From Sulfuricellaceae bacterium (GTDB lineage: Bacteria > Pseudomonadota > Gammaproteobacteria > Burkholderiales > Sulfuricellaceae), in contig JBAYVP010000002.1 of the NCBI GenBank assembly GCA_041674485.1, positions 9,897 through 73,896 of the forward strand: a DNA stretch of 64,000 nucleotides. The letters are read 5' to 3'. Position numbers and translations under genes: made by a program. Of this stretch, positions 1 through 64,000 are shown piece after piece. Below the pieces are notes generated by a model. The model did not search any database, was not told the DNA's origin, and was given only the letters and a program-made list of their open reading frames with translations. How positions within the stretch are numbered: the first letter of the stretch is position 1; each line of letters opens with the position of its first letter.

Positions 1-204
1 AAAGGTAATAGCCCTTATGGCGTCGCCGATATGGCTGGCAATGTATGGGAATGGACCTCCAGCTTCGAAGATAAATATAGCGTTCTCAAGGGTGGATCTT
101 TTTTTGAGGGCAGAAATTATTCCACAAGTTACAACAACCTTCTCAGCATTCCCGCTGATGCAAAAGACTATGTCGGGTTTCGCTGCGTCAAAAACATTAA
201 ATAA
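1..204 (+). CDS. FGE-sulfatase (SUMF1/EgtB/NirV-like) domain protein, C-terminal fragment; 5' end lies outside the window
   Basis: Frame +1 is open from base 1 to TAA 202-204: KGNSPYGVADMAGNVWEWTSS...VLKGGSFFEG...DYVGFRCVKNIK*. GNVWEWT, GGS and GFRC are hallmark C-terminal motifs of the formylglycine-generating-enzyme fold. It is absent from the ORF track because it has no start codon in the window. Confidence 0.75.
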   Translation, partial: KGNSPYGVADMAGNVWEWTSSFEDKYSVLKGGSFFEGRNYSTSYNNLLSIPADAKDYVGFRCVKNIK

Positions 205-399
205 CTAAGGGCTGGTTGGGGGCATATAAGCTGTTACGCTCAATGTAAAAAGTTGACGTAGCAGTTCGTTTATCCGTGTGCCCTTGCCATGGGCTCCTCA
301 GGCATCGATTGATAGCCGCCCCTCCATTACGTTGAAAGCTTTCATGCATAACGACAGTCCCTATCCGATAGGTGCTGCCGCACACAATTCAGTGATTTT

Positions 400-1593
400 A
401 TGAAAATTAAACAATCGCATTGGCATCACTATTTTGGGGGGATTGCGCTTCTTCTCCTGATTGTTCAAGTTCTTTCCGGCTCGGTTTTGACGTTATTTTA
501 TGAACCCCACCTGAAAGAAGCCTATGCCAGCGTACAATATATCTACAACGAACTCAGCCTGGTTGCCTGGATAAGGGACACACACCGCTGGGCCGCGCTG
601 TTCTTGATGGTTGCGGTAATCATGCATTTCATACGGGGCTTTTTAAGGAAGGATTACCTTAACCGTGACAGCAAGACGTTATGGCTAACCGGTATTCTTC
701 TCTACCTGCCCATGCTGGGGTTCTTGTTTACCGGAGTCATCTTGCCGTGGGAATGGAGAGGCTATTGGTTCATGGAGATGATCCCTAATTACGTGGGCGA
801 GATCCCGTTGATCGGGCCGTCTTTAAGTGATTTCCTCATCAATACCTTCACCCTTAATCGGACGCTGGTCGTGCATATTTGCATTCTACCTGCCATCACG
901 TTAGTGTTGATGGGCATACACACCTTTACCCGGGTTATAAAAAGAGCAGGCGGGCTCACGCTGTATGTTATGGAACATAGCCTGCTCACCCTGCCGTTTT
1001 TGGTGGCTATTGCCATATTGGCGTATGCCCTGCCGATGCCGTCCCAGGATCCTGCAATCATACCCATGCCCCTGGAAGGCGAAAACCTGCCAACGGCTGA
1101 GTGGTTTATTCTCATATTCTATGTACCCTATTTGTATTTCAAAGGGTTCATGGCGACCTTGCTCGGCTTCTATATACCGTTAGCCATTTTTCTGGCTTTG
1201 GCGATTTTCCCTTATTTTCTCAAGGGGAGGAAAACCAAGAGTGTCGAAAATATTACGCTCAAAGACCATGCCCCTGAAAAAACCCATACTATGGAAAAAA
1301 AGGGCGCATTCGCGAAAACCATGGCACCGCTGCGCAGACTTCTGGGTGCAAGGACTTATGCAAAAACGTTGGCTTTTTTAACTGTTTTGCTGGCAGCAAC
1401 GGCTTTGTTCGCCCCACTTTTTGTCGTTTCCCATGAATCTCCCACCTATGGCTGTAATTCATGCCACAACCCGTCTATGGGAGACAGGCTGGGACTGCCC
1501 CCCGATTCATTTAAGGATAGGGTAAAGAACCCCAATCTCAAAGATAATACTTTTATGGTAGAGCACTGGTTTTATCCACAAGTGGTCTGGTAG
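400..1593 (+). CDS. Fused cytochrome b (b6-like N-terminal part + subunit IV-like part) with a C-terminal monohaem c tail
   Basis: Cyt b blocks are present: FGGIALLLLIVQVLSGSVLTLFY, RDTHRWAALFLMVAVIMHFIRGF, TGVILPWEWRGYWF, NRTLVVHICILP...GIHTF (four His ligand positions). A PEWY-like PTAEWFILIFYVPY follows, then an extra TM helix and CNSCHNPSMG (CxxCH). The C-terminal tail resembles that of 2885-3577. Confidence 0.8.
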   Translation: MKIKQSHWHHYFGGIALLLLIVQVLSGSVLTLFYEPHLKEAYASVQYIYNELSLVAWIRDTHRWAALFLMVAVIMHFIRGFLRKDYLNRDSKTLWLTGILLYLPMLGFLFTGVILPWEWRGYWFMEMIPNYVGEIPLIGPSLSDFLINTFTLNRTLVVHICILPAITLVLMGIHTFTRVIKRAGGLTLYVMEHSLLTLPFLVAIAILAYALPMPSQDPAIIPMPLEGENLPTAEWFILIFYVPYLYFKGFMATLLGFYIPLAIFLALAIFPYFLKGRKTKSVENITLKDHAPEKTHTMEKKGAFAKTMAPLRRLLGARTYAKTLAFLTVLLAATALFAPLFVVSHESPTYGCNSCHNPSMGDRLGLPPDSFKDRVKNPNLKDNTFMVEHWFYPQVVW

Positions 1594-1696
1594 GGAAAGC
1601 TATGGCCGCGCGACATACCGCAACTCTAACGGCGCATATCAATTTTAATAAGCTGCAGATGAACGTGTTTTCAATGAGCAATATAAGGAGAGTGCT

Positions 1697-2239
1697 TTGA
1701 TTCTGAAGCGTAAAACAAATTTTTATAGTCGCATTTTGCTGCTGCTCGCCTTCGCGATAGCAGGCTGCAGCCCCATGGGTGGCACTAGCACCCTACCCGA
1801 GGATGGCCCTGAAACCGTCACCAAACGGTTCTATGAATTAATCTCGGCCGCGAAAATGGAAGGGGGGTCTACGACCGCCAGTGAGGCGTTCAAGCTGGTC
1901 GATACCAAGCTTTCCAATTTGAACGTGAACCAGTTCCTGGAAGTCATCAAGCGCTATCCGGAAAAATTTGTCGTGGAAGTAGGCAAAACCGAGATCAAAG
2001 GAACCCAGGCCTTGGTTTCCATCAGCTACAAGATGCCCTCCAGCTTTGGCGGCGAATATACGGTGCGTGAAATATTGCCTCTTAATATTGACCCGGTTAC
2101 CAATACCTGGAAGGTCGACTTTACCGGCGACACTTACGGCATGCAAAAGGATGAGGCCATAGCGGCAAGCAAGGCGGAAACGCCCCCGCCGCCACCGGTT
2201 GATCCGGCGAAATCCGCAACAACACCAGCGGCTAAATAA
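1697..2239 (+). CDS. Lipoprotein of unknown function with a Pro-rich C-terminus
   Basis: TTG start 7 nt after AAGGAGAG. Lipobox LLAFAIAGC. Tail is ETPPPPPVDPAKSATTPAAK. Its stop overlaps the next start (TAATG at 2237-2241). Confidence 0.6.
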   Translation: MILKRKTNFYSRILLLLAFAIAGCSPMGGTSTLPEDGPETVTKRFYELISAAKMEGGSTTASEAFKLVDTKLSNLNVNQFLEVIKRYPEKFVVEVGKTEIKGTQALVSISYKMPSSFGGEYTVREILPLNIDPVTNTWKVDFTGDTYGMQKDEAIAASKAETPPPPPVDPAKSATTPAAK

Positions 2240-2862
2240 TGGCCAGCGCCGTCAAAGTTGCGGAGTGGATCAAGGAGCGCATCCGCTTAAAGAAAGGCAA
2301 GCCGATACCTGCGCATGTCAATTTCTTTTATTGCTTTGGCGGCGTCTCGCTGTTCCTCATCCTCCTGCAGTTGGCCTCCGGCGTATTCATGCTTTTTTTC
2401 TATACGCCCGAGCCTGACAAGGCACTGTTAAGCATCGCACATTTAAGCAATGAAGTTACTTTGGGGTGGCTGTTCAGAAACATGCACCGCTGGGCCTCCA
2501 CACTATTGCTGGCGACGGTGTTTTCCCACATGGTCATCGTGTTCTACCTGAAAGCCTTCCAGAGCCCCAGGCAGTTGACCTGGATGTCCGGCGTATTCCA
2601 GTTGCTCACGGTATTTTTGCTGGTGGTCACCGGGCTGATTCTCCCTTGGGATTGGAGATCCTATTGGTCTTTCGCGATCTGGATGGATTACATCGGGACA
2701 TGGACGATTGGAGGCGAATCCTTACAGAATATGCTGCTGGATACCTTCACTCTGAATGCGGCCTATTTTATCCACATCCTGATCATTCCGTTAATTCTCG
2801 CGGTTTCACTGTCTTTCCACTTCAAAATGGTCAGGCGGCACGGAATATCTGAGCCACTGTAA
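2239..2862 (+). CDS. Cytochrome b6-type protein (PetB/QcrB-like, four-helix N-terminal half only)
   Basis: 207 aa. FGGVSLFLILLQLASGVFMLFFYTPEP, FRNMHRWASTLLLATVFSHMVIVF, TGLILPWDWRSYW, AAYFIHILIIPL...SFHFKMVRRHGISEPL. It is collinear with cytochrome b6, including the characteristic RKQGISGPL-like end. Confidence 0.85.
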   Translation: MASAVKVAEWIKERIRLKKGKPIPAHVNFFYCFGGVSLFLILLQLASGVFMLFFYTPEPDKALLSIAHLSNEVTLGWLFRNMHRWASTLLLATVFSHMVIVFYLKAFQSPRQLTWMSGVFQLLTVFLLVVTGLILPWDWRSYWSFAIWMDYIGTWTIGGESLQNMLLDTFTLNAAYFIHILIIPLILAVSLSFHFKMVRRHGISEPL

Positions 2863-2884
2863 GTTCATGCGGGCTAACTGAATC

Positions 2885-3577
2885 ATGGCGAACAAAGAGA
2901 TAGCAATCATCATGGAGCCCAAATACGCTCCGCCTTATCCGCAGTCGTTCTATGCTTTCTGGCCGAAACACGCGATCAAGGCAGGGACGCTGATATCCCT
3001 CATATTGCTGGGATTGTTATTGCTGGCCTTTTTCATCAGGGTGCCGATGGACCCCAACATGCCGCCCATGCCCGATGAGGGTGCCTACGTGCCCGCGCCT
3101 GAGTGGTATCTGTTTTTTCTGTTTCAACCCTTCTGGTATTTGGCAGGGGATAACGCGAAATGGTTGCCGATCGGGACGTTTTGGCTCCCGCTTCTGGTTG
3201 TAGTTTTTCTATTTCTGGTACCCTTTATCTTTCGCAAACGCAAAGACTCACGCGCCGGAATCAAGGCAGCCACTCTGCTGTCTGTTGCCGTCTTTGCCGT
3301 GCTTGTATGGGGAGTCCCCGTGGGAGCCGTGGTTGCCAGCGGCGCTCCCGCCAAAACCCTGGGTTGCCCTTCTTGCCACAACCCCATGATGGGCGAGCGG
3401 CAGGCGTTGCCTCCCGCCATGATGGGAGAGTTCTATAGGACAGAACGCCAGAGACAGGTCAACCTGGGTGGCTATAGTGCCGGCTCAGTGGAAGCCGATA
3501 ACCCGCACCCAGCCGGGTCTTACAAAGATGCTAACTGGCAACTACGCCATTTTTATGAGCCCACAATGACCTGGTAA
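2885..3577 (+). CDS. Subunit IV-like (PetD/QcrC-like) membrane protein fused to a monohaem cytochrome c tail
   Basis: PAPEWYLFFLFQPFWY (PEWY box), TM helices, then GCPSCHNPMMGERQALPP (CxxCH) and a ...HFYEPTMTW end. The architecture resembles the Bacillus QcrC-type subunit IV-cyt c fusion. Confidence 0.75.
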   Translation: MANKEIAIIMEPKYAPPYPQSFYAFWPKHAIKAGTLISLILLGLLLLAFFIRVPMDPNMPPMPDEGAYVPAPEWYLFFLFQPFWYLAGDNAKWLPIGTFWLPLLVVVFLFLVPFIFRKRKDSRAGIKAATLLSVAVFAVLVWGVPVGAVVASGAPAKTLGCPSCHNPMMGERQALPPAMMGEFYRTERQRQVNLGGYSAGSVEADNPHPAGSYKDANWQLRHFYEPTMTW

Positions 3578-3590
3578 CTCAAGTTTGGTA

Positions 3591-4913
3591 ATGATAAATA
3601 TGTTTTCAATAAGCGCACCCTTTAATAATCTTTCTCTGCAAAAAACCGGTTTCGGCCTGATGTTTTTCGTATGTGCAGCCTTGCTGGGCGGTGGGTCAGC
3701 TTGCGCACAGGATCAACACGACCATGGCAATGCCAAAACTCCGGTTATGCCCACAGACCCCATGAGCGGCCACGGCCATGGCAATCACCAGACCCATTCA
3801 ACAACCACGACCCCCATCAAGGAAGTGGCGTTACCCGAAGGACTCAGTTCGGCACAGTCGATGGCAATAGACTCGGTCGGACATATCTGGTTTACCGAAA
3901 AAGTCGGCAAAAACCTGGCCATGTATGACCCGGGTAAAAAAGAGTTTTCGACCTACCCGCTCCCCGCCTCATGGGGAAAGATGGGTTTTTCAAACATGAC
4001 GCTGGGGCCCGATGGGGACATCTGGTTTACCGTGACGCGCTGGGTTGAGGGTGCGGAACAGCCCAATATTCTGGGCAGATTTTCGCCGGCGGACGGATAT
4101 TTTACAAAATATGCCATTCCGCACAATTCAATTCCTGAAGAATTGGTCGTCGATGCCCAGGGCACGATATGGTTTTTTGCCTCCAATAAAAACTATCTCT
4201 ATCGCGTCGATTCCAAGACTTTCGCCCTCAAAGGGTATCCCATTCCGACCACCAACGGTAACCCCAAGAGCTTGGCTGCCGATCAAAGAGGCCATATCTG
4301 GTTTGTCGAATCCAATGCCAATAAACTCGGAGAATTTATTCCGGAGCAGGGAGTATTTAACGAATATGATGTGCTCACGCAATTTGCCAATCTGGGAAAA
4401 ATTTCCATTGATAAGAATGGAAAAATATGGTTTGTGGAAGTCACCGCAAACCGGATCGGAGTGTTTTCACCCGAGCAGGAACGATTTGATGAAGTCATCA
4501 TCCCCACCCCCAGCAGCACGCCCGTTGCGCTGGTAAACGACGACAAGGGGAATGTCTGGTTTCTGGAATACAAAGGCAACAAAGTTGGCGTCTTTAATCC
4601 GGAGAAGGCGACCTTCCATGAATTCGATATTCCCAGCTTCGGCAGTTTACCGGCAGACATGGCGATAGATCGCAAACGATCTCTGCTCTGGTTCACCCAA
4701 AGCGCCACAGAAGCAAAGACGCTGGGGATGCTGTCCATCGACGAAGCGCTAGCGAAAATAGACCAGCAAAGCAAAGCCCCGCTACCGGCTCCCGAGGAAA
4801 AAGCCTCCGAAGGCAGCATGACTCAATGGCTGGTTGCTCTCGCCGCAATGATTGGCATCGCCATGCTGGGCGTGTGGTTAACCAGGAGAGCTCGCAAAGG
4901 CGGTGCTTCATAA
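3591..4913 (+). CDS. Exported 7-bladed beta-propeller (Vgb/streptogramin-lyase-like repeats) with a His-rich N-terminal stretch and a C-terminal TM anchor
   Basis: Signal-like N-terminus. His-rich stretch QDQHDHGN...SGHGHGNHQTHS. Seven repeats of G-x-(I/V)WF-x-E...G-x-(F/Y)-x-P (GHIWFTE, GDIWFTV, GTIWFFA, GHIWFVE, GKIWFVE, GNVWFLE, SLLWFTQ). C-terminal WLVALAAMIGIAMLGVWLTRRARK. The start is ambiguous (TTG 3585, ATG 3591 or ATG 3600). Confidence 0.7.
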   Translation: MINMFSISAPFNNLSLQKTGFGLMFFVCAALLGGGSACAQDQHDHGNAKTPVMPTDPMSGHGHGNHQTHSTTTTPIKEVALPEGLSSAQSMAIDSVGHIWFTEKVGKNLAMYDPGKKEFSTYPLPASWGKMGFSNMTLGPDGDIWFTVTRWVEGAEQPNILGRFSPADGYFTKYAIPHNSIPEELVVDAQGTIWFFASNKNYLYRVDSKTFALKGYPIPTTNGNPKSLAADQRGHIWFVESNANKLGEFIPEQGVFNEYDVLTQFANLGKISIDKNGKIWFVEVTANRIGVFSPEQERFDEVIIPTPSSTPVALVNDDKGNVWFLEYKGNKVGVFNPEKATFHEFDIPSFGSLPADMAIDRKRSLLWFTQSATEAKTLGMLSIDEALAKIDQQSKAPLPAPEEKASEGSMTQWLVALAAMIGIAMLGVWLTRRARKGGAS

Positions 4914-5103
4914 TCTCAACTTACAGGTTTTTTACTGCACATGTACCCCATCAAGATGGGGAAACTTTCGCGGCTTTAATGTATCTGTAAACCAACACTT
5001 AACTGAGTGTCAGCCTTGGCTTGGTTGCTCTCCTTCAGGCTTGGCTCTTCTTCCTGCAACCATGCACTCGTGCCTTCACACTATTTAAAACAAGGATAAT
5101 GCG

Positions 5104-6093
5104 GTGAAAAAAGTAGCTTTTTTTTGGATAATTTTCAGCAGTTTTTTATGCTCCTCCTCCTGGGGCGCTGAAACCTTTCAATCCTTCAAAATACCCACAG
5201 AATTTACCTTGCCAACAAGAATTGCCATCGACAAAACAGATACCGTTTGGTTTGTTGCGTCAAACTTTCATAAAATCGGCCGGTTTCAGCCTGCCCGGGG
5301 TATTTTTTCCGAGCACAACATCCCCACCCCCAAAAGCTCTCCCTCGGATATAACTATCAGCAACACCGGCAAGGTGTGGTTTACCGAGTCAAATTCTAAC
5401 CAGCTCGGCGTTCTCGACCCCGCCTCGCTGACCTTCAAGGAATACGATATTCCTACAATATCCAGCAATCCCGGCAGAATTGCATCCGACCTCTACGGGA
5501 ATATCTGGTTTACTGAATTTTATGGCAATAAAATTGGCATGTTCGACCCCCGCAAAGAAACCTTCCGTGAATATCCGGTGCCTACGCCCGATAGCCGTCC
5601 GTCCGGCATTGCCGTGGATAAAAAAGGCATAGTATGGTTCCTAGAATCCGAGGGCAATAAACTGGCTCGGTTCAATCCCAAAGATGGTGCGATTCAGGAG
5701 TTTGCTTTACCCGAATCGCACGAGACACCGCGAGATTTAACTATAGACCGTGCCGGGATGCTCTGGTTTGGCGGCCACATAGGGCGAAATTTGATGACAT
5801 TTAACCCCACGACAAAAAAATTCAAATCCTTTCTCTTGCCCAATAACGGCGCAATTGAAAGCTTGGCCGTGGGGATGAATGGAAAAATATACTGCACCCT
5901 CCTGACCAGCAGCAAGATCGCCGTGTTTGACACGGCAACCCACGCATTTCTGGAATTGGACGTGGGCGTGGGTAAGAGCAAACCCAATGGCATCAGCTCT
6001 GATTCAAAGGGAGATATCTGGTTTACTGATACGGATAAAAATACCCTGATCAAATTGGATGCTCGTATGGCAGCCAAACTATGGGTAAAATAA
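5104..6093 (+). CDS. Exported 7-bladed beta-propeller, paralogue of 3591-4913 (Vgb-like repeats)
   Basis: GTG start after AAGGA. Signal peptide MKKVAFFWIIFSSFLCSSSWGA. Repeats DTVWFVA, GKVWFTE, GNIWFTE, GIVWFLE, GMLWFGG, GKIYCTL, GDIWFTD, each followed by a (K/Q/R)(I/L)G/A-x-F/L-(N/D/Q)P-type motif. Confidence 0.7.
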   Translation: MKKVAFFWIIFSSFLCSSSWGAETFQSFKIPTEFTLPTRIAIDKTDTVWFVASNFHKIGRFQPARGIFSEHNIPTPKSSPSDITISNTGKVWFTESNSNQLGVLDPASLTFKEYDIPTISSNPGRIASDLYGNIWFTEFYGNKIGMFDPRKETFREYPVPTPDSRPSGIAVDKKGIVWFLESEGNKLARFNPKDGAIQEFALPESHETPRDLTIDRAGMLWFGGHIGRNLMTFNPTTKKFKSFLLPNNGAIESLAVGMNGKIYCTLLTSSKIAVFDTATHAFLELDVGVGKSKPNGISSDSKGDIWFTDTDKNTLIKLDARMAAKLWVK

Positions 6094-6148
6094 TGCGGGC
6101 AGAGTACTGGAAATTGATCGGTATCTTGCTGTCAACGATAGGTAGAAT

Positions 6149-6670
6149 ATGAAAAAATATGGATGGGTAGTGGGTTTATTTATTTTGGTAATCGTTGCTG
6201 CGGTTGGCGCAGTAGCCATTCCTAACCCGTTAAGTGTGCAGATACTGACCGAAGCCAAGTACCGGGGCTATCTCCCCTATACCACTGACGAGGCTGTTAC
6301 CCTTGCCTACAAGCGCTGCACCACCTGCCACCCCGCTGACAAAATGCTCAAATACTGCTCTCGCTGCGGCCCGCCCTTTATTGTCGTTTCTCAATCCATG
6401 AAAAAATACACGGAATTGATGAACGAGAAAGGCGGCAACTTTAAGCCGTTCTCCGATGCGGAGACGGTTGCAATTACACAGGTCTGGAACGGCTTGGTCG
6501 GAAATTGGGAGCCGGATTGGGGCACGAAAGACATTAAGAAACTCTTGCAAGGCGATCAGGCGCTGATTCGTTTGGCTGAAACGCCCATAGAGCAAAGACC
6601 CATAGAAGTGGCGCTGAAAAACAAGCAAGCGCCAGGTTCGCATAAAGAGGACAGAAAAACCGTTCCCTAA
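6149..6670 (+). CDS. Membrane-anchored putative monohaem cytochrome c
   Basis: N-terminal TM WVVGLFILVIVAAVGAVAI, then YKRCTTCHPADKM (CxxCH) and a second Cys pair CSRCG. No further family recognised. Confidence 0.5.
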   Translation: MKKYGWVVGLFILVIVAAVGAVAIPNPLSVQILTEAKYRGYLPYTTDEAVTLAYKRCTTCHPADKMLKYCSRCGPPFIVVSQSMKKYTELMNEKGGNFKPFSDAETVAITQVWNGLVGNWEPDWGTKDIKKLLQGDQALIRLAETPIEQRPIEVALKNKQAPGSHKEDRKTVP

Positions 6671-6687
6671 TTTTTTCTCTGGTTTTT

Positions 6688-6939
6688 TCAGGCAAGCAAT
6701 TTTTCCAGAATTTTTGCGTAATAGTACTGGCGCAGATTCTGCCTGGCCATCAGCAGAATCAACAGCACCAACACAAAATGAATGCCGGGCGCAAAATCGG
6801 GTTGTGTGGCGAACTGCCAAGCGTAATACAGTGCCAAACCCAGCCCGGCGATTACGCTTGTAACCGAGAGTGCCAGAAAGAGTTTTTTGCGCTTGATAGC
6901 TCGCTTGGCAAAACAAAGTTCTGAATCAGTCATGCTCAT
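6688..6939 (-). CDS. Small two-TM membrane protein, unknown function
   Basis: 83 aa with two hydrophobic helices (LFLALSVTSVIAGLGLALYYAW; IHFVLVLLILLMA). Sits downstream of the cytochrome c gene on the same strand. Confidence 0.4.
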   Translation of the reverse strand: MSMTDSELCFAKRAIKRKKLFLALSVTSVIAGLGLALYYAWQFATQPDFAPGIHFVLVLLILLMARQNLRQYYYAKILEKLLA

Positions 6940-7065
6940 GTGCGCGCACTTGATCGGTTCTGTGTAAGTAACAAAATGATGGGCGAATGGATTTATTTAA
7001 CCCGATTTCCCCCTTAAGCTGAGACGATGCTGCGCAGGATGCGCGACAGATCAAACGCCCCGTTA

Positions 7066-7521
7066 TTATTTGGCTTTGTATTTACACATACAGATACTGT
7101 TCCTGACATATTGAACAATTTGTTTTATCTCTGCATCGGTAAAAGTTTCTTTCCAGCTCGGCATAGCCTCGGAAAGCCCCACCGCAACGCCACCGGATTT
7201 GACAACCTTAAAAAGGAACTCATCAGTGCGCGCCGATAGCAGCTGGGCATCGTTCAAATTTCGGGCCTTTAATCCTTCCCCAAGCGTATCTGCCAAAGGG
7301 CCATCCCCTTTCCCGGTATCCCCATGGCAAGGCGAACAATTTCCAATATAGTTGTCCTTACCGGCATTCCCGGTGTACGTTCCAGTATTGACAGGGTCTA
7401 TCTCTATATGGGAACGATTCCTATCTTTCTTTAACGGTTCTGCCGCAAATCCTGCACCGGCAAAAACCATGATGCTCAAGCCCAGAGCTAGGGATATTAC
7501 CCTCACTCGCAAGTTTTTCAT
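7066..7521 (-). CDS. Class I c-type cytochrome (monohaem, exported)
   Basis: Signal peptide MKNLRVRVISLALGLSIMVFAGAGFA. CSPCHGDTGKGDGP haem motif and a distal AMPSW Met region. Confidence 0.8.
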   Translation of the reverse strand: MKNLRVRVISLALGLSIMVFAGAGFAAEPLKKDRNRSHIEIDPVNTGTYTGNAGKDNYIGNCSPCHGDTGKGDGPLADTLGEGLKARNLNDAQLLSARTDEFLFKVVKSGGVAVGLSEAMPSWKETFTDAEIKQIVQYVRNSICMCKYKAK

Positions 7522-7669
7522 TTGCCCTCCTTACTTTTCAAACATTCAGCCTTCGGATCAGATCACAGGACTTTTGAAGCGTTGCTCATTCTATAACTAT
7601 ACGTAGCCTGCACTCATCCAACCCATTACGCACTCACGCACTTGCAAACGCGCCCTCCGCTTACCAGCG

Positions 7670-9127
7670 CTATTCAAGAGCCGCATCCATTGATTCCAGC
7701 GAATATGCAGTTTTTGCGCCCGACTGCTGCGCTTCCTCGCGCCGCTTTCTTTCAACGGAGGGCCAGCATTGCGCTCCCAGGATACGATCCGCCACGGCAT
7801 GCCCGCAGACCAGGCGATCGCGCACCGACACCCCGCCCCGGTAGTTGGCCTCGAGATGAAGGCTGGGAATATGTTGCAAACGCGCCGTGATTGCCTGCAT
7901 GCGCGCCTGGTAGGCGCCGTGATACGCGGGCAGCGCCTCGCAGTGCCTGTCGATGCGCACCATCTCCGGGTCGGATTTTAAATCCATGAGCGGGCGCAGT
8001 GTTCTGAATGTCTCATCCACGAGGCGTCCGTCGTCCCAATCCGCCACATTGGGAGCGCGCGCCCCACCGAGATAAGAGGTCAGCAGGACTTTACCCGGAG
8101 GTGCCCGATCGGGAAACAGGGCGCTCATCCACAGATTGCCCGTCAGAGTTCCACTTTCTCCTTTGGGCGCGAGGAACCCGGTGCCATCCAGCGGATGTCC
8201 CACCGCGTCGCGCGCCATCCCGGCATGCACGACATTCACCGGTGCGTAACCAATGCCACGCAACAATTCAGCCAACTCTTTGTCCAGCGGATTGACCAGT
8301 GCAGCAGCAGCAGGTGCGGGCGTTGCCACGATCACATGGCAGGCTGACACGGTGCGCTGCCCGTGTGGCGTTGCCGCTACAGCTTGCCAGCCCTCCCGCT
8401 CGCGCACCAGTTCTTGCGCGGTATGGCCGGTGCGCAAATTGATTCCGGGAGCCTGTGCCAGCGCCTCCACCAAGGTAGCCATGCCGCCACGAAAGGAAAA
8501 AGTGTCGGTAGTGCTGGCCGTGCTGCGGCGTAATACACGGTTAACCAGCACTCCCGCTCCGATGCTGCCGTAGCGCTGCTCCAAAGCCATCAGGCGCGGC
8601 AAAACGGCAGCGGCACTGGCCTGATCCGCATCTGCGGCCAGCGTCCCGGCAACGAAAGGCTCCATGGCTTTTTCCAGCACTTCACGGCCAAGACGACGCG
8701 TGATGAATTCGCTGACCGATTCTTCGCTCCGCCCGCTGGAGAAGATGAACGGTTCTGCCAGCAGGCGCAATTTGCCGCGCAGGCTCCACAAGGGTGAAAC
8801 CACCATGGAACCCAAACGCATGGGCAGTGCTTTCAGACGCCCCTTGTGCAACAGGTAACGGCGCGCCTCGGCGCCAGGCAAGCGGGCGGTTTTTGCCGAT
8901 TCCAGCCCGGCCTCGCGCATCAGCTCCGCCACTTCGGGACGGAAATTCAACACCATAGATGCGGCGCGTTCGGTGAGATAGCCGTCCTGCCGGGTGCTCA
9001 TGATCTTGCCGCCCGAGCGCTCGCTGGCCTCCCATACCTCTACCGAAAGGCCGCTGCGCGCCAGCCACCAGGCGGAAGCCAAGCCTGAAATACCGCCACC
9101 GATAATGAGTACGTCAACTTTATTCAT
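7670..9127 (-). CDS. FAD-dependent protoporphyrinogen/coproporphyrinogen oxidase-like protein (HemY/PPOX family)
   Basis: MNKVDVLIIGGGISGLASAWWLARSG...EASERSGGKI dinucleotide-binding motif at the N-terminus. Overall length and C-terminal GGVSVRD block are typical of HemY-type amine-oxidase-fold enzymes. ATG 9127 is preferred over GTG 9193 because it puts the GxGxxG motif at the N-terminus. Confidence 0.7.
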   Translation of the reverse strand: MNKVDVLIIGGGISGLASAWWLARSGLSVEVWEASERSGGKIMSTRQDGYLTERAASMVLNFRPEVAELMREAGLESAKTARLPGAEARRYLLHKGRLKALPMRLGSMVVSPLWSLRGKLRLLAEPFIFSSGRSEESVSEFITRRLGREVLEKAMEPFVAGTLAADADQASAAAVLPRLMALEQRYGSIGAGVLVNRVLRRSTASTTDTFSFRGGMATLVEALAQAPGINLRTGHTAQELVREREGWQAVAATPHGQRTVSACHVIVATPAPAAAALVNPLDKELAELLRGIGYAPVNVVHAGMARDAVGHPLDGTGFLAPKGESGTLTGNLWMSALFPDRAPPGKVLLTSYLGGARAPNVADWDDGRLVDETFRTLRPLMDLKSDPEMVRIDRHCEALPAYHGAYQARMQAITARLQHIPSLHLEANYRGGVSVRDRLVCGHAVADRILGAQCWPSVERKRREEAQQSGAKTAYSLESMDAALE

Positions 9128-9200
9128 CGCTATGCTGCTGACTTGTGTTTTATTCAATCTGGCGTAGCTGCTCAGGTCAAACGATTTGCTCACAGAACAA

Positions 9201-9264
9201 CCACAACGCCAGTCCCTTACCCATGGAAGTAGGGAAGGTGAAAAACTGCCGCACCTGAGTAGTT
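9201..9264. repeat. REP family R1, short form (CAACGCCAGTCCCTT..GGAAG..GGGAAGG..GCCGCACCTGAGTAGT)
   Basis: Shares the CAACGCCAGTCCCTT / GGGAAGG / CTGCCGC.CCTGAGTAGTT blocks with 28932-29124, 41546-41797 and 47275-47369. Confidence 0.7.
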
Positions 9265-9280
9265 ACAATCGGGCGGAATT

Positions 9281-11347
9281 TTACTTGTTTGCCTTGAGTT
9301 GCGCCTTCATTTTTTCGAGCAAATCCTGACCCAGCAGATCGCCGGGATTTTCCCGTGCAGCAACAAAATTTTTGATGGTATCAAAACGCTTGTCGGCTTC
9401 GGGATTGTCCTTGAGGCGCGGCACGCGATCGCGCGCAATCTCGTAGGCATCGAAGCTCAATTCCTGCATTCCGAACCCCTTCATGCGCTGCACCGCGCGC
9501 ATCATGGCGTTATTGCGGAAGCGCGTCAGGTCGCTGGAAGTAATGCGCGCCAAACCTTCCTTGCGCGCGTTGAATTCGGCGGCTTTTTTGATGCCCGCGC
9601 GGTTGAAGTCGGGCGCGGACAATACGCGCGCCAAGGCATCCTCGTCCCATTCCACGCCGCCGGTCAGTTGCGCGATGGCCGCCTCGACATCCACTCTCTC
9701 AACGGTGGCGGCGCGGCGTTTTTGGGTGAAGCTTTCTGCGGCACCTTCCAGAGCAGGCTCAACAAACATGCGCACCTGTGGCGCTTTTTCGGCTAGGAAC
9801 GCCGTGAGCATTTGATCAGATTCATCCGTCCACGAAAAACTGCGACCGGGTGGCTGTTCCGATTCCAGCCTGTCCAACAGCTTGATATTGACTTCCAGTC
9901 TGCCCTCGGAACGCGCGACATCTTCGGCAATCGCGCGCACCCCTTCCTGCAGGAAAGCGGGCATGGCCGCAAGGCGCTCGCGCGCCTGCTCGCTCCACGG
10001 CAACGTGGCAGCAGAAGCTTGGCCTGCCGCCGATGATGCGGCTTGCAGGTTTGCGTCTCCTGCTGCGCCAGATTTCATATCGGGTCGCGGCGGCCCGCCA
10101 TTGCCGAAGCGTTTGGCGGACAAAGTTGCCAAATGCTCTTCCGTCACCACATGCAAGCCAAGATCATGCACATAGCTTTCCGCGCGTTTCTTGACCATCT
10201 TGCGCAGGAAGGAGGGAACACGCGACAGGCGCTTCTCCGCCTCTTCACTCCAGGACAGCGTTTCAGTTTGCTCGGCCAGCGGCTCGATGACGGCGGCTCC
10301 CTCGGGTACATAAACGCACCAGGGATCGGTATCCATCAGGCTGTCGCCGAGGGCGAGGGGTCGCGCGCGGCAACCGCCGCACAATTTCCGGAATTCGCAA
10401 CTGCCGCACTTGCCTTGCAGCCTGGGATTGCGCAATGCCTGAAAGGTAGGCGATTGATTCCAGATGTCCCAAAATTTAGCGTCGCGGATGTTGCCTTCTT
10501 CATCGGGAATATACGGGCAGGCCGTCACGCCGCCTTCCGGGGTGATGCGGCAATAATGGATGCCGGCCAGACAACCGCCGCCCTCGTATCCGGCGGCACG
10601 GGTGAGCGTCGATTGCGGGTTGCGCTGATAGGCGATGCGCTTGTAATGGGGAGCGCAGCGGGCGCGGATCAGCAAATCCCGGCTCTGCTCTTGCGCCGCC
10701 ACCAATTGGTTGAGCACCCGCTCATAAGTGATGGGACTGATATCCGACATGGATTCGCCGCGACCGGTACACACCAGGAAGAACACGTTCAGCACCCGCG
10801 CCCCGGAAGCCCGAGCAAAATCTATCATGCCCGGCACTTCGTCGGCATTGGATTCGGTGACGGAGAAATGGATCTGGAAGGGCATGCCGTGGCGCTTGCA
10901 GGCCTCAATGCCCTGCATGGTTTTCTCCCACGCGCCCGACAACCCGCGGAAGGCATCGTGCTTTTCGGGGTCGAGAGAATCGACGCTGATACCTGCGCCC
11001 ATCGCGCCGGCAGCCTTCAGCGATTGCACGCGCTTATCGGTAAGCGCCACGCCGTTTGTCCCAACCACCATGGCAAGGCCGCGTCCGGTACCATGCGCTA
11101 CCAGTTCCTCCAGATCGCCACGCATCATCGGTTCACCGCCGGTGAGCACCACCATGGTTTCCGTGCTGCGTGCCGCAATGTCGTCCAGCAGGCTGCACAC
11201 CTCCACCGTGGTGAGCTCGTTCCTGTCGCCATGCTTCATGGTTTCCGCATCCATGTAGCAGTGGGCGCAGGCAAGATTACAGCGCTTGGTCAGATTGATG
11301 GCGAGCAGAAACAGGCCGTTTGCATCGGCGGTGCGAGATACATCCAT
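9281..11347 (-). CDS. Radical SAM/SPASM enzyme (NirJ/AhbD-like core) fused to three or four PCP_red-like (BchB C-terminal-like) domains
   Basis: CNLACAHCY (CxxxCxxC) and GGEPMMR. SPASM Cys cluster GGGCLAG...ACPY...GKCGSCEFRKLCGGCRARP. Then repeated W-S/T-x-E-A...VP-x-F modules (LSWSEEAEKRLSRVPSFLRKMVKK; LPWSEQARERLAAMPAFLQEGVR; FSWTDESDQML; VEWDEDALARVLSAPDFNRAGIKK). Start moved to ATG 11347, which overlaps the upstream stop (TAATG); the longer track ORF would overlap the upstream gene by 214 nt. Confidence 0.8.
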   Translation of the reverse strand: MDVSRTADANGLFLLAINLTKRCNLACAHCYMDAETMKHGDRNELTTVEVCSLLDDIAARSTETMVVLTGGEPMMRGDLEELVAHGTGRGLAMVVGTNGVALTDKRVQSLKAAGAMGAGISVDSLDPEKHDAFRGLSGAWEKTMQGIEACKRHGMPFQIHFSVTESNADEVPGMIDFARASGARVLNVFFLVCTGRGESMSDISPITYERVLNQLVAAQEQSRDLLIRARCAPHYKRIAYQRNPQSTLTRAAGYEGGGCLAGIHYCRITPEGGVTACPYIPDEEGNIRDAKFWDIWNQSPTFQALRNPRLQGKCGSCEFRKLCGGCRARPLALGDSLMDTDPWCVYVPEGAAVIEPLAEQTETLSWSEEAEKRLSRVPSFLRKMVKKRAESYVHDLGLHVVTEEHLATLSAKRFGNGGPPRPDMKSGAAGDANLQAASSAAGQASAATLPWSEQARERLAAMPAFLQEGVRAIAEDVARSEGRLEVNIKLLDRLESEQPPGRSFSWTDESDQMLTAFLAEKAPQVRMFVEPALEGAAESFTQKRRAATVERVDVEAAIAQLTGGVEWDEDALARVLSAPDFNRAGIKKAAEFNARKEGLARITSSDLTRFRNNAMMRAVQRMKGFGMQELSFDAYEIARDRVPRLKDNPEADKRFDTIKNFVAARENPGDLLGQDLLEKMKAQLKANK

Positions 11348-13170
11348 TATTGTCCCGCGTCTTGAGGGTTCCCGTCCTGGGAGTTCTGGGCTTTTTTGCC
11401 GAAGCCAAACGGGCAACCGCTCTTGGCAGCCGGCTCGCTTTTTCCCATCATGGTTTTTTCCATTTCGCCGCGCGCCTGCTTGAGGCCGTTTTCTGCCACG
11501 TCCAGAGTGACTTCGGCGTGGCCATTTTGCCGGGCAAAATTCTCGATGCTCTGCTTGCACCGGTCGCGCATGAAACCCTCAGGCACCCGCATCAGGCGCG
11601 CCAGCGCGGCGGCCTGCCAATGAATTTCGGATGAACCGGGTAGCCCCGCCGCCGCTGCGGGCTGGGCGCTATCCGGCGCGTCGGTGTCGAGGAACGATTT
11701 AATATGCTTGGCTTCCACCGCGTCACACTTTTCCTGACGCGCTTTCTTCTCGGCGCGCATACTGAGATTGCCGCGCACCGAAAGGTCTTCGACGGTGCGC
11801 AACAGCGCAACCGCCTCGTCGGACCAGCGCATGACCTCTTCCGCCGCTGGCTTGCGCTTCAATTCTCCCGCATCGTAGGCCGCGACGATTTCCCCCATAG
11901 CCTGCTCCGCATGATTCGGCATGAGCTGCGCGGTCGCTTCGTCCACAATCTTCTGGGTGATGACGGTGTGGCCATGTTCCTGCGCATAGCGCATGATGGC
12001 CATGCGCGCCATGTTGCGGACGAAGGAAGGCACCCGCTCCATCCGTGCTTCGGCCTCATGCGTCCAAGAGGTAGTGACGCCCGACACGACATCTATTTTC
12101 GGCTGGTATTCGCGCATGCTGAGCAAAATGGCGCAGTCCACATTTTCCAGCAAATGCTCGCTATTGCCGCCGATGTCGAGTTCATCATCGGCATGAATGC
12201 CCAACTTGCCGACGATCAGCAAGGAGGGCTTGATTTTTTTGACATACTTCTCGATGGCATCGTGAGGCTTGCCATCCAGCAGCTCGGTTTCTATTTCAAC
12301 GCCAAAATCCCCGGCGATGGATCGGGCGACAGCCAAATGGCCGTCATAGATTTTTGCCAACCCAGAGTCTATGATCTCTTCGTGCAGCTTTTCCTGATCC
12401 TTGAATTTGAATACCTTGCCTGCCTCTTCGGACAGCACGCCGGCAATCCGGTTAAAGGCAACATAGTGGTAATAGGGATCGAAGGCGGCAATAACCTTGA
12501 CCGGAACCTGCCAAGTTTTGCCTAGCGCCAGCCCGGTGAGCAAGCCACCGTACGACTTGGCTGAGCCGTCCACCGCGACGACTATCGGGCCTTTCTTGAT
12601 CGCGCGCTCGGGTTCCTTGATAACCAGCGTATCAATGGCCGAACGCCGCGCCACCCGTCGGCACACGGTACCCAACCGGCTCCCTTTTATCGCGCCTAGC
12701 CCTAGCGCTCCCATAATGAGCAGATCGTATTTTCCGGTATTCGTTTCCCGCGTAAGTTCGCGGTAATTTTTTCCTTCAAGCGAGCTGCGCTTGAAGTCGA
12801 TGCCAAGCCGTTCGCATTCGTTGGCAGCCTGATCGAGATAAGAATCGGTGATGATCGACAAGCCGCGTGTGATCAGGTCGTCATGCACATCCCGCTGCCG
12901 CTCCAACTCCTGTTCTTGCCGGAACTGTTCTGGCAGGCCGCCTTCCATCTGGCGAAAACGCATGTCATGCAGCTTGGCGGCATAGACATGGCTACCGGTA
13001 ATCACTGGCGTATCCACCAGACCCGCCAGTTCGGTGGCGCTCTGCATAGCGGCATTGGCATGGTCTGATGAATCCAGTGCCACCAGAATACGTTGATAAA
13101 AACCGGTGTCTAGCGATGGGTGAGACTCTTCGGCAACGGCCAAAGAAACTTGGGACGTCATGTGATGCAC
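11347..13170 (-). CDS. Tandem universal-stress-protein (USP) domains fused to three PCP_red-like domains
   Basis: Two USP-like halves (ILVALDSSDHANAAM...LLIMGALG; IVVAVDGSAKSYGGL...SLLIVGKLG). Then TSWTHEAEARMERVPSFVRNMARMAI, MRWSDEAVALLRTVEDL and IHWQAAALARLMRVPEGFMRDRCK modules. Confidence 0.75.
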   Translation of the reverse strand: MHHMTSQVSLAVAEESHPSLDTGFYQRILVALDSSDHANAAMQSATELAGLVDTPVITGSHVYAAKLHDMRFRQMEGGLPEQFRQEQELERQRDVHDDLITRGLSIITDSYLDQAANECERLGIDFKRSSLEGKNYRELTRETNTGKYDLLIMGALGLGAIKGSRLGTVCRRVARRSAIDTLVIKEPERAIKKGPIVVAVDGSAKSYGGLLTGLALGKTWQVPVKVIAAFDPYYHYVAFNRIAGVLSEEAGKVFKFKDQEKLHEEIIDSGLAKIYDGHLAVARSIAGDFGVEIETELLDGKPHDAIEKYVKKIKPSLLIVGKLGIHADDELDIGGNSEHLLENVDCAILLSMREYQPKIDVVSGVTTSWTHEAEARMERVPSFVRNMARMAIMRYAQEHGHTVITQKIVDEATAQLMPNHAEQAMGEIVAAYDAGELKRKPAAEEVMRWSDEAVALLRTVEDLSVRGNLSMRAEKKARQEKCDAVEAKHIKSFLDTDAPDSAQPAAAAGLPGSSEIHWQAAALARLMRVPEGFMRDRCKQSIENFARQNGHAEVTLDVAENGLKQARGEMEKTMMGKSEPAAKSGCPFGFGKKAQNSQDGNPQDAGQ

Positions 13171-13283
13171 CTCTTTGCTTTAATCTTTGGGAACACTGAT
13201 ACGCAGAATCGCGAATTATAGGGCAAATTCAGATGCCGGATATTTGAACAAGAATATTATTTTTTGCCGCCACAAAACAAGAA

Positions 13284-13320
13284 AGGTATATCCCTGGAAT
13301 TTCTTCCGCAGGATATACCT
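13284..13320 (-). terminator. Probable rho-independent terminator after the NosZ-like/cytochrome c unit
   Basis: Perfect 10 bp inverted repeat AGGTATATCC-N17-GGATATACCT, 88 nt downstream of the 13409 stop. It is followed on the minus strand by UUCUUGUUUUGUGG. Confidence 0.5.
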
Positions 13321-13408
13321 CGCTCAAACTATCTCTTGCTGCTTCTGTATTTCCAGCCTACTTACACACCATAACCTTCAGGTGAGCTTTCGGCTTGAAA
13401 AATATTTA

Positions 13409-14371
13409 TTACTTAACCTTCACTGCGACTTCTGTCGGCTTCTTTCTGTTGCCGCCATCTACATATCCGCCGCCGACCAGTTCTGAACCAGGAGCACGCC
13501 CGGTCATTTCGGATTCAATCGTCTCTTGCAACTCCTTGAAATCTGCGCTCTTCGAAGCATTGAGTGCATCTACATCGCCCTTGATCGGCTTAAAGGTAGA
13601 TTTAGGGTTAAGGTATGCTTCCACGCTGGTGGGTGGCGGTACATCCTGCATCGCGCGGATAAAGGCAATAATGTCCCAAATGTCCTGATCCTGCAGCACG
13701 TTGCCCCAATTAGGCATGGACGAAGACAGCGATACTTGCTCGCCGCCACCCTTGATCACCGCATACAACTCAAGGTTGGTCTTCTTGTTCATGTAGTCGC
13801 CACGAGTCAATGTTCTTGGGCGCGGGTTCAATTCGGAAGCACTGGGGCCGTCACCATGCATCAACCAACCGTGGCAGGCGATACAGTAGGAGTAGTAGTA
13901 AGTCTTGCCATGGTTCGGGTCAGCACCAGCAACCAGCGTTGCGCCAAATTTTGGCGACCATTGGTTCGTCCACTGATCGTACACGCTCTTATCCGTCACA
14001 CCATCGGAAGCAGGAGCTTTTACGCGATCCCACAATTCTGTCTTGAGACCGCCTTTAGCAGCTCCGCCATAACCGCTGTCCGTTTTGAAGGTCTTGGTGT
14101 CGGAGTTGCTGCGCTTGCCTACACCCGTCAAATAATCGAACGGTGCGATACCATAGGTACTGCCGCCTTTACCTTGCTCCATGTCATCGCCTTCTTTCAG
14201 AAACGCGGCCGATGCTTTTTTCGCTTCATCTTCAGTTACGGTAGGGCACTCTACCTTTTGCCCGCCGGCGGTACAACGCTTCTCCGGTGCAGCAAAAGAT
14301 GACGCACTTCCCCACATCATGCCCAAACTTGTCACTGCGATCAGGCCTATTTTCAACTTGGCATTCTTCAT
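13409..14371 (-). CDS. Exported 320 aa monohaem c-type cytochrome
   Basis: Signal peptide MKNAKLKIGLIAVTSLGMMWGSASSFA. One CIACHGWLMHGDGP motif and a distal SSMPNW. RBS AGAGGGAG lies upstream. Sits directly downstream of the NosZ-like gene. Confidence 0.75.
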   Translation of the reverse strand: MKNAKLKIGLIAVTSLGMMWGSASSFAAPEKRCTAGGQKVECPTVTEDEAKKASAAFLKEGDDMEQGKGGSTYGIAPFDYLTGVGKRSNSDTKTFKTDSGYGGAAKGGLKTELWDRVKAPASDGVTDKSVYDQWTNQWSPKFGATLVAGADPNHGKTYYYSYCIACHGWLMHGDGPSASELNPRPRTLTRGDYMNKKTNLELYAVIKGGGEQVSLSSSMPNWGNVLQDQDIWDIIAFIRAMQDVPPPTSVEAYLNPKSTFKPIKGDVDALNASKSADFKELQETIESEMTGRAPGSELVGGGYVDGGNRKKPTEVAVKVK

Positions 14372-14449
14372 TTTTTAATTCTCCCTCTTTAGACCACCCC
14401 CGCAAGGGGATGGCCGGTTATTCATCCGTATCTGGGCGCAAAGAGTCAA

Positions 14450-16207
14450 TTACAGACCCTTCACACGCTCCGCTACAGTAAGCTGACCCTCTTCCAACAA
14501 ACCTGGCAGATGTTGCGCCTTAGCGTAATCACCCACAGCTAGGTTAGATGGCCCAGCCTTAGGATCGTCAACGAAGAACGCCGCTCTCATTTCCAGATGC
14601 AACGGTCCGCAGAAGTGCGTACAGAAGATTTCATATTCCCCTGCAATATCCGCCGTAAACTCATGCACTGCGGTTACACCGCGTGGCAAGTCCATGTTGG
14701 AACGCTGACCGTAAGGACCATAAATCGTCAAACCCATGGTGACGTCAGGATTCTTGGTGATGCCAGCCGCCTTGTCGATGTTGGTCGCAAACAACCGCAC
14801 CTTGTCGCCCTTGTTCACCCTGACCTGACGGGGAATGTAGCCGTAGCTGAAGGCCTTCATGTGAATTTCCTTCACGCCATCAACCAGCTTGACGCCCGGT
14901 GGTGTGGTTTCCTTGGGAATGAAGTAGCGCTTCGATAATGCGCGATGTGGAGGATCCAGCAGATCGGTTCTGCCATTGATCAGCCCACCCTGTTCCGCCT
15001 CGCCCTTGGTCCAATCCTTGACCAGATAGGACATCAGACCCTTGGCGTTATGCGGCTCACCATCCACCGGCATAATCTTCAAAGTCTTGCCGTAGGTTGG
15101 GCTCTTTTCGCGCGCATCCCACATCTCGAAGTTAACCGGGAATACGATACCGGTTGGGCTGAACAGGCCGGTTGAGAACTTGTTCAACGCCATCACATAG
15201 GAGTTATCCGGGGAGATGGAAATATGACCCGTTCTATAGTGGGTTGGGATTTCGTCAACCACTTCAAGTTTTTTCAGGTCGATCTTCACGTTAGCGTCCG
15301 CCACGAAGCAGCTCTCATAGGCGTACTTGGAAGTCAGGCCATCCGGGCTGTCTATGCCAGCACGGTAGGAACCGCCATCCTTGTTATATACGTCCATGAC
15401 CGAATGCAGAGGACCCGCGCAAGTCGGTAGAACCTTCTTGACTGCCAATTTCTGTGTGTCGATGATGGTCATGGTCGCGGAGAGCTTATCGCTCACCAGC
15501 ACCAAAGTGCTTTCAGGAATGACGTCGGTGCCGTGTGGGTTCTTGCCCACTGGTATTTCCTTGATCAGCTTGAATGGGCTGGTGGAAAACACGCCCACGG
15601 TAGAGTGGTAGTAGTTACCCGCAAAAACATATTTACCATCCCGGCTGGCGTCGATATAGTCCGGCGCGCTTGGGGAAGGACCCCAGTCGATCACTTCGGT
15701 CTTGCCCGTCTTGATCTCGACCTTGGCCATCTTGCCGCTATACTCACCCGTTCCAAACAGATGCTTGCCATCGGTGCTCATTGCAATATGGTGAACGCCA
15801 AACGGGAAAGGCAGCGCGATGACTCTGGCCAAATAGCCAGTTTGAATATCGAACTCGCAAATCGTGTTGGCACCCTTATCGTTCAGGTAAACGTATTTGC
15901 CGTCCGGCGTACCGTTCTTGTTGCCCTTGTTGCTTCCACCAAATGAAATTTCGTGCGTATCCACGCCGCAATCGATATGGCGATAGGTTTTGAAACTGGG
16001 AATACCGATGATCGCCATCTTGCCGTCCACACCGCCGGACGAGTACAACAGCATCGGATCAATGGTTGGCGTATCCTTGCCATCCGGAACCGCAACCTGC
16101 CACCCCGGTATGACTTGCGATTTATCCGCAGCCGCATTCGCTGTGCTAGCCATCAAGCAACTCATTGAAAGAGCGCTCATCATTAAAAATTTCGTTTTGT
16201 TTTGCAT
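14450..16207 (-). CDS. Divergent NosZ-like protein: 7-bladed Cu beta-propeller plus C-terminal CuA-type cupredoxin domain, Sec-type signal
   Basis: Start ATG 16207 after AAGGGGAG. Signal MQNKTKFLMMSALSMSCLMASTANA has no RR motif. NosZ blocks: YSSGGVDGKMAIIGIPSF, DGKYVYLNDKGAN, KNPHG, GPLHS, THYRTGH, GEPHN. CuA loop is CTHFCGPLHLEM (C-x3-C-x3-H-x2-M). It deviates at the HH pair (DTHE) and the first CuA His (DVTMGL). Confidence 0.75.
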   Translation of the reverse strand: MQNKTKFLMMSALSMSCLMASTANAAADKSQVIPGWQVAVPDGKDTPTIDPMLLYSSGGVDGKMAIIGIPSFKTYRHIDCGVDTHEISFGGSNKGNKNGTPDGKYVYLNDKGANTICEFDIQTGYLARVIALPFPFGVHHIAMSTDGKHLFGTGEYSGKMAKVEIKTGKTEVIDWGPSPSAPDYIDASRDGKYVFAGNYYHSTVGVFSTSPFKLIKEIPVGKNPHGTDVIPESTLVLVSDKLSATMTIIDTQKLAVKKVLPTCAGPLHSVMDVYNKDGGSYRAGIDSPDGLTSKYAYESCFVADANVKIDLKKLEVVDEIPTHYRTGHISISPDNSYVMALNKFSTGLFSPTGIVFPVNFEMWDAREKSPTYGKTLKIMPVDGEPHNAKGLMSYLVKDWTKGEAEQGGLINGRTDLLDPPHRALSKRYFIPKETTPPGVKLVDGVKEIHMKAFSYGYIPRQVRVNKGDKVRLFATNIDKAAGITKNPDVTMGLTIYGPYGQRSNMDLPRGVTAVHEFTADIAGEYEIFCTHFCGPLHLEMRAAFFVDDPKAGPSNLAVGDYAKAQHLPGLLEEGQLTVAERVKGL

Positions 16208-16633
16208 TATTACTCCCCTTGTTCGCAACTGCTTAATTAATAGGATAGCGTAATGTTTACGCCGACCTTCAAACCAACACATTTACTTAGCTGCCACTAC
16301 GATTGCTCTTACTCAACACTGTACTGCATTCACTCAAAACTGCCAGCTTCACCATAAACCTTGCAACATCTAACCATGCGACATATTGTCGCTGCGGCAT
16401 TTTGTCGCATCATGCCCAAAATGAATACTATCGTCAAGAGAGAGGTGAAAAAATTTACGTTAATGCGGGGTACAAAGAAAAAAGGCGATATTTTGCACAT
16501 AACGTGATGAACAAGGCGGGAGCAAAGCACATGCCGAGTGGCAGTTTCTCATCAAGCCCCATGAGAGATAGTGACGTTTAACCCCCGCTACCAAACCATC
16601 CCAATCCGCCAAATTCCACAAACACAACCTATC

Positions 16634-16867
16634 TCACTGCGTTCCACTGCCTCCAGCCTGAATGCCCTGTCCGTCAGACACCTGTTTCCCGCTGCGAACC
16701 GCACCTATGGCGAACACGCAAGCCCCAAATAAAATGAGAAAAATGAATTTTTCATAAGCGGGCAACCCGCCGCGCAGGTTCAGCAAGATATCCAGCACAC
16801 CCAAGGCCATGATGATAAAGCCGAACAATTTGGTCTTTACACCGCGCCTGACGTATTCATTTTCCAT
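16634..16867 (-). CDS. Small two-TM membrane protein
   Basis: ATG 16867 lies 6 nt after AAGGAG. Sequence MENEYVRRGVKTKLFGFIIMALGVLDILL...FIFLILFGACVFAIGAV. Confidence 0.45.
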   Translation of the reverse strand: MENEYVRRGVKTKLFGFIIMALGVLDILLNLRGGLPAYEKFIFLILFGACVFAIGAVRSGKQVSDGQGIQAGGSGTQ

Positions 16868-17027
16868 AGCACACTCCTTGCGGATAAACAGGTTGCGAGT
16901 TTCTTGGCAATGCCGCTCGTCCAACTTCGCCGCTGCGATTATTTCACTGTAAGCAAATAAGTGACGTAATCACCTTTTTCTTGTACTGACTGCATCCTGC
17001 TAGATGCGCCTCACAAAATCAAACACC

Positions 17028-17135
17028 GTCATTCTGACCCCTCGACAAGCCTAGGACAGGCTCAGGACAGGCTGACCTACGACCAGGCCGGAATCCAGTC
17101 TTATCGACAAACTGGACACCGGCCTCGCTGGCGTA
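17028..17135. repeat. REP-like palindromic element (GGCCGGAATCCAG...CTGGACACCGGCC type)
   Basis: Imperfect inverted repeat 17086-17098 / 17112-17124, preceded by a direct repeat ACAGGCTCAGGACAGGCT. It lies in the intergenic gap. Confidence 0.5.
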
Positions 17136-17157
17136 ACAATTTCAGAGGCCCCCTGAA

Positions 17158-18690
17158 TCAGGCCGCAGGTTTCTTGGCAGCGCTACGCGACCACCACAAC
17201 AGCCCTGCCACAAACAGTCCCGCGACCAGCAACGCCAGAACAATAGGCTTGGAACCGGTAGCCGGCTTCAACAACAGCCAATACCAGGTAGTCATGGTGT
17301 GCTTTGAGCCTTTCTCACTATTATTGCTGCCATCCCAAGCGGCAAAAGCAACCGGAATGAATTTACCCTCGACAAACTGAATATCCTTCTCGGGTGCGGA
17401 AGTAGTGAGCGGCCTGGTTATCAGAGCCTTCCAGGTACCATCGCTATAAATCGCCTTGGCCTTGAGCCCGACCCCGGTCGCATCGCGTTTCTCAATCGCC
17501 TTAAAACCTTTGCTGGTCATCAGACCGAGAGTTTCTGCCGCCTCAGTAGTGCCGCTCTTCCAGTGCCAGATGTTGACCGGATGCGCGTCATCTCCCATGC
17601 CGAAATAAGGCTTTTGCATTTCCTTGGGAATCACGACGGGCAGTTGCACCGCGACGCCGTCTTCCGCAATCGGCGCATCGGCCAGCTTACCCGCGCTATC
17701 ATCCCCCGGAATGCTCTTGGTGCGGTCATCCCACTCCAGCAGCATCGCAATCGACTTGCTGTTATACATCGCGCGCACCGTAATGGAGTCATTGGAAGGC
17801 GTGAAATAACGCTCCTCGCCGATGATTTGCGGAACCAGAGCGAAAGTGGTCGGGGTAGACTTTTCCCAGCGTTCATCTTCCGGCGTAGCGGGCAATTCGC
17901 CCTCCACCATGTCCGCCTTGACCACGGTGTTTTCCGCATTAACCAGTTTATCGGTCTTGGCTAATGACGCCACATAGTTAGCTACATGCCAAATTTCTTC
18001 GGTCGTGAGCTTCTTTTTACTCGCTGGATCGATGAAGGATGGCATCGCAGTACCAGGGATACCGGTAGAAACCCGCGTAAAGATGTCCTTCGGATCATTG
18101 CTGCCACGGAAAGTCCAAGGCTTGGTCAGATTGCGCGGCCAGGTACGCTCGCCGTTATCTCCTTTGAGCCGCTTGCTGGCGCTGCCCTTGCCCGACTTGC
18201 CATGACATTCCACGCAGCGGTCGCCATCCTCGAACAACTTCTTGCCCTTCTCGATACTCTCGGCAGAGCTTTTGACCTGCGAGCCGAAGTCGACCTGCTT
18301 GGCAGGAGGCTTGTCGAAACCTGCAAAGGTTTTGACATAAGCCACCAAGTCCCACATATCCTGCTCGTTCAGCAAGTCGCTCCAACCCGGCATGGCGGTG
18401 CCCGGCATACCATCGCGTATCATGCGATAGATGTCGTCATCATTGGGCGTCATATCTGCAAAATCGGATGTTTTGATCTTGTAGTTGCCGGAAGTGAAAT
18501 CCCGTGGCGGCGGATTGAGACGGTCTTTGGCCGCACCGTCACCCGCACCCTCCGCACCGTGACACCAGGTGCAGCGTTTGTCATAGATTATCTTGCCCTT
18601 GTCGGCTGCACCCGGTTTCGCCGAGGCTGACCCCGCCATAAACAGCGCAGCACAAAAGGTTAGGAAAGCCAGTTTTTTTACAGAACTCAT
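17158..18690 (-). CDS. Dihaem cytochrome c fused to an EB_dh (EbdC/NxrC/DdhC-type haem-b) domain and a C-terminal TM anchor
   Basis: Signal MSSVKKLAFLTFCAALFMAGSASA (ATG 18690). CTWCHG and CVECHG motifs. EB_dh-like block ITVRAMYNSKSIAMLLEWDDRT...DGVAVQLP...YFGMGDDAHPVNIWHWKSG. C-terminal helix IVLALLVAGLFVAGLLWW. Confidence 0.75.
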   Translation of the reverse strand: MSSVKKLAFLTFCAALFMAGSASAKPGAADKGKIIYDKRCTWCHGAEGAGDGAAKDRLNPPPRDFTSGNYKIKTSDFADMTPNDDDIYRMIRDGMPGTAMPGWSDLLNEQDMWDLVAYVKTFAGFDKPPAKQVDFGSQVKSSAESIEKGKKLFEDGDRCVECHGKSGKGSASKRLKGDNGERTWPRNLTKPWTFRGSNDPKDIFTRVSTGIPGTAMPSFIDPASKKKLTTEEIWHVANYVASLAKTDKLVNAENTVVKADMVEGELPATPEDERWEKSTPTTFALVPQIIGEERYFTPSNDSITVRAMYNSKSIAMLLEWDDRTKSIPGDDSAGKLADAPIAEDGVAVQLPVVIPKEMQKPYFGMGDDAHPVNIWHWKSGTTEAAETLGLMTSKGFKAIEKRDATGVGLKAKAIYSDGTWKALITRPLTTSAPEKDIQFVEGKFIPVAFAAWDGSNNSEKGSKHTMTTWYWLLLKPATGSKPIVLALLVAGLFVAGLLWWSRSAAKKPAA

Positions 18691-18709
18691 AATTATTCCC
18701 AATCGCAGA

Positions 18710-19492
18710 TTATTCATTTGCCCACGACCTTGGCCGTCTGCCCGTGTAGTCATACAGGTACAGGATAACTTTCCATATCTCATCCTCGGTCAAGAAGTTC
18801 TGCCAGATGGGCATGGATGAAATCCACGGCGCTGCCTCAGCAGGCAAGCCCGGGCCGCCGGTGGCGATACGCCAGAACAGGAAAGATTCCTGCAACTGCG
18901 CGATGGTGCCCACGTCCTGGAAATTGAGCGGCGTGGGGTTCAGACCCGATGCATAAGGTCCCTTGCCATCCAATTTGTCGCCGTGGCAATACTGGCAGTT
19001 TTGAATGTAAACATTGCCGCCCGCCTTGACTAGCTCGGCAAACTTTGCCAGATCTTCCTTCTCGAGTTTGCGATAGGGATTTTCCAGCTTGGTCAGGTCA
19101 AAGCTCTTGCCATACGCCTTAAACTTGTTGGGCGGCGCGGGGTGGATGGTGCGCAGCTCCACCGGTGCCTCGAAACTGGGCATCAGACTCGAGTAGGTGT
19201 AGTAGCCAGCCAGCAGCGGCACAATCACAAATACCACATTGCGCAGCATTTTCTTGGAGGGATCCTCGACCAAAGCCTTGATGGGACCCACCAGCTCCTG
19301 TGCCCCTTCCTCAGTGAAAGTAAATACCATCACAACCCCGGCCACCACGAACACCATATACATGGTAAGCAGGCTCTTGGGGATCAACTGTCCCAGAATC
19401 ACGTCGAAAACCAGGATGAAGCTGAAAAATACCCCCAGTATGACCAGGGCGAGTTGCAACAAACGGGGAATGCGTCTTTTCTGTGTTGTCAT
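18710..19492 (-). CDS. Membrane-bound monohaem cytochrome c (three N-terminal TM helices)
   Basis: TM helices LLQLALVILGVFFSFILVF, MYMVFVVAGVVMVFTF and VVFVIVPLLAGYY, then NCQYCHGDKLDGKGP and a distal SSMPIW. Confidence 0.75.
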   Translation of the reverse strand: MTTQKRRIPRLLQLALVILGVFFSFILVFDVILGQLIPKSLLTMYMVFVVAGVVMVFTFTEEGAQELVGPIKALVEDPSKKMLRNVVFVIVPLLAGYYTYSSLMPSFEAPVELRTIHPAPPNKFKAYGKSFDLTKLENPYRKLEKEDLAKFAELVKAGGNVYIQNCQYCHGDKLDGKGPYASGLNPTPLNFQDVGTIAQLQESFLFWRIATGGPGLPAEAAPWISSMPIWQNFLTEDEIWKVILYLYDYTGRRPRSWANE

Positions 19493-19494
19493 GA

Positions 19495-20304
19495 TTATTT
19501 CAACCCTGCCATATAATTAACCAGCAACTCAAGCTCTTGCGCTTTCAATTGCTCCCCATAGGTCTTAGGCATCATGCCCCCGGCAAATCCTTTTGCGATA
19601 ACCGCATCGGGATCGAGCAGCGCCTGGCGCAAATATTCCTTGCCCTGCTTTGCACCAATCTTGGACAGATCGGGCCCCAGCGCGCCAGTCTGATCCAGAA
19701 TTTTATGGCACATGCCACAGGTATACTTGGCGATGACCTCTTCAGCCGTTTTTAGCGGAGCGGCTTCTTCTGCCTTTGGCGCCTCTGCACCAGCGGCGGG
19801 CATGGCTGGAATAACGACCGTCACTTCGGCACCACCCGAGTCCTGGAGATAGGCGATAACAGCGGCAACTTCGGCCTCGTTCAGACCGATCCCACCACCC
19901 GTCACGTCCGGCATCGGGCTTTCGGTATCGTTGGTTCCCGCTTTACCAAATCCAGAAACCACATAGGCCGAAGGCTTAACCATCGCCTCGTGGATATACT
20001 CCTCGACCGTTTTTGCCGTACCTTTGTAATTGGGGCTCTTCATATGCTCATCTGCCTTCGCTCCGATCGTGTCGAGCATTGGCGCCCGGCCCATCGAGTT
20101 ATGGCACAGCGTACAAGTCCCCTTGCCGTTATATATCTTGCCGCCCAGCGCGATGAACTGATCCATAGTCATCGCGCCGAGATCCAGCTTCTCCTCTACG
20201 GGGGGCGGCGCGGGTTTAATCGTCGGGATGCCGAAATTCGAATACCCCCAGAATGCACCCACCATCAAGATACTGAAAATGGAAACCTTAAGAAAATTGG
20301 TCAT
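19495..20304 (-). CDS. Dihaem c-type cytochrome, membrane-anchored or exported
   Basis: CTLCHN and CGMCHK motifs. ATG 20304 forms an ATGA overlap with the stop of the bd-like gene (20301-20303). The longer TTG start at 20319 is less likely. Confidence 0.8.
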   Translation of the reverse strand: MTNFLKVSIFSILMVGAFWGYSNFGIPTIKPAPPPVEEKLDLGAMTMDQFIALGGKIYNGKGTCTLCHNSMGRAPMLDTIGAKADEHMKSPNYKGTAKTVEEYIHEAMVKPSAYVVSGFGKAGTNDTESPMPDVTGGGIGLNEAEVAAVIAYLQDSGGAEVTVVIPAMPAAGAEAPKAEEAAPLKTAEEVIAKYTCGMCHKILDQTGALGPDLSKIGAKQGKEYLRQALLDPDAVIAKGFAGGMMPKTYGEQLKAQELELLVNYMAGLK

Positions 20305-22226
20305 GCTTGTTCCTTCCAATAACCTTTTGCAACCACATGTTTGCCACTGATCGTGCTCAACCAGAACACAAAGATGACCATGGCCATGAATATGAGCGTA
20401 CCAGTCGATACGATGTTGGCCGCATAACCCAGATCCGGCGTAAAGGCATCCGGAGAATTATCGCGGAATACGTTGGACACATGCCAGTGCTGGCGGATGG
20501 CAGAACGGACATAGCCCATCAGCCCCATCAGCCAGGTGAAGGACACCGCCAGCAGAAACAGCGCGTACTGCGAACGGTTGGGCATACGCCCCCAGTGCAG
20601 CGGCGCCACTTCCTTCGCACCCTTGTACATGAACGAGTCAAGCACCAAGCTGAGAATGATGACAACCAAGGTGGTCAGAACCTGCGGTATGGAGGCCGCA
20701 ACCTTGTACACCGTATTGGTGAAATAACCGTAATAGATACCCAGCACCAGGATGTTGAGTGCGGCCGTAACAAACAGGGCGATCTGCGCCGCGTTGCCTG
20801 CTTTGACCCAGGAAACGGTAGCAATTTTATTGGCGCGCCGGTAATACAGGAAACTCAAGAAAGTGCCCAAAAGCAAAAAGTTCACCGCCGTGTTTTTGGC
20901 CGGCATGATGCCGAACACCCCCAGATATTGGTGGTACGGTCCGCCCAAGCTCTTGAGTTCTGAATTGGTCAGCACCAGCGTGTGCGGCGTGAACCACACC
21001 AGGAAAGCAGCCACCAGGACAATGGCGATATATTTGATCTTGGGGTTGTAGCGATAAGCGCCATCGCTGCGCCCTATACCACACCAGAGATAATAGTTGG
21101 CCGACAGGAACAGGGCGCCGATCAGTACGGCCTGGATGATGAACAGCCAGGCAAACGCGCCGCCCATCAGGGTGATACCCATTTGCTGGCTATAGGCATA
21201 TATTTCTGCGGTGAGATAGTAGCCCGCGAAAGGCAACGGCAACAGCGCCGCTATCGCGATGAAGTTGGCGTTGTAACCCATCCAGTCATAGTGGGCGCGC
21301 TCTTTTGCATTTTTGGCGCTAAGAAACTTGAAGGCGGCATAGGCACCCACAACCGAACCGCCATAAGCCACGTTGGCGACCACCCGGTGTATGTTGATCG
21401 GATTCCACAGGAAGTTGTGAAGCGCAGCCCAGGTATCGCCATGGAACACACCCGCCGGATCCAGGCCCGCCGGGCTCATCATGAAAGTCGTCCATGCGTT
21501 GGCCAGGAACATCAGCAAGCAACCGACCGCATTGAGCAGCAAACCAAAAGTCAGGTGTACCCACTTCTTGTTGCCACCCTGGAGCCAGTGCCAGCCATAA
21601 TAATAAATATACAAGACCGCGCTCTCGGCAAAGAACAGCAGCGCATACGCCCACATGCTTTCCTTGAAGACTGCGGCCATATATTTGAATAAATCCGGGT
21701 AGAACAGGATCAGACCGAAGGATAGCAAGCCGCCCAGAAGCGCGGTGAGCGAGTAGGCGGTGATACTGACCTTGATGAACTCGTAAGCCATGTTATCATA
21801 GCGCTCATCCCGTGTCCACATACCGATGGCCTCGATGATGAACACAAACATCGGTACCGCCACGACAAACGCACCAAACCACAGATGCAACTGCGCTACC
21901 AGCCATACTGCCACCCGTGAATTCACCCCTTGAATCTTGGGGTAATCCGCCTCGGTCAATTTTGGCACGGGGATGGAAACCCCCGCCGCCGCATCTGGAG
22001 CGGCATCTGCCTTGGCCGCAGCAGCAGCGTGTGCAGGTGCGGGTGCGGCGGGTGCCGCTGCGGATGCTGTCGCTGCGGCAGGCGCTTCAGCAGCCGCAGG
22101 CGCGACCGCAGACGCTGCTGCCTCGGATGCGTTCGCGACAGGCGTGAAGGCAGGCAGCATAAACATGGCGAAAACCGCCAATAAAAATGCCCCGCCGATT
22201 AATCTTATATTATTTCTTGTTAGCAA
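20301..22226 (-). CDS. Cytochrome bd subunit I-like (CydA-like, 'bd-like oxidase') polytopic membrane protein with an Ala/Pro-rich N-terminal linker
   Basis: Collinear with CydA: VAQLHLWFGAFVVAVPMF (His19 region), FFAESAVLYIYYYGW (FLESTF..FFFGW), VHLTFGLLLNAVGCLLMFLANAWTTFMMSP, NIHRVVANVAYGG (His186 region). No cydB follows. N-terminal low-complexity stretch ASEAAASAVAPAAAEAPAAATASAAAPAAPAPAHAAAAAKADAAPDAAAG. Confidence 0.8.
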   Translation of the reverse strand: MLTRNNIRLIGGAFLLAVFAMFMLPAFTPVANASEAAASAVAPAAAEAPAAATASAAAPAAPAPAHAAAAAKADAAPDAAAGVSIPVPKLTEADYPKIQGVNSRVAVWLVAQLHLWFGAFVVAVPMFVFIIEAIGMWTRDERYDNMAYEFIKVSITAYSLTALLGGLLSFGLILFYPDLFKYMAAVFKESMWAYALLFFAESAVLYIYYYGWHWLQGGNKKWVHLTFGLLLNAVGCLLMFLANAWTTFMMSPAGLDPAGVFHGDTWAALHNFLWNPINIHRVVANVAYGGSVVGAYAAFKFLSAKNAKERAHYDWMGYNANFIAIAALLPLPFAGYYLTAEIYAYSQQMGITLMGGAFAWLFIIQAVLIGALFLSANYYLWCGIGRSDGAYRYNPKIKYIAIVLVAAFLVWFTPHTLVLTNSELKSLGGPYHQYLGVFGIMPAKNTAVNFLLLGTFLSFLYYRRANKIATVSWVKAGNAAQIALFVTAALNILVLGIYYGYFTNTVYKVAASIPQVLTTLVVIILSLVLDSFMYKGAKEVAPLHWGRMPNRSQYALFLLAVSFTWLMGLMGYVRSAIRQHWHVSNVFRDNSPDAFTPDLGYAANIVSTGTLIFMAMVIFVFWLSTISGKHVVAKGYWKEQA

Positions 22227-22339
22227 GATTTACTCCCGATTTTTTCGATATACCGTATTAGAAAGGCCAGTCCGGTTCCAGGCACGCTTGCACCATAAAC
22301 ATTAAGGAAGCACCTCCTCAAGCGAAGGCAACCAATCAC

Positions 22340-22456
22340 TTAATGGTTAAACGTCAGCGTCAACCCCTGAAGATGCATCATGGCGAAATCCAAACCAAAA
22401 AATACGGCGCCAAAGACAACAAACGCACCGACGAATGGTAAAAAATAATCTTTCAT
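22340..22456 (-). CDS. Possible 38 aa single-TM peptide between the 63 aa ORF and the bd-like gene
   Basis: MKDYFLPFVGAFVVFGAVFFGLDFAMMHLQGLTLTFNH, read by hand from the minus strand (too short for the ORF track). It fills the gap just upstream of the bd-like gene. There is no homology evidence. Confidence 0.3.
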   Translation of the reverse strand: MKDYFLPFVGAFVVFGAVFFGLDFAMMHLQGLTLTFNH

Positions 22457-22460
22457 GTCG

Positions 22461-22652
22461 TTACGCCCTCAAAAACCACGTAAAAAAAACAATCAATGCA
22501 ATCAGGGTCGCCACAAAAAAAGCCGGCCCCGCCCAAGGGTACTTCGATTTTTCACTCTCTTCTGGTATCGGATTATGGTAGAACCCGGTGGCATCGATAA
22601 ACTTGTCGTTCGGATTCTCGCCGTCCACCTCATGTGTTGCATTTGCGCTCAT
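22461..22652 (-). CDS. Small single-TM protein at the head of the bd-like operon
   Basis: 63 aa: hydrophilic N-terminus, then AGPAFFVATLIALIVFFTWFL. Confidence 0.4.
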   Translation of the reverse strand: MSANATHEVDGENPNDKFIDATGFYHNPIPEESEKSKYPWAGPAFFVATLIALIVFFTWFLRA

Positions 22653-22704
22653 ACTCCACCCCTTCTATCAGCGATTTACCTGCTTGTTGCGGACACAAAA
22701 CCAC

Positions 22705-22732
22705 CCCAAGGGGAAGAAACCTCCCCCTTGGG
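22705..22732 (-). terminator. Rho-independent terminator separating the cytochrome c pair from the bd-like operon
   Basis: CCCAAGGGG-N10-CCCCTTGGG (9 bp perfect stem), followed on the minus strand by GUGGUUUUGUGU. Confidence 0.55.
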
Positions 22733-22876
22733 ATATCGTCTAGCTTCTTATAAGACAAAGTAATACAAGATCAGGCAACTGAAGATGACATTTATCATCA
22801 TCCCGGAAAAAATAAGCCCGTCAGCAAGATATTTTTTGTTCAGGTATTTTTTCATTCAGGCCACGCGTCCTCTATC

Positions 22877-23227
22877 CTATTTGGCCAGTTTGCGGATATA
22901 GGCCAGCAGCCCGTCCACATCCGCTGCACTGAGAGTAGCTCCCCAAGGCGGCATCAAAGGCGACTTACTGATGGCGGGGCCGCCATCCCTGATGACCGTC
23001 TTGATATCTTCATCGGTACGCTTGGCCATATCTTCCTTGTTGGTGAAATTACGCGGATCGGTGGCAAAATCCTTGGTGACGTTAACACCCTTGCCATCTC
23101 CTGCGGTTCCGTGGCACTGGGCGCAATAAAAATCAAATATCTCTTTTGTATCTGCTGCTTGCGCTGAGCCTGCTGCACCCATAACCAAGCCAAACACCGT
23201 AGCTGCTACTATTACAAATCTCGACAT
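22877..23227 (-). CDS. Class I monohaem c-type cytochrome
   Basis: ATG 23227 lies 7 nt after GGAGGA. Signal MSRFVIVAATVFGLVMGAAGSAQA. CAQCHG motif and a distal LMPPW. Confidence 0.8.
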   Translation of the reverse strand: MSRFVIVAATVFGLVMGAAGSAQAADTKEIFDFYCAQCHGTAGDGKGVNVTKDFATDPRNFTNKEDMAKRTDEDIKTVIRDGGPAISKSPLMPPWGATLSAADVDGLLAYIRKLAK

Positions 23228-23251
23228 GAGTTTATCCTCCATTCGTTCGCA

Positions 23252-23905
23252 TTACTCGAAAGAAGCCACATACGCAGCTACGTTCTCCAGGTCTTTCGGA
23301 TTAAGCACGCTGCCAAAGTCCGGCATATCCCGAACCGGTTTGAATGCTTTGATGTTTGCCATATAGGCGTAAATCCAATCAGGATTCAAGCGCTTGCTGG
23401 CTCCAACCAAGGAAGGTCCGCTCTTCCCACCGCGTACTGCGCCCTTATCCGAGTATTCGTGACATCCGCTACATGGCATTTTCTTGGCAAAAATATTCTT
23501 GCCCTGCACGTTACTGCCCGCCTTGATCACGCCCGCCTTGACTTCCTTCGAGGTCAGCCCCATCAGGAATTCCGAAACTGCAGCCGCATCTCCAGCAGAC
23601 ATCTTGGGATGATCACCCGCGTTCTTGTCGGTGAGCGAGTTATATTTCATCGGGCGAATCGGCTTGGGAGCCTGCAGCCACGCCGTGAGCCAATCCTTCT
23701 GGAATTTACTGCCGGCATAAAATAGTTCCGGCCCCTTCTTTGCCAATTGATCCGCTATCGTTTTTTCTTTCGCTGGACCATCGGTGTAATGGCAACTGGC
23801 GCAACTCTTCTTAAAAATCGCATCTCCACCAGCCGCGTAGCTGGGCGCTGTCATTGTGACCAGCAAAGCCGCCCCAAGGGAAACGGTGACTGCGAGCAAT
23901 CTCAT
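23252..23905 (-). CDS. Dihaem c-type cytochrome
   Basis: Signal MRLLAVTVSLGAALLVTMTAPSYA. CASCHY and CSGCHE motifs. Confidence 0.8.
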   Translation of the reverse strand: MRLLAVTVSLGAALLVTMTAPSYAAGGDAIFKKSCASCHYTDGPAKEKTIADQLAKKGPELFYAGSKFQKDWLTAWLQAPKPIRPMKYNSLTDKNAGDHPKMSAGDAAAVSEFLMGLTSKEVKAGVIKAGSNVQGKNIFAKKMPCSGCHEYSDKGAVRGGKSGPSLVGASKRLNPDWIYAYMANIKAFKPVRDMPDFGSVLNPKDLENVAAYVASFE

Positions 23906-24212
23906 GTCATAACTCCTTTCGATTTTTTACTTCTGTGGATTTGAAAATAAAGGCGAACTGATACGCGTTATTATTATTTTGTTTTTTATTATTTTTAAGT
24001 ACAAGCCAGCAACAGCCTGCACGGTACAACTCATACACCACACCAGATGGCTTGGTATCGCATACGGCTACCCATGCAGCTTTATAGCTCCTTATTGGAT
24101 GGCGGGCGAAATATAGCACACCAACTTTTGTTGTCAACGCCAAAATAATCCAAGCAATTAACTCAAGTATTAAGTTATTGAGATTAGAGCCGCTCCAAGA
24201 GATATAGAGCAA

Positions 24213-25640
24213 TCAATCGATGATCTTGACGCGTTGCCCCGCCTGCAGTTCGCCGCCCGGGTATTGCGCGTTGATCAGGCGCAGGTAGCTTTCCGCCGAC
24301 TTGCCGAGCGGCGAGTTTTGCGCGAGCCTGGCGTAGGTATCGCCCTGCCGCGCAGTGATGATGCGGATGCCGAGCGGCTTGACCAGCTTGCGTTCGGCTG
24401 CGGTAATTGCATGGAAGCTGCGCACCGTATCAAAAATTTGATTGCGGTGCGCATTCAGGCCGCCGCGCGCCTTGGCCTGCGCTTGCAGGATGTAGGCGCT
24501 TTTATTGTGGTAGATCACACCGCCCATCACGTTAGGCAATTCGAAAGTCGCGGCGGGCAGGCCGTCGAGATCGAGGCGCTGAATATTCGCGCTTGAACCG
24601 ACCAGACGGCGCGCGTATTCAACCGGGGTGCCGCGCGGTTTCTGATCCATTTTCATTTGCAGCATGGCCTCGCCGCCGGGGCTGACGGCAACCAGCGCTT
24701 CGGGTTGGTTATGCACCTGCCAGGTTTCCGGGAGTTGCAGCGCAATGCCCAGCTCTCCGTGGTAAAAACGGTTGTTGCGCACCACACCCTGATCGGTATT
24801 ATCGTTGAACACCAAGCCGTCGATGGCAGCGAGAAATTCGCTGCGGCCTTCAAATGGCGAGGCGGGCGCCAGCTTGTCCGCCTCACCGACCACCTGCTTC
24901 AGGCGCGTGTCGTTGTCCGGATGCGTGGAGAACAGGCCGGAGTAGCGACGCGGCTCGCGCCCTTCCTGCTTGGCCAGCTCCGCATCCTTCAATTCCTGGT
25001 TTTTCAATACCCCGAGAACCTTGATAATGGCTTGCGGGTCGTAATCGGAACGCGCCAGATATTGCGCGCCCAAACGGTCGGCTTCGAGCTCGTGTTCGCG
25101 CCCGTAGCCGGACAGCAACGCGCCACCGAGAATGTTGGCCAAGTTTTGCCCGGCATTGGAGCCCAGTTCAGGCACGAAGATCGAAGCGACCGCCAGCCCG
25201 ATATTCGCGGCTTGTGCGGCGCTTTGCTGGCGCACGCCGTGGCGTGACGTGACGTGGCCGATTTCATGCCCCACCACGGCAGCCAGTTCCGCCTCGCTAT
25301 TGAGATAGGCCATGATGCCGCGCGTGACATAGACATAGCCGCCGGGCAGCGCGAAGGCATTAATTTCGGGAGAATCCAGTACGGCAAAGTGATATTGCAG
25401 GTTGGGGCGATGACTATTTTTTGCGAGCTTCTGGCCGACGCGGTTGACGTAATCCTGCAACACCTTTGATTCGTAAACCTGGTATTGCTTGCCGATCACC
25501 TCCTCGTTGTATTGGCGTCCGAGGGCGATTTCCTGGCTTTCCGACATCATCACAAAATCGCTTTGTCCGGTCACCGGATTCGGCGCGCAGCCGGCCAGCG
25601 GCAAAATGGCCAAGACAAGGGCAATAGTCAAAAGTCGCAT
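24213..25640 (-). CDS. M48-family Zn metalloprotease lipoprotein with a C-terminal LysM domain
   Basis: ATG 25640 after AGGAG. Lipobox ILPLAGC. HEIGH zinc motif (VVGHEIGHVTSRHG). LysM-like end ARQGDTYARLAQ...LQAGQRVKIID. Confidence 0.85.
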   Translation of the reverse strand: MRLLTIALVLAILPLAGCAPNPVTGQSDFVMMSESQEIALGRQYNEEVIGKQYQVYESKVLQDYVNRVGQKLAKNSHRPNLQYHFAVLDSPEINAFALPGGYVYVTRGIMAYLNSEAELAAVVGHEIGHVTSRHGVRQQSAAQAANIGLAVASIFVPELGSNAGQNLANILGGALLSGYGREHELEADRLGAQYLARSDYDPQAIIKVLGVLKNQELKDAELAKQEGREPRRYSGLFSTHPDNDTRLKQVVGEADKLAPASPFEGRSEFLAAIDGLVFNDNTDQGVVRNNRFYHGELGIALQLPETWQVHNQPEALVAVSPGGEAMLQMKMDQKPRGTPVEYARRLVGSSANIQRLDLDGLPAATFELPNVMGGVIYHNKSAYILQAQAKARGGLNAHRNQIFDTVRSFHAITAAERKLVKPLGIRIITARQGDTYARLAQNSPLGKSAESYLRLINAQYPGGELQAGQRVKIID

Positions 25641-25693
25641 GTCAGCTCCTGTTCGATATTGTAGTATCGGATGGCATTGTCGCCGATCCAAAT

Positions 25694-25720
25694 AAAAAAG
25701 GCAGCAAAGCTGCCTTTTTT
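25694..25720. terminator. Bidirectional hairpin terminator downstream of rpmE
   Basis: AAAAAA-GGCAGC-AAA-GCTGCC-TTTTTT. Confidence 0.8.
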
Positions 25721-25742
25721 ATTAAACAGTTGCGCAAGTTTT

Positions 25743-25958
25743 CTACGCAGCAGCTTTGGTGCCATATTTCTGGCGGAATTTATCGATACGACCAGCGGTA
25801 TCGACGATCTTCTGTGTACCGGTATAGAACGGGTGACATTCGGAGCAAACTTCGACCTTCAGTTCCGGCTTGCTCATAACTGACTTAGTCTTGAAGCTGT
25901 TGCCGCAACTGCACGTCACGGTGATTTCCTGGTAATTCGGGTGAATATCTGCTTTCAT
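25743..25958 (-). CDS. rpmE: 50S ribosomal protein L31
   Basis: [26 protein letters not shown]...[16 protein letters not shown] is the canonical L31 sequence with a CxC...CxxC zinc ribbon. Confidence 0.95.
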
Positions 25959-26173
25959 TTTTTTCCTTGCGATGTATCGGTGCGGCGGGTGTACGCACTC
26001 ACGGGGCGCGCATTATCCATAAAAAGATGGGGAGGCGCAAATTTTTATAGACACGCCCGGGTTGCAGGGATTGCATCGGTATTGCCAGGCGCTGGTCGTG
26101 ACGGCTCGTATCACATAAACTCCGCATATTGATTGGCTTCAAGCCGGATCAGCCAGAACATGGAACAAATATT

Positions 26174-27427
26174 ATGCATAGACTGAGCCGCAATGATTAC
26201 CGGACGCTGGTGTTAGCCGCGCTGGGTGGTGCGCTGGAGTTTTACGACTTCATCATTTTCGTGTTCTTCGCGGTAGTGATCGGGCAGCTATTCTTTCCGC
26301 CCGACATGCCGGACTGGCTGCGCCAGTTGCAGACTTTCGGTATTTTTGCAGCAGGTTATTTGGCGCGGCCGCTGGGCGGCATCGTGATGGCGCACTTCGG
26401 CGATATGCTGGGTCGCAAGCGCATGTTCATGTTGAGTATTTTCCTGATGTCCGTGCCGACGCTGGCGATCGGCCTGCTGCCGACCTATGCCGTCATCGGC
26501 ATCTGGGCACCGCTGCTGCTGCTCGCCCTGCGCGTGCTGCAAGGGGCGGCGATTGGCGGGGAAGTGCCAGGTGCCTGGGTATTCGTCTCCGAACATGTGC
26601 CGCCGCGCCATGTCGGCTTTGCCTGCGGCACGCTGACCGCCGGGCTGACCGGCGGAATCCTGCTCGGCTCGCTGGTGGCGACCGCAGTCAACAAGCTGTA
26701 TGCGCCCGCCGAATTGCTCGCGGAAGGCTGGCGCGTGCCATTCATTATCGGCGGTGTCTTTGGCTTGCTGTCTGTCTGGCTGCGCCAGTGGCTGCATGAA
26801 ACACCGGTATTCAAGGAGATGCAGGCGCGCCAGGCGCTGGCAGACGAATTGCCGCTGAAAACGGTATTGCGCGAACACCGCCCCGCCGTGATCCTGACCA
26901 TGCTGATGACCTGGCTGCTGTCCGCAGCGGTGGTGGTGATGATATTGATGACCCCGACGCTGGTGCAAAAACTCTATGGAATTTCAGCCGCCACCGCCTT
27001 GCAGGCGAACAGCATCGCGACCTTGTTCCTGAGTTTGGGCTGCGTGGCCTTCGGTGCGCTGGCTGACCGTTACGGCGCGGGGCGGGTACTGATGGCCGGC
27101 TGCACGATGTTGGGCGCCACTTCGGCGCTGTTCTACCAGCAGATATCGGTCGCGCCGCAGAACATCAATGGAATGTATGCCCTGTGCGGTTTTTTTGTCG
27201 GCGTGATCGGCGTGGTGCCAAGCGTCGCAGTCAAGGCTTTTCCCCCGGTGGTGCGCTTTTCCGGATTGTCATTTTCCTACAATGTGGCCTATGCGGTGTT
27301 CGGCGGGCTCACTCCGGTGATAGTGAGCCTGATGCTGCCGCTCGATCCTTTGGCGCCGGCGCATTACGTGGTAGCGTTGAGTGCAATGGGCGTGATGATC
27401 GGGATGCATTTGTGGCGGCGCGGGTAA
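26174..27427 (+). CDS. MFS transporter, metabolite:H+ symporter (ProP/KgtP-like) family
   Basis: LGGALEFYDFIIFVFF, GGIVMAHFGDMLGRKRMF and LRVLQGAAIGGEVPGA are typical MHS-family signatures. Twelve hydrophobic segments. Confidence 0.85.
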   Translation: MHRLSRNDYRTLVLAALGGALEFYDFIIFVFFAVVIGQLFFPPDMPDWLRQLQTFGIFAAGYLARPLGGIVMAHFGDMLGRKRMFMLSIFLMSVPTLAIGLLPTYAVIGIWAPLLLLALRVLQGAAIGGEVPGAWVFVSEHVPPRHVGFACGTLTAGLTGGILLGSLVATAVNKLYAPAELLAEGWRVPFIIGGVFGLLSVWLRQWLHETPVFKEMQARQALADELPLKTVLREHRPAVILTMLMTWLLSAAVVVMILMTPTLVQKLYGISAATALQANSIATLFLSLGCVAFGALADRYGAGRVLMAGCTMLGATSALFYQQISVAPQNINGMYALCGFFVGVIGVVPSVAVKAFPPVVRFSGLSFSYNVAYAVFGGLTPVIVSLMLPLDPLAPAHYVVALSAMGVMIGMHLWRRG

Positions 27428-27595
27428 CGTGCTGTCGGCATCGACACGAGATGCGCATATCGCCATCCACGTCAAAATACAGCTCCCGTTAAGGCTATAA
27501 TGCATCCCGCGAGGATGGAGCAAGCAACCCATACCCATGGTCATTTCGATGACGGCAGCAAACGCACCGAATTCAAGCTACAGGATCACCCACAC

Positions 27596-28432
27596 ATGAA
27601 CACGGCAAGATACCTTAAAATTTTCACCCTTATTCCTATTCTCGCGATCCTCAACTCAGGTTGCGGCGGTGAGGGCGGGAATACGCTGAAATCTGGCGCG
27701 CCTACGGAAAACCTGTCGATAGGCCGCATGAAAGTGGCCATCATGCCGGAGTATGACGACCCGAGCGTACTGGCCATTTATGACGGCAAATTTGAAGAGG
27801 TTCCAACTTATCCCATCAAGACCAGTTTCCTCATCCCCAAGGGCTCGGTCATCAGCGACGCTTGCAGCCTATCGCATGAAGGGCAGCATTTTTGCCAGCT
27901 CTACCGGACAATCAACCGGGGCGACCACGACGAGGTAAGCCTGCTGCTGCCCTATCCAAATTTTTATCTCAGCTTCCATACGCCACGGCTGGACATCGAA
28001 ACAGAGAAAAAGGATTTGACCTATTTGATCAAGTCCAATCACCCGGTTAAAACCCTGGAAGTTGATATTCAGCAACCCTTGCGCAGCACTGATTTCAACG
28101 TAACGCCGCCGGGCAATGCTACCCACTCGGGAAAAAGCGACGCGATCAGCGTCATTAAAGGGTTCAACCATTTCGTCTACAAGTTTGAAGGCATTGCCCA
28201 AGGCCAGGAAAACGCATTTAAAATCGCCTACCTGAAGAGCGACCCCAATCCATCGGTCGATATCAAGTACACCGCCATGCGCACCCCGCAGACGCAGAGC
28301 GCACCTTATGAAGCCCAGAGGAGTATTAAAACGATCATCTACGCGTTCTTCGGGGCGGGCGTGTTGTGCATTGCGGCGGTAGCTTTCTGGTTCATCCGTT
28401 CGCGCAATAAAAAGCGAGGCAAGTCAATATGA
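27596..28432 (+). CDS. Lipoprotein with a C-terminal TM anchor, unknown function
   Basis: Lipobox ILNSGC. C-terminal IIYAFFGAGVLCIAAVAFWFIRSRNKKRGK. ATGA overlap with the CcmH-like gene. Confidence 0.5.
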   Translation: MNTARYLKIFTLIPILAILNSGCGGEGGNTLKSGAPTENLSIGRMKVAIMPEYDDPSVLAIYDGKFEEVPTYPIKTSFLIPKGSVISDACSLSHEGQHFCQLYRTINRGDHDEVSLLLPYPNFYLSFHTPRLDIETEKKDLTYLIKSNHPVKTLEVDIQQPLRSTDFNVTPPGNATHSGKSDAISVIKGFNHFVYKFEGIAQGQENAFKIAYLKSDPNPSVDIKYTAMRTPQTQSAPYEAQRSIKTIIYAFFGAGVLCIAAVAFWFIRSRNKKRGKSI

Positions 28433-28875
28433 ATACGCGACTTAACCTGCGCCAGATATTTCTGCCCTTTTGTTTATGCATGGCAGTCGCTTATGCCGCC
28501 GCGCCCTCCAGCGCCTTTGCGCTGACCATCAACGAAGTAGTCAAGGATCTCGCCTGCCCCTGCGAATGCCCGCTAGTCTTGGAGGACTGCAACATGACCT
28601 GCGGCTTGGAGTGGAAGAATGAAGTGGGCGAAATGATCAGCAAGGGCATGAACAAGCAGCAGATCATGGATTATTTCATCGGTAAATATGGTGACGATGC
28701 CCGCATTACCCCCTCGCAGCGAATTCAGGGCAAGGTTTACCAATACACGCGAAGCTTTGACACTTCGGATTGGGTATTGCTGTGGGCCGGGTTGATTACA
28801 TGGATATTACTGATGTTTTTTGGCATCTACATCGGCGTTAAGAAGTTGTTTTTTAATAAACCTGCAAAAGAGTAA
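28429..28875 (+). CDS. CcmH/NrfF-like protein with an atypical CPCEC motif
   Basis: DLACPCECPLVLEDCN...EVGEMISKGMNKQQIMDYFIGKYGDDA aligns by eye with CcmH (LRCPKCQN...EIVDYMVARYG). The CxxC is replaced by C-P-C-E-C. There is a C-terminal TM helix. Confidence 0.6.
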   Translation: MNTRLNLRQIFLPFCLCMAVAYAAAPSSAFALTINEVVKDLACPCECPLVLEDCNMTCGLEWKNEVGEMISKGMNKQQIMDYFIGKYGDDARITPSQRIQGKVYQYTRSFDTSDWVLLWAGLITWILLMFFGIYIGVKKLFFNKPAKE

Positions 28876-28931
28876 CTTTCTGCTCAGCCTGCCAATCAAT
28901 TCATTTGTAGCCAATGACAAGTTAAATCGTA

Positions 28932-29124
28932 ACTACTCAGATCGAAGTAGTATGCTCGAAAATAGCCACAACGCCAGTCCCTTCCCCATGTAAGGGGGAA
29001 GGTTAGGATGGGGGTGGGAGGGTGGAATCATCGCAAAGTGTCTTTGATACCCCACCTTTCTACCCCCATCCCTGCCTTCCCCCTGCAAGGGGGAAGGAGA
29101 AAAGCGGCAGCACCTGAGTAGTTG
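28932..29124. repeat. REP/MITE-like family R1, long composite form
   Basis: ACTACTCAGATCGAAGTAG...CAACGCCAGTCCCTTCCCC..GGGGGAAGG - central GGATGGGGGTGGGAGGGTGGAATCATCGCAAAGTGTCTTTGATACCCCACC - CCTTCCCCCTGCAAGGGGGAAGGAGAAAAGCGGCAGCACCTGAGTAGT. An inverted copy lies at 41546-41797. Confidence 0.8.
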
Positions 29125-29201
29125 CCAGAATTTCCATAAAACAAAGGCCATGCCGTTACCGGGAAAGCGTCCCCGTCTTCGGTCGGCATGCAAAGTGAAA
29201 C

Positions 29202-30044
29202 ATGAAATCATCAGCAAAGTCCTTACTTATCAGCCTTGCCGTATTTTTGTTGCTATGCGTAGCCGCACTTTTTGCCGTATTCCTGTACCTGACCGAACAA
29301 GGCCCGGGCGACGCGATCCATGGGCTCAATAACGCGGCAAGACTGACTATGTACAAGTACGGCATGGTCGATAAATTGTCTTCCGGCGAAATCAAACGCC
29401 TCTATCTGGATACCTGCACCCGGAAATGCCACGGCAAAGATGTCATCGAAAAAAAACCTAGAACCGCAGCGGAATGGGAAGCGGTGATGACGCGCATGAA
29501 GGCATCTGACCGGGCGGGAATCACGGATCGCCATGCCGAGACCATCACACGTTATCTGCAAAGCAATTATTTGAGCAATGTGCCCACGGTGCTTCCCGAG
29601 AAGATCATGAAGTTCGTCAAACTCCACTTATGGAGAAGCGATTTCGGAGAAAGCGACCTGTTTCTGGATTTGATTTATATACCCCAGGAACACCGTAAAC
29701 TGTTGCCCTATCTGGGGGTACGCAGCGCGCCGACAGATAGGCAAGCCGCTTTTTTTGTCGTTTATGTCAATACTCACCAAGGATCGGTTCCTCCGTGGGA
29801 TTTTTCGCAACTGGTGACGCTGCACGTCAATAACGGCTCCGGGCAAAGCGCAAACGCCTGGAAAGTGCTTTATGAGGACGGCCAGCGCCACCATAATCAA
29901 GGGGTTCTCGTTTTTCCCAATATTGACACCGACCAAGCGACTGACATGGAAATTAAAATGCGCCTGCCGGGACTGGGAATGAGAACTTTCCAATGGAAAC
30001 TGCCCATACCCGCTTTATCTGAAGGAGACCCTGTTGAACACTAA
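29202..30044 (+). CDS. Membrane-anchored putative monohaem cytochrome c
   Basis: N-terminal TM LLISLAVFLLLCVAALFAVFLY. CTRKCHGKDVIEKKPRTAAEWEAVMTRM is a CxxCH motif followed by the R-T-x-x-EW...RM pattern seen in some haem c domains. Confidence 0.5.
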   Translation: MKSSAKSLLISLAVFLLLCVAALFAVFLYLTEQGPGDAIHGLNNAARLTMYKYGMVDKLSSGEIKRLYLDTCTRKCHGKDVIEKKPRTAAEWEAVMTRMKASDRAGITDRHAETITRYLQSNYLSNVPTVLPEKIMKFVKLHLWRSDFGESDLFLDLIYIPQEHRKLLPYLGVRSAPTDRQAAFFVVYVNTHQGSVPPWDFSQLVTLHVNNGSGQSANAWKVLYEDGQRHHNQGVLVFPNIDTDQATDMEIKMRLPGLGMRTFQWKLPIPALSEGDPVEH

Positions 30045-30579
30045 AACCTACAAACTGCTCATTATTCTCGCCGGCGCCGGTTTGGTGCTTGCCATTGCCG
30101 TTGCCGCTGCCCTGATTACGCGGGGAAATTCAGAAAATGCGCTTCCGTCACAATCCGCCCCTGCCGATAAAAAGGAACAAGCCCCCAATTTTACGCTCGC
30201 GCTCCTTGAAGGAAAAAGCTTTCAGTTCAGCGCATACAAAGGGAAGCCCGTCCTGATCAATTTCTTTGCATCCTGGTGTTTGCCATGCAGGGAAGAAATG
30301 CCTGTCCTGGTAAAAATTGCCCGTGAATATGGACCCAAAGGCGTGGTGTTTCTGGGAATCGCCGTCGACGATACCGAGGAGAAGATGAAGGATTTCATAG
30401 TAAAATATGAGGTCAATTTTCCGGTAGGTCTGGATAAAACGTCAGAGGTTCAAAAATCCTTTGGCTTGTATGGTATACCCACCACTTACTTCATAGACAA
30501 GCAAGGCGTTATCAACTACTTCCACTCCGGTGCCGTAACAGAGGAATTGCTGAAACATGAACTGGATAAGCTGCTTTAA
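30034..30579 (+). CDS. TlpA/ResA-family thiol:disulfide oxidoreductase
   Basis: TTG start 5 nt after GAAGGAGA. TM anchor. FFASWCLPCREEMP (WCxxC) and YGIPTTYFID. Confidence 0.8.
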   Translation: MNTKTYKLLIILAGAGLVLAIAVAAALITRGNSENALPSQSAPADKKEQAPNFTLALLEGKSFQFSAYKGKPVLINFFASWCLPCREEMPVLVKIAREYGPKGVVFLGIAVDDTEEKMKDFIVKYEVNFPVGLDKTSEVQKSFGLYGIPTTYFIDKQGVINYFHSGAVTEELLKHELDKLL

Positions 30580-31069
30580 AAATCTCTGCGCTGCTTTTTT
30601 CAGTCTGGCCTTGCTCTCCGGTTGCGGTGAGGAAAGCAAGCCGCTGCTGCAGGTTGGCGCAAAAGCCGTGCCCTTCACCCTCGAACTGATCGGCGGCAAG
30701 CAAAGCCAACTGGAGCAATATGCCGGAAAAGGGCTGGTTATCACCTTCATGTCCTCCTGGTGTCCCTGCTCCAACCAATCCATGCCGTTCATGAAACAGG
30801 CCTACGCGAAACACAATAACGGCGAGATAGCATTTTTGATGATCGGCGTTCAGGATTCCCGGTCAAAATTTGAAAAATTTGTCGAGAAATGGCAAGTGCC
30901 CTTCCCAGCCGGTTATGACAAGGGCGACAAAATTGCCAATGACTATGGCGTGAGCTCGCCGCCGACCACTTTTTTTATCGACAAAAACGGCATTGTGAAA
31001 CGCGCTTTTTATGGAAACATCGCGGAGAAACCGCAAGAATTCCAGCGATGGGTTGAGGAGATCATTTAA
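30557..31069 (+). CDS. TlpA-like thioredoxin-fold lipoprotein with a WCPC (CxC) motif instead of WCxxC
   Basis: Lipobox LALLSGC. FMSSWCPCSNQSMP; SSPPTTFFID. Confidence 0.7.
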   Translation: MNWISCFKNLCAAFFSLALLSGCGEESKPLLQVGAKAVPFTLELIGGKQSQLEQYAGKGLVITFMSSWCPCSNQSMPFMKQAYAKHNNGEIAFLMIGVQDSRSKFEKFVEKWQVPFPAGYDKGDKIANDYGVSSPPTTFFIDKNGIVKRAFYGNIAEKPQEFQRWVEEII

Positions 31070-31773
31070 TGTCTATAGGAGGCGCCGCCGCATTGTGGGG
31101 AGGGTTTTCCGCGTTTTTTTCGATCTGGCAGGTTTGCATCCTGCAAATCAGCCCCTTTTTTATCGCCTTTATTGTCGGCATATACTTTGCGACGCCAGCC
31201 AAGCATGCCGCTCCGGAAATTCGCCGCTGGATACTGCTTCCCTGCATCGCTTACGGAATTGGCTTCACAGTTTTTTATTCCCTGCTCATCGCCTCCGCCT
31301 TGGATATCAGCCGGCCTCTGATCCATAGTATCAGCCCATTGCGGGTAGTTTCCGGCGTGTTTTTCCTGCTGGTGGGCCTGTATATTTTACTGATGGATCG
31401 CCTGCCCATTCTGGGCAAACTGCACCGGCCTCTAATGGTGAACATCCTGGCTCTGTTTATCGGAATGACGCTCGCCATCATCTATTCCCCGTGCATCACT
31501 CCGATGCTCTCCGATATCATGGGACTGGCATCCCAGCGGAGCACTGCGGTTGAAGGCTGGTATCTGGCGTTTTTTTACGGGCTCGGAACCACCATCGCCC
31601 TGTGCATGACGGCAATTGCGCTGATCCTGTTGGCCAGAAAGCAGAAAGCCGTCATACGCAACGCAGTGTTGATAAAAAACCTTTGCGCCACAATTTTGTT
31701 TATCCTTGCCGCCATGAACATGACCGGCCTGATGCGGCATTACAAGGCGTTTGTTCTCGGGTTTGTGCTGTGA
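31069..31773 (+). CDS. ccdA: CcdA/DsbD-family cytochrome c biogenesis thiol-transfer membrane protein
   Basis: Six TM segments with the two conserved Cys-containing helices (IWQVCILQISPFF; IYSPCITPMLS). Confidence 0.75.
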   Translation: MSIGGAAALWGGFSAFFSIWQVCILQISPFFIAFIVGIYFATPAKHAAPEIRRWILLPCIAYGIGFTVFYSLLIASALDISRPLIHSISPLRVVSGVFFLLVGLYILLMDRLPILGKLHRPLMVNILALFIGMTLAIIYSPCITPMLSDIMGLASQRSTAVEGWYLAFFYGLGTTIALCMTAIALILLARKQKAVIRNAVLIKNLCATILFILAAMNMTGLMRHYKAFVLGFVL

Positions 31774-32003
31774 TCGCGCCACCCAAGGGGATCAAGAAGC
31801 AGGTTCTCGGCGGCATGCTGGCCTGCCTGGGCGCCGTCACCGCGCTATTGGCAAGGGTGATCGGTTTTGAGCTGGATATTTTTTATGTGATTATCAGCGC
31901 GATCGGGGTAGGCCTGTTTCTGTATGGCACCGTGCAAAAAAACCAGCAAGAATTAACCGGCGGCGAAGAGCCGCTTCAAACCAAAAGGGCCACAAATGAA
32001 TAA
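31770..32003 (+). CDS. Small two-TM protein (gap-filling ORF)
   Basis: GTG 31770 overlaps the ccdA stop (GTGA) and its stop overlaps the Sco1 start (ATGAATAA). Sequence VLGGMLACLGAVTALLARVIG...FYVIISAIGVGLFLYG. The longer track ORF (31602) overlaps ccdA and is rejected. Confidence 0.45.
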   Translation: MIAPPKGIKKQVLGGMLACLGAVTALLARVIGFELDIFYVIISAIGVGLFLYGTVQKNQQELTGGEEPLQTKRATNE

Positions 32004-32682
32004 ACAGCGTGGGGCTCTGAACAGAAAGAGCCTTGCAATTCTGCTGATCGTGGCGGTAGCCATCGCCGTGGCTGCCGCCGCCTTTATCGGCGCGCGGCCG
32101 GGCAAAGAACCCGCCGTTAAGCCCCCCGAGGAGATCGAGGACTACCTCTTCTGGGAAGCGAAGAAATTGACAGATTTCAAATTGATCGGCGGTGGCAACA
32201 AAACACTGGGCCCGGATGACCTGAAGGGGAAGTGGAGTTTTATTTTCTTCGGCTACATAAACTGCCCCGATGTCTGCCCGCTCACCATGGGGGTATTGGG
32301 AAAAACGTTCAATCTCATCGAAAAAGACCCGGCCGCTTATCAGGAGATACAAGGCATTTTTATTTCAGTTGATCCGAAACGCGATACGCCGGAGCTGGTC
32401 AAAGAATACGCCTCCTATTTCAGCAGCAAGATCACCGGTGTCACCGGAGAACTCGCGCAACTGGAAGCGTTTTCCCGGCAAATGAGCGCCCTGTACACCA
32501 TCCACCCCAAAGAAGCGCAGGCCTCCGGGGATGACTACCAGGTGACGCACAACTCGACCGTCTTTCTCGTCGACCCGCAGGGCAGACTGTATGGCCGGTT
32601 TCCGCCACCCCAGCTTCCCCAAGAAATTGCCGGGGTGTTTTTGAAAATTCGCACGTTCTACAATGAAAGGGTAAAAAAATGA
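31996..32682 (+). CDS. SCO1/SenC-family copper chaperone
   Basis: FGYINCPDVCPLTM (CxxxC) and a downstream YQVTHNSTVFLVD His block. N-terminal TM helix. Confidence 0.85.
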   Translation: MNKQRGALNRKSLAILLIVAVAIAVAAAAFIGARPGKEPAVKPPEEIEDYLFWEAKKLTDFKLIGGGNKTLGPDDLKGKWSFIFFGYINCPDVCPLTMGVLGKTFNLIEKDPAAYQEIQGIFISVDPKRDTPELVKEYASYFSSKITGVTGELAQLEAFSRQMSALYTIHPKEAQASGDDYQVTHNSTVFLVDPQGRLYGRFPPPQLPQEIAGVFLKIRTFYNERVKK

Positions 32683-33176
32683 TCAAGATTTTTTCGCAAG
32701 TATTGGCCGCGCTGACGCTCGGTTTCCTCGCCTCAAATGCCTGGGCAAACGGCGATATCCAGGTCAAAGATGCCTGGATGCCGACCGCGCCACCCGGCGT
32801 CAAGGTGATGGCCGCTTATCTGGAGATAAAGAACACCGGCAAGCAACAACAAGTGCTCACCGGCGTTACCAGCCCCGCCTTCGGCAAGATCGAAATTCAC
32901 CGCAGCGTGATTCAGGGGAACGTGGCACGCATGGATCACCAGAAAGAGTTGGCCATTCCCGCCAACGCCTCGGTATTGCTGCAACAAGGCGGCTTGCACC
33001 TCATGCTGATGGATGTAAAAAAACCCCTCGCCAGCGGCGACCAGGTTCCCATGACCTTCATTTTCGGCAATGGCGAAAAAATTGCAGCCACCGCAATCGT
33101 CCGCTCCGGCAAGATGGAAGGCATGGAAGAGCGCGGGGCTATGGATCATTCCGGGCATGGCGGGCATAAGCATTAA
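32679..33176 (+). CDS. PCu(A)C (DUF461) periplasmic copper chaperone with a Met/His-rich tail
   Basis: AAYLEIKNTG...VTSPAFGKIEIHRS...GGLHLMLMD...GDQVPMTFIF. Tail is MEGMEERGAMDHSGHGGHKH. Confidence 0.8.
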   Translation: MIKIFSQVLAALTLGFLASNAWANGDIQVKDAWMPTAPPGVKVMAAYLEIKNTGKQQQVLTGVTSPAFGKIEIHRSVIQGNVARMDHQKELAIPANASVLLQQGGLHLMLMDVKKPLASGDQVPMTFIFGNGEKIAATAIVRSGKMEGMEERGAMDHSGHGGHKH

Positions 33177-33207
33177 CCGTAGCGCTGGACGAGCCGTAAC
33201 CAAAAAT

Positions 33208-33251
33208 GTAGGTCGGGCTTTGCCCGACATGGTGGGCGGAGTCCACCCTAC
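33208..33251. repeat. REP family R3 (GTAGGTCGGG...CCCGAC / ...CCACCCTAC)
   Basis: GTAGGTCGGGCTTTGCCCGACATGGTGGGCGGAGTCCACCCTAC. Related copies lie at 43371-43397, 47416-47461 and 56297-56330. Confidence 0.65.
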
Positions 33252-33315
33252 GGTTTCGTTGAAAAAATCTTGTCACGTTTTGACATGATTTAACTTGCAA
33301 GTGACTAAGGAAGCG

Positions 33316-33831
33316 ATGCTAAAACCTGAACCCCAACCCCGCCGTTTTCTGCTCGCGCTGCTGCTGGGCAGCTTTTTGTTTATGCTGGGATGCAGCGGCA
33401 ACACGACAGAGCCCAAAGCCGCAATAGAAAATGCGCCCGATTTCAATGTGGCGCTCTTTGATGGCGGCGAATTTCAGTTAAGTGCGCAAAAAGGCAAAGT
33501 GGTCGTAATCAACTTCTTCGCCTCATGGTGCGTCTCCTGCGGCGAAGAAACGCCTCACATTGAAAAAGTATTCGGCGAATATGCATCTCAGCCGGTAGCG
33601 TTTCTGGGCATTGCCGTCGATGATACGGAAAAAAAGGCAAAAGAATTCATGAAGAAATCAGGCCTGACTATACCTGCTGGATTGGATCGGACCGGCAAAA
33701 TCAAAGACGCCTACGGCCTGTACGGCATGCCCACCACGTTCTTTATCGACAAGAACGGCAAGATCAGCTATTTCCACGCGGGTGTCGTTACGGAAGAATT
33801 GCTCAGGCATGAAATCGGCAAGCTGCTTTGA
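33316..33831 (+). CDS. TlpA/ResA-family thiol:disulfide oxidoreductase lipoprotein
   Basis: ATG 33316 after AAGGAAG. Lipobox FMLGC. FFASWCVSCGEETP and YGMPTTFFID. It is a close paralogue of 30034-30579 (same ...TEELL(K/R)HE(L/I)(D/G)KLL end). Confidence 0.8.
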   Translation: MLKPEPQPRRFLLALLLGSFLFMLGCSGNTTEPKAAIENAPDFNVALFDGGEFQLSAQKGKVVVINFFASWCVSCGEETPHIEKVFGEYASQPVAFLGIAVDDTEKKAKEFMKKSGLTIPAGLDRTGKIKDAYGLYGMPTTFFIDKNGKISYFHAGVVTEELLRHEIGKLL

Positions 33832-33841
33832 CCCTGCGCGC

Positions 33842-34594
33842 CTACTGGGGATCGTTTTTCAAGCGTTGCATGTTGGTCACATACCGTTGCAACAACACAC
33901 TGGAAACATTGTCGAGAGTCTTGAATTCGCAGCCCACGCGCCGGATCGTTTGGCCGGGCTTGGGAGACATTGAAACCACGCTTTTCACCATGAGCGTAAC
34001 GCTGATCTTGCCCACTTCCGGCAAGTCGATCTGGCAACCGGCATAAGTCTGCCCTATCACAAACTCAACGGCATCTTCCACATACGACAACCTGACCCCG
34101 CCGCCGCTGATGTCCATGATGGGCACCTCTATTTGCCCCACCTCCACCTTGCCGGTAGGGATAATGCAACGCAGGCGTTCGGAAAGCGGGATCGAAAGCC
34201 GGAAATACTCGCGGCGCTGGATGCGGCAAAGGTGGGCCGGAAACGGCATGTAAAAAGCGGGATAATTCTGGTGCGCGAGCTCGCGGATGGCGCCGACTGC
34301 AAATTGAATCTTGACGTGGTTATGCACGCTGACCAAAGTGAGACGTTTGCTTTCGGCGATGCGCCGGTTTTTGGCCGCATCTGTGCCCTGCTCCACCCAA
34401 TAGCCCTTCTCGCCGACATCCAGCACCGAAGTCATGATGAAATCCTTGATGCCATCGTAATACAGCGCGACACGCGCCCCGTCTTCCGCGATACCGCGCA
34501 ACAAGGACTGAATCTGGCGCGCGGAAGAAATGCGGCATTCACTCTCCTGGCGATCGGAAAGTCTTTCTATAGTGAGTGGAACGTTTTCTTGCAT
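33842..34594 (-). CDS. YcgR-like PilZ-domain c-di-GMP receptor (flagellar brake family)
   Basis: PilZN-like N-terminal half plus PilZ motifs QRREYFR (RxxxR) and MDISGGGVRL (DxSxxG). Start chosen at MQENVPLTIERL by comparison with the paralogue. Confidence 0.75.
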   Translation of the reverse strand: MQENVPLTIERLSDRQESECRISSARQIQSLLRGIAEDGARVALYYDGIKDFIMTSVLDVGEKGYWVEQGTDAAKNRRIAESKRLTLVSVHNHVKIQFAVGAIRELAHQNYPAFYMPFPAHLCRIQRREYFRLSIPLSERLRCIIPTGKVEVGQIEVPIMDISGGGVRLSYVEDAVEFVIGQTYAGCQIDLPEVGKISVTLMVKSVVSMSPKPGQTIRRVGCEFKTLDNVSSVLLQRYVTNMQRLKNDPQ

Positions 34595-34703
34595 GATAAA
34601 TAAGCGTGTCCCCGGTGCGCTGGTTGGTTGCAAATATCTTTAAGTTTACTACGCACTAAGGAAACGCGGATTAATTCTGCATTTCCCAAGGGTAAAACAT
34701 CAC

Positions 34704-35456
34704 TCATGCGGCAGCCCTCAAGCGCTGCACCTTGGTCACATAGCGTTGCAGCAGAATTCCGGAAGAGATATCGACATTCTTGAACTCGCACCCCACCCGA
34801 TGGATCGTTTGCCCGTTCTGCGCGGATATCGTAACCAGATTTTTAACCTCCAGCGTCGCGCTGATCTTGCCCGTTTCCGGCAAATTGATCTGGCAATTCT
34901 CATAAACCTGCCCCAGCACAAACTCGATATCGTCCGCAGTATAAAACAGCCTCACCCCGCCGCCGCTGATATCCATCACCGGCACATCGAACAGCCCGCT
35001 CAACGGCGGTTGCGCAATGGGAATCACACAAGTCAGGCGCTCGGAAGGGAACAGCGAGAGCCGGTAATATTCGCGGCGTTGAATGCGGTAGAGGATGGCC
35101 GGAAAAGGCAGGTAAAAAGCCGGGTAGCCCTGGTGCGTCACCGCGCGGATACTATCGACCACAAATTGAATCTTCACCTGGTTATGCGCACTGACCAGAG
35201 TGAGGCGCTGGCTTTCCGCAATGCGCCGGTTTTTGGGCGCATCCACGCCCTGCTCCACCCACAACCCTTTATCGCCGACATCCAGCAGCGACGTCATGAT
35301 GAATTCCTTCACGCCATCGTAATACAGCGCGGCAAGCGCCCCGATTTCCGACATATCGCGCAACAAGGACTGTATTTGCTGCGGGGAAGTTACGCGGCAT
35401 TCACTCTCCTGCTCGCCGGCAAGCCTTTCGATGGTTAACGGGATATTTTCGTGCAT
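34704..35456 (-). CDS. YcgR-like PilZ-domain c-di-GMP receptor, tandem paralogue
   Basis: Collinear with 33842-34594 (MHENIPLTIERL...QRREYYR...MDISGGGVRL...HRVGCEFKN). Confidence 0.75.
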   Translation of the reverse strand: MHENIPLTIERLAGEQESECRVTSPQQIQSLLRDMSEIGALAALYYDGVKEFIMTSLLDVGDKGLWVEQGVDAPKNRRIAESQRLTLVSAHNQVKIQFVVDSIRAVTHQGYPAFYLPFPAILYRIQRREYYRLSLFPSERLTCVIPIAQPPLSGLFDVPVMDISGGGVRLFYTADDIEFVLGQVYENCQINLPETGKISATLEVKNLVTISAQNGQTIHRVGCEFKNVDISSGILLQRYVTKVQRLRAAA

Positions 35457-35576
35457 TAACTAAACTTCAATTCAGAATGTCATGCCAAACGACGGTTTTT
35501 CGCGGTCTGGCTTCGGGGTAACGAGAGTCGGCGCGCATGATAACAAAATCCGCCACACCTGATAAGTAAAAGGGCG

Positions 35577-35897
35577 CTACCGTCTTGCCGGAGGCAGGAT
35601 AGCGGGCGTTTCCGCATGTTCCAGCTTATACAGCCAAGCCAGCAGTTCGGCGACAGCGAGATAAAGTTGCGGCGGGATTTCCTGGTCAAGTTCCACCTGC
35701 ATCAACAGCCCGACCAGATCCTCGGACTCATGCACATAGACATTGTTTTGCTTGGCGCGCTCAATGATTGCCTGCGCCATCATGCCGCGCCCTTTGGCGA
35801 CCACCTGCGGCGCGCCGCCCTGGCTCTTGCCGCCCTGTCCCTTGCCGTAGGTCAAGGCGACGGCGACCTGCTGCGGCAAAAGATTATTGGGTTTCAT
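35577..35897 (-). CDS. FlhB C-terminal-domain-like protein (EscU/YscU/HrcU family fragment-type gene)
   Basis: VAVALTYGKG...PQVVAKGRGMMAQAIIERAKQNNVYVHESEDLVGLLMQVELDQEIPPQLYLAVAELLAWLY. ATGA overlap with the fliK stop. Confidence 0.75.
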   Translation of the reverse strand: MKPNNLLPQQVAVALTYGKGQGGKSQGGAPQVVAKGRGMMAQAIIERAKQNNVYVHESEDLVGLLMQVELDQEIPPQLYLAVAELLAWLYKLEHAETPAILPPARR

Positions 35898-37072
35898 GGC
35901 TTTTCCACTACGGCGTTGACCAGCGGGATGCCCGCATCGGCCAGCGAATTCTTCAGCCTGGGCAGGGCGCTATGGAACAAATGCGCGGTCGCCGGCTCCG
36001 TTGCGCGCAACATCACCCGCAGCCCGCTTTCGGCGAACACCAGGCGCGCATGGACACCGCCCAGACTGGGCAAAGTCAGCTCCATCTCGGTGCTCCACTG
36101 GCGCTCATCCTGCTGCCGCGCCTGATGCTCCGGCTGCCCCTGAATTTCCCACTGCATCTGCTGGCCGGGCCAGACCTGCCCCATCCACACCAGATGATGC
36201 TGCTCCAGCGTGTGCAACTGCTGCTGCACCATTTGCACCAGCTCCTTGGCGATCGGCTGGGCGGCATCACCGCCGGGCTTGGCTTGTGCCGCCGGGTTCG
36301 ACTGCGCGGCGGCTGCCTTCTCGGATACATTTTGCTCGGTGACAGACTTAAACGATTCGGGAGCACTTGCCTGCATCTGCACAGCACCCGCCTTATTGTA
36401 CGCAACTTGATTCGCGGTAGTTCCAGCTTGATTCGCGGCTGCTCCCGCCAGAGCTGCTGGAACTCTTGCTCCAACAACGTATTGCGCGTTGGGCAGCAGC
36501 TGTGCGCCCTTCCCGGTCAACAAGTTCTGCGGCTCCTCGCGCAACTGGTTGATACTGCGCTCGCCGCGTATCCACTGCGCCTGGTGCGACTCGTAAAACA
36601 GGCCGCTCTTGCCCAGCGTCTCGCGCAGTGCCCCGGCCAGCACCTTGGTATCCGGCATCTGCTGCCCCGTCTCCCAGACCGCCTTGTTGCCGGACTGCTG
36701 GACAATCGGTCGTTCGATCGGGCGTTCCGCCAGATTGGAAAGCATGCGCGCAGTCGAACCGATTTGCTCGGGGGTGGAAAGCGGATTGGTCGAAGCGACG
36801 ATGCCAAAAGTAATGCGCGGCTGCAGCGAAAGCACTTCCAGCTTGATCGTATCGCCCGCCTTGATATTACCGGGCAAGCGCATCTGCAAAGTCTGCCCGG
36901 CAACCTGCACCTTGAACAATCCCTCGCTGAGTTTTTCCTGAACCGAACCCTGCAACTGCTGCCCGGGCTCAAGATTAGTGACAGGCTTGGGCGCATCCGA
37001 AGTCAGCACGCCCTGAGGCTTTCCGGAGTTGGAAAGAATTTGCAGCGCGCTGATTACATTGGCGGGTAACAT
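35894..37072 (-). CDS. fliK: Flagellar hook-length control protein FliK
   Basis: Gln/Ala/Pro-rich central region and the conserved C-terminal block LRLQLHP-type (WSTEMELTLPSLGGVHARLVFAESGLRVMLRATEP...LPRLKNSLADAGI). Position next to the flhB-like gene supports the call. Confidence 0.75.
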   Translation of the reverse strand: MLPANVISALQILSNSGKPQGVLTSDAPKPVTNLEPGQQLQGSVQEKLSEGLFKVQVAGQTLQMRLPGNIKAGDTIKLEVLSLQPRITFGIVASTNPLSTPEQIGSTARMLSNLAERPIERPIVQQSGNKAVWETGQQMPDTKVLAGALRETLGKSGLFYESHQAQWIRGERSINQLREEPQNLLTGKGAQLLPNAQYVVGARVPAALAGAAANQAGTTANQVAYNKAGAVQMQASAPESFKSVTEQNVSEKAAAAQSNPAAQAKPGGDAAQPIAKELVQMVQQQLHTLEQHHLVWMGQVWPGQQMQWEIQGQPEHQARQQDERQWSTEMELTLPSLGGVHARLVFAESGLRVMLRATEPATAHLFHSALPRLKNSLADAGIPLVNAVVEKP

Positions 37073-37246
37073 CGTATGGCGATCGCCCAGTTAAGATGAA
37101 ACAACACCCAATCCCCCTCCGCTTCGCTCCCCCACATTTTTCAAAGAGGGTGTTTCCCCACCTTGAAAAGGGGGGCTAGTGAGGATTTACTTTTATTTTC
37201 GCCATTCAAAGTAGCTCATTCCCTGTAGGTTGCTTTTGAAACAACA

Positions 37247-37334
37247 GTAGCCCGGATGAAGCGGAGCGAAGTCCGGGAAATCACTGGGCGCGCCCGAAAA
37301 AGCCCCGGATTCCATTGCATTCCATCCGGGCTAC
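37247..37334. repeat. REP family R2 (GTAGCCCGGATG ... CATCCGGGCTAC)
   Basis: 12 bp terminal inverted repeat enclosing GAAGCGGAGCGAAGTCCGGG and CCCGGATTCC sub-hairpins. A second copy lies at 45059-45138. Confidence 0.7.
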
Positions 37335-37343
37335 GCTTGCTGC

Positions 37344-37661
37344 TCAAAACCCCTGAAACAGAAAGTCCAGCGCGGTGTTGATGACCACCTGTTCGCTGGC
37401 CAGCGATTGCACCGGTTGCTTGAACAGGCGCAAGGGCACTGCGGCCAACTTGGGCGTTTCCAGCAGGCAGTCGATACCTTCGATCATGAAAACGGGCATC
37501 AAGCGCATCGGAATCTGGCTGGCAGGAAACCGGTCGCGGCGGCGCAAGGGTACGACTACCCGGGTTTCCAGGCCATGCAGCAAATCACTTTGCACATCCA
37601 GCAAAAAAGGCACATCGGCGGCATGAGTGCCACTATTGCGAAAAACATCAAAGCGCGCCAT
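37344..37661 (-). CDS. ccdB: CcdB-family toxin (gyrase poison type)
   Basis: MARFDVFRNSG...PFLLDVQSDLL..LETRVVVPL...LMPVFMIEG...LLETPKLAAVP...ALDFLFQGF is collinear with CcdB. The start lies 1 nt after the ccdA stop. Confidence 0.8.
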   Translation of the reverse strand: MARFDVFRNSGTHAADVPFLLDVQSDLLHGLETRVVVPLRRRDRFPASQIPMRLMPVFMIEGIDCLLETPKLAAVPLRLFKQPVQSLASEQVVINTALDFLFQGF

Positions 37662-37662
37662 G

Positions 37663-37902
37663 TCAGAATGAGCGCCAAGCCTCAAGCGGCAGCCCCTCAC
37701 GAGACACATCTGCATTATAGGCTGCGATAAATTCAGCATTTTCGGACTGCCAGCGCCGCTCCTGTTCACTCTTGACCAATTCGCGCAAAAACCGGTCACA
37801 AGCAAGGGAAATGTTGATCCCCAAAGCCTTCGCCTCGTTCAACACATCGGCGGAAAGGGTGATATTGGTGGCTTTTTTAGGAACAGTGACAATATTTGAC
37901 AT
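37663..37902 (-). CDS. ccdA: CcdA-family antitoxin
   Basis: 79 aa: ...TNITLSADVLNEAKALGINISLACDRFLRELV...RWQSENAEFIAAYNA. Typical CcdA ribbon-helix-helix and C-terminal region, placed upstream of ccdB. This is the plasmid-type antitoxin, unrelated to the cytochrome-biogenesis ccdA at 31069. Confidence 0.8.
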   Translation of the reverse strand: MSNIVTVPKKATNITLSADVLNEAKALGINISLACDRFLRELVKSEQERRWQSENAEFIAAYNADVSREGLPLEAWRSF

Positions 37903-37970
37903 GAAGACCTCCTGATGATGTTTTCATCATATGCGCATACTATCACAACATGATTGATGTTCGTTGTTAG

Positions 37971-38351
37971 CTATTTAACCCTGGCGTGCGGAATATTCGG
38001 ACTGCTTGGATTGACCACAATACTTTGTCGGCTGGGCGACAAAAGCAGATCCATATCTTCCATCGGCACCGCGCCAAGAAGAACCTCATCCCCCAGAACC
38101 AGCGCGCCGACAAAACATATCCTGTTCTCGAACGACACCTTCACGGGACCCACATACGGTACATTCATCGAGCGGCCATCCGCCACGGTAACCTCGCGCA
38201 AAGATTCCGTCTGCAAATCGAGCTGCAAAGCAATGTGCTCGGGCAAGCACAACATAAGCGCGCCAGTATCAGCAAGCGCCCTGATGCTCATCGGTCGGAG
38301 TTCAGGTTTGCGCGGGTTACTTAGCTCAATACTGGCAAAAATGTGCCCCAT
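37971..38351 (-). CDS. Clan AA (retropepsin-like) aspartic protease family protein
   Basis: 126 aa with ALADTGA (D-T-G active-site motif) and ...LLGAVPMEDMDLLL. The size fits a single-lobe retropepsin-type protease. Confidence 0.7.
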   Translation of the reverse strand: MGHIFASIELSNPRKPELRPMSIRALADTGALMLCLPEHIALQLDLQTESLREVTVADGRSMNVPYVGPVKVSFENRICFVGALVLGDEVLLGAVPMEDMDLLLSPSRQSIVVNPSSPNIPHARVK

Positions 38352-38490
38352 AGTCGCCCTTCCTTTCAGTGAACCCTTGGCATATTGATACTGCCCATAT
38401 GTGGAGTATCAAAGGGAACCTCCTCATGGCACTCGGTTATGGGATTATGGCTCTGTAACAATCGAGTGGTTTATGCTACGGCTCTGGTTG

Positions 38491-38568
38491 GTAGGTTGGC
38501 GCTGAACGCAGTGAAGCCCAACATCAGCCGACCACATGTGTTGGGCATCTGCCTTAACGCAAACCTAC
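38491..38568. repeat. REP family R4 (GTAGGTTGG ... AACCTAC)
   Basis: GTAGGTTGGCGCTGAACGCAGTGAAGCCCAACA...TGTTGGGCATCTGCCTTAACGCAAACCTAC. It abuts the fliT stop codon. Confidence 0.6.
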
Positions 38569-38888
38569 CCCCCATAAACCTGCTGCAGCCTTTGCTCTTG
38601 GCGGTTGCTTTGCATGATGCGCTGCAACTGGCCCATCCACGCCACGGTGCGGCTGCGGATATCGGCGTCGTGTTCGAGGATTTTCTTGATGATCTGCGCC
38701 TTGCGCTGGCGTGCTGACTCGTCCAGCGTGGCTGCCGCATCCGCACGCTTCATCGCGGCGACATAGCGACCGCACTGCTGCTCAAGATCAATCAGTTGAT
38801 CCCACTCGCCGTGCTCTGCCGCCTCGCGCATCTGCGCGGTCAGCGTGGACAGCGACTCGTAATTTTTGATGACTTCATGGCTGCCCAT
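38565..38888 (-). CDS. fliT: Flagellar export chaperone FliT
   Basis: 107 aa helical protein (YESLSTLTAQMREAAEHGEWDQLIDLEQQC...) immediately downstream of fliS. Confidence 0.65.
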   Translation of the reverse strand: MGSHEVIKNYESLSTLTAQMREAAEHGEWDQLIDLEQQCGRYVAAMKRADAAATLDESARQRKAQIIKKILEHDADIRSRTVAWMGQLQRIMQSNRQEQRLQQVYGG

Positions 38889-38890
38889 TT

Positions 38891-39619
38891 TTACATCCTC
38901 CCGTATAGCGATTGCACCTTGCTTGCCATCCGCTGTTGCTGCGGCTGCATGGGCGACGGCGTATTGGCCGCCTTGGCGGGAGCGGCTGCCGTGGCGGTGG
39001 CTACCGGCTTGGGTTGCGCGGCGGTAACAGGCGCGGCTGATGCGGCTTTAGCCTGGGGCGGCACGACTGCAACAGATGCCGGTTTGACCTGCGCAACAGG
39101 CGCTTTAACCTGAGATTGCACCGGCGCAGCCTTTGCCTGCGCCTGATTGGCCGCAGCGGGCACCGCATAAACCTGCGACACTCTTGCGGGCGGTGGCACG
39201 ACTTCAGCGGCTGGCGCGGCGGCGGCAGCGGCAGCGCCCGGTCGAATGCTCTCCCACGCGCCCTTCAAATCGTTCAACAAACGCGCCACCTCATCCAGCG
39301 CGCCCATATCGTTGTTCAGGTTGGCGACTAGCAGACGCCTGGCCATATAGTCATACAGCGACGACAGGTTTTGCGCCATCTCGCCGCCCACTTTTTTGTC
39401 CAGGCTGGCATTCAGCCCGTCATCAATGATGGAGATCGCCTTGGAAATCGCCGCGCCCTTGGCGGCAATATTCTTGCGCATCATGCCGTTCTTGGCAGTT
39501 GCAATCGCCAGCAATGCGCCCTGATAAAGCATGGCAATCAGCTTGTGCGGGTCAGCCGCCAACACGCCGGACTCAACATCGACTTTTGCATAAGCTTTAC
39601 TGGCTGTAGTTGCGTTCAT
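38891..39619 (-). CDS. fliS: Flagellin-specific chaperone FliS with a C-terminal Ala/Pro/Gln-rich extension of about 115 aa
   Basis: FliS core AYAKVDVESGVLAADPHKLIAMLYQGAL...KGAAISKAISIIDDGLNASLD...GEMAQNLSSLYDYMARRLLVANL. Then ...GAAAAAAAPAAEVVPPPA...[39 protein letters not shown].... Confidence 0.8.
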   Translation of the reverse strand: MNATTASKAYAKVDVESGVLAADPHKLIAMLYQGALLAIATAKNGMMRKNIAAKGAAISKAISIIDDGLNASLDKKVGGEMAQNLSSLYDYMARRLLVANLNNDMGALDEVARLLNDLKGAWESIRPGAAAAAAAPAAEVVPPPARVSQVYAVPAAANQAQAKAAPVQSQVKAPVAQVKPASVAVVPPQAKAASAAPVTAAQPKPVATATAAAPAKAANTPSPMQPQQQRMASKVQSLYGRM

Positions 39620-39632
39620 GGTAAACCTCCGT

Positions 39633-41105
39633 TCAATTATTGTTGCTGATTTGTGCGAGTTGTTGGGTCAAATAAGTACTGGTGGCATTCATGCTGCTCA
39701 ACAAACTATCCAGCGAAACAAATTGTGCGCGGTAGCGTTTTTCGACAGCCAGCAAGCGCGTTTCCATTTCTTTGCGTCGGCTGGTGAGATCTGCAATCGT
39801 CCTGCCAATACCCTCGGTACGATTGGCCAGAGTACCATCGCTGGCCAATGCCGCAGTCGTAAAGGTGTCCAGCGAGGTGAGATAGCCGTTATCGGAAGAA
39901 AACAGGATGGCGATATCTGCAAAGCTATCTGTCATGGCCGTATCAAGTTTTGCTTGGTCGAGTTTCAGCGTGCCGTCCTTCTGGAAAGTCACCCCGATAT
40001 TCGTTAGCGTGTTCAACACCCCTGAAGTACCGCTTACCGCCGAACTCAAAATGCTGCGCATCTGGGTTTGCAAATTGCGTATCGTAAAATCGCCCTGCAA
40101 CGTCGCCCCTTTTTTGGCGGTGGTATCGTAAGAAGTTTCAGTTTTCAAAATGCCTGCAAGATCGTTATAGGCTTTGACAAAACTGGCCACCGACGTGCTG
40201 ATAGAAGAGGTGTCCCGCGCCACGGTCAGCTTGACCGGCTTGTTAATTTCGGTTTCATTGAGGAGGTTGATCGTGACCCCGTGGATCACGTCGGAAATCG
40301 AGTTTGATTCCTTGCTCACCGCCACCCCGTTGACCTTGATGTTGGCGTTGCTTGCCGTGACTGTTTCTGCCAGATTTTGTGTGCCACCAGGGCCGGGATC
40401 GTGCGCCAGCAAATTGCCGATGTCGGCATCGCCGCTCACCGAAATTTTCATGCTGTTGCTTGCGCCGAGCTTGTCGGAAGACAGCACCAAACGGTAAGGC
40501 GCTGTCGCATCGCCGTCATTGATGAGGGTTGCGGTTACACCCATATTGGCTTCGTTGATCGAATCGCGGATGCCTTCCAGCGTATTATTGTTGATATTGA
40601 TGGTGATGCTATGCGTGCCCGCATCATTGCTGGTGAACGTGGCACTGCTATAGGTACCGCCCGTATCGGTGTCGGCATCGTAAGGCGTGAATGTGCCCGC
40701 AACAGTACCAAAATCGAAAGTGACCGTCGTTTCGGCTCCCGTGCCGATGGCCTCGGTAATGCTGGCTTGCCCGGCGGCAATCAAATTTTGCGACTTTGCC
40801 AGACTGGTGACTTCCAGGGAATAAGTGCCTGCCGTCGCAATGCTGGTGGCGGTGGCGGAAAAAATCGTATCGTCGGAAGGGGTAGCCTTGAGCGACTGGA
40901 ACATAGTCGCGCTGTTCAAGTCGCTCACTGCAGTTTGAAAGCTCGACACCGCACCCTTGACGGTGCCGTAAGAGGTAAGCTTGGCTTGGTAGCTGGCTTC
41001 CTTGGCGTCGAGTTTATCAATCGGCATCCGTTCAACCTTCATCAACTGCGTGACGATGCTGTTGACATCAAGGTTGGTTGATGATGAAGTGGCCGCAGTT
41101 GCCAT
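39633..41105 (-). CDS. fliD: Flagellar filament cap protein FliD
   Basis: ATG 41105 after AAGGAAC. LDVNSIVTQLMKVERMPIDKLDAKEASYQAKLTSYGT N-terminal block and C-terminal ...RYRAQFVSLDSLLSSMNATSTYLTQQL block. Confidence 0.85.
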   Translation of the reverse strand: MATAATSSSTNLDVNSIVTQLMKVERMPIDKLDAKEASYQAKLTSYGTVKGAVSSFQTAVSDLNSATMFQSLKATPSDDTIFSATATSIATAGTYSLEVTSLAKSQNLIAAGQASITEAIGTGAETTVTFDFGTVAGTFTPYDADTDTGGTYSSATFTSNDAGTHSITININNNTLEGIRDSINEANMGVTATLINDGDATAPYRLVLSSDKLGASNSMKISVSGDADIGNLLAHDPGPGGTQNLAETVTASNANIKVNGVAVSKESNSISDVIHGVTINLLNETEINKPVKLTVARDTSSISTSVASFVKAYNDLAGILKTETSYDTTAKKGATLQGDFTIRNLQTQMRSILSSAVSGTSGVLNTLTNIGVTFQKDGTLKLDQAKLDTAMTDSFADIAILFSSDNGYLTSLDTFTTAALASDGTLANRTEGIGRTIADLTSRRKEMETRLLAVEKRYRAQFVSLDSLLSSMNATSTYLTQQLAQISNNN

Positions 41106-41545
41106 GGTCTGTTCCTTTAAGCCTTTCGTGTGTATTGCCGCGTTGATTGTGGGTGCGAATTCATTCGCCCGAGGGTGGATCAATCCGCCCCTGCCACAAC
41201 ATCTTGCCCCGATTCAAAATCAATCCGTAAGCTCTTGGTTAGCTTATCGGCAAGATTTTACTTTTGTTGCGTCCCTCAGCCAAATCTTTGCGGTTGTCAC
41301 ACTAACGGTCATGGCGAGCAGCCACCCCTGATAATGAAACTCACCATGCCCGTTTCCCTCTCCTCAATCCTCTCCCGCAAGCGGGCGAGGAGGCGAACGA
41401 ATCGCTACGCGAGTTTCACGTTAAAGATTCCATCCGGTGCCGGGGCACATCATCTTTGCCTCCGCGCTACCTGCTCAATCGGCCAACGACACCTTGACAA
41501 AAGCGCTTCTCGATGCGGGTGGCGGTATTTGAATTCCGCCAGGTA

Positions 41546-41797
41546 ACTACTCAGGTACTGCCGCTTTTCTCCTTCCCCCTTGCAGGGGGAAGGGCGGGAT
41601 TAACCAGCGACTTGGCTGCGGTCTTTTGCAGCCTAGTCGAATGGCTAGTTGTTTCATCGAGGTGGTAGGAAGGTGGGGTATTCAAAGACACTTTGCGATG
41701 ATTCCACCCTTCCACCCCCATCCTAACCTTCCCCCTTCCAGGGGGAAGGGACTGGCGTTGTGGTTGTTTCAAGCACACTACTTCGACCTGAGTAGTT
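41546..41797. repeat. REP/MITE-like family R1, long composite form, inverted relative to 28932-29124 and 47275-47369
   Basis: ACTACTCAGGTACTGCCGCTTTTCTCCTTCCCCCTTGCAGGGGGAAGG ... GGTGGGGTATTCAAAGACACTTTGCGATGATTCCACCCTTCCACCCCCATCC ... CCTTCCCCCTTCCAGGGGGAAGGGACTGGCGTTGTGG...CTACTTCGACCTGAGTAGT. Confidence 0.8.
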
Positions 41798-41829
41798 ACA
41801 AATTACTCCTCTAACCCCGTTGGTGTCGC

Positions 41830-42156
41830 TCATTTTGCTATCCCCAAGAACACTGCCAAACAACGCTCGACTTCCACCAGGGCATCTGCGTCGATGCGTC
41901 CGAAGGCTCGGCCTACCTTGTCGCGCTTCACCGTCATGGCCTTGTCCACCATCACTTGCGAAGGTTTCTGCAAACCGTTTTCTGCGCTCGGTTGCACGGT
42001 GACGCGAAGCAACGGCGCGGCAACGAGCGTGCCGGTGATGGGCAGTACCATTGCGCTCGCGTGCTCTTTGAACTGGTTGGCCTGAATCACCAAGGCGTGC
42101 CTCGGCTTGCCAAAGTCGCCTTGCACGGCGATGGTCACGAGGTCGCCGCGCATCAT
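41830..42156 (-). CDS. mazF: PemK/MazF-family type II toxin (mRNA interferase)
   Basis: MMRGDLVTIAVQGDFGKPRHALVIQAN...VLPITG...SQVMVDKAMTVKRDKV is the typical MazF/PemK layout. 4 nt overlap with the upstream antitoxin. Confidence 0.8.
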   Translation of the reverse strand: MMRGDLVTIAVQGDFGKPRHALVIQANQFKEHASAMVLPITGTLVAAPLLRVTVQPSAENGLQKPSQVMVDKAMTVKRDKVGRAFGRIDADALVEVERCLAVFLGIAK

Positions 42157-42377
42157 TCCGTCCAGCCATCCACATCTACCAAGGCTTCATCCATGAACTG
42201 CTGCATAGACGTATCAGCCATGTCCGCTTGAGCCACCAAGCGGCACTGGCGGCGGCACTCGGCCTCAAAGTCTGGGCGGCGTGTGTCCGGCACCCAGATT
42301 TGCACCGGGCGCAGCCCCGCCATGCGCAGCGCGTCGCGGTGCTTTTGAACTCGTGCATTAACGTGCGCGGTTCCCAT
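42153..42377 (-). CDS. DUF3018-type (MazE-like) antitoxin
   Basis: 74 aa: VQKHRDALRMAGLRPVQIWVPDTRRPDFEAECRRQ...MDEALVDVDGW. This pattern is characteristic of DUF3018 antitoxins paired with PemK toxins. Confidence 0.7.
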   Translation of the reverse strand: MGTAHVNARVQKHRDALRMAGLRPVQIWVPDTRRPDFEAECRRQCRLVAQADMADTSMQQFMDEALVDVDGWTE

Positions 42378-42488
42378 GTGAAGACCCCCATCAAGTTACA
42401 TGCAACACTATACACGGCAACAGGGTTACATGCAACGACTTTAGCAACTCACACCGGTCGAGCGAAACAAAATATCAAAGTGGTGAGA

Positions 42489-42748
42489 CCCTCATGGCAC
42501 TCGGTAAGCAATTTTTCGCCTATTCGCCGCCGCCCCTGCATCGGTTTGGTAGGTTGGGTTAGCGTAGCGTAACCCAACAATCCACCTTGTTTTATCAGCG
42601 TTGGGTTACGCGATATCCCTCACCTCAATCCTCTCCCGCCTGCGGGAGAGGAGGCAAACGTGAAAAGCACTTGTTGTTCCCTGCCGCTAACCCAACCTAC
42701 ACATGCTGTTTTATGGCGATGTAAATCCTTAACCGAGTGCCATGAGGG
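42489..42748. repeat. 260 bp nested palindromic (MITE-like) element
   Basis: Outer 17 bp inverted repeat CCCTCATGGCACTCGGT (42489-42505) / ACCGAGTGCCATGAGGG (42732-42748). Inner 15 bp IR GTAGGTTGGGTTAGC (42549-42563) / GCTAACCCAACCTAC (42686-42700). Internal hairpins GTTGGGTTAGCGTAGCGTAACCCAAC and CTCTCCCGCCTGCGGGAGAG. Confidence 0.75.
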
Positions 42749-42774
42749 GCAGACACCTTTGCTTTGCTGTGAAT

Positions 42775-43137
42775 TTACATCGCGAGCAATACTTGTTTGG
42801 CGGTAGCGCGAACCTCTTTTTTGCGGCCATGCCCAGGGAATGGCATTTCTTCCACTTCCACCAAACCGATTCGTTCCAGCTCGTCGATATCACGTTTGAC
42901 CGCGCTGCGATCCCGGTGAAGCCGCTGCGACAAATCGGTAATCGAACCCGGACACTTTTTTACTTCACGGAATAGCACGAGCTTTGCGGTTGTAACCAGA
43001 CGCGCCAAATCTTCCGGGTTCTCAAAGGAAATAATACGCTCGCGCGGAATGCGTTTGCCTTGATCCGCCAGCCTCGCCATTTCCTTGCCGCGTTTGAAGA
43101 ATTCATCCGTGTTCGCCACTTTGATAGTCGTTTTCAT
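42775..43137 (-). CDS. HTH DNA-binding protein, TumA-like antitoxin candidate
   Basis: 120 aa: ...ENPEDLARLVTTAKLVLFREVKKCPGSITDLSQRLHRDRSAVKRDIDELERIGLVE (winged helix). ATGA overlap with the upstream TumE-like remnant. Confidence 0.6.
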   Translation of the reverse strand: MKTTIKVANTDEFFKRGKEMARLADQGKRIPRERIISFENPEDLARLVTTAKLVLFREVKKCPGSITDLSQRLHRDRSAVKRDIDELERIGLVEVEEMPFPGHGRKKEVRATAKQVLLAM

Positions 43138-43378
43138 TTTTTTCTCCTGAATGCAATCCAGTCAGCTTGGAATCGTTCCTCAATGTCTTCGAAACTCTTG
43201 AACTTGACAGGTTCAATCACACCCATGAAATGCCGGTGATGAAATCCATGCGCATTATCGTAACCGACTACCCGGCAGGGGTGGGGGGATTTGCGACTTT
43301 CAACCCAGATAATCCATTCGTGACGTATGCCGGGCTTCAGCCCGACATGCCTGTCCTGAGCCTGCCGAAGCGGTCGGG
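43134..43378 (-). pseudogene. 5'-truncated TumE/DUF6516-like toxin remnant
   Basis: Hand translation of the minus strand: ...GLKPGIRHEWIIWVESRKSPHPCRVVGYDNAHGFHHRHFMGVIEPVKFKSFEDIEERFQADWIAFRRKK*. The YDNA-HG-x-HHRH...F-x-S-x-E block matches my memory of DUF6516. There is no in-frame ATG/GTG/TTG before MGVIEP, and the 5' side runs into an R3 REP copy (43371-43397). Confidence 0.5.
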
Positions 43379-43460
43379 TTAAAACCCGACCTACAACCCC
43401 TGAGTTGGCAATTAAGACTGGCTTGCATTATGCTTGCTATGACAAGCCTAGTAGCATATT

Positions 43461-43799
43461 ATGAGTGCTATGGTACGCAATGACGATGTTTTCCAACCCG
43501 TTTCTGATTTAGCCCACGAATTGGGCCGGCGCATTCGCGCCGCCCGAATTCGGCGGAAGATTAGCCAGCATGATCTGGCCGGCAGAACCGGATTATCGCG
43601 CTCGTCCATCCAGGCACTGGAACGGGGTGAATTGTCCGTATCGCTGGGCATCGTTCTCAAGGTGTTGTGGAATCTTGGCCTCACAAATGAAGTCACCTTG
43701 ATCGCCGATCCTGGCCTGGATCGGGATGGGCTTTCCCTATCTCTCAGTACCGACAAAGTGCGTGTCTTTGCCCCCAGAAAGATCAACAATGATTTCTGA
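43461..43799 (+). CDS. hipB: XRE-family HTH antitoxin (HipB-like)
   Basis: LGRRIRAARIRRKISQHDLAGRTGLSRSSIQALERGE. It overlaps the hipA start by 11 nt. Confidence 0.75.
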   Translation: MSAMVRNDDVFQPVSDLAHELGRRIRAARIRRKISQHDLAGRTGLSRSSIQALERGELSVSLGIVLKVLWNLGLTNEVTLIADPGLDRDGLSLSLSTDKVRVFAPRKINNDF

Positions 43800-45000
43800 A
43801 CGGGGAGCGCTCTTCCTCTGGATATACCTACCCGGTGCCACCGCTTCTGTGGTGGCAGGCCGGCTCGATGTAGGCCATACGGTAGCGGGTTCCGTGGGTA
43901 GATTTGTTTATGGTAAGTCCTACCTGGATCGCCCGAACGCTATCCCGCTTGATCCCGTGACCTTGCCGCTCAACAGCAAGGAGTATACTTTTACTACCCT
44001 TAAAGGGTTTCCGGGGGTTGTTCTTGACGCCTGCCCGGATCGCTGGGGCAAGCGGGTGATACACCGCCTTTACGGAGCGCAAATTGACCCCGAAGGGTAT
44101 CTGCTGCTCAATGATCCGGGCCGGGCCGGCGCCCTGGCGTTCTCCCGGTCTTCAGACGAACCCCCTGTCGAACTTTCCAGCCGTGAATTTTCCCTGAGGG
44201 AACTGTTGACCGCGACCATCGCTGTGGAAACGGATCAGGAAGTCACCCCGGAATTGCTGCGTGCCTTGCATCCGGGAACCGGGGGCGCTCGCCCCAAGTG
44301 CAATGTTGTGGATCGGGATGGAGTATGGATTGCCAAGTTTCCCAGCATCGCTGACCCCCACTGGATCAGCGTTCCGCGTCTGGAACATGGCACAATGCTC
44401 TTGGGGCAAAAGTGTGGCATCAATACCGCCCAGACTCGCCTGGAGGTGGTTGATGGCACCGATGTTTGCCTGGTAAAACGGTTTGACCGTGAAATACTTG
44501 ATGGGCAAGTGGTTCGCCATGGCTACGTTAGTGCCCGCACCGTTTTTTACTCTGATCCCAATTTTGCGAAATATGGCGTTGAGTCCTATGGTCGTCTATC
44601 CACCTGGATGACTCGTTACGGCTGCCAATCTGATGAACGCGAACAGCTTTTCCGGCGCATGGTTTTCAACTGCGCCGTGCGCAACTCCGACGATCACGAC
44701 CTGAATCATGGCCTGGTGCATGTGAATAGCACCCGGTACCGCCTTGCAGACGCCTTTGACGTATTGCCCGTGTTGACCCCTCACGCCATCCACCAGCACG
44801 CCCTGGTCTTTGGGGATACGGCTGCTGGGACGGTCAGCAATCTGTTAAGCAATGCCACTGCTTTTGGCCTGCCGCGCAGCCATGCCCAGGAGATTGTCGG
44901 GGACGTGCAAAAAATGGTGAAAACACACTGGCAGGACACGCTGCACGAAGCCGGACTGGGGGATGAGGAAATTCGGCGACTGAAACCTTTTTTCCAATAA
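43789..45000 (+). CDS. hipA: HipA-family type II toxin (Ser/Thr kinase)
   Basis: N-terminal coupling domain (VAGRLD...FVYGKSYL). GGARPKCNV P-loop-like block, VKRFDR, and catalytic CAVRNSDDHDLNHG (DxHxxN). Confidence 0.85.
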   Translation: MISERGALFLWIYLPGATASVVAGRLDVGHTVAGSVGRFVYGKSYLDRPNAIPLDPVTLPLNSKEYTFTTLKGFPGVVLDACPDRWGKRVIHRLYGAQIDPEGYLLLNDPGRAGALAFSRSSDEPPVELSSREFSLRELLTATIAVETDQEVTPELLRALHPGTGGARPKCNVVDRDGVWIAKFPSIADPHWISVPRLEHGTMLLGQKCGINTAQTRLEVVDGTDVCLVKRFDREILDGQVVRHGYVSARTVFYSDPNFAKYGVESYGRLSTWMTRYGCQSDEREQLFRRMVFNCAVRNSDDHDLNHGLVHVNSTRYRLADAFDVLPVLTPHAIHQHALVFGDTAAGTVSNLLSNATAFGLPRSHAQEIVGDVQKMVKTHWQDTLHEAGLGDEEIRRLKPFFQ

Positions 45001-45058
45001 ATCCCCGCTCGCCAGATTGAAAGGTAGCCTGGTCATTTAACCTGAAAAACGCAGCCAC

Positions 45059-45138
45059 GTAGCCCGCGTGAAGCGTAGCGCAATGCGGGTTTGAAGCCCA
45101 CTTGTTTCCCGGATTCCACTTCGTTGCATCCGGGCTAC
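45059..45138. repeat. REP family R2 copy
   Basis: GTAGCCCGCGTGAAGCGTAGCGCAATGCGGG...CCCGGATTCCACTTCGTTGCATCCGGGCTAC. It sits immediately 3' of hicB. Confidence 0.7.
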
Positions 45139-45142
45139 GCCA

Positions 45143-45556
45143 CTATTCCAGCGACAATACCAAGCGCTTGCCGAGCACTTTGGCGGCGCGGTCGAGCTGT
45201 TTCAGGCTGGGCCAGTGATGTGGGTCTTCCAGACGTTGCGCGGACGCCCACGAGGTTTCCAGCGCGCGGGCAAGGTCGGACAACGGTCGGTCGCCGCGCG
45301 CCGCGCGCAGCAGCATGGAAGATTGCACGGCGGCGCTGGGCGAGGCAACCGGATTATTTCCGGCTGGCGAGGGCGCGGGCAGGGCGTCACCCTGTTCGAT
45401 GCGATGCGCGAGAACCCCGGACAGCACTTCGGCAGCATTGAATGCCGCCTCTTCCAGAGTCGCGCCTTCGGTGAATGCCTCCTCAAAATCAAGAAATTGC
45501 ACAAAATACCCGCCCCCTTCTTGGGGTGCGGCAGTATAGGGATAAGAAAATTTCAT
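45143..45556 (-). CDS. hicB: HicB-family antitoxin
   Basis: MKFSYPYTAAPQEGGGYFVQFLDFEEAFTEGATLEEAAFNAAEVLSGVL (HicB fold) plus a C-terminal HTH-like LSDLARALETSWASAQRLE. ATGA overlap with hicA. Confidence 0.8.
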   Translation of the reverse strand: MKFSYPYTAAPQEGGGYFVQFLDFEEAFTEGATLEEAAFNAAEVLSGVLAHRIEQGDALPAPSPAGNNPVASPSAAVQSSMLLRAARGDRPLSDLARALETSWASAQRLEDPHHWPSLKQLDRAAKVLGKRLVLSLE

Positions 45557-45738
45557 TTCAGTTTTACTCCGCTTTGTCGTTGGATGGCAGCCAGCAAACC
45601 CGCGCCCAAGGCTTTTGTACCATGCACGGGAACAGGCACGGAACGAAGTACGCCGGTTTTTTGCATGATGTGGTGGCTGCCCTCGATACGCGCCAGCACC
45701 CATCCAGCTTCCTTCAGTTTAGCGATGGCTTGTCCCAT
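45553..45738 (-). CDS. hicA: HicA-family toxin (mRNA interferase)
   Basis: 61 aa: AIAKLKEAGWVLARIEGSHHIMQKTG....VPVPVHGTKALGAGLLAAIQRQSG. Confidence 0.85.
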   Translation of the reverse strand: MGQAIAKLKEAGWVLARIEGSHHIMQKTGVLRSVPVPVHGTKALGAGLLAAIQRQSGVKLK

Positions 45739-45753
45739 TCATGCGTTGCAATC

Positions 45754-45948
45754 TCAAGGGGTCAGGCCCCTTTGCTTTCCCTGCTGCATCCCTTGCTGCA
45801 TCCCCTGCTGCATCCCCTGCTGCATCCCCTGCTGCATCCCTTGCTGCATCCCCTGCTGCATTCCTTTCTGCATGCCTTGTGCTTCATAACCATGCGCCCA
45901 TTCTTCCAACCGTTCGCTCAACATGATTTTCAACTCCTGGAGCGCCAT
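45754..45948 (-). pseudogene. Third, truncated copy of the Rpn-gene 3' cassette carrying a (GMQQ)7 expansion
   Basis: MALQELKIMLSERLEEWAHGYEAQGMQKGMQQ(GMQQ)6GKQRGLTP. The first 25 aa match the C-terminal region of 46274-47227, differing only at the junction (MA for DD). Confidence 0.6.
45781..45864. repeat. 12 bp microsatellite, 7 units of (C/T)TGCTGCAT(C/T)CC
   Basis: Direct reading of 45781-45864, with an eighth degenerate unit at 45865-45876. It encodes GMQQ repeats on the minus strand. Confidence 0.95.
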
Positions 45949-45980
45949 GAGGGACAGACCCCTTTGTTCATCACCTTTGT

Positions 45981-46241
45981 TTACTTGGATGTGCCAAACA
46001 TGTCGCCCAAGCTCTTGGCATCCAATACCTGATCCAGCCAGGCATCAATTTGCGCTGGTGTGGCACCGGAAATCTTCGCCAGAACATCCGGGGGGATGAC
46101 ACAGAAACGCTTGGAAAGTAGACGCTGCAAGGCGAGTGCTTCACCCTGCTGCATTCCTTTCTGCACACCCTGCGCCTCATAACCATGCGCCCATTCTTCC
46201 AACCGTTCGCTCAACATGATTTTCAACTCCTGGAGCGCCAT
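45981..46241 (-). pseudogene. Second copy of the Rpn-gene 3' cassette (86 codons with its own ATG)
   Basis: MALQELKIMLSERLEEWAHGYEAQGVQKGMQQGEALALQRLLSKRFCVIPPDVLAKISGATPAQIDAWLDQVLDAKSLGDMFGTSK. Nearly identical to the last 84 aa of 46274-47227. Offset is exactly 293 bp. Confidence 0.65.
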
Positions 46242-46273
46242 GAGGGACAGACCCCTTTGTTCATCACCTTTGT

Positions 46274-47227
46274 TTACTTGGACGTGCCGAACATGTCACC
46301 CAGGCTCTTGGCATCCAATACCTGATCCAGCCAGGCATCAATTTGCGCTGGTGTGGCACCGGAAATCTTCGCCAGAACATCCGGGTGGATGACACCGAAA
46401 CGCTTGGAAAGTAGACGCTGCAAGGCAAGTGCTTCACCCTGCTGCATTCCTTTCTGCACACCCTGCGCCTCATAACCATGCGCCCATTCTTCCAACCGTT
46501 CGCTCAACATGATTTTCAACTCCTGTAAATCATCAATCTCGGGCAAGATAATACGGTATTCGGCCTTGCGCATCAATGTCGCCCGTATCCATGTGGCGAA
46601 CATGCGCCGCAAATCCGGCCTGTCGCTCAACCACCTGTTCAATAGACCCAGCAATTGGCTAATGGTTTCCGGTGTGGCCGGGTGCTCGATGCGGAATACG
46701 GCTGCCACCAGGTTTTTGACCGAGGCCAATTCGCTGTCGGTGTAGGCGTTTTCGTCGATCAGCAGGTATTTTTGCCGTGGCTTGAATTGTTCGACCAGTC
46801 CGGGCACAGGCGGGATCAACTCGAATACGTCAGTCACTGCCGACCAGCGTTGGCTGCCGTTGTAGAGGACGATGGGTAGTATGGGCGGCAGTCTTCCGTC
46901 GGCCAGTATCTTGCCTTGCTTGATGAGGTCTTGATAGAGCAGCCCCTGGTACACCATCATGCGCAGTGCCATGTATTTGTCGACCGTGCTCTGGAATTCG
47001 ATGAGCAGGTAGAGGTATATCCAGTCGCCACCTACTTTGACCCGCCACACCACATCATCGGCACGTCCCTGAAAGTCTTCGGTGATGTAGCTGCCGTGGA
47101 CGATCTCCAGGGTGCTGTAGTCGAGGCTGTGCAGCCAGTCGTCCGGCACAAAGCCCATGATCAGGTCGCGCACCATTTCCGGCGTGGAAAACAGGAATTT
47201 GTAGCTGCTGTCGTGGTCGGTTGCCAT
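46274..47227 (-). CDS. Rpn-family recombination-promoting nuclease / putative transposase (PD-(D/E)XK, YhgA-like)
   Basis: HDSSYKFLFSTPEMVRDLI...GRADDVVWRV...WIYLYLLIEFQSTVDKYMALRMMVY...LPPILPIVLYNG are typical Rpn/Transposase_31 blocks. Confidence 0.8.
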   Translation of the reverse strand: MATDHDSSYKFLFSTPEMVRDLIMGFVPDDWLHSLDYSTLEIVHGSYITEDFQGRADDVVWRVKVGGDWIYLYLLIEFQSTVDKYMALRMMVYQGLLYQDLIKQGKILADGRLPPILPIVLYNGSQRWSAVTDVFELIPPVPGLVEQFKPRQKYLLIDENAYTDSELASVKNLVAAVFRIEHPATPETISQLLGLLNRWLSDRPDLRRMFATWIRATLMRKAEYRIILPEIDDLQELKIMLSERLEEWAHGYEAQGVQKGMQQGEALALQRLLSKRFGVIHPDVLAKISGATPAQIDAWLDQVLDAKSLGDMFGTSK

Positions 47228-47274
47228 GCGGGCATTCTAGCCAGATTCTGGGGGCTACGGATGTTTTTTGGTGA

Positions 47275-47369
47275 CTATTCAGGTCGAAGTCGTCTGCTTG
47301 AGAACGGTGACAACGCCAGTCCCTTCCCCCTGGAAGGGGGAAGGAGAAAAGCGGCAGCTCCTGAGTAGT
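47275..47369. repeat. REP family R1, short form
   Basis: CTATTCAGGTCGAAGTCG...CAACGCCAGTCCCTTCCCCCTGGAAGGGGGAAGGAGAAAAGCGGCAGCTCCTGAGTAGT. Confidence 0.8.
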
Positions 47370-47415
47370 CACATCTTACAAAACTAAACCCCCACCTACG
47401 AAAAGCCCGCTTCCC

Positions 47416-47461
47416 GTAGGTCGGGGTTCATCCCGACTGGTCGGGTTAAAACCCGACCTAC
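47416..47461. repeat. REP family R3, double copy
   Basis: GTAGGTCGGGGTTCATCCCGACTGGTCGGGTTAAAACCCGACCTAC. Confidence 0.7.
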
Positions 47462-47532
47462 ATCTTAAAACCCTACATCATTGCCCGACTGTACAACCGT
47501 CCAAAACCGCTTAACCCCGAAAAAACCCGGAA

Positions 47533-47919
47533 TCAAGCCTCTTGTCTCAACAACAAGCCCTGTTGCACCTGGTCTATCGCGCGCGAGATCGACAGCATTT
47601 CTTCGGTCGGATACTGGCGGATCACATCGCCGGTCGACATATCCGTCAGCTTGAACATCTGCTTTTTCGTGCTTTCGTCCACGCTGAATTCCAGACTCTT
47701 GTCGGATTGCTTCAGCACCTTGTTGATATTTTCCACCGCGTTCTTCACCTGCTCGTTAGTCACCTTCTGTTCGGCGGCCGGTTTAACGGCGGCTTGGGGC
47801 AACTCTAGCTTGGCGCTGGGCTGGGCGGAAACATTCGCGGGCATGGGGGCCGCGCCATCGCTGGCGAAGCTGGCAGGGTGCTGCACCTGCGCCATGTTAC
47901 CTGTAGATTGAATGAGCAT
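47533..47919 (-). CDS. flaG: FlaG-family flagellar protein
   Basis: RBS GAGAAGGAGAAG. ...VENINKVLKQSDKSLEFSVDESTKKQMFKLTDMSTGDVIRQYPTEEML is the FlaG signature. It lies directly downstream of fliC. Confidence 0.8.
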   Translation of the reverse strand: MLIQSTGNMAQVQHPASFASDGAAPMPANVSAQPSAKLELPQAAVKPAAEQKVTNEQVKNAVENINKVLKQSDKSLEFSVDESTKKQMFKLTDMSTGDVIRQYPTEEMLSISRAIDQVQQGLLLRQEA

Positions 47920-47936
47920 TTTGCTTCTCCTTCTCT

Positions 47937-47964
47937 AAAAACCCCGAGCGGTTGCCCGCCCGGG
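47937..47964 (-). terminator. Rho-independent terminator after fliC
   Basis: Minus-strand RNA CCCGGGCGG-GCAA-CCGCUCGGG (one G-U pair), followed by GUUUUU. Confidence 0.7.
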
Positions 47965-47984
47965 AGAATTTACCTTAACCGTGC

Positions 47985-50672
47985 TTAACGCAACAGCGTC
48001 AACACGTTGTTCGGCAACTGGTTGGCCTGGGCCAACATCGCCGTACCGGCTTGTTGCAGGATCTGGTTGCGGGTCAATTGCGCGGTTTCTGCCGCAAAGT
48101 CCGCATCCTGAATCCGGCTACGCGCTGCCGTGATGTTTTCCGAAGTCGTGGTCAGGTTGGAAACCGTGGACGAGAAGCGGTTCTGGATCGCGCCCAGATC
48201 CGCACGGATGGTGTTGACCTGCGCCATCGCCGCATCGATCACATCGATCGCGGCCTGTGCCCCGGATGAGGTGCTGATATCCACCATAGACAGCTTGGAC
48301 TTGGCGCTGGTGACCGACTCGCCTGCCGCCGTGGTGTTCAGCACGCCGCCGGAGGCGTTGACGGTATTCGAGGTCGCCGAGAACGGGCCGACCGTCGAGT
48401 TCAGGGTAACCTTGCCGGCGACCGTGATGGAATCCAGATGCGAACCCTCTACTCCCGTGCCGCCATCGCTGAGCGTGGTCGCCGTGCCGGTCTGGCCGGT
48501 GACGCTGACCGTTTGCGCCACATCGGTGGCACCGCTCGGGTCGGTCACGGCAGCCGAGTGCTCGAAAGTCTCGATCTTGATGTCGTAACCGGCCGAATTG
48601 ACCAGCTTCATGCTGCCGGCCGTGGTGATCTCGGCGGTGATGCCGGTGGAACCGGTGCGCGCGTTGACCGCAGTGGCGAGAGCCGAAAGGTCCGAGGTGG
48701 TCACCGCCGCCGAAATGGCCACGGCGGTGGTGTTCGAACCGTACAGGTTGAACGACACCGTGCCGGCCGCAGTCAGCCCGCTGAGAGTGGCTTCGGAGAG
48801 GGCGGTGCCATTGACCCCGGTGGTGCCGGAAACCGCGTTGACGCTGGCCGCGATCTGTTTGGCGGTGGAGTTTTCCGCGACCGTGATGTCTTGCGCGGCC
48901 AGGCCGGAAATGGACAGGGTCTGGGCGCTGACACCGTTGCCCTCGGCGATGCCCACCGAGGCGCTGGCCGCCAGGGTGATGTTGGTGGCATTGGACGCAC
49001 CGCTCTCGAATTCCGCCGCATTGGTCGCAAATTTCAAGCTGTAGCCGGCTTCTGCGGCGACCGTGACCTGGCCGCGCACCGAGGTGGAATCGTTACCCGC
49101 CTCGACCAAATCGACTGCGGTACCATTTAGACCCGTGACCAAGCCGGTGGCGGTAACAGCCGTGTCGATGGCAGTTGCGGTTACGGTAGCGCCAGTAACA
49201 AAGGTGCCCGCCGCATCGGTGGCCGTGGTGCCGCCGGTGTAGGCTCCAGCCGGAACGGCCAGCGCGACCACGTCACCCGCTGCGCCGCCCGCGAAATCCG
49301 CTGTGAAAGCGGTGGCGGTTGTAGTGCCGGTGAGCACGAACTGCACAACGCCCCCTGCGGCTGCCTGGGTAGCCGTGTAGCCACCGGCCGCCAATGCGGC
49401 AAGGCCGGCACCCGATTGCGTGGCGGCGAAGAAGTTGTCGTTAGTTGTCGCAACGTCAGCACCGGTCAGGAAGGTAAATGCAGCATCGCCGAGTGGGGAG
49501 GCTTCAATCGAACTGGTAAAGGTCGCGGTGATCGTGGTGCCGGCGCCGGAAGATTGCGCTGTCAGCCCGATGGTCGCCGCGGCCGTACTATTTTTGACGG
49601 CAAAATTTGCGATGTTGATGTCCTTGCCGGAGGCGCTGGCGATGGTGATGCTGTCGGCCGTGGCAAAGCTGCTGGCGCCGCTGAGCGACAGGTCGGAGTC
49701 GCCGCTGGCGGTGTTGATCGCCGCAATGGCAGTTTCCAGAGCGGTCTGGATATTGGTGCGGGTCGCCGCGTCGGTGGCGCCGACCACATAGCTGACGGTG
49801 CTTGCGGTATTGGCATCGGTGGATAGATCGAACGTGACAGTGTCGCCAGGATCAGCCAGCGCATTCGCAAGCAAAGACGTAAAGTCCAGGGTGGCCGCGT
49901 TATAACCTACCGCTTCGATGCCGGTGCCGGCGGTGAGCAGGGCGGCTGTTTCAGCGGCGGTCGAAGCGGCCGCGATGGCGATGTCTGTGGTGGTGCCGGC
50001 CGGATTGGTGACAGTCGCGGTGGTGGCGCTGCTGAAGTTGTTGGCGGTGCGAGCCAAGGCGGCCGTGGTCGTAACGGCTGCCGTCGCGCCCAGCTTGCTG
50101 CCGTTCAGTGCCGCCGTCCTGATTCCCTGTGCGGAACTGATCTGCGAAGCGATCTGTTCGGCACCCAGGGTTTCGGCCGATGCGCCGGCCACGGAAACGG
50201 CGATGGTCTGGTTGGCGTTGGCGCCCACCTGGAAGTTCTGCGTGGTGAAAGTGCCATCCAGCAGGTTCAGGCCGTTGAAGTTGGTGGTTTCGGAAATACG
50301 GTTCAGTTCCGCCATCAACTGGTTGGCTTCCGATTGCAGGCTCTTGCGGTCGGAGGCGCTGTTGGTCGCGTTGGAGGACTGGATCGACAGTTCGCGCATC
50401 CGCTGCAAGATGTTGCCGGTTTCCTGCAACGCGCCTTCGGCGGTTTGCGCCAGTGAAACGCCGTCGTTGGCATTACGCGCCGCCTGGTTCAGGCCGCGCA
50501 CTTGCGAAGTCATCCGGTCGGCAATCGCCAAGCCCGCCGCGTCGTCCTTGGCGCTGTTGATGCGCAAGCCGGAAGACAAGCGTTGCAGGGAAGTTTGCAG
50601 TGCGGATTGCGAGGATGTCAGGTTGCGCTGTGCATTCAGCGAAGCCATGTTGGTATTGATAGTTGCAGCCAT
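47985..50672 (-). CDS. fliC: Flagellin, unusually large (895 aa) with an Ala/Thr/Gly/Ser-rich central region of about 600 aa
   Basis: ATG 50672 after AAGGAGAA. N-terminal [55 protein letters not shown]-terminal ...[73 protein letters not shown]. Confidence 0.95.
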
Positions 50673-50777
50673 TTTAATTCTCCTTAAGAGCTTGGTTTGC
50701 TTTCCGGCTGGTTGCCGGTCACATTGGTTTGACTCGTTGTGCTGTTTTGCCGAGCCAATCAACCGCCGTTAGTCCAG

Positions 50778-50804
50778 TTATCGGACAAGGTTGGGAAAAG
50801 TTTA
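50778..50804 (-). promoter_or_regulatory. Sigma-28 (FliA) class III promoter for fliC
   Basis: Minus strand reads TAAACTTT-N11-TCCGATAA, against the consensus TAAAGTTT-N11-GCCGATAA (7/8 + 7/8, exact spacing). It lies about 105 nt upstream of the fliC ATG. Confidence 0.8.
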
Positions 50805-51111
50805 GGGGGATTGGGGATTTTTTGGGGTTTGAGGGCAACTGGAACGACTATCTCTCAAGAAACAGCTTTTTATAGCTATACGCATCAATAAGTTACAAAA
50901 CGCAGAGAATGACCGAACAGCAGCCGCCAAGAGCAAACCCCTCACAGCCCTCCTCATGCAAGGTGGGAAGGAGAAAACAGCAACCCCCGAGTAGTTGCGA
51001 AACATCAATAATTCAGCGGTTTCGGCTTGTCTGGATTGGGTTAAATGCACCCGCGAGAACGGGTTATTTGGTGTAAATTACGGAAATCGCAAATACTATG
51101 TTTTGCCTGCC

Positions 51112-53991
51112 ATGACCGACATCGAAGCCCAGCAACCCCCGACTCTATCGCCCCTGGAACAAGAAATTCGGGTGACTTTTCAGCAAGCCGTTGCCCATCA
51201 TCAGGCGGGGCAGTTGCAAGAAGCCGGTAATCTTTATCGGGCCATCCTGCAAATCCAACGGGATCATCCGGGCGCAAACCACAATCTGGGGGTTGCTGCG
51301 GTACAGGCGCAAAGGCCTGCTGAGGGATTGGCATATTTTGAAGCGGCGCTGAGATCTGACATGGAGTCGGAGCGATACTGGCTAGATTACATTGATGCGC
51401 TGATTCTATCCGGTCAATTGGACGTTGCGAGGCAGACGCTGGCATTGGGCAAACAGCATGGTTTGCAGGGCGAAGCGATGGAAGCACTGGCGGAGAGAAT
51501 GGTTGTCTGCCAGCGGATTGAGGATCAAGCGGATGCTGCACAGCAGCATAATGTGAAGGGAGCGCAGCCTATACCGGCAACTTTGCAAGATGGCAAAAAA
51601 CAACCCAGACATGCCAAGCTGGCGAAACCACCCAAGAAAGTTGCCGCACGACACGGCATAGAGCCCAATGCCCAAGAGATCAGCGCCCTGGGGCTATTCT
51701 TTGGCCAAGGTCGTTACATAGAAATGGAAGCTGCCGCTAGAAAATTAACGGCAATTTACCCCTTGTATGGAATAGGCTGGAAAGCGCTGGGAATGTCATT
51801 GCTGCAACAAGGGCGTAGTGCAGAAGCACTGGAGTATTTTCAAAGAGCGGTCGCACTATTAAGTGAGGATGCCGAGGCATATAGCAACTTAGGCGGCATT
51901 CTCTATAGCTTGGGATTTTTTTCCGAGGCCGAAGCGAATTTGCGGCGGGCGCTGGAACTCAAGCCCGATTACGCCGAAGCGCATTACAACATGGGCAACG
52001 CACTTTGTGGGCAAGGACGTTTTTCAGAAGCCGAGATCAGATATCGGCATGCTCTGGCAATCAAACCGAATTCAGCGGAGTTGCATTACAATCTGGGCAT
52101 TACACTCAATGAGCAAAATCGATTTTCGGATGCCGAAAACTGCTATCGACGGGCATTAGAAATCAACCCGGATTACTTTAATGCACAAATTAACCTGGGT
52201 AATGTACTAAAGGCGCAAAACAAGTTGGTGGAAGCTGAAGCATGCTGCCGCCGTGCGCTAACAATCAAACCAGATCACGCCAAAGCACATAGCAACTTGG
52301 GGACAATTCTTCAGGGACAGGGGAGATTTGCTGAGGCCCAGGCTAGTTTGCAACATGCATTGGAAATCACGCCAGACTACGCTGAAGCCTTAAGCAACCT
52401 TGGCAATGTATACAAGGATATGGGCAATTTGGCTGGGGCCGAAGCCTGTTATCGGCATGCCATGAAAATCAACCCCGAATATGCAGAAGCATACAGCAAT
52501 CTTGGATCCTGCCTTTTATTACAAGGCCGGCTTCAGGAGGCCGAGAACACCCTGCTGGAAGCATTGAAGAAAAATGATAATTTGGCAGAAGTGCATAACA
52601 ACTTGGGTAATGTTGTTACCTTGCAAGGCAGGCATCGCGAAGCCGAAATCAGTTTCCGACATGCGCTGGAAATCAAACCAGATTATGCGGACGCATACAG
52701 CAACTTTCTTTTCTCACTTAGCCACAGCGAAGCAATTGATGCTCAAGCACTGTTCGCCGAACACTGCCGATTTGGCGAGCAGTTTGAGGCGCACTTGCGC
52801 CCTGGCTGGCCGCAGCACACCAATTCGCGAGACTCAACACGCTGTTTGCAGATTGGTTTTGTCTCAGCCGATTTATGTAACCATGCCGTGGCGAACTTTA
52901 TCGAACCTGTATTGGCGTACTTGGCAAGCCATTCACAGTTATCGCTGCACGCATACTATAACCACACCGTCGAAGATGGTGTCACCCAGCGCATACGCGG
53001 CTATCTGAATCACTGGCATCCCATTGCAGGCATGTCGGACAGTAATCTGGCGCAAAAAATCATCGCGGACGGCATCGATATCCTGATTGACCTTTCAGGC
53101 CATACCGGAAATAACCGCCTGCTGACTTTTGCGCGCAAACCGGCTCCGGTGCAGGCAAGCTGGATGGGTTATCCGGGCACGACAGGTCTGCGCGCCATGG
53201 ATTACTTTCTGGCGGATCGATTTTTACTGCCTCCCGGACAGCTCGATACCCAATTTACAGAAAAAATTGTGCGCATGCCCGCAAGCGCGCCCTTTTTACC
53301 CTTCAAAGACGCACCGCCGGTCAACGCACTGCCTGCCTTGAGCAACGGCTACGTAACCTTTGGCAGCTTCAATCGGCCAAGCAAGCTTAGCCATGCGGTC
53401 ATCGCGCTGTGGGCGCAGCTCCTGCGCGCCTTGCCAGATTCCAGAATGTTGCTGGGCGGCATGCCCGATGCGGTGCAGTACGACACGCTGATCAATTTGT
53501 TCACACAGGAAGGCATCGCTCGGGAACGCTTGGATTTTCATCCGCGCAGCGGCATGGATGACTATCTGGCCCTGCATCACCATGTGGACATATGTCTGGA
53601 TACGTTTCCTTATAATGGCGGCACGACAACCTGTCATGCGCTGTGGATGGGGGTGCCGACGCTAACCCTGGCGGGTGGCACGGCAGCGGGCCGACCGGGT
53701 GCCGCGCTTCTCGGCCATGCTGGCCTGGATGAGTTTGTAGCCCATGATGCAGCGGATTTCATGCAAAAGGGGCTGTATTGGGCAGAGAATCTCGCCACGC
53801 TGTCCGATATCCGTGCAGGATTGCGGGAACGCTTTGCGCATTCGGCGATGGGCCAGCCAGCGGTGGTGGCCGCAGGTGTGGAACGCGCCTTGCGCATTAT
53901 GTGGCAACGCTGGTGCGCGGGCTTGCCGGCGGAATCATTTGAAGTATCATTGCAAGATATTGACGGTACAACGCAGGAGGCTGTCAAATGA
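51112..53991 (+). CDS. TPR-repeat protein fused to a GT41 (SPINDLY/O-GlcNAc-transferase-like) glycosyltransferase; FlmG-like flagellin glycosyltransferase candidate
   Basis: About 11 TPR units (AEAYSNLG..., AEAHYNMGNAL..., AKAHSNLGTIL..., AEALSNLGNVY...). C-terminal GYVTFGSFNRPSKL...MLLGG...HHHVDICLDTFPYNGGTTTCHALWMGVPTLTLAG is typical of Glyco_transf_41. Confidence 0.8.
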   Translation: MTDIEAQQPPTLSPLEQEIRVTFQQAVAHHQAGQLQEAGNLYRAILQIQRDHPGANHNLGVAAVQAQRPAEGLAYFEAALRSDMESERYWLDYIDALILSGQLDVARQTLALGKQHGLQGEAMEALAERMVVCQRIEDQADAAQQHNVKGAQPIPATLQDGKKQPRHAKLAKPPKKVAARHGIEPNAQEISALGLFFGQGRYIEMEAAARKLTAIYPLYGIGWKALGMSLLQQGRSAEALEYFQRAVALLSEDAEAYSNLGGILYSLGFFSEAEANLRRALELKPDYAEAHYNMGNALCGQGRFSEAEIRYRHALAIKPNSAELHYNLGITLNEQNRFSDAENCYRRALEINPDYFNAQINLGNVLKAQNKLVEAEACCRRALTIKPDHAKAHSNLGTILQGQGRFAEAQASLQHALEITPDYAEALSNLGNVYKDMGNLAGAEACYRHAMKINPEYAEAYSNLGSCLLLQGRLQEAENTLLEALKKNDNLAEVHNNLGNVVTLQGRHREAEISFRHALEIKPDYADAYSNFLFSLSHSEAIDAQALFAEHCRFGEQFEAHLRPGWPQHTNSRDSTRCLQIGFVSADLCNHAVANFIEPVLAYLASHSQLSLHAYYNHTVEDGVTQRIRGYLNHWHPIAGMSDSNLAQKIIADGIDILIDLSGHTGNNRLLTFARKPAPVQASWMGYPGTTGLRAMDYFLADRFLLPPGQLDTQFTEKIVRMPASAPFLPFKDAPPVNALPALSNGYVTFGSFNRPSKLSHAVIALWAQLLRALPDSRMLLGGMPDAVQYDTLINLFTQEGIARERLDFHPRSGMDDYLALHHHVDICLDTFPYNGGTTTCHALWMGVPTLTLAGGTAAGRPGAALLGHAGLDEFVAHDAADFMQKGLYWAENLATLSDIRAGLRERFAHSAMGQPAVVAAGVERALRIMWQRWCAGLPAESFEVSLQDIDGTTQEAVK

Positions 53992-55109
53992 CGCAATCAC
54001 GGGAAACGCCAATTTATGTCACGCAACCTTCCTTGCCTCCGCTGGAGGAATTCATTCCCTATTTGCAGCAAATCTGGGAAAGCCGGCGGCTGACCAACAG
54101 CGGCCCGTTTCACCAGCAATTTGAACAGGTATTGTGCGACCACTTGGGCGTGAAGCATCTGTCCCTGTTCGCCAACGGCACCCTGGCGCTGGTTACCGCC
54201 CTCCAAGCCTTGCGCATCACTGGCGAAGTCATCACCACGCCCTATTCGTTTGTGGCTACTGCCCATTCGCTGCTGTGGAACGGAATCAAGCCGGTATTTG
54301 CAGACATCGACCCGATCACGCTCAACCTCGATCCTGACAAAATCGAGGCCGCCATCACCCCGCAAACTACCGCCATCATGCCGGTACACTGCTACGGTCA
54401 CCCTTGCGATGTAGATGCCATTCAGAAAATTGCCGATAACTACAATTTGAAAGTCGTCTACGATGCCGCACATGCCTTTGGCGTGCAACGCAATGACAGT
54501 AGTGTGCTTAATCACGGCGATTTGTCGGTACTGAGTTTCCATGCTACCAAGGTATTCAACACCTTCGAAGGCGGCGCCATTATCTGCCACGATGCCAAAA
54601 CCAAACAGCGTATCGACCACCTGAAAAACTTTGGTTTTGTGGACGAGGTAACCGTGGTCGCTCCCGGCATCAACGGCAAGATGAGCGAAATCAATGCCGC
54701 CTTTGGCTTGTTGCAACTCAAGGGTATCGATGAAGCCCTGCAGAAGCGCAAAGCCATTGACGCCCGTTACCGGGATGCTCTGGCCGGAGTCAAGGGAATC
54801 CGCTGCCTGTCGGCTGCAGGCGAAAAAGTGGCGAACTACGCCTACTTCCCAATTCTGGTGCAACCGGACTATCCCTTGATCCGTGATGCGTTGTATCAAA
54901 AGCTGCAGGACAACGGCATTTATGCGAGGCGCTATTTCTACCCGTTGATCAGCGATTTCCCGATGTACCGGGGAATGCCTTCGGCGGCGCATGCGAATTT
55001 GCCGGTGGCAAGAAAAGTGGCGGAGCAGGTGATTTGTTTGCCGATTTATCCGGATTTATCCAATGGCCAAATTGATTCTATTCTTGATCTGATCATGCCA
55101 ATCAACTGA
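53988..55109 (+). CDS. DegT/DnrJ/EryC1/StrS-family PLP-dependent sugar aminotransferase
   Basis: PIYVTQPSLPPLEEF...SGPFHQQFE...DLSVLSFHATKVFNTFEGGAI (PLP-Lys block). ATGA overlap with the upstream gene. Confidence 0.9.
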   Translation: MTQSRETPIYVTQPSLPPLEEFIPYLQQIWESRRLTNSGPFHQQFEQVLCDHLGVKHLSLFANGTLALVTALQALRITGEVITTPYSFVATAHSLLWNGIKPVFADIDPITLNLDPDKIEAAITPQTTAIMPVHCYGHPCDVDAIQKIADNYNLKVVYDAAHAFGVQRNDSSVLNHGDLSVLSFHATKVFNTFEGGAIICHDAKTKQRIDHLKNFGFVDEVTVVAPGINGKMSEINAAFGLLQLKGIDEALQKRKAIDARYRDALAGVKGIRCLSAAGEKVANYAYFPILVQPDYPLIRDALYQKLQDNGIYARRYFYPLISDFPMYRGMPSAAHANLPVARKVAEQVICLPIYPDLSNGQIDSILDLIMPIN

Positions 55110-55314
55110 CATTGGGAATCACGGTAGCGTCACGAAACAAAATGCGAAATAATCTCCGGATAGAGCCACACCAAATTATGAGGATTGCGCCCATGCCCAC
55201 CATACCCAGACCAACGGCTGGCGACTACCTTGATGCTTTTACCGATGCTGGTGAAACTCAAGCCATGTTGCTTTATAAAGAAGTGGATGCCGATTATCTG
55301 TTGATCGGCAGACC

Positions 55315-55614
55315 ATGCGCCTGAATGCCCACCAAATCCAAGTTATTCTCCAACTGGCTCACCAAGTGGCAGGGCATCAAACCCGTGTGAGAGTTTTCGG
55401 ATCCAGGCTTGACGACACCGCGCGTGGCGGAGATATTGACCTCATGCTTGAATTGCCGGAACCTGTGGATAACCCTGCGCTCATGGCCGCGCAGGTGTCA
55501 GCGCAAGTGTCGCGCGCCATGCACGGGCGCAAAGTGGACGTGCTGCTCAGCGCGCCCAACCTCATGCGACTTCCCATCCACGATATTGCATTCAAAGAAG
55601 GGCAATTGCTGTGA
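55315..55614 (+). CDS. Minimal nucleotidyltransferase (MNT-type antitoxin-like)
   Basis: VFGSRLDDTARGGDIDLMLE (GS-x10-DxD NTase motif). 99 aa. 4 nt overlap with the HEPN-like partner. Confidence 0.8.
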   Translation: MRLNAHQIQVILQLAHQVAGHQTRVRVFGSRLDDTARGGDIDLMLELPEPVDNPALMAAQVSAQVSRAMHGRKVDVLLSAPNLMRLPIHDIAFKEGQLL

Positions 55615-56090
55615 CAGAGAAGCCCAAAATTGTGCCGCGCCTGCAATTTTTAGCTCGGGTCGTGCGTAAGGAATGCCAGCACCTCACCACGACAGACCAG
55701 CGTTTGTTTGACGGTTTGTTCACTATAGAGCAGGCCGCCCAGCTCGAAGCAGACCATGATCTGGCGGAGCGTGTGGAAGCCTTTGTCGGCAGGTTCGGCC
55801 GCTTGCAAGATACGGTGGGCGACAAGCTGCTGCCCTTGCTATTGGATGGGCTAGGTGAAAAATCATTGGCCGTCATCGACAACCTTGACCGGGCCGAACG
55901 CCTGGGGCTGCTTCAGTCGGCTGACGAATGGATGGCCATTCGCAACCTCAGAAACCAGATGATTCACGAATATGTTGAAGACCCGGCCATCCTCTGCAGC
56001 GCCTTGCAAACAGGGCATGTTTTTGTGCCAACGCTCATCGTCGCGGCCAACAAAATGATTGCTGAAATCGAGCGGCGTGGCTGGGCGTGA
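55611..56090 (+). CDS. HEPN-like protein (R-x4-H), partner of the MNT
   Basis: ...EWMAIRNLRNQMIHEY (RNQMIH = R-x4-H). Helical, 159 aa. Confidence 0.65.
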   Translation: MTEKPKIVPRLQFLARVVRKECQHLTTTDQRLFDGLFTIEQAAQLEADHDLAERVEAFVGRFGRLQDTVGDKLLPLLLDGLGEKSLAVIDNLDRAERLGLLQSADEWMAIRNLRNQMIHEYVEDPAILCSALQTGHVFVPTLIVAANKMIAEIERRGWA

Positions 56091-56128
56091 AGTTGGCTAA
56101 TTTGGCATGCAAAACCGGATATGCTGAG

Positions 56129-56291
56129 ATGAGTGACTTAGTGAAAATAGAAAACCTGAAAAAACTGATCATCTAAATCCGGGGGGCAGGGTGTGCTGCT
56201 TGATAGCGATGTCGCCAAAATTTATGGGGTTGAAACCAAACGAATCAATGAGGCAGTAAAAAACAATCCCGATAAATTTCCGCAGGATTAT
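56129..56291 (+). pseudogene. ORF6N/KilA-N-like domain gene remnant
   Basis: MSDLVKIENLKKLII-TAA-IRG then, after a G6 run that shifts the frame, QGVLLDSDVAKIYGVETKRINEAVKNNPDKFPQDY. This matches the ORF6N signature IRGQ.VMLD.DLA.LYGVETK.LN..VKRN..RFP.DF. It is truncated by an R3 REP copy (56297-56330). Confidence 0.6.
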
Positions 56292-56486
56292 GCGGCGCTC
56301 TGTCGGGATGAATCCCGACCTACAAAATCCACCCCCGGTTCATAAAAGGTGCTTTTACAATTTCTGCAACCCTAAGCGGGTAATGAAAAATCTTGCCATC
56401 ATGCAGAACCATTTGCCCACGTTCGTTAATGATAGGATGCGATTTCTTGTGTCCCTTGCGGACTTTGATCTAACACAAGGACAGTG

Positions 56487-56792
56487 ATGCGATTAACTGA
56501 CCAGCAGTGCGCCATAATTCGCGCAACCGTTGCTGAAACTTTTGGTGCAAGGGCCGATGTGTGGCTGTTTGGATCAAGGGTGGATGACAGCAAGCGAGGG
56601 GGGGACATTGATCTTTTGATTGAAACAGATCAAGTTGACGTCGATGCAATAGCGCGAGCTGAAATTTCCTTCCTGACCAAGATACAAATGAAATTGGGCG
56701 AGCAAAAAATAGATGTGCTGCTGGATTACCCCTCGCGTAAAACCCGCCCGCCCATTTTTTCCGTTGCCAAACAAACCGGTATTTTGCTATGA
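56487..56792 (+). CDS. Minimal nucleotidyltransferase (MNT-type), paralogue of 55315-55614
   Basis: LFGSRVDDSKRGGDIDLLIE. 4 nt overlap with the next gene. Confidence 0.8.
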   Translation: MRLTDQQCAIIRATVAETFGARADVWLFGSRVDDSKRGGDIDLLIETDQVDVDAIARAEISFLTKIQMKLGEQKIDVLLDYPSRKTRPPIFSVAKQTGILL

Positions 56793-57325
56793 GTAACGAT
56801 GTTTCATCACTTCGACTGCAAGACGCTTGGCGCGAATGCGAGCGCAACGTTTATCACCTGTGCCGTGCATTAACATCGCTCGATTCCATTTTACCGATGA
56901 CTGGGAAGAGGCTCGAGTATCTGACCGATGCGCAGGTGCAAGCGCTAGACCAATTCATCCTGCGTTTTACAAAATTGCAGGACGCGATGGGCGGTCGTTT
57001 GTTTCCGGCTATCCTGCAATATCTGCAGGAGCAATATGAAGAACGCCCAATGCTGGACAAACTTAACCGACTGGAAAAACTAGGGTATATCCAAAGTGCA
57101 GAGGCATGGCAGAACATTCGTACTGCTCGCAACAAATTCGCCCATGATTATCCCGATGACTGGGAAAAGAATGCCGCACTAATCAATGTGGCCTGCGAAG
57201 CTGCTGCAGATATGTACAACATTCTGGCGGGCATAGAGAAGAAGTTGAAAATCGATCAGCCGCTTCTTGAATTGGGTAAGGCTTTGACGGTGGATTATCC
57301 GAAACCATCGTCTCGCTGCAAATAA
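56789..57325 (+). CDS. HEPN-like protein (R-x4-H), paralogue of 55611-56090
   Basis: ...AWQNIRTARNKFAHDY (RNKFAH). Shares the ...RF.KLQD..G..L.P.. block with 55611-56090. Confidence 0.65.
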   Translation: MSNDVSSLRLQDAWRECERNVYHLCRALTSLDSILPMTGKRLEYLTDAQVQALDQFILRFTKLQDAMGGRLFPAILQYLQEQYEERPMLDKLNRLEKLGYIQSAEAWQNIRTARNKFAHDYPDDWEKNAALINVACEAAADMYNILAGIEKKLKIDQPLLELGKALTVDYPKPSSRCK

Positions 57326-57342
57326 GTGTTCGCCAGTTGAAA

Positions 57343-58041
57343 ATGAAACTGGCCATCATGCAGCCCTATTTTTTGCCCTACATCGGCTATTTTCAGTTGA
57401 TGGCGGCAGTGGATAAATTTGTGGTACTGGATGACGTCAATTACATCAATCGTGGCTGGGTCAACAGGAATCGACTATTGCTCAACGGTGTTGCCCATAC
57501 GTTCACTGTGCCGCTGCGCGGCGCCAGTCAAAACAGGCTGATTTGCGAAATCGAATTGGATGATGCGCAAGGCTGGCGGGTAAAATTGCTGCGCACCATC
57601 CGGCAGGCTTACGGAAAGGCGCCTTGCTATGCACAAGCCTATCCCCTGATGGAAAACTTGATCAATTATCCATCGGTCCGGCTTGACGAATTTTTACTCA
57701 ATAGCCTCCGTGAAGTCGCGTGTTACCTGTCGCTGGAAGTGGAAATTGTAGCCAGCTCGCGTATCTATCGGAATACGCATTTGAAAGGGCAGGAGCGGAT
57801 TCTGGATATCTGCCGGCAAGAGCAAGCCAGCATTTATATAAACCCGATTGGCGGTGTAGATTTGTATGACCGAGCCAGCTTTTCGAAGCAAGATTTGTCG
57901 CTTTATTTTTTGCGCTCGCGCCAGGTTGGCTACACCCAAGAAAAAGGCGAGCATGTGCCGTGGCTATCGATCATGGACGTGCTGATGTTCAACGAAACGA
58001 GCGTTGTTCGGCGATTATTCACCGAGATTGATTTGGTTTGA
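57343..58041 (+). CDS. WbqC-family protein (sugar-modification cluster protein)
   Basis: MKLAIMQPYFLPYIGYFQLMAAVDKFVVLDDVNY is the diagnostic WbqC N-terminus. Confidence 0.85.
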   Translation: MKLAIMQPYFLPYIGYFQLMAAVDKFVVLDDVNYINRGWVNRNRLLLNGVAHTFTVPLRGASQNRLICEIELDDAQGWRVKLLRTIRQAYGKAPCYAQAYPLMENLINYPSVRLDEFLLNSLREVACYLSLEVEIVASSRIYRNTHLKGQERILDICRQEQASIYINPIGGVDLYDRASFSKQDLSLYFLRSRQVGYTQEKGEHVPWLSIMDVLMFNETSVVRRLFTEIDLV

Positions 58042-58094
58042 AACCAGCGGCAAGCTATAAACTTGCATCGCTTTAATTATTACATTGGAGGCTT

Positions 58095-58841
58095 ATGATG
58101 ACCGAAGCGGCACCGGCAAGATGTTTTCGTACTATCGGCATGGAGGCAAGCAAGTTCGATGATCGCCGAGAGCTTTATTGGCAGGGTATACGGGAAATTC
58201 TTTCGATGGGCTATCCGCCAGAGGATCTGATTCATCATTTTCCGTTATTCGCGGGCCATGTCTGTCTGGGGAGGTATTTGGCTCTGTATGAAGCTTACAA
58301 GCTGACTACGGGCATCGCAGGACATATTGCCGAGGCAGGTGTCTGGAAGGGGTCTTCATTGCTTTGGCTGGCAAAGCTGACGCAGCTTTTCGAGCCGGAA
58401 TCATTAACCCAAACTCACGGATTTGATTGGTTCAAAGGGGCGCAACCAGAAGAGGACGAGGCGCATCTGGTTAGCCAGGGGGCATATACCGAGAGCCGCG
58501 AACGTGTTCAGGCAATGATCGATGCTCAGAGACTCAACCGTCTTGTAATGCTTCATGAGCTGGATCTGTCAAAAGATCTCGATCAGTTCTTCACGGATTA
58601 TCCACATCTGCAATTCAAAATGGTCTTTCTCGATTGCGGCCTGTACAAAGTCGTCAGGCATTGCATCGAACATTTCTGGCCCCGGCTAACGCCTGGAGGC
58701 GTTCTCCTTCTGGACAACCTCAATCATGAAACAGCCCCGGGTGAAACTCAGGCCGTCCGCGAGTTGCTTCCAGAATTAACCCTGCGCACTTTTCCGTTTG
58801 CCCAGCAACCGACAGCGTATATCGTCAAGCCTGCCAAATAA
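58095..58841 (+). CDS. TylF/MycF-like class I SAM-dependent O-methyltransferase
   Basis: IAEAGVWKGSSLLWLA...FDWFKG...MVFLDCGLYKVVRHCIEHFWPRLTPGGVLLLDN. Confidence 0.7.
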   Translation: MMTEAAPARCFRTIGMEASKFDDRRELYWQGIREILSMGYPPEDLIHHFPLFAGHVCLGRYLALYEAYKLTTGIAGHIAEAGVWKGSSLLWLAKLTQLFEPESLTQTHGFDWFKGAQPEEDEAHLVSQGAYTESRERVQAMIDAQRLNRLVMLHELDLSKDLDQFFTDYPHLQFKMVFLDCGLYKVVRHCIEHFWPRLTPGGVLLLDNLNHETAPGETQAVRELLPELTLRTFPFAQQPTAYIVKPAK

Positions 58842-59916
58842 TGAGTACATTGCTTGTGTTTCCCAGCAGCATGAGTGATGCGCTACCGTTTATCGAGCAG
58901 GCGCGCAATTTTGGTGCCACAGTCGTTGGCGCATCTTCCCTGAAACATGACCCTAATGTTTCACGTTGTGACTTTTGGTTATGGCTGCCAGGAATTAATG
59001 ATGCAGGCTTTGCTGAGAGTTTGCGTGTAGCCGTAGATTCTTACGGAATTGATGGAATATTTTGCCCAAACAACGTAGCTCACGGCGTCATTGACACTAT
59101 GATCAAGGAGGGGAGCATTCAGGCAAGATTGCTTGCTTTGCCTTTCCATCAGGAAATCGCGCGTTATAACAATCTCGAATTACGTGCCGATGCTGCCTTG
59201 AATCTGGCAAAAACAATCAGCAGCGAAGCAGATTGCCTTGCGCCTTTAAATGTGGCCGCCTGGCTGCATTATGTCGATGCCATCATGGGACAATCCGGCG
59301 AAGCCAAACTGGCAGCGTTGATTGGTGCTATGGTCAGTGCACCTCGAGGTGATGTGGTTGAGATCGGCGCCTACTTTGGGAAATCCGCTGCTTGGCTGAC
59401 GCTTATTGCACGTGGCCTTGATACAATACAGGCAATGTGCTGGCAATCGACCCATGGTTGCCAGATGAGGCAGTTCAATACGATGCGCCGCTTCATGTAC
59501 AGCGGCTATCTGATGGAGACTACTGGGAAACAGTAGCACAGGCTTGCGTAATGAATCTCATTCCGATTGCATCTGAGCGTTTCAATTTCCTCCGAATGCC
59601 GGCAACACAGGCACTTCCGCAATACGAGTCTGGTCGTGTTTATTCAACTGCTTTTGGCGCAACGGCATTCAGCGGCCAGGTCGCATTACTGCATATTGAT
59701 GGAAACCATGACTATCGCGCAGTCGCTGCGGATGTGGCGCAGTGGGCACCGAAGCTTGCACCAAGTGGCTGGTTGGTCATTGATGACTACTGCTGGCCCC
59801 ATGGCGATGGGCCGCGCCGGATTGGCGATGCGTTTCTTGCCGAGAGGTCAGATGCCATTACTCAGGCCTTTGTTGTGGATGGCGCGCTGTTCATCAAGCT
59901 TGGGAATAGCAAGTAA
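58841..59916 (+). pseudogene. Frameshifted class I SAM-dependent methyltransferase (Methyltransf_24-like) with an N-terminal extra domain
   Basis: SAM motif I VVEIGAYFGKSAAWLTLIARGLD is in frame 2 (ORF 58841-59536). The expected continuation GNVLAIDPW...ALLHIDGNHDY...GWLVIDDY is in frame 1 (ORF 59437-59916). The frames switch near 59420-59435. Confidence 0.65.
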
Positions 59917-59963
59917 AGTAATAGCTTTGATAAGTACAAAATTTTCGTTTTGACCTGTCTTGG

Positions 59964-60917
59964 CTATGTCTGATTGACATCATCTTTGAGTTCAGCATAG
60001 CCAAAGCCATCCCTACCAAAATAATTGCCGCAATAGAACATCAATATCTTTTTATCCAGCTCAATGATGTTGGGATAGCAGGCCATCTCAGAGTCCCAGC
60101 CACTATTGGAAAGTGCGATTCCGGCTTTTGAATCGTCTCGTTGCCAATTTTCCAGATCGTTTGATTTTGCATAGCCAATTCGATAACCGCCCTCGGCATT
60201 TCTGAATTGCAGGCCGCGTCGATAGGAAAACCACATGTGCCACGAACCGTCTCTAAAAATAACCGCCTGGCCTGCATGGCATTCATTGTCTTCTCTGGTT
60301 TCAATTACGGGCTTTCCATCTCTTTTCCAATAGATTCCGTCGGTTGATGTAGCGTGAACTATCCGGTATATCGCCTCCATGCGGCCATCGACATCGGGTA
60401 TCCATTCCGTCCCCGTCAGATACCACATGTGCCATATCCCGTTGATAATCTTCACATGCGGCCCTTGCTGAAGATAAGGCTCATTGTGCGACGCACCCAA
60501 TATCGGGCCTTTTGAAAAGCGCTCGAATGTAAGTCCGTCATCTTTGCTGATTGCCAACCCGATGGCGCGATTGAATGGCACGGATTGCATCCGTGTCCAC
60601 CCGACGTAGTAAAGCCAAATTTCGTTTTCAACTCTGACTACGGAAATCGGATGAAGCCCAAATTCATCGAAGCAGCCGGCCTCGCCCAAAGATAAGACCG
60701 GTTTGTCGCCGTGACGCAAAATCTTGGCCGGGTCGCTTCTGCTTACGTCGATAAAACCAATCTGAGAAACAGGGAGTCTGTCTTGGGTTTTGGGGCGACA
60801 GCCAAAATAGATGCGGATAAAGTCGCCAAAGACTAGAGGCGTCGGTACTTGTGCATACGAATGCATCCAGCTATCCGGTGATGGGGCGAAGATATGCCCT
60901 TTCTTTATCCAGCGCAT
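59964..60917 (-). CDS. GH43/32-like five-bladed beta-propeller superfamily protein (function unknown, sugar-cluster associated)
   Basis: 317 aa with repeated W-x-(L/M)-(Y/W)Y... blades (IWLYYVGW, IWHMWYLTG, SWHMWFSY, ILMFYCG). No signal peptide. Confidence 0.5.
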   Translation of the reverse strand: MRWIKKGHIFAPSPDSWMHSYAQVPTPLVFGDFIRIYFGCRPKTQDRLPVSQIGFIDVSRSDPAKILRHGDKPVLSLGEAGCFDEFGLHPISVVRVENEIWLYYVGWTRMQSVPFNRAIGLAISKDDGLTFERFSKGPILGASHNEPYLQQGPHVKIINGIWHMWYLTGTEWIPDVDGRMEAIYRIVHATSTDGIYWKRDGKPVIETREDNECHAGQAVIFRDGSWHMWFSYRRGLQFRNAEGGYRIGYAKSNDLENWQRDDSKAGIALSNSGWDSEMACYPNIIELDKKILMFYCGNYFGRDGFGYAELKDDVNQT

Positions 60918-60989
60918 TTGATCTTCATCATAACAAACATGGCAGTAGCCACTCCTGATAATAAAACGTCTCGCAAGATTGCTCCACCT

Positions 60990-61070
60990 TTTACCCCTCC
61001 CGGCCTCCCCTTGTCAGGGGAGGAGGTGGGCTCTCCCCTGACAAGGGGGAGCTGGAGGGGGTTTGGGGTT
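60990..61070. repeat. REP family R6 (CTCCCCTTGTCAGGGGAG / CTCCCCTGACAAGGGGGAG)
   Basis: Two opposed 18-19 bp hairpin-forming units at 61005-61022 and 61032-61050, in the intergenic gap. Confidence 0.65.
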
Positions 61071-61084
61071 CCATTTCGTGTGTT

Positions 61085-62089
61085 TCACGTTAAATCCTTC
61101 AAAGCTCTTTCTTTGATGGTTGCATCCAACCATTTATGTAAGCTCACCCCACTTTTTTTCGCCGCTTTTTCATACAACTCCTTTGTTTCTTTTGTTATGC
61201 CTTCGAGTTTTCCGAAATATCGTGTATTGAATGATCCCCCCCGATAGCCGGGCAGCTCTATGTCGAAATTTCCCACTGGCTCGCCCTCTCCAACCGTATA
61301 GTCAACGACGTAATGAACATTGCCAAGAATCCAACGGATACCGACATTTCGCGCCTCGACAGGAATGAGTGCGAGCGGGTCTGGGTCTGCAAACATCGGG
61401 TTGTTGTTGATGAGAATCTTTCCATACTCGGTATTTCTGAGCCAGGGCGGGACATTCTTCTCGCAGAAAACAACCCTGCCGCCGGTGTGAACGACTCTTA
61501 CCATTTCTTTTAGCGCAGCTCTTTGGTCAATGAAATGGCCGATCCCAGCGAAGCAATATAATGCATCGAAGTAATTATCGGTGTAGGGCAGATGGCAGGC
61601 ATCTCCAATCGCTGCCTCAGTCATGGCAGGGTGCTTTGTGATTTTTTCTTTTGCTTGCACCAACATGTCAGGCGATATATCCAGCAGCCAAAGCTCGCCT
61701 GTTCCATCTAAATTTTTTACGATGAGCTCCGAATCTTTACCAGTTCCCGCAGATATTTCCAACACCTTGCTGTGCTTATTTAAATTGAGCAGGTTGATCA
61801 TCGAAAGTCGAACATCCAATTCGCTCTCGTTGTACAGGTCGAAGGTAACGTGAACATTTTCATCGTAACTGTCCGCGATGGAAGCGTAGTAGTTTCGAGC
61901 AAAATGCGCTGCCCCAGCTAATTGCTCTGGAGCCGCAAAAACAGGCATTCCATTATTGATGGAATAACGGCTATTCGTAGTTAGCAGCGTGCCATTCGTA
62001 ACCTCATTTTCCTTTTTAACAAAGTTCACCAGACGTAGCGGCTCGCCTGTAATGGGGCAACGGTAGACTTCCAGGGATTTTTCTCTCAT
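61085..62089 (-). CDS. Class I SAM-dependent methyltransferase (type 11) with a Trm112-like N-terminal segment
   Basis: YRCPITGEPL. VLEISAGTGKDS (motif I), LLDISPDML, ALYCFAGIGHF, GGRVVF. Confidence 0.8.
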   Translation of the reverse strand: MREKSLEVYRCPITGEPLRLVNFVKKENEVTNGTLLTTNSRYSINNGMPVFAAPEQLAGAAHFARNYYASIADSYDENVHVTFDLYNESELDVRLSMINLLNLNKHSKVLEISAGTGKDSELIVKNLDGTGELWLLDISPDMLVQAKEKITKHPAMTEAAIGDACHLPYTDNYFDALYCFAGIGHFIDQRAALKEMVRVVHTGGRVVFCEKNVPPWLRNTEYGKILINNNPMFADPDPLALIPVEARNVGIRWILGNVHYVVDYTVGEGEPVGNFDIELPGYRGGSFNTRYFGKLEGITKETKELYEKAAKKSGVSLHKWLDATIKERALKDLT

Positions 62090-63267
62090 TTACCTAAATT
62101 TCCTTCACATAGCAGACGCCCCCAGCTAATTACCTGTAAAAATCTTTGGGAAATAGAGTTAGCAGCTCTTTGTTGAGCATCAGGCGTTATTCCTAGAACA
62201 ACGCAAGCAGTGTCTGGCACATCAGACGTTTTTACAACAGGCTTATCGAGAAAAGTTGTTTGATCCTTTGGATCATCTACGCAACAAGATTGCACAAGGC
62301 TCCAATAGTTAGGGCAGTAGGCGGCAAGGATCGAGGACCAGTAACTTGCGCCAAGATTGACCACGTTGCTGCTTTCTTTGACCTGCTCGGTCAGGAATTT
62401 GTCGATGGCTCTAAATGAGCCGAGGAATTTTTGCCGTTCTTGCAAAAGTAAGTCGATGTCGCAGTGAAAGTCGTTTTGCTTCTTGCCGCATGAACTATCT
62501 GAGATCATGAGTAACGCAGGAGGTAGTGAGGCGGAGCTTCCTTCTGACTGGCAGATGGTGCAACTTTGTGAGTTTGGCAGTGCCTTGCCAGCCAAACTCT
62601 GGAGGTTTGCAGGTATCAAGGATAAATTCTGATCTGCCCACAATAACTCAATGTTGGGGCGAGAACCGTCTGGGCAGGTTACTACCGTCACGCCCATTCC
62701 AGAAACCAGCTTTGATAGAGTGGTCAGAAAATCGAGAGGATTCGAAACGTGCTGAAGCACATTTGTTGAAACGACCAAGTCGAATGACGCCAAGGCTGGC
62801 GCGATATGCTCAAGCCTGCCTTCATGCACACGATGCCCCCTTTCACGCGCCATCTTGACGTTATATTGGGATGGCTCGATTCCTTCGATCACCGCTTCGG
62901 GAAAGGTTTCCTGCATCAAATCCATAAGCCAGCCTTGGCCGCAGCCAACATCAAGAATTCTTTTGGGTTCTTTTATGGCGACCGCCTCGCAAATCCATTT
63001 CCAGATTGATACGTACCGTTGTTTGTGGAATGTTTCAGCCCCTGGCCGCTCGTAGTAATTGGCGTAGTCAGTTTCATAATAGTCCGTGAATGCCAGCATT
63101 GATGACCGGACACGTTGTGCTGCACCGCATGTCATGCATTGAGATTTGCCTAACGGTTTTGCTACTACGCGACCTGCTGTGGTTACTGAGCGTGAATCAT
63201 GCGGGTCGATCAGGTCTTTCCAGTTCGAACTGCCACAAACAAGGCAAATAGGGGGTTTGGAGATCAT
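62086..63267 (-). CDS. SAM-dependent methyltransferase with an N-terminal Zn-ribbon (NDP-sugar C-methyltransferase-like architecture)
   Basis: CLVCGSSNW...CMTCGAAQ (4-Cys ribbon). ILDVGCGQGWLM (motif I). 4 nt overlap with the downstream methyltransferase. Confidence 0.75.
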   Translation of the reverse strand: MISKPPICLVCGSSNWKDLIDPHDSRSVTTAGRVVAKPLGKSQCMTCGAAQRVRSSMLAFTDYYETDYANYYERPGAETFHKQRYVSIWKWICEAVAIKEPKRILDVGCGQGWLMDLMQETFPEAVIEGIEPSQYNVKMARERGHRVHEGRLEHIAPALASFDLVVSTNVLQHVSNPLDFLTTLSKLVSGMGVTVVTCPDGSRPNIELLWADQNLSLIPANLQSLAGKALPNSQSCTICQSEGSSASLPPALLMISDSSCGKKQNDFHCDIDLLLQERQKFLGSFRAIDKFLTEQVKESSNVVNLGASYWSSILAAYCPNYWSLVQSCCVDDPKDQTTFLDKPVVKTSDVPDTACVVLGITPDAQQRAANSISQRFLQVISWGRLLCEGNLGK

Positions 63268-63277
63268 TTGAGGACGT

Positions 63278-63958
63278 TCAAATATCTGAGAAGCGAGACA
63301 TTCTAAGGAACTGCTGGCTATTTAAACGCTGTGGTTTGGAGCTTTCTGCGATGAAAACCTGGCCTTCATCTGCGCATTTCGTTATCAACGCATTGGCGCC
63401 AATAAAACAGTCATCGCCAACTGTGATGCCGTGCGCTACCGTGGCATTCACCGCCAGGAAGCAATTACTTCCCATCGTAACCACGCCGGAGATATTGGCG
63501 CAGGAAGTCAGCCAGCAATTATCCCCAATCGACGAATGATGCCCGATCATGGCACCGCTCCAGACGAACACATTGTTGCCAAGTTTCACACGTGGATGGA
63601 TATGCACCTGGTTCATGATGAAGCAGTTGTCGCCGTAAACACAGTCGCTGGGCAGACCCGATTCCGGGTGAACATAGGATGCCAGGGTGTAGCCAAGCTG
63701 GCGAGCCTCGGCACATTTCGCTGTGCGCAAGGCATTCATGTCCTGATAGCCAAGAGCTACGAACATGTCATGTGTTTCCGGCGAATGGCTGCGCGTAATT
63801 TCGTCGAAAGGAGCAACGGGTATGCCATGCCATTCCGAGCCGGGAAGATAATCTCTGTCCACGGAACAGGCTACAACCTGGCGGTCGCTGTGGTGGGTGA
63901 AAAAATACAGAAGCACTTCCGCGATTTTGCCGGTGCCAAAGAGGACGATAGGTTTCAT
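63278..63958 (-). CDS. NeuD/PglD-family sugar N/O-acetyltransferase (left-handed beta-helix)
   Basis: N-terminal Rossmann-like MKPIVLFGTGKIAEVL. Hexapeptide repeats IGDNCWLTSCANISGVVTMGSNCFLAVNATVAHGITVGDDCFIGANALI. Confidence 0.8.
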   Translation of the reverse strand: MKPIVLFGTGKIAEVLLYFFTHHSDRQVVACSVDRDYLPGSEWHGIPVAPFDEITRSHSPETHDMFVALGYQDMNALRTAKCAEARQLGYTLASYVHPESGLPSDCVYGDNCFIMNQVHIHPRVKLGNNVFVWSGAMIGHHSSIGDNCWLTSCANISGVVTMGSNCFLAVNATVAHGITVGDDCFIGANALITKCADEGQVFIAESSKPQRLNSQQFLRMSRFSDI

Positions 63959-64000
63959 GGGGTAAATGGTAAGTTGGCGATGGATTGAAGTATGAGGTAA

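Follow-up and report, generated by a model that had tools for sequence, protein, structure and literature searches.

Positions 400-6670 of the 64-kb window (the whole stretch of DNA analysed) probably encode the electron-transfer and accessory membrane module of a clade III nitrous oxide reductase (L-NosZ) supercluster in a Gallionella-like bacterium, as suggested by sequence comparison. We favour reading the module as a quinol dehydrogenase that is dedicated to L-NosZ and apparently does without a Rieske protein. The host is described as a Gallionella-like iron oxidiser.

L-nosZ lies 8 kb downstream of the cytochrome b and propeller genes. Counted from MQNK... the protein has 585 residues, and its ORF runs on to position 16282. 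ORF 14450-16207 scored 750.6 bits against NF052460 (curated cut-off 700), a profile built from 12 L-NosZ sequences gave it 1102 bits, and all five published L-NosZ motifs were found in it (CTHFCGPLHLEM, GVHH, PHG, GPLH, EPH). Judged by these matches, it is a clade III L-NosZ. In 14 other genomes (Gamma- and Alphaproteobacteria, Magnetococcales and one 'Deltaproteobacteria' MAG) L-nosZ stands immediately 5′ of the gene string lipoprotein-b6-SUIVc-propeller 1-propeller 2-(cytochrome c)-c173, and in Zetaproteobacteria and Burkholderiales it shares a contig with the module. Because of this linkage across genomes, the first ~34 kb of the window form one conserved L-nos supercluster, of which region 400-6670 is a member. 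He et al. described the enzyme family in 2025 (Nature 646:152, as cited in PMC13477213), and a 2026 paper describes genes related to cytochromes and transporters adjoining clade III nosZ. An earlier note on this DNA had taken the region for an orphan, undescribed complex. That idea was set aside, as the conserved neighbourhood of the module includes L-nosZ, which adjoins it in the 14 genomes. The ORFs and sequence features listed in the earlier note were all present where it had placed them (Table 1).

Table 1. Features of the L-nos supercluster in the window
Positions	Strand	Feature	Remarks
1..201	+	FGE-sulfatase (SUMF1-fold) gene, 3′ end	Pfam FGE-sulfatase on full gene
400..1593	+	Fused cytochrome b6-like + subunit IV-like + monohaem c tail (cytbF), 397 aa	
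1697..2239	+	Conserved lipoprotein, 180 aa, lipobox ..AGC	Present in 27 loci
2239..2862	+	Split cytochrome b6-like subunit, 207 aa	C-terminus RRHGISEPL
2885..3577	+	Subunit IV-like protein (SUIVc), 230 aa	PEWY; C-terminal periplasmic monohaem c tail, CPSCH
3591..4913	+	Propeller 1, 7-bladed Vgb-like	Signal peptide, His/Met-rich linker, C-terminal TM anchor, basic tail
5104..6093	+	Propeller 2, 7-bladed Vgb-like	Signal peptide; soluble
6149..6670	+	c173	N-terminal TM anchor; periplasmic domain with C..CH and C..CGPP
6688..6939	-	Small membrane protein, 83 aa	Conserved next to PPOX-like gene
7066..7521	-	Periplasmic class I cytochrome c, 151 aa	
7670..9127	-	Protoporphyrinogen oxidase-like flavoprotein	TIGR00562, 239 bits (cut-off 98)
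9281..11347	-	AhbD/NirJ2-like radical SAM/SPASM protein	Three fused PCP_red domains
11347..13161	-	Fused universal-stress-protein and PCP_red domains	
13409..14371	-	Periplasmic cytochrome c, 320 aa	Class I domain, residues 150-240; seen in 21 loci
14450..16207	-	L-NosZ, clade III lactonase-type nitrous oxide reductase	NCBIfam NF052460
17158..23905	-	Dihaem c-EB_dh (haem b) fusion, four more cytochromes c, cytochrome bd subunit I-like protein (641 aa)	
27500..33831	+	Three periplasmic thioredoxin-like proteins, CcdA/DsbD-like, Sco1/SenC, PCuAC, unknowns	

Beyond L-nosZ and the module, the supercluster contains Sco1/PCuAC copper chaperones, a bd-like oxidase set and a number of cytochromes c, and a GldAFG-like ABC transporter is encoded just 5′ of the window. 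The gene of the 320-aa cytochrome c always adjoins L-nosZ or sits within the module, and its product is a candidate direct electron donor to L-NosZ. The set at 17158-23905 is kept in 9-10 loci, and the AhbD/NirJ2-like PCP_red fusion travels with L-nosZ or cytbF in L045, L047 and L048. The genes at 27500-33831 are a copper-centre and thiol-redox maturation set, the equivalent of which adjoins L-nosZ in L047 and in L029, L044 and L049. Sco1, PCuAC and thioredoxin genes, as expected for CuA assembly, share the L-nosZ neighbourhood.

The split b6-like protein matches b6 with E=1.4e-40. It has the four histidine ligands of haem b (HX13H and HX14H, the latter with b6-type spacing) and a YCFGG (CxGG) haem-ci motif, whose cysteine is invariant in 29/29 full-length orthologues. 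Its partner, SUIVc, is a subunit IV homologue by transitivity to cytochromes b that contain Pfam Cytochrom_B_C. The haem c tail, whose absence from orthologues would have spoken against the earlier note, is a family feature: CxxCH and P[ED]WY are kept in 120/120 homologues. Three TM helices are predicted by hydropathy and AF2 secondary structure (the AF2 models are poor), which would put the haem c tail on the P side.

Residues 10-176 of cytbF match Pfam Cytochrome_B, and its nearest solved structures are cytochrome b6. Both ligand pairs of haem b are there (H62/H76 with HX13H, H159/H174 with HX14H), together with an AEWF Qo-type box and CNSCH; at the site of the haem-ci cysteine cytbF has HHYFGG, in contrast to the CxGG of the split b6. 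The proposal that the fused and split forms go back to an old duplication was borne out. Split b6 aligns with cytbF residues 12-184 (35% identity, E=2e-34), and SUIVc aligns collinearly with residues 201-397 (E=4e-16) across GC.SCHNP.MG.R..LPP and the terminal H(F/W)(Y/F)..P...W. The fused cytochrome b is an older, more widespread version of the split module's device; Nitrospinota and Desulfuromonadales loci (L036-L046) have it while lacking the split module. The GldAFG-like ABC transporter and the FGE-fold protein accompany it, and it would probably serve a second branch of the L-nos supercluster. Partial ORF 1-201 is indeed the C-terminus of an FGE-sulfatase; the complete gene, on contigs L001 and L002, encodes 243 aa, and it adjoins the cluster in 14 loci. 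Two locus types count against our preferred reading of the split module as the quinol dehydrogenase of L-NosZ: Nitrospinota-type loci have the fused form only, and in Burkholderiales-type loci SUIVc, the propellers and c173 are retained but no b6 gene adjoins them.

The lipoprotein gene, absent from the earlier description, separates the two modules. Its product matched no Pfam or NCBIfam family, and possibly has an NTF2-like fold, as suggested by weak NTF2/SnoaL Foldseek matches of an AF2 model with a pLDDT of 52.

Dedicated bc-type operons usually have their own Rieske gene. In agreement with the earlier note, we found no Rieske gene anywhere in the 64-kb window, nor in the 10 kb upstream, which contigs L001 and L002 supplied by exact match. 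The 49 loci contained no Rieske-type genes other than those of an ordinary bc1 operon and of a ferredoxin in a suf operon, and no linked Rieske gene was present in ~35 loci (five classes, several gene orders). We know of no well-characterised precedent for a Qo site that oxidises quinol in the absence of a Rieske cluster, which counts against a Rieske-independent dehydrogenase. The full conservation of PEWY, both b haems and the haem-ci motif is what one would expect of a working Qo/Qi machine, and the module could be an ordinary Q-cycle bc-type complex that uses the housekeeping petABC Rieske protein from elsewhere in the genome, only the linkage being unusual. A related Nitrosomonadales MAG (L011) has a canonical Rieske and cytochrome b pair (bc1) 6 kb upstream of the module, and bc1 is encoded by 85% of iron-oxidising Gallionellaceae (Hoover 2023). 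Nevertheless, we consider a borrowed Rieske protein rather unlikely, given its missing linkage across the five classes and the constant company of two additional anchored periplasmic proteins, c173 and propeller 1.

The identification of two 7-bladed propellers was confirmed: they match Pfam Vgb_lyase with E=1.5e-42 and 4.3e-51, propeller 2 matches PDB 2qc5 with 1.6e-52, and each has seven G.IWF-type repeats spaced by ~43 aa. The ATG at 3591 is the most likely start of propeller 1, whose C-terminal anchor is kept in 26/29 complete orthologues. The predicted adjacency to cytochrome b genes was also found: in 28-32 of 35 loci, and thus in ~30 genomes of five proteobacterial classes, the propeller genes come after those of the cytochromes. 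This gene order, together with the His/Met-rich stretch of Gallionellaceae propeller 1, would suit a new periplasmic metalloenzyme that receives electrons from the cytochrome b modules and has the propellers as its catalytic subunits, as the earlier note had proposed. However, in the orthologue comparison no His or Cys is invariant in either propeller family, so the propellers are unlikely to be catalytic. The His-rich stretch is present here, but it is lineage-specific and missing in most lineages. Vgb lyase has a His/His/Glu metal triad; since no His is invariant, such a triad is unsupported in the propellers. The cluster encodes a genuine catalytic enzyme, L-NosZ, and a catalytic role of the propellers, which we regard as highly improbable, is not supported. 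Of the suggested periplasmic, quinol-linked module with propeller catalysis, the redox role is reasonable and the catalysis is unsupported.

The inclusion of the anchored CxxCH protein in the set was confirmed by conserved linkage, and both C..CH and C..CGPP are retained in 24/24 orthologues of c173. It had no relatives in Pfam, NCBIfam or PDB searches and is probably a membrane-anchored monohaem cytochrome c.

In the mechanism that we propose, split b6 and SUIVc would form a quinol-oxidising complex without a Rieske protein of its own. Quinol is, from the sequence features, most likely the source of the electrons that the modules would pass to L-NosZ. The haem c tail and c173 would carry electrons out on the periplasmic side, and a soluble cytochrome c (320-aa or 151-aa) would take them up and pass them to the CuA centre of L-NosZ, which would reduce N2O to N2. 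The two propellers might, tentatively, be non-catalytic partners of the complex, serving to dock periplasmic components there or to scaffold them, with propeller 1 tail-anchored in the membrane. Three modules of the supercluster may interact with quinol (split b6c, fused b and bd-like) and any of them may feed L-NosZ, which counts against assigning that role to the split one.

Alternatively, the module could maintain or activate L-NosZ without bulk electron flow, as a functional analogue of NosR/NosB. It would then keep CuZ reduced or aid copper-sulfide assembly, while the enzyme would be handled by the lipoprotein and the propellers. Canonical nosR, nosB, nosD and nosL are missing from clade III clusters (PMC13477213), the ABC transporter resembles GldAFG rather than NosFY, the propellers and the lipoprotein lack redox motifs, as would fit a chaperone or scaffold, and periplasmic cytochromes c of iron oxidisers could supply L-NosZ directly. 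The haem chain (b, b, ci, c, c173, soluble cytochromes c) is, however, elaborate for such a task, and no NosR-like flavin or Fe-S domains were found; we think this role unlikely.

Gallionellaceae and Zetaproteobacteria provide the closest homologues. Iron oxidisers require uphill electron transport, and NHL-type propellers occur in some EET clusters (Uet); the module might thus run in reverse, from periplasmic cytochromes c to the quinone pool, its proximity to L-nosZ being incidental. This is very unlikely, as the module is also present in Halieaceae, Sedimenticola, Rhodospirillales, Hyphomicrobiales and Magnetococcales MAGs, where it forms one gene string with L-nosZ. Moreover, the 44 loci obtained in one pattern-limited scan of 185,579 species genomes are all MAGs and include no cultured model iron oxidiser, and the Fe-responsive cluster Slit_1321-1324 has different genes.

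Compared with known systems, the module, read as a quinol dehydrogenase of L-NosZ, resembles b6f and Bacillus QcrB+QcrC in its split cytochrome b with a b6-like four-helix subunit, in the HX13H and HX14H ligands and the CxGG motif, and in a subunit IV-like PEWY partner with a C-terminal P-side haem c domain; its best PDB matches are b6. It differs from both in having no linked Rieske gene, in its partners (two propellers, the lipoprotein and c173) and in its proteobacterial hosts. Its NCBIfam b6 score is 157 (cut-off 325), and the haem c tail is just 50-75 aa and matched no Pfam cytochrome c model. The QcrC-type likeness drawn earlier stands as an architectural analogy, whereas the family is proteobacterial and its nearest distant relatives, by SUIVc profile, are full-length cytochrome b-cytochrome c fusions. 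These likewise join a cytochrome b or its C-terminal half to a c-type haem domain, and extra copies spread by horizontal transfer. They differ in having recognisable class I domains, often several, and come from Firmicutes, Planctomycetes, Nitrospirae and similar phyla; the SUIVc family is a compact separate group (7 representatives at E<=1e-30 among 1.84 billion).

Geobacter ExtP is the best NCBIfam match of split b6 (166.6 bits, below the equivalog cut-off of 290). ExtP/Cbc-type proteins are also b6-like and partnered with c-type cytochromes outside a classical bc1 operon, but with multihaem conduits instead of propellers and L-NosZ. The propellers share with Vgb the 7-bladed fold and one Pfam family (PDB 2qc5 and 2z2n, E=1e-52 to 1e-43); in contrast to Vgb they are exported, one of them membrane-anchored, lie in a respiratory gene context, score ~160 against NCBIfam Vgb cut-offs of ~600 and have no invariant His for a metal site.

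Clade II nos clusters have their own quinol dehydrogenases, NosGH with NosC1/C2 or a Rieske/cytochrome b pair, and such electron-input modules have reportedly been described. The present cluster likewise combines a quinol dehydrogenase and cytochromes c with an N2O reductase, but the protein families differ, the reductase is a clade III L-NosZ, and Rieske, NapGH-type Fe-S proteins and NosB are absent. As in NosDFY/NosL systems, an ABC ATPase, an ABC-2 permease, periplasmic accessory proteins and a small lipoprotein are encoded with the reductase; here the best matches are GldA, GldF and GldG rather than NosF/NosY, there is no NosD, and the lipoprotein shows no match to NosL and only weak ones to NTF2-like folds.

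The ORFs that an earlier note had described between bases 400 and 6670, two cytochrome b modules followed by two propellers and an anchored CxxCH protein, were all found at the positions claimed. The features of that inventory were present, and a conserved lipoprotein gene preceding the split module had been overlooked. The fused cytochrome b (397 aa) matched Pfam Cytochrome_B over residues 10-176, and its closest solved structures were those of cytochrome b6. Its haem ligands form one HX13H and one HX14H pair, and it further contains an AEWF box and CNSCH. In the split module the first cytochrome gene encodes a 207 aa protein, which was b6-like over its whole length (E=1.4e-40 to b6) and has the haem b ligands H83/H97 (HX13H, helix B) and H179/H194 (HX14H, helix D). 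Its haem ci motif is YCFGG (CxGG), the cysteine of which was invariant in 29/29 orthologues of the split form and present in 0/27 of the fused paralogues. The score of the split b6 was below the cut-off of the curated family NCBIfam PRK03735 (157.4 vs 325 bits). The second cytochrome gene encodes SUIVc, a 230 aa subunit IV-haem c protein with the Qo motif PEWY and with CPSCH; P[ED]WY and CxxCH were both found in 120/120 homologues. Three hydrophobic helices were recognised in SUIVc, a topology that puts its C-terminal CxxCH domain in the periplasm.

The relationship between the fused and the split form had been interpreted as an old duplication, and pairwise alignment proved this. The split b6 aligned with residues 12-184 of the fused protein (35% identity, E=2e-34), and SUIVc was collinear with fused residues 201-397, the haem motif and the last Trp included (E=4e-16). 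SUIVc gave no direct match to Pfam PF00032 or to any other Pfam or NCBIfam family, and a search of the PDB with its family profile yielded nothing meaningful. The same profile found full-length cytochromes b, aligning at the positions that Pfam assigns to Cytochrom_B_C. Because of this alignment position, the collinearity with fused residues 201-397 and the conservation of PEWY, SUIVc is homologous to the C-terminal half of cytochrome b, including the Qo motif. The family is very compact: among 1.84 billion representative proteins, a profile search found 7 with E<=1e-30. More remote relatives are fusions of a full-length cytochrome b with a cytochrome c and correspond to the 'PEWY-cyt c' type described by Kao & Hunte 2014. 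The haem c tails had no Pfam match (Cytochrom_C/Cytochrome_CBB3); in these fusions, it was the first cytochrome c domain that they aligned with. Of the candidate distal ligands of the tail haem, H222/H389 is conserved in both paralogues, M228 only in the split form.

AlphaFold2 prediction of SUIVc from 19 sequences (pLDDT 49) served only as a rough guide to secondary structure. The lipoprotein had no Pfam or NCBIfam match, and its AlphaFold2 model (32 sequences with identities of 70% or more; pLDDT 52) yielded only non-significant NTF2/SnoaL-like matches with Foldseek, lending no support to a NosL-like fold. A promoter and terminator scan of bases 1-7600 was uninformative on operon structure, predicted sites being no commoner than in shuffled sequence.

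Motif scans confirmed the reported absence of a Rieske gene from the window. Two exact-match metagenome contigs (L001, L002) extended the sequence upstream; within 10 kb they revealed first the FGE-sulfatase gene and beyond it the genes of a divergent ABC transporter with a periplasmic binding protein; a Rieske gene was absent. Among 49 related loci no Rieske motif adjoined the module, and the sole Rieske-type genes belonged to an ordinary bc1 operon (L011) and to a soluble ferredoxin of a suf operon (L020). A Rieske protein may be supplied in trans from another locus. Retention of PEWY, of the ligands of both b haems and of the ci motif suggests that Qo and Qi are functional. The lack of a linked Rieske gene throughout suggests a different, or a borrowed, high-potential acceptor. 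Should the module work with no Rieske protein, the assumed need of one for quinol oxidation at the Qo site would be called into question. The anchored CxxCH protein (c173) was considered as an Fe-S substitute on account of its N-terminal anchor, four Cys and one His. This seems unlikely: c173 has no twin-arginine signal, and a CxxCH motif within a domain exported by Sec is indicative of haem c.

The CxxCH of c173 was invariant among orthologues; comparison with PDB sequences gave only spurious antibody matches. Both propellers proved seven-bladed as claimed, with seven repeats each and 145.9 and 173.9 bits to Pfam PF24684 (Vgb_lyase; cut-off 50). Their proposed role as catalytic partners was not supported: neither orthologue family has an invariant His or Cys, and the scores against Vgb(A)/Vgb(B) were far below cut-off (123-162 vs 600 bits). 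We therefore treat the propellers, with low confidence, as putative non-catalytic, membrane-tethered partners. The C-terminal anchor of propeller 1 is conserved (26/29 complete orthologues); its His-rich stretch, also pointed out in the earlier note, is lineage-specific. In a 'Deltaproteobacteria' MAG (L032, 7707-12292) a cytochrome c gene is inserted between b6 and SUIVc, and propeller 2 is the closest relative of both propellers.

A linkage scan of 185,579 species genomes yielded 44 loci. The propeller genes are linked to the cytochrome genes, the order lipoprotein-b6-SUIVc-propeller 1-propeller 2-c173 being kept in Gallionellaceae, Zetaproteobacteria, Gamma- and Alphaproteobacteria and Magnetococcales. 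Since the arrangement withstood the checks of Rieske absence, haem tails and propeller linkage, it is solid and not due to chance.

When all ORFs of the related loci were clustered, a gene of ~590 aa emerged that immediately precedes the lipoprotein gene in non-Gallionella lineages. It scored 845 bits against the NCBIfam equivalog of L-NosZ, the clade III lactonase-type N2O reductase (cut-off 700). A profile made from the ~590 aa proteins located the window gene at 14450-16282 (-) with 1102 bits. In the Gallionellaceae loci L-nosZ had initially been missed because it lies just outside their 10-kb flank. The window ORF scored 750.6 bits against NCBIfam NF052460 (equivalog, cut-off 700). It contains all five L-NosZ motifs (CX2FCX3HXEM, D/GXHH, PHG, GPLH, EPH): the CuA motif reads CTHFCGPLHLEM, and the others are GVHH, PHG, GPLH and EPH. 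The five motifs were found in 119-120 of 120 homologues. They originate, as quoted by another paper, in the discovery study (He et al. 2025), and according to citing papers the same study demonstrated N2O-reducing activity for the family (Nature 646:152). On these sequence criteria the window ORF is a clade III L-NosZ. A pangenome study of 103 genomes did not find nosZ in Gallionellaceae (cf. Hoover et al.). Several Gallionella/Gallionellales MAGs carry annotated clade III L-nosZ homologues of 79-90% identity.

The gene neighbourhood of L-nosZ was defined from a synteny table of 47 loci and three further loci fetched via L-NosZ homologues. It is one conserved L-nos supercluster of about 30 genes, which in the window extends roughly from base 1 to 34,000 and is followed by flagellar genes.

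Components of the L-nos supercluster, with positions in the window unless a contig is named, and the long flagellin gene of the adjoining flagellar block
Feature	Position	Strand	Occurrence or assignment
GldA/GldF/GldG-like divergent ABC-2 transporter, DUF4340 protein, Peripla_BP_6 binding protein	L001 3005-8736, upstream of window base 1		accompanies the cluster (17-21 loci)
FGE-fold protein (FGE-sulfatase gene)			supercluster member
Fused cytochrome b	400-1593	+	supercluster member
Lipoprotein	1697-2239	+	member set with b6 to c173
b6-like protein	2239-2862	+	member set
SUIVc	2885-3577	+	member set
Propeller 1	3591-4913	+	member set
Propeller 2	5104-6093	+	member set
c173	6149-6670	+	member set
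AhbD/NirJ2-like radical SAM/SPASM protein, three PCP_red, Usp-PCP_red neighbour	9281-13161	-	also in L045, L047, L048
L-NosZ	14450-16207 (ORF open to 16282)	-	supercluster member
320-aa cytochrome c			supercluster member, with L-nosZ
Dihaem cytochrome c-EB_dh (haem b) fusion, four more cytochromes c, 641-aa cytochrome bd subunit I-like protein	17158-23905	-	conserved in 9-10 related loci; possibly a second oxidase or quinol module
Sco1/SenC, PCuAC, three thioredoxin-like proteins, CcdA/DsbD-like protein, unknowns	27500-33831	+	same set flanks L-nosZ in zetaproteobacterial MAG L047; probably a CuA-assembly and thiol-redox branch
Flagellin, 925 aa, unusually long	47985-50762	-	flagellar block

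The AhbD/NirJ2-like radical SAM protein scored 310 bits, below the equivalog cut-offs. A tetrapyrrole-type trio (radical SAM protein, Usp-PCP_red and a PPOX-like flavoprotein) accompanies L-nosZ and the fused cytochrome b. The order of the blocks varies. In Gamma- and Alphaproteobacteria the ABC-2 transporter set separates c173 from the fused cytochrome b. In Burkholderiales-type loci (L020, L022, L024, L048) SUIVc has no b6 or lipoprotein gene upstream, and SUIVc-propeller 1-propeller 2-c173 is followed directly by the bd-like set and L-nosZ. Loci of Nitrospinota and Desulfuromonadales (L036-L046) have the fused cytochrome b only, with no split form; the ABC set, the FGE gene, the radical SAM/Usp genes and the bd-like set adjoin it, and a distinct lipoprotein of ~209 aa, conserved in 8 loci, follows it. 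L-nosZ was not found within 10 kb in these loci. Since the fused form occurs alone in them, it is the more widespread of the two, and the proteobacterial elaboration is the split module together with the propellers. The flagellar block also encodes FliD, FliS, FliK and two YcgR-like PilZ proteins, and the long-flagellin gene has genes for a HipA-like kinase and for a YhgA-like transposase in its vicinity.

The cytochrome-propeller module is a conserved accessory module of the clade III N2O reductase supercluster, and most likely its electron-input module. The b6 protein provides the ligands of two b haems and a haem ci cysteine, SUIVc a Qo motif and a CxxCH, and c173 another CxxCH. From these features and the gene linkage we infer an electron route: the b6/SUIVc complex would oxidise quinol, electrons would travel first to the haem c tail and c173, then to periplasmic cytochromes c, and these would deliver them to CuA of L-NosZ. 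The earlier note had seen an undescribed complex with the propellers as catalytic or partner subunits; its observation was confirmed and its interpretation partly supported, the module being no orphan with catalytic propellers and belonging to the L-nos supercluster. A more far-reaching scheme, which we regard as rather unlikely, is a Rieske-independent b6c-type quinol oxidoreductase, in which the short haem c tail of SUIVc and the anchored c173 replace the Rieske/cytochrome f high-potential chain at Qo, and the tail-anchored propeller stands structurally where the Rieske anchor would be and serves as the docking partner of L-NosZ. Such a quinol:N2O oxidoreductase supercomplex would give Gallionella and zetaproteobacterial iron oxidisers, reported to be without nosZ, the capacity to respire N2O.

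Only recently has clade III L-NosZ been recognised as a sink for N2O, a greenhouse gas. The L-nosZ clusters were described as having no canonical accessory genes, with 'cytochrome- and transporter-related' neighbours (2026 study, PMC13477213), which raises the questions of the electron supply of L-NosZ and of the assembly of its copper centres. The b6-like protein, SUIVc, c173 and the two propellers define a conserved candidate electron-input module. Points of interest are the apparently Rieske-independent b6c design, the propeller partners and the full L-nos system in iron oxidisers. The complete supercluster is now placed in Gallionella-like and zetaproteobacterial iron oxidisers, so iron-oxidising mats may consume N2O.

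A description of the b6/SUIVc/propeller module was not found in the searchable literature, a scope outside which the discovery study of L-NosZ (He et al. 2025) falls. A reading specific to iron oxidation was dropped, since the same module adjoins L-nosZ in lineages that are not iron oxidisers; the iron-oxidiser clusters Slit_1321-1324 (Fe-responsive), PCC3, Uet and Mto have different gene sets. Compared with the NosDFY/NosL accessory system, the ABC components here match GldA, GldF and GldG best, all below cut-offs; NosFY is not the best match of the upstream ABC-2 transporter, and the lipoprotein has no family match. The propellers share Pfam family PF24684 with Vgb but lack its curated score and the conserved catalytic metal-binding His. 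The bc1, b6f and QcrABC complexes are defined by a Rieske 2Fe-2S subunit, which has no linked gene here. The proposed likeness to Bacillus QcrC did not extend to the curated family scores but stands for the architecture, which is similar to that of Bacillus QcrB/QcrC and of cytochrome b6f.

Follow-up and report, generated by a model that had tools for sequence, protein, structure and literature searches.

A PCP_red-bearing radical-SAM family sister to AhbD, its USP partner and a bd-like respiratory cluster: a putative low-oxygen tetrapyrrole module

Introduction

The majority of SPASM enzymes modify peptides, and the PCP_red domain is known to us, outside the module described here, solely from the tetrapyrrole reductases BchB and ChlB. 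In most Alpha-, Beta- and Gammaproteobacteria protoporphyrinogen is oxidised by HemJ or HemG; we know of no enzymes other than those of the HemY type that can oxidise coproporphyrinogen, and HemY-type oxidases require O2. AhbD occurs in organisms of the coproporphyrin pathway with no other Ahb enzymes (PMC13564367), and Proteobacteria normally produce haem b without an AhbD-like branch (PMC5095920). Gms, 36% identical to AhbD, is yet a lipid-bridging enzyme (PMC11214058), so that an AhbD-like core alone is no proof of a tetrapyrrole substrate. Here we describe a locus in a 64,000-nt stretch of Sulfuricellaceae DNA (the window) where a radical-SAM/SPASM protein and a tandem-USP protein both carry PCP_red modules. 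A literature search found no paper on the PCP_red-bearing radical-SAM family.

Results

The genes for the USP-PCP_red protein, the radical-SAM-PCP_red protein and a HemY-like oxidase all lie on the minus strand and probably form one transcription unit, the form that a widespread, uncharacterised module takes in Proteobacteria. For the USP gene (11347-13170, 607 aa) the probable start is the ATG at 13161, preceded by AAAGAGG, and not the GTG at 13170. Upstream of it, on the same strand, the spacer 13171-13408 contains a TATAAT (13215-13220) and a long hairpin with a T-run (about 13274-13320) that was seen by direct reading and was not listed by a simple scan; from these signals, the spacer probably closes a nosZ/cytochrome c unit and opens the triad's own. 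The USP stop codon shares one base with the start codon of the radical-SAM gene (9281-11347; 688 aa, counted from the ATG in TAATG), the sequence being caaTAATGgat, as had been read initially. Gene coordinates give an identical overlap in L004; in the window and in loci L003, L004 and L005 the two genes are translationally coupled or separated by no more than 17 nt.

The order REP, HemY-type oxidase, cytochrome c given in the initial annotation also stands. Stretches of 25-61 nt from the 87-nt spacer at 9194-9280, between the radical-SAM and HemY-like genes, recur with 85-96% identity at 28.9-29.1k, 41.5-41.8k and 47.3k (blastn-short), and these copies elsewhere in the window mark it as a REP-like repeat. 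The HemY-family FAD porphyrinogen oxidase (7670-9193, an ORF of 507 aa; Amino_oxidase 4.7e-53) scores 238.9 bits on the NCBIfam protoporphyrinogen oxidase model TIGR00562, against a cut-off of 97.85, and falls below the NCBIfam carotenoid and squalene desaturase thresholds. Its start is probably MNKVDV (about 9127), as in homologues of 470-484 aa. Among PDB entries it is closer to the protoporphyrinogen oxidase of M. xanthus (2ivd, 203 bits) than to the coproporphyrinogen oxidase of B. subtilis (3i6d, 169 bits), with the tobacco enzyme (1sez) at 184, and it retains an RRY motif aligned to tobacco Arg98. Downstream on the minus strand is a class I cytochrome c gene (7066-7521, Pfam), a position also filled in L004.

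The 688-aa protein is 100% identical to a database entry annotated 'radical SAM protein [Sulfuricellaceae bacterium]' and matches Pfam Radical_SAM (1e-21), SPASM (1.5e-07) and PCP_red (4.7e-29). Its radical-SAM core (aa 17-178; 10814-11299, minus) contains the motif RCNLACAHCY, with a CxxxCxxC at aa 23-30 whose C23, C27 and C30 are almost invariant in the family alignment, and in the SPASM/auxiliary-cluster region (aa 259-344; 10316-10573, minus; Pfam SPASM 259-318) C259, C277, C314, C317, C323, C326 and C344 are invariant. The predicted three or four PCP_red modules resolve, with a custom-built PCP_red HMM, into three confident ones and one degenerate, all on the minus strand. Module 1 (aa 363-411; 10115-10261; i-E 8e-25) is the sole module present in all family members, has invariant W366, A370 and P378, and matches PDB 2kru (E 3.1e-06). 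It is followed by module 2 (aa 448-496; 9860-10006; 2.1e-11), by a degenerate PCP_red-like module (aa 503-550; 9698-9841; 0.17) that retains only the SWT start and is conserved in homologues P0077 and P0242, and by module 4 (aa 564-612; 9512-9658; 3.2e-09). The conserved C-terminal extension (aa 613-688; 9284-9511, minus), which carries no known domain, aligns with P0077, P0242, P0246, P0247 and P0259; in the Zetaproteobacteria locus L011 a gene of its own (318 aa) encodes the tail, module 2 through this extension.

For the 607-aa protein, HMMs agree with the two USP domains and three PCP_red modules first proposed (Pfam Usp 4.6e-26 in two stretches, PCP_red 5.9e-30), and homologues of 80-96% identity are common in Gallionellaceae and Sulfuricellaceae MAGs. 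USP domain 1 (aa 25-185, the first Pfam stretch; 12616-13098, minus) carries, on inspection of the translation, a G-2x-G-9x-G-T nucleotide-binding motif, GALGLGAIKGSRLGT, and weakly matches the USPs Rv1636 (1tq8) and 5ahw in the PDB, both cAMP binders. USP domain 2 (about aa 190-350, the second Pfam stretch; 12121-12603, minus) has an NCBIfam UspE-like match at aa 278-350. The custom HMM places PCP_red module 1 at aa 366-414 (11929-12075, minus; i-E 1.6e-18; Pfam stretch 369-412), a diverged module 2 at aa 446-493 (11692-11835, minus; 2.4e-05) and module 3 at aa 515-561 (11488-11628, minus; 2.2e-12), the last matching T. elongatus ChlB residues 451-502. Inside a low-complexity linker lies a conserved G-x-C-P-F motif (SGCPFGF, Cys586; 11401-11421, minus), also present in the USP-PCP_red proteins of L004, L005, L010, L012, L013, L019 and L052 as well as in stand-alone PCP_red proteins from unrelated phyla (Poribacteria, Rhodothermales); it resembles a haem-regulatory Cys-Pro motif and may bind haem. 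A RUBY_RBDX rubredoxin-like domain is found in USP-PCP_red proteins from outside Proteobacteria.

The resemblance of the repeats to the protochlorophyllide reductase B subunit's C-terminal domain is real homology; their BchB matches cover model positions 455-510 of 512, the extreme C-terminal domain. The accompanying statement that this domain contacts a tetrapyrrole was an assumption; protochlorophyllide is contacted in trans by BchB helix 398-420 (PMC12022308), which is not the part that the modules here represent.

The best NCBIfam matches of the radical-SAM core are NirJ2 (312.3 bits) and AhbD (310.8 bits), both below the 500-bit cut-off of these two models, and no peptide-maturase-type model (GeoRSP, WgkB, mycofactocin, PqqE) exceeds 148 bits. 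Sequence identity of the core is 38-41% with canonical AhbD and 28% with AhbC. All PCP_red-bearing homologues form a single clade, sister to canonical AhbD (100 of 100 neighbour-joining bootstraps), and AhbD/NirJ proteins fused to a sirohaem decarboxylase come next to it in sequence space. The AhbD/NirJ-like character originally proposed is thus borne out, and the core does not belong with the peptide-modifying SPASM enzymes named there as the contrary outcome. Identity with AhbD itself was rejected (about 311 bits against 500, and a position outside the AhbD clade); for the same two reasons the reaction may differ from that of AhbD. The family spans Beta-, Gamma-, Alpha- and Zetaproteobacteria, anammox Planctomycetota, Nitrospirota, Nitrospinota, Acidobacteriota, Poribacteria, Bacteroidota and others.

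Neighbourhoods were counted at 80 loci among the matches listed, with our own crude ORF calling, and counts below are limited to these matches. A tandem-USP/PCP_red gene lies within 10 kb at 36 of 58 family loci and at 0 of 30 canonical AhbD loci (p = 1e-9), and the pair is conserved as a unit across genomes; stand-alone PCP_red genes occur at 23 of the 58, and in two distant family members (L006, L048) a USP gene without PCP_red still adjoins the radical-SAM gene. A HemY-like gene follows the radical-SAM gene at 14 loci or more, in Alpha-, Beta- and Gammaproteobacteria or unassigned taxa, often overlapping it (14 nt in Ferrigenium and Casimicrobiaceae), and was not found beside the family outside Proteobacteria. 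The suggested HemY link holds for these loci, with HemY outside the core of the module. Ferrochelatase, ChdC, HemN and other haem-biosynthesis genes besides the HemY-like one were found neither in the window nor in the 58 family neighbourhoods.

The strongest conserved neighbour of the radical-SAM family is a four-gene cluster, which in the window occupies 17158-22226 (minus; Pfam) and encodes a CydA-like bd oxidase homologue (20301-22226), two cytochromes c (19495-20319 and 18710-19492) and a dihaem cytochrome c-EB_dh protein (17158-18783) whose EB_dh part is an NCBIfam DMSO-reductase type II haem-b subunit domain. It lies beside 19 of 58 family loci, which come from over 10 phyla or classes, and beside 0 of 30 canonical AhbD loci (p = 2e-4); 6-9 loci have haem-copper oxidase genes in the vicinity. 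Within this cluster, the clade III N2O reductase gene is a betaproteobacterial insertion. The initial annotation had drawn no link between the cluster and the USP/radical-SAM pair. Ferrigenium has its USP-PCP_red gene flanked on one side by the bd-like cluster and on the other by genes for a radical-SAM protein, two U32 peptidases and an SCP2 protein; we take the latter to be ubiU/V/T-like, O2-independent ubiquinone genes. The family's radical-SAM and HemY genes are located apart.

Discussion

We give an even chance to a reading in which the module carries out a low-oxygen, radical-SAM-dependent step on a putative late-haem tetrapyrrole and serves the adjacent respiratory complexes. The AhbD-sister enzyme would, in the manner of AhbD, oxidatively alter a propionate or acetate side chain without using oxygen, and in Proteobacteria the HemY-type oxidase encoded directly downstream would make the pathway self-contained. 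In a coproporphyrin-type order, HemY would oxidise coproporphyrinogen III, iron would be inserted, and the radical-SAM enzyme would decarboxylate or modify Fe-coproporphyrin; in a protoporphyrin-type order, the enzyme would decarboxylate coproporphyrinogen III before HemY oxidised protoporphyrinogen IX. The former is slightly more likely, because HemJ and HemG already cover protoporphyrinogen and, to our knowledge, HemY alone oxidises coproporphyrinogen; the M. xanthus-like score and RRY motif weakly favour the latter. PCP_red, shared by the enzyme, the USP partner and small stand-alone proteins of other phyla, could serve for docking or hand-over, either assembling these proteins or moving the tetrapyrrole from one to another. 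With a predicted nucleotide-binding capacity and a conserved Cys-Pro-Phe motif (in Proteobacteria) or rubredoxin-like knuckle (elsewhere), the USP partner would act as a regulatory or electron- or ligand-handling scaffold. The product would go to the bd-like oxidase homologue, its cytochromes c and the EB_dh haem-b protein, a haem-rich, low-oxygen destination.

The oxygen-responsive tetrapyrrole system first proposed is partly borne out: it fares well in its domains, AhbD/NirJ branch, conserved pair and HemY link, and less well in that HemY is outside the core and PCP_red contact was assumed. Indirectly, the position of the Ferrigenium USP-PCP_red gene, between the bd-like cluster and the ubiU/V/T-like genes, agrees with the low-oxygen theme, as does the rise at low O2 of UspA proteins encoded beside electron-transport operons in Nitrospira marina (PMC8115632). 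Against a late-haem step count the awkward fit of an O2-requiring HemY with an O2-independent radical-SAM reaction, the lack of ferrochelatase, ChdC, HemN or other such genes in the window and the 58 neighbourhoods, and the lipid-bridging Gms, which resembles AhbD to an equal degree; ordinary haem b as the product would be superfluous given the normal proteobacterial route (PMC5095920).

Synteny across many phyla with haem-b respiratory clusters, and not with haem-biosynthesis genes, would also be expected if the two PCP_red proteins made no haem and bound finished haem for delivery to the membrane bd-like, cytochrome b and EB_dh proteins. HemW, a HemN-like radical-SAM protein that delivers haem to respiratory nitrate reductase and bd oxidase, is a precedent; the small PCP_red modules occur in arrays, and a conserved Cys-Pro-Phe motif is typical of transient haem binding. 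We nevertheless consider such delivery rather unlikely: the three cluster-binding cysteine sets are invariant (those of the core almost so), as in a working SPASM enzyme, the fold class is AhbD/SPASM and not HemN/HemW, and the overlapping proteobacterial HemY-type oxidase implies a biosynthetic intermediate (porphyrinogen), not finished haem. A mainly regulatory role, with USP-PCP_red sensing nucleotide or haem for adjacent respiratory operons and PCP_red acquired by domain shuffling without physical partnership, would suit the nucleotide-binding motif of USP domain 1, the Ferrigenium arrangement and the USPs of Nitrospira marina, UspA proteins beside electron-transport operons that are induced at low O2 (PMC8115632). 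It is improbable in view of the tight spacing of the USP and radical-SAM genes, their co-occurrence across phyla at 36 of the 58 loci, and the retention of a USP gene by the enzyme in L006 and L048 even where it lacks PCP_red.

Two further readings change the substrate. Peptide modification is the usual SPASM role, the synteny partner is a protein complex, and small conserved ORFs are present (in the window one of 96 aa at 16634-16924; in L003 and L004, 83-100 aa; in L008 one of 72 aa behind the enzyme), so a maturase that cross-links or otherwise modifies a neighbouring respiratory subunit or small peptide, with PCP_red for recognition, might be envisaged. We hold it very unlikely, as the family is sister to AhbD, with maturase-type models at 148 bits or less against 311 for AhbD/NirJ2; the core begins at residue 13 with no N-terminal RRE/PqqD-like domain; no small ORF is conserved beside the enzyme across the 58 loci among the matches listed; and the HemY linkage would be left unexplained. 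Recruitment of an AhbD-like core to a lipid or quinone, adapting membranes or quinones to low oxygen, has a model in Gms, where an added domain sets specificity (PMC11214058), and would accord with the ubiU/V/T-like genes that the USP-PCP_red gene abuts in Ferrigenium. It too has little probability, given that the added domain here is one known to us elsewhere only from the tetrapyrrole reductases BchB/ChlB, that a Gms-type N-terminal extension is absent, that the adjoining oxidase passes the curated protoporphyrinogen oxidase threshold and not the desaturase ones, and that the closest relatives by sequence carry a fused sirohaem decarboxylase.

For the low-oxygen tetrapyrrole step there is a precedent in the occurrence of AhbD without other Ahb enzymes in coproporphyrin-pathway organisms (PMC13564367).

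Gene organization and domain anatomy

Four co-oriented open reading frames occupy window positions 7066-13170 on the minus strand. They encode a 607-aa tandem-USP/PCP_red protein (11347-13170), a 688-aa radical-SAM/SPASM/PCP_red protein (9281-11347), a HemY-like oxidase (7670-9193), and a class I cytochrome c recognized by Pfam (7066-7521). The initial annotation had drawn attention to the first three as a unit, and every particular of that observation was borne out, the sole changes being two probable start-codon corrections. By Pfam, the 607-aa protein contains two Usp domains (4.6e-26) and PCP_red (5.9e-30), and the 688-aa protein contains Radical_SAM (1e-21), SPASM (1.5e-07), and PCP_red (4.7e-29). 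The suggestion that the repeats of both proteins are homologous to PCP_red holds at the level of profile HMMs: the two proteins score 103.5 and 100.6 bits on PF08369 against a Pfam gathering threshold of 32.5, and stand-alone and fused homologues elsewhere among the loci score 43-162 bits. A module HMM that we built from the first module of 15 family members places modules at residues 366-414, 446-493, and 515-561 of the USP protein, and at residues 363-411, 448-496, and 564-612 of the radical-SAM protein, with a degenerate copy at 503-550. The tandem Usp stretches score 92.5 bits on PF00582 (cut-off 24); as read from the translation, domain 1 has the nucleotide motif G-2x-G-9x-G-T and domain 2 a variant of it.

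The USP and radical-SAM genes overlap as TAATG. A spacer of 87 nt (9194-9280), which separates the radical-SAM gene from the HemY-like gene, holds a REP-like repeat. By blastn-short, the only search that revealed it, further copies lie near 28.93-29.12k, 41.54-41.80k, and 47.31-47.37k, as 25-61-nt matches of 85-96% identity; a 26-mer of the intergenic hairpin has no second copy within the window.

After its third module, the USP protein carries the sequence SGCPFGF (11401-11421, minus strand). The same G-x-C-P-F occurs in the equivalent linker of USP-PCP_red homologues from Beta- and Gammaproteobacteria and Vicinamibacteraceae, and about 25 residues before PCP_red in stand-alone zinc-ribbon-PCP_red proteins of about 170 aa from Poribacteria and Rhodothermales (for example, L025:7350-7850 and L039:10213-10854, in coordinates local to each locus). 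It resembles the Cys-Pro haem-regulatory motif and is a candidate haem-binding site. Non-proteobacterial USP-PCP_red proteins instead have a rubredoxin-like knuckle pair (RUBY_RBDX, 3.7e-06) between their USP and PCP_red parts (L025:2966-4903, L041:12287-14701). The USP-PCP_red protein of SAR324 gives a weak HypA-like match and carries five PCP_red modules. Zetaproteobacteria encode the part of the radical-SAM enzyme from module 2 through the C-terminal extension in a gene of its own, so the PCP_red arrays are separable units. Searching with the PCP_red-module profile returned 11 small stand-alone proteins and nothing else.

The radical-SAM enzyme and its relatives

The best NCBIfam models for the radical-SAM core are NirJ2 (312.3 bits) and AhbD (310.8 bits), each with a cut-off of 500 bits. 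Ten family members score 277-329 bits on the AhbD model, while canonical AhbD proteins from the same genome scan score 500-578 bits. In a tree of 71 cores, built by neighbor joining alone, the PCP_red-bearing enzymes form one clade, sister to canonical AhbD in 100/100 bootstraps, with AhbC outside. The sub-threshold score and the position outside the canonical clade rule out an identity as canonical AhbD (TIGR04545), to which the core is 38-41% identical over its whole length. In the family alignment, the cysteines of the CxxxCxxC motif (C23, C27, and C30) show almost no variation, and the auxiliary-cluster cysteines C231, C259, C277, C314, C317, C323, C326, and C344 are invariant. The best PDB match is PqqE, at 86 bits, and no close structure is present there.

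Homologues of both proteins of the pair, at 70-96% identity, are spread over Gallionellaceae, Sulfuricellaceae, Casimicrobiaceae, and some Gammaproteobacteria, and a Sulfuricellaceae MAG has a radical-SAM protein that is 100% identical. In a search of 1.84 billion representatives, the family takes two forms. The long form seen in the window comprises one 50% cluster and a few relatives, which have 2-4 modules; short forms (410-460 aa), far more numerous, combine this core with a single PCP_red module. Among proteins that lack PCP_red, the next relatives are AhbD/NirJ-sirohaem decarboxylase fusions. Fusions joining PCP_red or the enzyme to other haem enzymes were sought, and the larger relatives proved to be sirohaem decarboxylase fusions without PCP_red. 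No NCBIfam model claims either protein of the pair; in the source records they go under generic names ("radical SAM protein", "universal stress protein") or under a mistaken one ("PqqE").

The HemY-like oxidase

The HemY-like protein scores 238.9 bits on the NCBI curated protoporphyrinogen-oxidase model TIGR00562 (cut-off 97.85), has the N-terminal FAD-binding GxGxxG as IIGGGISG, and matches NAD_binding_8 and Amino_oxidase; its RRY motif aligns with tobacco Arg98. All cases of this gene beside the family come from Alpha-, Beta-, or Gammaproteobacteria or from unassigned contigs, and in Ferrigenium straubiae it overlaps the radical-SAM gene by 14 nt. These three proteobacterial classes usually oxidize protoporphyrinogen by HemJ or HemG, and would be without a coproporphyrinogen oxidase. 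Since the HemY-like gene is confined to Proteobacteria, its distribution suggests a coproporphyrin-type order of steps, against which counts its somewhat closer sequence match, among PDB entries, to Myxococcus xanthus PgoX (203 bits) than to Bacillus subtilis CgoX (169 bits).

Genomic context across phyla

Loci came from direct gene look-ups and from a scan of one genome per species that gave at least 80 loci. For the analysis we used our own crude ORF calling, blastp clustering, the PCP_red HMM, and phmmer searches in which the window proteins were the queries. The triad itself was found by gene look-ups in Casimicrobiaceae, Gallionellales, and one unassigned MAG. The family ranges over Beta-, Gamma-, Alpha-, and Zetaproteobacteria, Planctomycetota (anammox and other), Nitrospirota, Nitrospinota, Acidobacteriota (Vicinamibacterales), Poribacteria, and Methylomirabilota, and further over Rhodothermales/Bacteroidota, Gemmatimonadota, SAR324, Myxococcota, Chloroflexota, and Binatia.

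The pairing seen in the window recurs across genomes: in this non-random sample, a USP gene, nearly always with PCP_red, lies within 10 kb of the radical-SAM gene in 36 of 58 family loci and in 0 of 30 canonical AhbD loci (Fisher p 1e-9). Against the same 0/30 background, a stand-alone PCP_red gene lies within 10 kb in 23/58 (p 1.6e-5), a bd-like CydA and/or EB_dh-dihaem cytochrome c cluster within 10 kb in 19/58 (p 2e-4), and a HemY-like gene directly downstream in 13/58 (p 0.0035), not counting one locus, L003, whose HemY gene the ORF caller missed. When the count is confined to the 35 family loci that span 15 kb or more, the bd-like/EB_dh cluster is present in 16 and the USP gene in 27. A second radical-SAM gene of the AhbC type stands beside none of the 58 family loci; several canonical AhbD loci have an adjacent AhbC-type gene of about 400 aa, and the single one scored on the AhbC model (L060) reaches 729 bits.

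Outside Proteobacteria, an Mrp/NUBPL-type Fe-S carrier ATPase is a neighbor in 16 loci (for example, L025:5807-6700 and L032:8922-9848), usually between the USP-PCP_red gene and the 170-aa PCP_red gene; it matches ParA at 2e-73, and its closest NCBIfam model is MrpORP, below cut-off. By analogy with BchB-type subunits, which work with BchL, PCP_red may dock to this ATPase. Other recurrent non-proteobacterial neighbors are the zinc-ribbon-CPF-PCP_red protein of about 170 aa, a periplasmic 245-aa protein with a copper-site-like motif, HEAT/PBS-lyase-type repeat proteins, haem-copper oxidase subunits, and a CopD/UPF0093-superfamily membrane protein. In Poribacteria (L025:9341-9847 and nine other loci), a 150-180-aa membrane protein encoded directly upstream of the radical-SAM gene narrowly passes the CopD cut-off with 32.4 bits. 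It also has a weak match, of 20 bits where the cut-off is 34, to UPF0093, the HemJ protoporphyrinogen-oxidase family. Its gene might be the non-orthologous equivalent of the HemY-like gene of Proteobacteria. A conserved 245-310-aa family adjoins the radical-SAM gene in Rhodothermales, Bacteroidota, and Nitrospirota (L044:11246-12043, L039:6477-7211, L041:11281-12204, L026:10023-10955); it has no Pfam, NCBIfam, or PDB match, and its SAR324 and Nannocystaceae members end in a fused PCP_red module.

In Ferrigenium, the USP-PCP_red gene stands apart from the enzyme gene and is divergent to the bd-like cluster. In F. straubiae it is immediately followed (L090:11930-15277) by genes encoding a Radical_SAM_C-type protein, a pair of U32 peptidases, and an SCP2 protein; the peptidase and SCP2 genes resemble ubiU/ubiV/ubiT of O2-independent ubiquinone synthesis. 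Beyond them are genes for a cNMP-binding protein and an Mrp/ApbC ATPase. In a Binatia MAG (L055), two copies of the module (bd-like, cytochrome c, USP-PCP_red, Mrp, PCP_red, radical-SAM) are arranged as mirror images, in an inverted duplication whose halves join at about 11.3 kb; this palindrome may be real or may have arisen in assembly.

Neighboring genes in the window

The bd-like cluster of the window (17158-22226, minus strand) encodes a 641-aa bd-like CydA homologue (20301-22226), which has no canonical operon, together with two cytochromes c and a fusion protein that joins a dihaem cytochrome c to a haem-b domain of the EB_dh/DMSO-reductase type. This four-gene cluster is conserved from Betaproteobacteria to anammox bacteria, SAR324, Acidobacteriota, Bacteroidota, and Gemmatimonadota. 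Between the EB_dh-dihaem cytochrome c gene and the USP gene sit a clade III lactonase-type N2O reductase (14450-16282, minus strand; 750.6 bits on NF052460, cut-off 700) and, beside it, a cytochrome c of 320 aa (13409-14371, minus strand). Because the EB_dh gene directly adjoins the USP or radical-SAM genes in loci without nosZ, this pair (13409-16282) looks like an insertion by comparison with loci such as L048, L074, and L049. L-NosZ is within 10 kb in 4/58 family loci and 0/30 canonical AhbD loci (Fisher p 0.29), the four being betaproteobacterial or Casimicrobiaceae only, and with its apparent insertion this rules it out as the functional partner of the family. The bd-like/cytochrome c/EB_dh cluster may be an electron-transfer partner of nosZ. 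Encoded at 31069-32682 (plus strand), at a distance of 10-15 kb from the nosZ-like gene, are an SCO1/SenC copper chaperone and a membrane protein of DsbD_TM-like type. As the window lacks the canonical nos accessory genes, these two could have a role in assembling the copper centre.

On the plus strand, 400-6670 encodes two cytochromes b (397 and 207 aa), three proteins without recognized domains (180, 230, and 173 aa), and two Vgb_lyase/SGL-type beta-propellers, with the same content and order in a Gallionellales locus (L004); a hydrothermal-vent MAG (L008) has a 397-aa cytochrome b and a 205-aa protein beside its USP/radical-SAM pair. A flagellar and glycosylation region (39633-63958) encodes FliD, a 925-aa flagellin, a 998-aa TPR/GT41 protein, a DegT aminotransferase, and methyltransferases, and has no haem-biosynthesis genes; a HipA-like kinase (43726-45000) and a YhgA-like transposase (46274-47227) are also present.

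Discussion

We regard the PCP_red-bearing enzymes as a radical-SAM family, sister to AhbD, that is set apart by its new accessory domain, by a partner of its own, and by a genomic association that is likewise new; full-text literature searches by domain, architecture, and context (PCP_red/PF08369, bd-like with radical SAM) found nothing on it. Four independent lines point to a tetrapyrrole substrate, none of them proof: the family is sister to AhbD and its next relatives are fusions with a sirohaem enzyme; it has the PCP_red domain, which to our knowledge is otherwise found only in BchB/ChlB-type reductases; in Proteobacteria it comes with an overlapping HemY-family oxidase gene; and its gene neighborhood is one of haem proteins. 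The family may thus provide an O2-independent radical-SAM step of late haem metabolism, coupled to HemY in Proteobacteria and serving the adjacent respiratory complexes. We give this reading about equal measures of belief and doubt because, as Gms shows, an AhbD-like core can act on lipids and because PCP_red lies outside the substrate-contacting helix of BchB.

Since Proteobacteria already make haem b, a dedicated non-standard haem is a live possibility, though a tentative one that we consider rather unlikely. The module would make or deliver such a haem (for example, coprohaem-derived or partly decarboxylated) for bd-like (OR-N-type)/EB_dh/cytochrome c complexes, and PCP_red with the Cys-Pro-Phe motif would be a new tetrapyrrole hand-over domain. 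The clients would be proposed terminal oxidases or quinol-cytochrome c modules of nitrite oxidizers, anammox bacteria, iron oxidizers, and clade III N2O reducers. Proteobacteria would have imported their own HemY-type coproporphyrinogen oxidase to feed the branch, as their normal pathway never makes coproporphyrin.

Other explanations give the enzyme or its partner a different role. Like HemW, the family is a radical-SAM group tied genetically to haem-b respiratory enzymes, with a possible role in haem hand-over; HemW, however, is HemN-like and without SPASM clusters, whereas the family keeps every catalytic cysteine, and its proteobacterial members are coupled to a porphyrinogen oxidase. No HemN or HemW model is among the best NCBIfam matches of the enzyme, whose fold class is SPASM, and we think a HemW-like haem chaperone for respiratory complexes unlikely. 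A protein maturase would be in keeping with the SPASM fold. The initial annotation had named, as one observation that would overturn its reading, a core grouping with peptide-modifying SPASM enzymes beside a precursor gene; instead, the core is sister to AhbD and no conserved small ORF is among the recurrent neighbors of the 58 family loci. Peptide-maturase-type NCBIfam models reach at most 148 bits, and Pfam found no RRE/PqqD-like recognition domain in the enzyme, whose core begins at residue 13; maturation of a protein is accordingly an improbable function.

A non-tetrapyrrole substrate has a precedent in Gms, the GMGT synthase, an AhbD homologue that acts on lipids and whose AhbD-like core is preceded by an N-terminal lipid-binding COG4001 extension of about 100 aa (PMC11214058). 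Both have an AhbD-like core with an accessory domain that presumably sets specificity, but the accessory domain of the family is the C-terminal PCP_red and its context is respiratory and haem-related rather than lipid-related. In the family alignment, a Gms-type N-terminal extension is absent from the window protein and most family members, and we give such a substrate little credence. There is likewise only a slim chance that the USP-PCP_red protein is purely regulatory.

If the late-haem reading is true, there is an unrecognized late branch of haem metabolism in Gallionellaceae iron oxidizers, Nitrospira/Nitrospina nitrite oxidizers, anammox bacteria, sponge Poribacteria, and soil Acidobacteriota, and PCP_red gains a function outside chlorophyll synthesis. 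The module offers a concrete genetic handle on bd-like oxidase homologues, and because the same island of the window carries a clade III (lactonase-type) N2O reductase, a type recognized only recently, its cofactor supply would bear on N2O-sink physiology.

Comparison with known systems

In the oxygen-independent route of the protoporphyrin pathway, HemN (CgdH) decarboxylates coproporphyrinogen and HemY, HemG, or HemJ then oxidizes the porphyrinogen. The radical-SAM to HemY gene order fits these consecutive steps of a radical-SAM decarboxylase and a porphyrinogen oxidase, but the family enzyme is of the SPASM/AhbD type rather than the HemN type, and we know of no SPASM/AhbD-type enzyme that acts on coproporphyrinogen. 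With AhbD, the haem b synthase that decarboxylates Fe-coproporphyrin III in the sirohaem-dependent pathway, the family shares the fold class, the CxxxCxxC motif, and the SPASM auxiliary-cluster cysteines; it differs in scoring well under the equivalog cut-off, in forming a separate clade, in its 1-4 C-terminal PCP_red modules, and in its surroundings, never next to ahbA/B/C and paired with USP-PCP_red and bd-like clusters. AhbD-type decarboxylation of Fe-coproporphyrin III to haem b would be a candidate activity only. AhbD occurs in organisms of the coproporphyrin pathway, operating with HemY-type oxidases (PMC13564367), and both AhbD and HemQ are said to be largely absent from phyla such as Proteobacteria (PMC5095920), whereas the family is found in such phyla, Proteobacteria included.

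The bd-like oxidases (OR-N, cytochrome bd superfamily) of Nitrospirota and others are encoded with cytochromes c (Murali et al., bioRxiv 10.1101/2021.01.16.426971), as is the window CydA homologue; the terms "radical SAM" and "universal stress" do not occur in the main text of that paper. [quoted passage not shown] The initial annotation had taken this domain to contact a tetrapyrrole: the homology stands, but in a model alignment the PCP_red of the window matches BchB positions 455-510, and the protochlorophyllide-contacting helix of BchB, residues 398-420, lies upstream (PMC12022308). What sets the family apart from BchB and ChlB is that its PCP_red is detached from the nitrogenase-like subunit, repeated 1-5 times, and spread over several module proteins.

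Follow-up and report, generated by a model that had tools for sequence, protein, structure and literature searches.

A clade III lactonase-type nitrous-oxide reductase homolog with a methionine at the first CuA position and a non-canonical gene neighborhood

Does a NosZ-like copper protein with altered ligand positions, encoded apart from recognizable nos accessory genes, belong to a nitrous-oxide reductase lineage that does without the Nos machinery, or is it a NosZ-fold enzyme with a different substrate? The question arises from a first-pass annotation of a 64-kb stretch of DNA (the window), which reported an open reading frame at 14450–16207 with a Sec-type signal lacking a twin-arginine. 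The frame is present as described, and HMM score, motifs, fold, and phylogeny show it to be a member of the L-NosZ family:

14450–16207, minus strand: L-nosZ, encoding a 585-aa clade III lactonase-type nitrous-oxide reductase with a Sec-type signal and a 7-bladed propeller followed by a C-terminal cupredoxin domain

The first of the two alternatives is thus essentially correct, the protein passing the NCBIfam equivalog model of the lineage, NF052460; the presumed novelty falls away, the lineage having been published in 2025 as clade III, or L-NosZ.

Translation from the ATG at 16207, preceded by AAGGGGAG, yields 585 aa, and this start was preferred over the ATG at 16282 because homologs are 582–594 aa long. 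The N-terminus, MQNKTKFLMMSALSMSCLMASTANA/AAD, contains no RR pair and, judged by eye, looks like a Sec signal. The protein scored 750.8 bits on NF052460 ("clade III lactonase-type nitrous-oxide reductase", L-NosZ; He et al., Nature 2025;646:152) against a cutoff of 700, with model positions 1–480 of 480 matched, whereas the canonical models remained far below their cutoffs of 625 (Sec-dependent TIGR04246, 152.6 bits; Tat-dependent TIGR04244, 92.6 bits). Among Pfam models, YNCE (65.9 bits) and Lactonase (42.7 bits) exceeded their cutoffs, nos_propeller scored 30.8, and Cupredoxin_1 reached 19.7, below its cutoff of 27. Every NosZ motif block quoted in the first-pass annotation occurs in the translation (YSSGGVDGKMAIIGIPSF, DGKYVYLNDKGANTICEFDI, GVHHIAM, KNPHG, AGPLHSVMD, THYRTGHIS, DGEPHNAKG, CTHFCGPLHLEM, together with DTHE and DVTMGL). 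The filter of the clade III discovery study comprises CX2FCX3HXEM, GXHH (or DXHH), PHG, GPLH, and EPH within 400–900 aa; all of these were found in the 585-aa protein, as C529-TH-F-C533-GPL-H537-L-E-M540, G137-V-H-H, P224-H-G, G265-P-L-H, and E384-P-H. Model, motifs (with GXHH for DXHH), the lactonase/YNCE-type propeller joined to a cupredoxin, and tree position all match the published description of clade III, with no difference at the family level. A homolog labeled Burkholderiales (P0024) is 81% identical.

A distance (NJ) tree, bootstrapped 200 times, recovered clade III as monophyletic at 98% and separate from canonical NosZ, and placed the query within a 100%-supported clade in which the first CuA histidine is methionine (Met-type); placement outside ordinary clade II, which the first-pass annotation had left to a phylogeny, was thereby obtained. 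The AF2 model (pLDDT 85.1, pTM 0.86) consists of strand-rich blades followed by a beta-sandwich, and the top 50 PDB matches in Foldseek were all nitrous-oxide reductases aligned over their full length (E ~1e-32, ~630 columns). The superposition itself had a TM-score of only 0.50 and an rmsd of ~16 Å, presumably because the two domains are oriented differently in a monomer model than in the domain-swapped dimer. An hhalign comparison with canonical NosZ gave a probability of 100% and E = 3.8e-74 over 494 columns; judged by these alignments, the likeness to solved nitrous-oxide reductases is far above chance. Thiocyanate dehydrogenase is a NosZ-like propeller with a trinuclear copper site and no cupredoxin domain. 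It was rejected as an identity for the query, which has a complete cupredoxin/CuA domain, and it is absent from the Foldseek top 50.

The best structural matches were canonical clade I and II enzymes (PDB 3SBP, 1FWX, 1QNI, 5I5M), which share with the query the two-domain architecture, six of the seven CuZ histidines, the CuA Cys-x3-Cys-x3-His-x2-Met loop, and the equivalents of K454/E492/F621, conserved in L-NosZ by alignment and described as the NosZ electron conduit (PMC11573801). The query departs from them in overall identity (~18–30%), in carrying Glu for H130 and Met for H583, and in having a further His behind the H178 equivalent. Neither the TIGR04244-level score and twin-arginine signal of clade I nor the TIGR04246-level score and nosB/G/H/C-type neighbors of clade II were found; a Sec-type signal is common to clade II and the query.

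The copper ligands were assigned by alignment with Pseudomonas stutzeri NosZ, whose CuZ histidines are H129, H130, H178, H326, H382, H433, and H494 (PMC8179356). HMMER placed H178, H326, H382, H433, and H494 at query H139, H225, H268, H328, and H386, and H583 at M491; MAFFT and hhalign placed H129-H130 at H85-E86, so that six of seven canonical CuZ positions are kept and the H130 equivalent is E86. The candidate ligands are as follows:

CuZ: H85, H139, H140, H225, H268, H328, H386
CuA: M491, C529, C533, H537, M540

H140, the second His of GVHH, brings the candidate CuZ histidines back to seven; it had been overlooked in the first-pass annotation. Because H130A abolishes CuZ assembly in P. stutzeri NosZ (PMC8179356), Glu at this site would demand a true substitution by H140. 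The GxHH pair near the replaced site appears to be a family-wide compensation, and the published clade III motif definition includes GXHH. At the CuA site, where NosZ and CoxB use His, Cys, a backbone carbonyl, Cys, His, and Met, the canonical set is not matched: M491 replaces P. stutzeri H583, and C529, C533, H537, and M540 are retained. A search of the literature for a published characterization of such a Cys2Met2 CuA site found none.

The two changes originally read from the letters, DTHE with a single His and DVTMGL with Met for His, are both real; that they might be peculiar to this gene was not borne out. All 214 tabulated L-NosZ sequences have Glu or Asn in place of the second His of the canonical pair, and 199 of them have Met for the first CuA His; these 199 comprise all members of the 100%-supported clade, which spans Proteobacteria, Desulfobacterota-like MAGs, Nitrospirota, and Nitrospinota. 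That histidine survives only in a small basal group, the His-type (P0123-like), which scores highest on the model at 914 bits. In the alignment, Met-type proteins carry a C-terminal extension of ~40 aa and the proteobacterial subclade of the query an 18-aa insertion. Among 121 sequences at ≥67% identity the pattern HEHHHHHH-M-C.C-H-M does not vary; it recurs in another 33 database proteins and in 80 genome loci, the Nitrospinota having Asn at the second position. The candidate metal ligands are thus all conserved across the homologs examined, and the alignments mark the CuZ and CuA changes as traits of the lineage rather than of this gene.

Profile searches of the window ORFs scanned detected neither nosR, nosD, nosF, nosY, nosL, or nosX nor nosB/G/H/C-type neighbors, and to that extent the reported absence of nos accessory genes stands. 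It does not extend to accessory genes in general: a conserved alternative set, co-occurring with L-nosZ across phyla, is present in and just outside the window. This non-canonical set had been overlooked. The left part of the window contains the following genes, identified with Pfam/NCBIfam models and, for the subunit-IV-like protein, its sequence:

1–204, plus strand: 3' end of an FGE-sulfatase-domain gene
400–1593, plus strand: fused cytochrome b6/subunit IV/heme c protein, 397 aa (Pfam Cytochrome_B; NCBIfam ExtP-like, b6-like; CNSCH at residue 352)
1697–2239, plus strand: lipoprotein of the clade III accessory module
2239–2862, plus strand: cytochrome b6-like protein of the module
2885–3577, plus strand: subunit-IV-like protein that has a PEWY motif and, at its C-terminus, a CxxCH heme c
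3585–4913 and 5104–6093, plus strand: two Vgb-lyase/NHL-type beta-propeller proteins
6149–6670, plus strand: small monoheme cytochrome c, the last gene of the module

The Rieske-less module at 1697–6670 accompanies L-nosZ in lineages from Proteobacteria to Nitrospinota; its cytochrome b and subunit-IV genes are also found at a His-type locus (L006); the fused protein at 400–1593 is a paralog of the split module. Beyond the left edge lie a GldA/GldF/GldG-like ABC-2 transporter and a DUF4340 gene, syntenic with L-nosZ elsewhere; they were located through L088, the same metagenome contig with identical window genes (window coordinate = L088 coordinate − 9601). The transporter genes scored below the NCBIfam cutoffs (GldA 319.7, GldF 150.3, GldG 90.8 bits), and a GldAFG-type set was present no more than 10 kb from L-nosZ at no fewer than 22 of the loci fetched. 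To the right of L-nosZ are a respiratory cluster and a candidate copper/thiol maturation set:

17158–18690, minus strand: diheme cytochrome c fused to an EB_dh heme b domain
18710–19492, 19495–20304, 22877–23227, and 23252–23905, minus strand: four c-type cytochromes
20301–22226, minus strand: CydA-only bd-like oxidase, within the respiratory cluster 17158–23905
27500–28432 and 29202–30044, plus strand: two unknown proteins, opening the candidate maturation set (27500–33831)
28429–28875, plus strand: CcmH-like protein
30034–31069, plus strand: two TlpA/ResA-like thioredoxins
31069–31773, plus strand: CcdA/DsbD_TM-like protein
31996–32682, plus strand: Sco1
32679–33176, plus strand: PCuAC
33295–33831, plus strand: third thioredoxin

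In MAGs of Zeta-, Alpha-, Gamma-, and Deltaproteobacteria the same maturation set is found <10 kb from L-nosZ. The bd-like gene is that close at 23 of 80 loci, which makes it a frequent neighbor rather than a universal partner. Clade III MAGs are likewise reported to have cytochrome and transporter neighbors without canonical nos accessory genes. Lactonase-domain nosZ-like genes of groundwater Nitrospirota, with a Burkholderiales MAG among the members, fall in the same clade as the query; that study (PMC11033732, 2024) left their function open and included one MAG with nosDFLYX, which the window lacks. The accessory roles proposed here are candidate assignments drawn from synteny.

The immediate surroundings given in the first-pass annotation, namely, the 320-aa cytochrome c, hairpin, small membrane protein, ~430-bp leader, bd-like oxidase, and Sco1/PCuAC, all proved to be present. 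Those adjoining L-nosZ are:

13265–13325 (approximate), minus strand: intrinsic-terminator-like hairpin with a U-rich tail (RNA fold dG −26.8 kcal/mol, z −3.77)
13409–14371, minus strand: 320-aa monoheme cytochrome c (Pfam Cytochrome_CBB3 and Cytochrom_C; single CxxCH at residue 163)
16208–16633, minus strand: 426-nt untranslated gap upstream of L-nosZ with one sigma-70-like site (16437–16409) and a strong RBS
16634–16867, minus strand: 77-aa two-helix membrane protein with no Pfam or NCBIfam match

L-nosZ and the cytochrome c gene form a two-gene unit that ends in the terminator-like hairpin; a simple terminator scan gave no match there, probably because its loop and stem rules do not suit an interrupted stem. 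Cytochrome c orthologs (≥45% identity) occur at 54 of 80 loci, or 54 of 69 when the Nitrospinota-type group is set aside, always on the L-nosZ strand (54/54) and in 34 cases directly downstream; the co-transcribed protein is the probable electron donor to CuA. The upstream gap had no Rfam match at E ≤ 1, and the membrane protein has orthologs at 16 of 80 loci, all in Gallionella-like or other proteobacterial groups.

The most likely function of the protein, as far as sequence can indicate, is periplasmic N2O reduction. Apo-L-NosZ would be exported through Sec, and Sco1, PCuAC, the TlpA-like thioredoxins, and the CcdA-like reductant channel would assemble CuA, with CuA1 in an unusual Cys2/Met2 environment (M491, M540) and CuA2 held by His537 and a backbone carbonyl. 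Seven histidines, six at canonical positions and the seventh (H140) moved from propeller blade 1 to blade 2, would bind a CuZ-type tetranuclear copper-sulfide center. Electrons may pass from quinol to CuA by way of the b6/subunit-IV-heme-c module, the co-transcribed cytochrome c, or both, and then along the conduit of conserved residues K343/E384/F532 to CuZ, the proposed site of N2O reduction to N2. The conserved GldAFG-type transporter and the two beta-propeller proteins may stand in for NosDFY/NosL. Counting against this mechanism, CuZ requires sulfide and no NosDFY-homologous sulfur delivery is present. We assign a probability of roughly 0.8 to the reading of the gene as an L-NosZ of a Gallionella-like iron-oxidizing betaproteobacterium that works by this mechanism.

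The alternative that the Met-type clade converts O2, NO, or sulfur or iron species on a NosZ-like fold appears unlikely, even with CuA ligands unlike those of every solved nitrous-oxide reductase, the canonical gating His missing, and a literature search for direct activity data on a Met-type member finding none. Microaerophilic, iron-oxidizing, and nitrite-oxidizing hosts would fit such chemistry, and the hosts include Gallionellaceae, Zetaproteobacteria, Magnetococcales, and Nitrospinota. However, conservation is strict at the seven candidate CuZ histidines and the conduit residues, and the clade passes the equivalog model and is nested in a family that papers citing He et al. 2025 describe as active in N2O reduction, acetylene-inhibited, and devoid of canonical accessory genes. 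The frequent proximity of a bd-like oxidase cluster could also suggest other chemistry, but this holds for only the 23 of 80 loci, and for none of 11 Nitrospinota-type loci; sequence does not decide for or against a different substrate. That L-NosZ is merely the CuA-bearing electron-entry subunit of this oxidase, a CydA-only type adjoining it amid many c-type cytochromes in several lineages, is quite improbable given that L-nosZ has a promoter-like region and a terminator of its own, is found in Alphaproteobacteria and Nitrospinota at loci where no oxidase lies within 10 kb, and retains a complete CuZ-type ligand set.

We consider it very improbable that the gene is a decayed, non-catalytic relic. 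Ligands have been lost in degenerate relatives (P0121, a 1139-aa fusion; P0127 and P0142, without CuZ and/or CuA ligands), in contrast to the query, which keeps every ligand in an intact ORF with RBS and terminator, its sites being conserved in >200 homologs. Equally slight is the chance of a divergent-looking clade II nosZ served by a normal nos cluster elsewhere in the genome: the Sec-type signal and the nosDFLYX genes of the one clade III MAG (PMC11033732) would agree with it, but at the protein level it is refuted by the TIGR04246 score, the 98% separation in the tree, and the replacement of the H130 and H583 equivalents.

Because L-nosZ belongs to the published L-NosZ family, its copper-ligand oddities and missing nos genes are family traits, and the gene is a member of a family published in 2025, not a new enzyme. 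Its remaining interest lies in the host, Gallionellaceae having been reported to lack nosZ, and in the Cys2Met2 CuA site.

The minus-strand ORF at 14450-16207 is intact and encodes 585 aa from an ATG at 16207 (close homologues, 582-594 aa), with AAGGGGAG 5' of the start codon, and every sequence block quoted for it in the first-pass annotation is present in the translation. The N-terminus, MQNKTKFLMMSALSMSCLMASTANA/AAD, combines lysines, a hydrophobic core and an AxA site with no twin arginine by eye, and reads as a Sec signal, as had been proposed. The rest of the transcription unit is also as first described: a 320-aa cytochrome c with one CxxCH lies 3' of the gene and is followed by a hairpin (13-bp stem, U-rich tail, dG -26.8 kcal/mol, z -3.77) that was overlooked by a simple terminator scan and found by direct RNA folding, and a 426-nt gap separates the start codon from the gene of a 77-aa membrane protein (16634-16867) on the 5' side. 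Because an Rfam scan of 13000-17300 yielded no matches at E<=1, this 426-nt leader contains no known RNA element. A second, GC-rich hairpin, GGCCAUCCCC-UUGC-GGGGGUGGUC (14388-14412, minus strand; no U-tract, z -2.2), is located between the stop codon and the ribosome-binding site of the cytochrome c gene and may act as an mRNA-stability or attenuation element.

The apparent "new NosZ" is already known: the encoded protein belongs, as an ordinary member, to a family that received its name in 2025, and a curated model identifies it. The NCBIfam profile NF052460 ("clade III lactonase-type nitrous-oxide reductase", hereafter L-NosZ) matches the query from end to end with 750.8 bits against a cut-off of 700, and its scores against the models of Sec-dependent and Tat-dependent NosZ, 152.6 and 92.6 bits, fall well under the cut-offs of 625. 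Pfam recognizes YNCE/lactonase propeller repeats, a nos_propeller repeat and a weak cupredoxin domain, and a profile-profile comparison of the L-NosZ and canonical NosZ alignments gives a probability of 100% (E 3.8e-74, 494 columns). The family dates from a paper by He et al. (Nature 2025;646:152); papers citing that work describe its N2O reductase as acetylene-inhibited and its loci as devoid of the canonical accessory genes and flanked by cytochrome and transporter genes. The query satisfies the entire filter of He et al. in the form quoted in a preprint (CX2FCX3HXEM, DXHH or GXHH, PHG, GPLH, EPH, 400-900 aa). The clade had been spotted earlier, in a 2024 groundwater study (PMC11033732) with a Burkholderiales MAG among its members, and the query shares 81% identity with a protein that carries a Burkholderiales label. 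The initial suggestion of a NosZ lineage without the Nos machinery was right, but this lineage had been published in 2025.

The AlphaFold2 prediction from 43 aligned sequences (mean pLDDT 85.1, pTM 0.86) agrees with this assignment: the best 50 Foldseek matches in the PDB are all N2O reductases (~630 columns, E ~1e-32), with TM-scores of only ~0.50 and a large rmsd, which we attribute to the monomer model placing the two domains differently relative to each other. In a bootstrapped neighbor-joining tree of Kimura distances, the query falls in clade III, which is separated from canonical NosZ with 98% support, and is nested among Gallionella MAGs within a group (100%) in which a CuA histidine is replaced by methionine (the Met-type clade); sequences retaining this histidine (His-type) are basal.

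The two altered metal-ligand positions reported in the first-pass annotation were examined against the seven CuZ and six CuA ligands of Pseudomonas stutzeri NosZ (PMC8179356, PMC11573801), and both are correct, given that the HMMER, MAFFT and hhalign mappings agree with them. HMMER alignments to solved structures place H178, H326, H382, H433 and H494 on query H139, H225, H268, H328 and H386, and H583 on M491; MAFFT and hhalign map H129-H130 to H85-E86. Canonical NosZ has HG at the H178 site, in contrast to GVHH in the query, and because H140 is also a histidine, the query still has seven, one of them moved from blade 1 to blade 2. Copper binding by H140 is suggested by the published acceptance of GXHH as an alternative to DXHH. 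The proposed conduit from CuA to CuZ, formed by K454, E492 and F621 (PMC11573801), is retained as K343, E384 and F532.

Across the query and 120 proteins at >=67% identity, H85, E86, H139, H140, H225, H268, H328 and H386, along with M491, C529, C533, H537 and M540, are invariant. The possibility that the CuA substitution is peculiar to this gene or to Gallionella was ruled out by wider searches. Starting from P0123, a more distant homologue, another search recovered 33 further proteins with the CuA methionine and a small His-type group (P0123, P0270-P0282, P0131) that retains the canonical histidine, and in 80 L-nosZ loci from GTDB species representatives, methionine is found in every sequence covering the CuA site, Nitrospinota included. 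Overall, 199 of the 214 tabulated L-NosZ sequences carry it. Position 86 is Asn rather than Glu in Nitrospinota. The CuZ change is a family trait, and the CuA change is one of the largest clade within the family.

Some relatives have truly decayed and illustrate what ligand loss looks like: P0121 (1139 aa) has lost the GxHH pair, the EPH histidine and the entire CuA loop and carries a C-terminal fusion of ~580 aa and unknown type, and P0127 and P0142 have complete CuA sites with three and all of the CuZ histidines missing, respectively. P0282, a 644-aa His-type protein from a Chloroflexi MAG, ends in a c-type cytochrome domain (PF13442 and PF00034 in precomputed Pfam data), with donor and reductase joined in one polypeptide.

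An identical protein is present on an ENA metagenome contig and in a Logan assembly, and among species representatives a Gallionella sp. MAG comes closest (98% identity). All 80 loci come from MAGs, assigned to Gallionellaceae/Nitrosomonadales (~20 species-level Gallionella/Nitrosomonadales MAGs carry this L-nosZ), Burkholderiales, Zetaproteobacteria, Magnetococcales, Rhodospirillaceae, various Gammaproteobacteria, Deltaproteobacteria-labelled MAGs, Nitrospirota and Nitrospinota. Gallionellaceae were reported to lack nosZ in a pangenome study of 103 genomes. Three loci (L010, L055, L011) with Gallionella-type L-nosZ (89-91% identity) are binned as Candidatus Moraniibacteriota, Patescibacteria and Thiothrix, labels that most likely reflect misbinning in the public MAGs.

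The claim that nos accessory genes are absent holds for the genes sought, in that models of NosR, NosD, NosF, NosY, NosL and NosX matched none of the likely window genes of at least 110 aa, but the surroundings of L-nosZ contain another, conserved set of genes. Orthologues of the 320-aa cytochrome c (>=45% identity) occur in 54 of the 80 loci, always on the L-nosZ strand and directly downstream in 34. The other components are:

0.9-5.1 kb past the window's left edge, same contig: GldA/GldF/GldG-like ABC-2 transporter and a DUF4340 protein
400-1593, plus strand: fused paralogue of the cytochrome b6/subunit IV/haem c unit
1697-6670, plus strand: six-gene module of a lipoprotein, a cytochrome b6-like protein, a subunit-IV-like protein, two propellers and a small cytochrome c
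27500-33831, plus strand: candidate maturation set of a CcmH-like protein, two or three TlpA/ResA-like thioredoxins, a CcdA/DsbD_TM-like protein, Sco1 and PCuAC

The six-gene module, in which the subunit-IV-like protein has a PEWY motif and a C-terminal CxxCH and the propellers are of the Vgb-lyase/NHL type, lies no more than 10 kb from L-nosZ in groups ranging from Proteobacteria to Nitrospinota, and its cytochrome b and subunit-IV genes are present at a His-type locus (L006). Synteny and domain content suggest electron delivery as the role of this module and the 320-aa cytochrome c. Both cytochrome b6/subunit IV/haem c units on the plus strand, the fused one (400-1593) and the split one (2239-3577), have PEWY-like motifs and a C-terminal CxxCH; their closest NCBIfam model is ExtP of the selenite/tellurite reduction operon, and no Rieske protein was found near either. 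The 442-aa Vgb-lyase-like protein (3585-4913, plus strand) contains a His/Met-rich stretch, QDQHDHGNAKTPVMPTDPMSGHGHGNHQTH, at residues ~40-75, between the signal peptide and the propeller, which has the look of a tail that binds copper. As a conserved copper-binding feature this stretch was rejected and dropped as evidence because it is missing from orthologues with a readable N-terminus; the closest Gallionella-type loci end there.

Sets of the 27500-33831 type recur beside L-nosZ in Zeta-, Alpha-, Gamma- and Deltaproteobacterial MAGs, accompanied in one Rhodospirillales MAG by a Csp copper-storage protein, and on the same grounds probably serve CuA and thiol maturation. The ABC transporter, located within 10 kb of L-nosZ in at least 22 fetched loci, was considered as NosFY and is named GldAFG-type because its best models are GldA, GldF and GldG (all below cut-off), not Nos models; together with the propeller proteins, it could possibly handle sulfur or copper. 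Between the transporter and cytochrome b genes lies the gene of an FGE-sulfatase-domain protein (243 aa; 3' end at window 1-204, whole gene at 9074-9805 of L088, a metagenome contig with identical window genes), with homologues near L-nosZ at five Nitrospinota-type and four other loci. NirV proteins of the FGE family accompany copper nitrite reductase genes.

Beside the L-nosZ unit lies a respiratory cluster:

17158-23905, minus strand: bd-like CydA-only oxidase, four c-type cytochromes and a dihaem-c/EB_dh haem-b fusion

The oxidase (641 aa) matches Cyt_bd_oxida_I weakly (59 bits), and no CydB is encoded in the cluster, which recurs with 70-85% identity in Zetaproteobacteria, Magnetococcales and Sedimenticola and is similar to the bd-like proteins of Nitrospira that are candidates for terminal oxidases. 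An obligate partnership with L-NosZ was rejected, given that a bd-like gene lies within 10 kb in just 23 of the 80 loci (8 Gallionella-like, 14 other proteobacterial, 1 Delta/Nitrospiria-type, 0 Nitrospinota-type); we regard the cluster as an island of terminal reductases that shares the location of L-nosZ.

The L-nosZ unit is followed directly by a haem-biosynthesis-like trio (7670-13161, minus strand) that consists of a protoporphyrinogen oxidase (TIGR00562, 238.9 bits, cut-off 97.85), an AhbD/NirJ-like radical SAM/SPASM protein with three PCP_red domains and a Usp protein with two, such PCP_red fusions being unusual. In 22-29 of the 55 proteobacterial loci, including Gallionella-like, Burkholderiales and some Zetaproteobacterial ones, orthologues of trio members lie no more than 10 kb from L-nosZ. 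Elsewhere, the window encodes two YcgR-like PilZ proteins (33842-35456) and a region (38891-55109) of flagellar genes (fliS, fliD, flaG), a 998-aa TPR protein and sugar-modification genes, with an Rpn-family nuclease/transposase-like gene at 46274-47227 and an unusually long flagellin of 925 aa at 47985-50762.

The best-supported explanation is that the query is an N2O reductase (probability about 0.8), a function that we predict for this protein and infer for the Met-type clade. In that clade, the CuA1 copper may have a predicted all-sulfur Cys2Met2 environment, devoid of the histidine proposed to gate electron/proton transfer in the canonical enzyme; maturation may depend on non-Nos candidates, namely, the GldAFG-type transporter, the two Vgb-lyase-like propellers, Sco1, PCuAC and the TlpA-like proteins; and Gallionellaceae, Zetaproteobacteria and Nitrospinota may be a putative N2O sink fed by high-potential cytochrome c chains. 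That all three apply jointly, making the Met-type clade a biochemically distinct N2O reductase, is a tentative reading, less probable than not. The substitution of methionine for the flipping CuA histidine (199/214) offers a natural experiment on the proposed histidine gate, and the conserved non-Nos set provides testable candidates for the construction of a CuZ-type center without NosDFYL and for electron transfer. L-nosZ is found in Gallionellaceae, a group thought to lack nosZ, and if L-NosZ is active in the Gallionella-type MAGs, iron-oxidizers would be possible N2O sinks.
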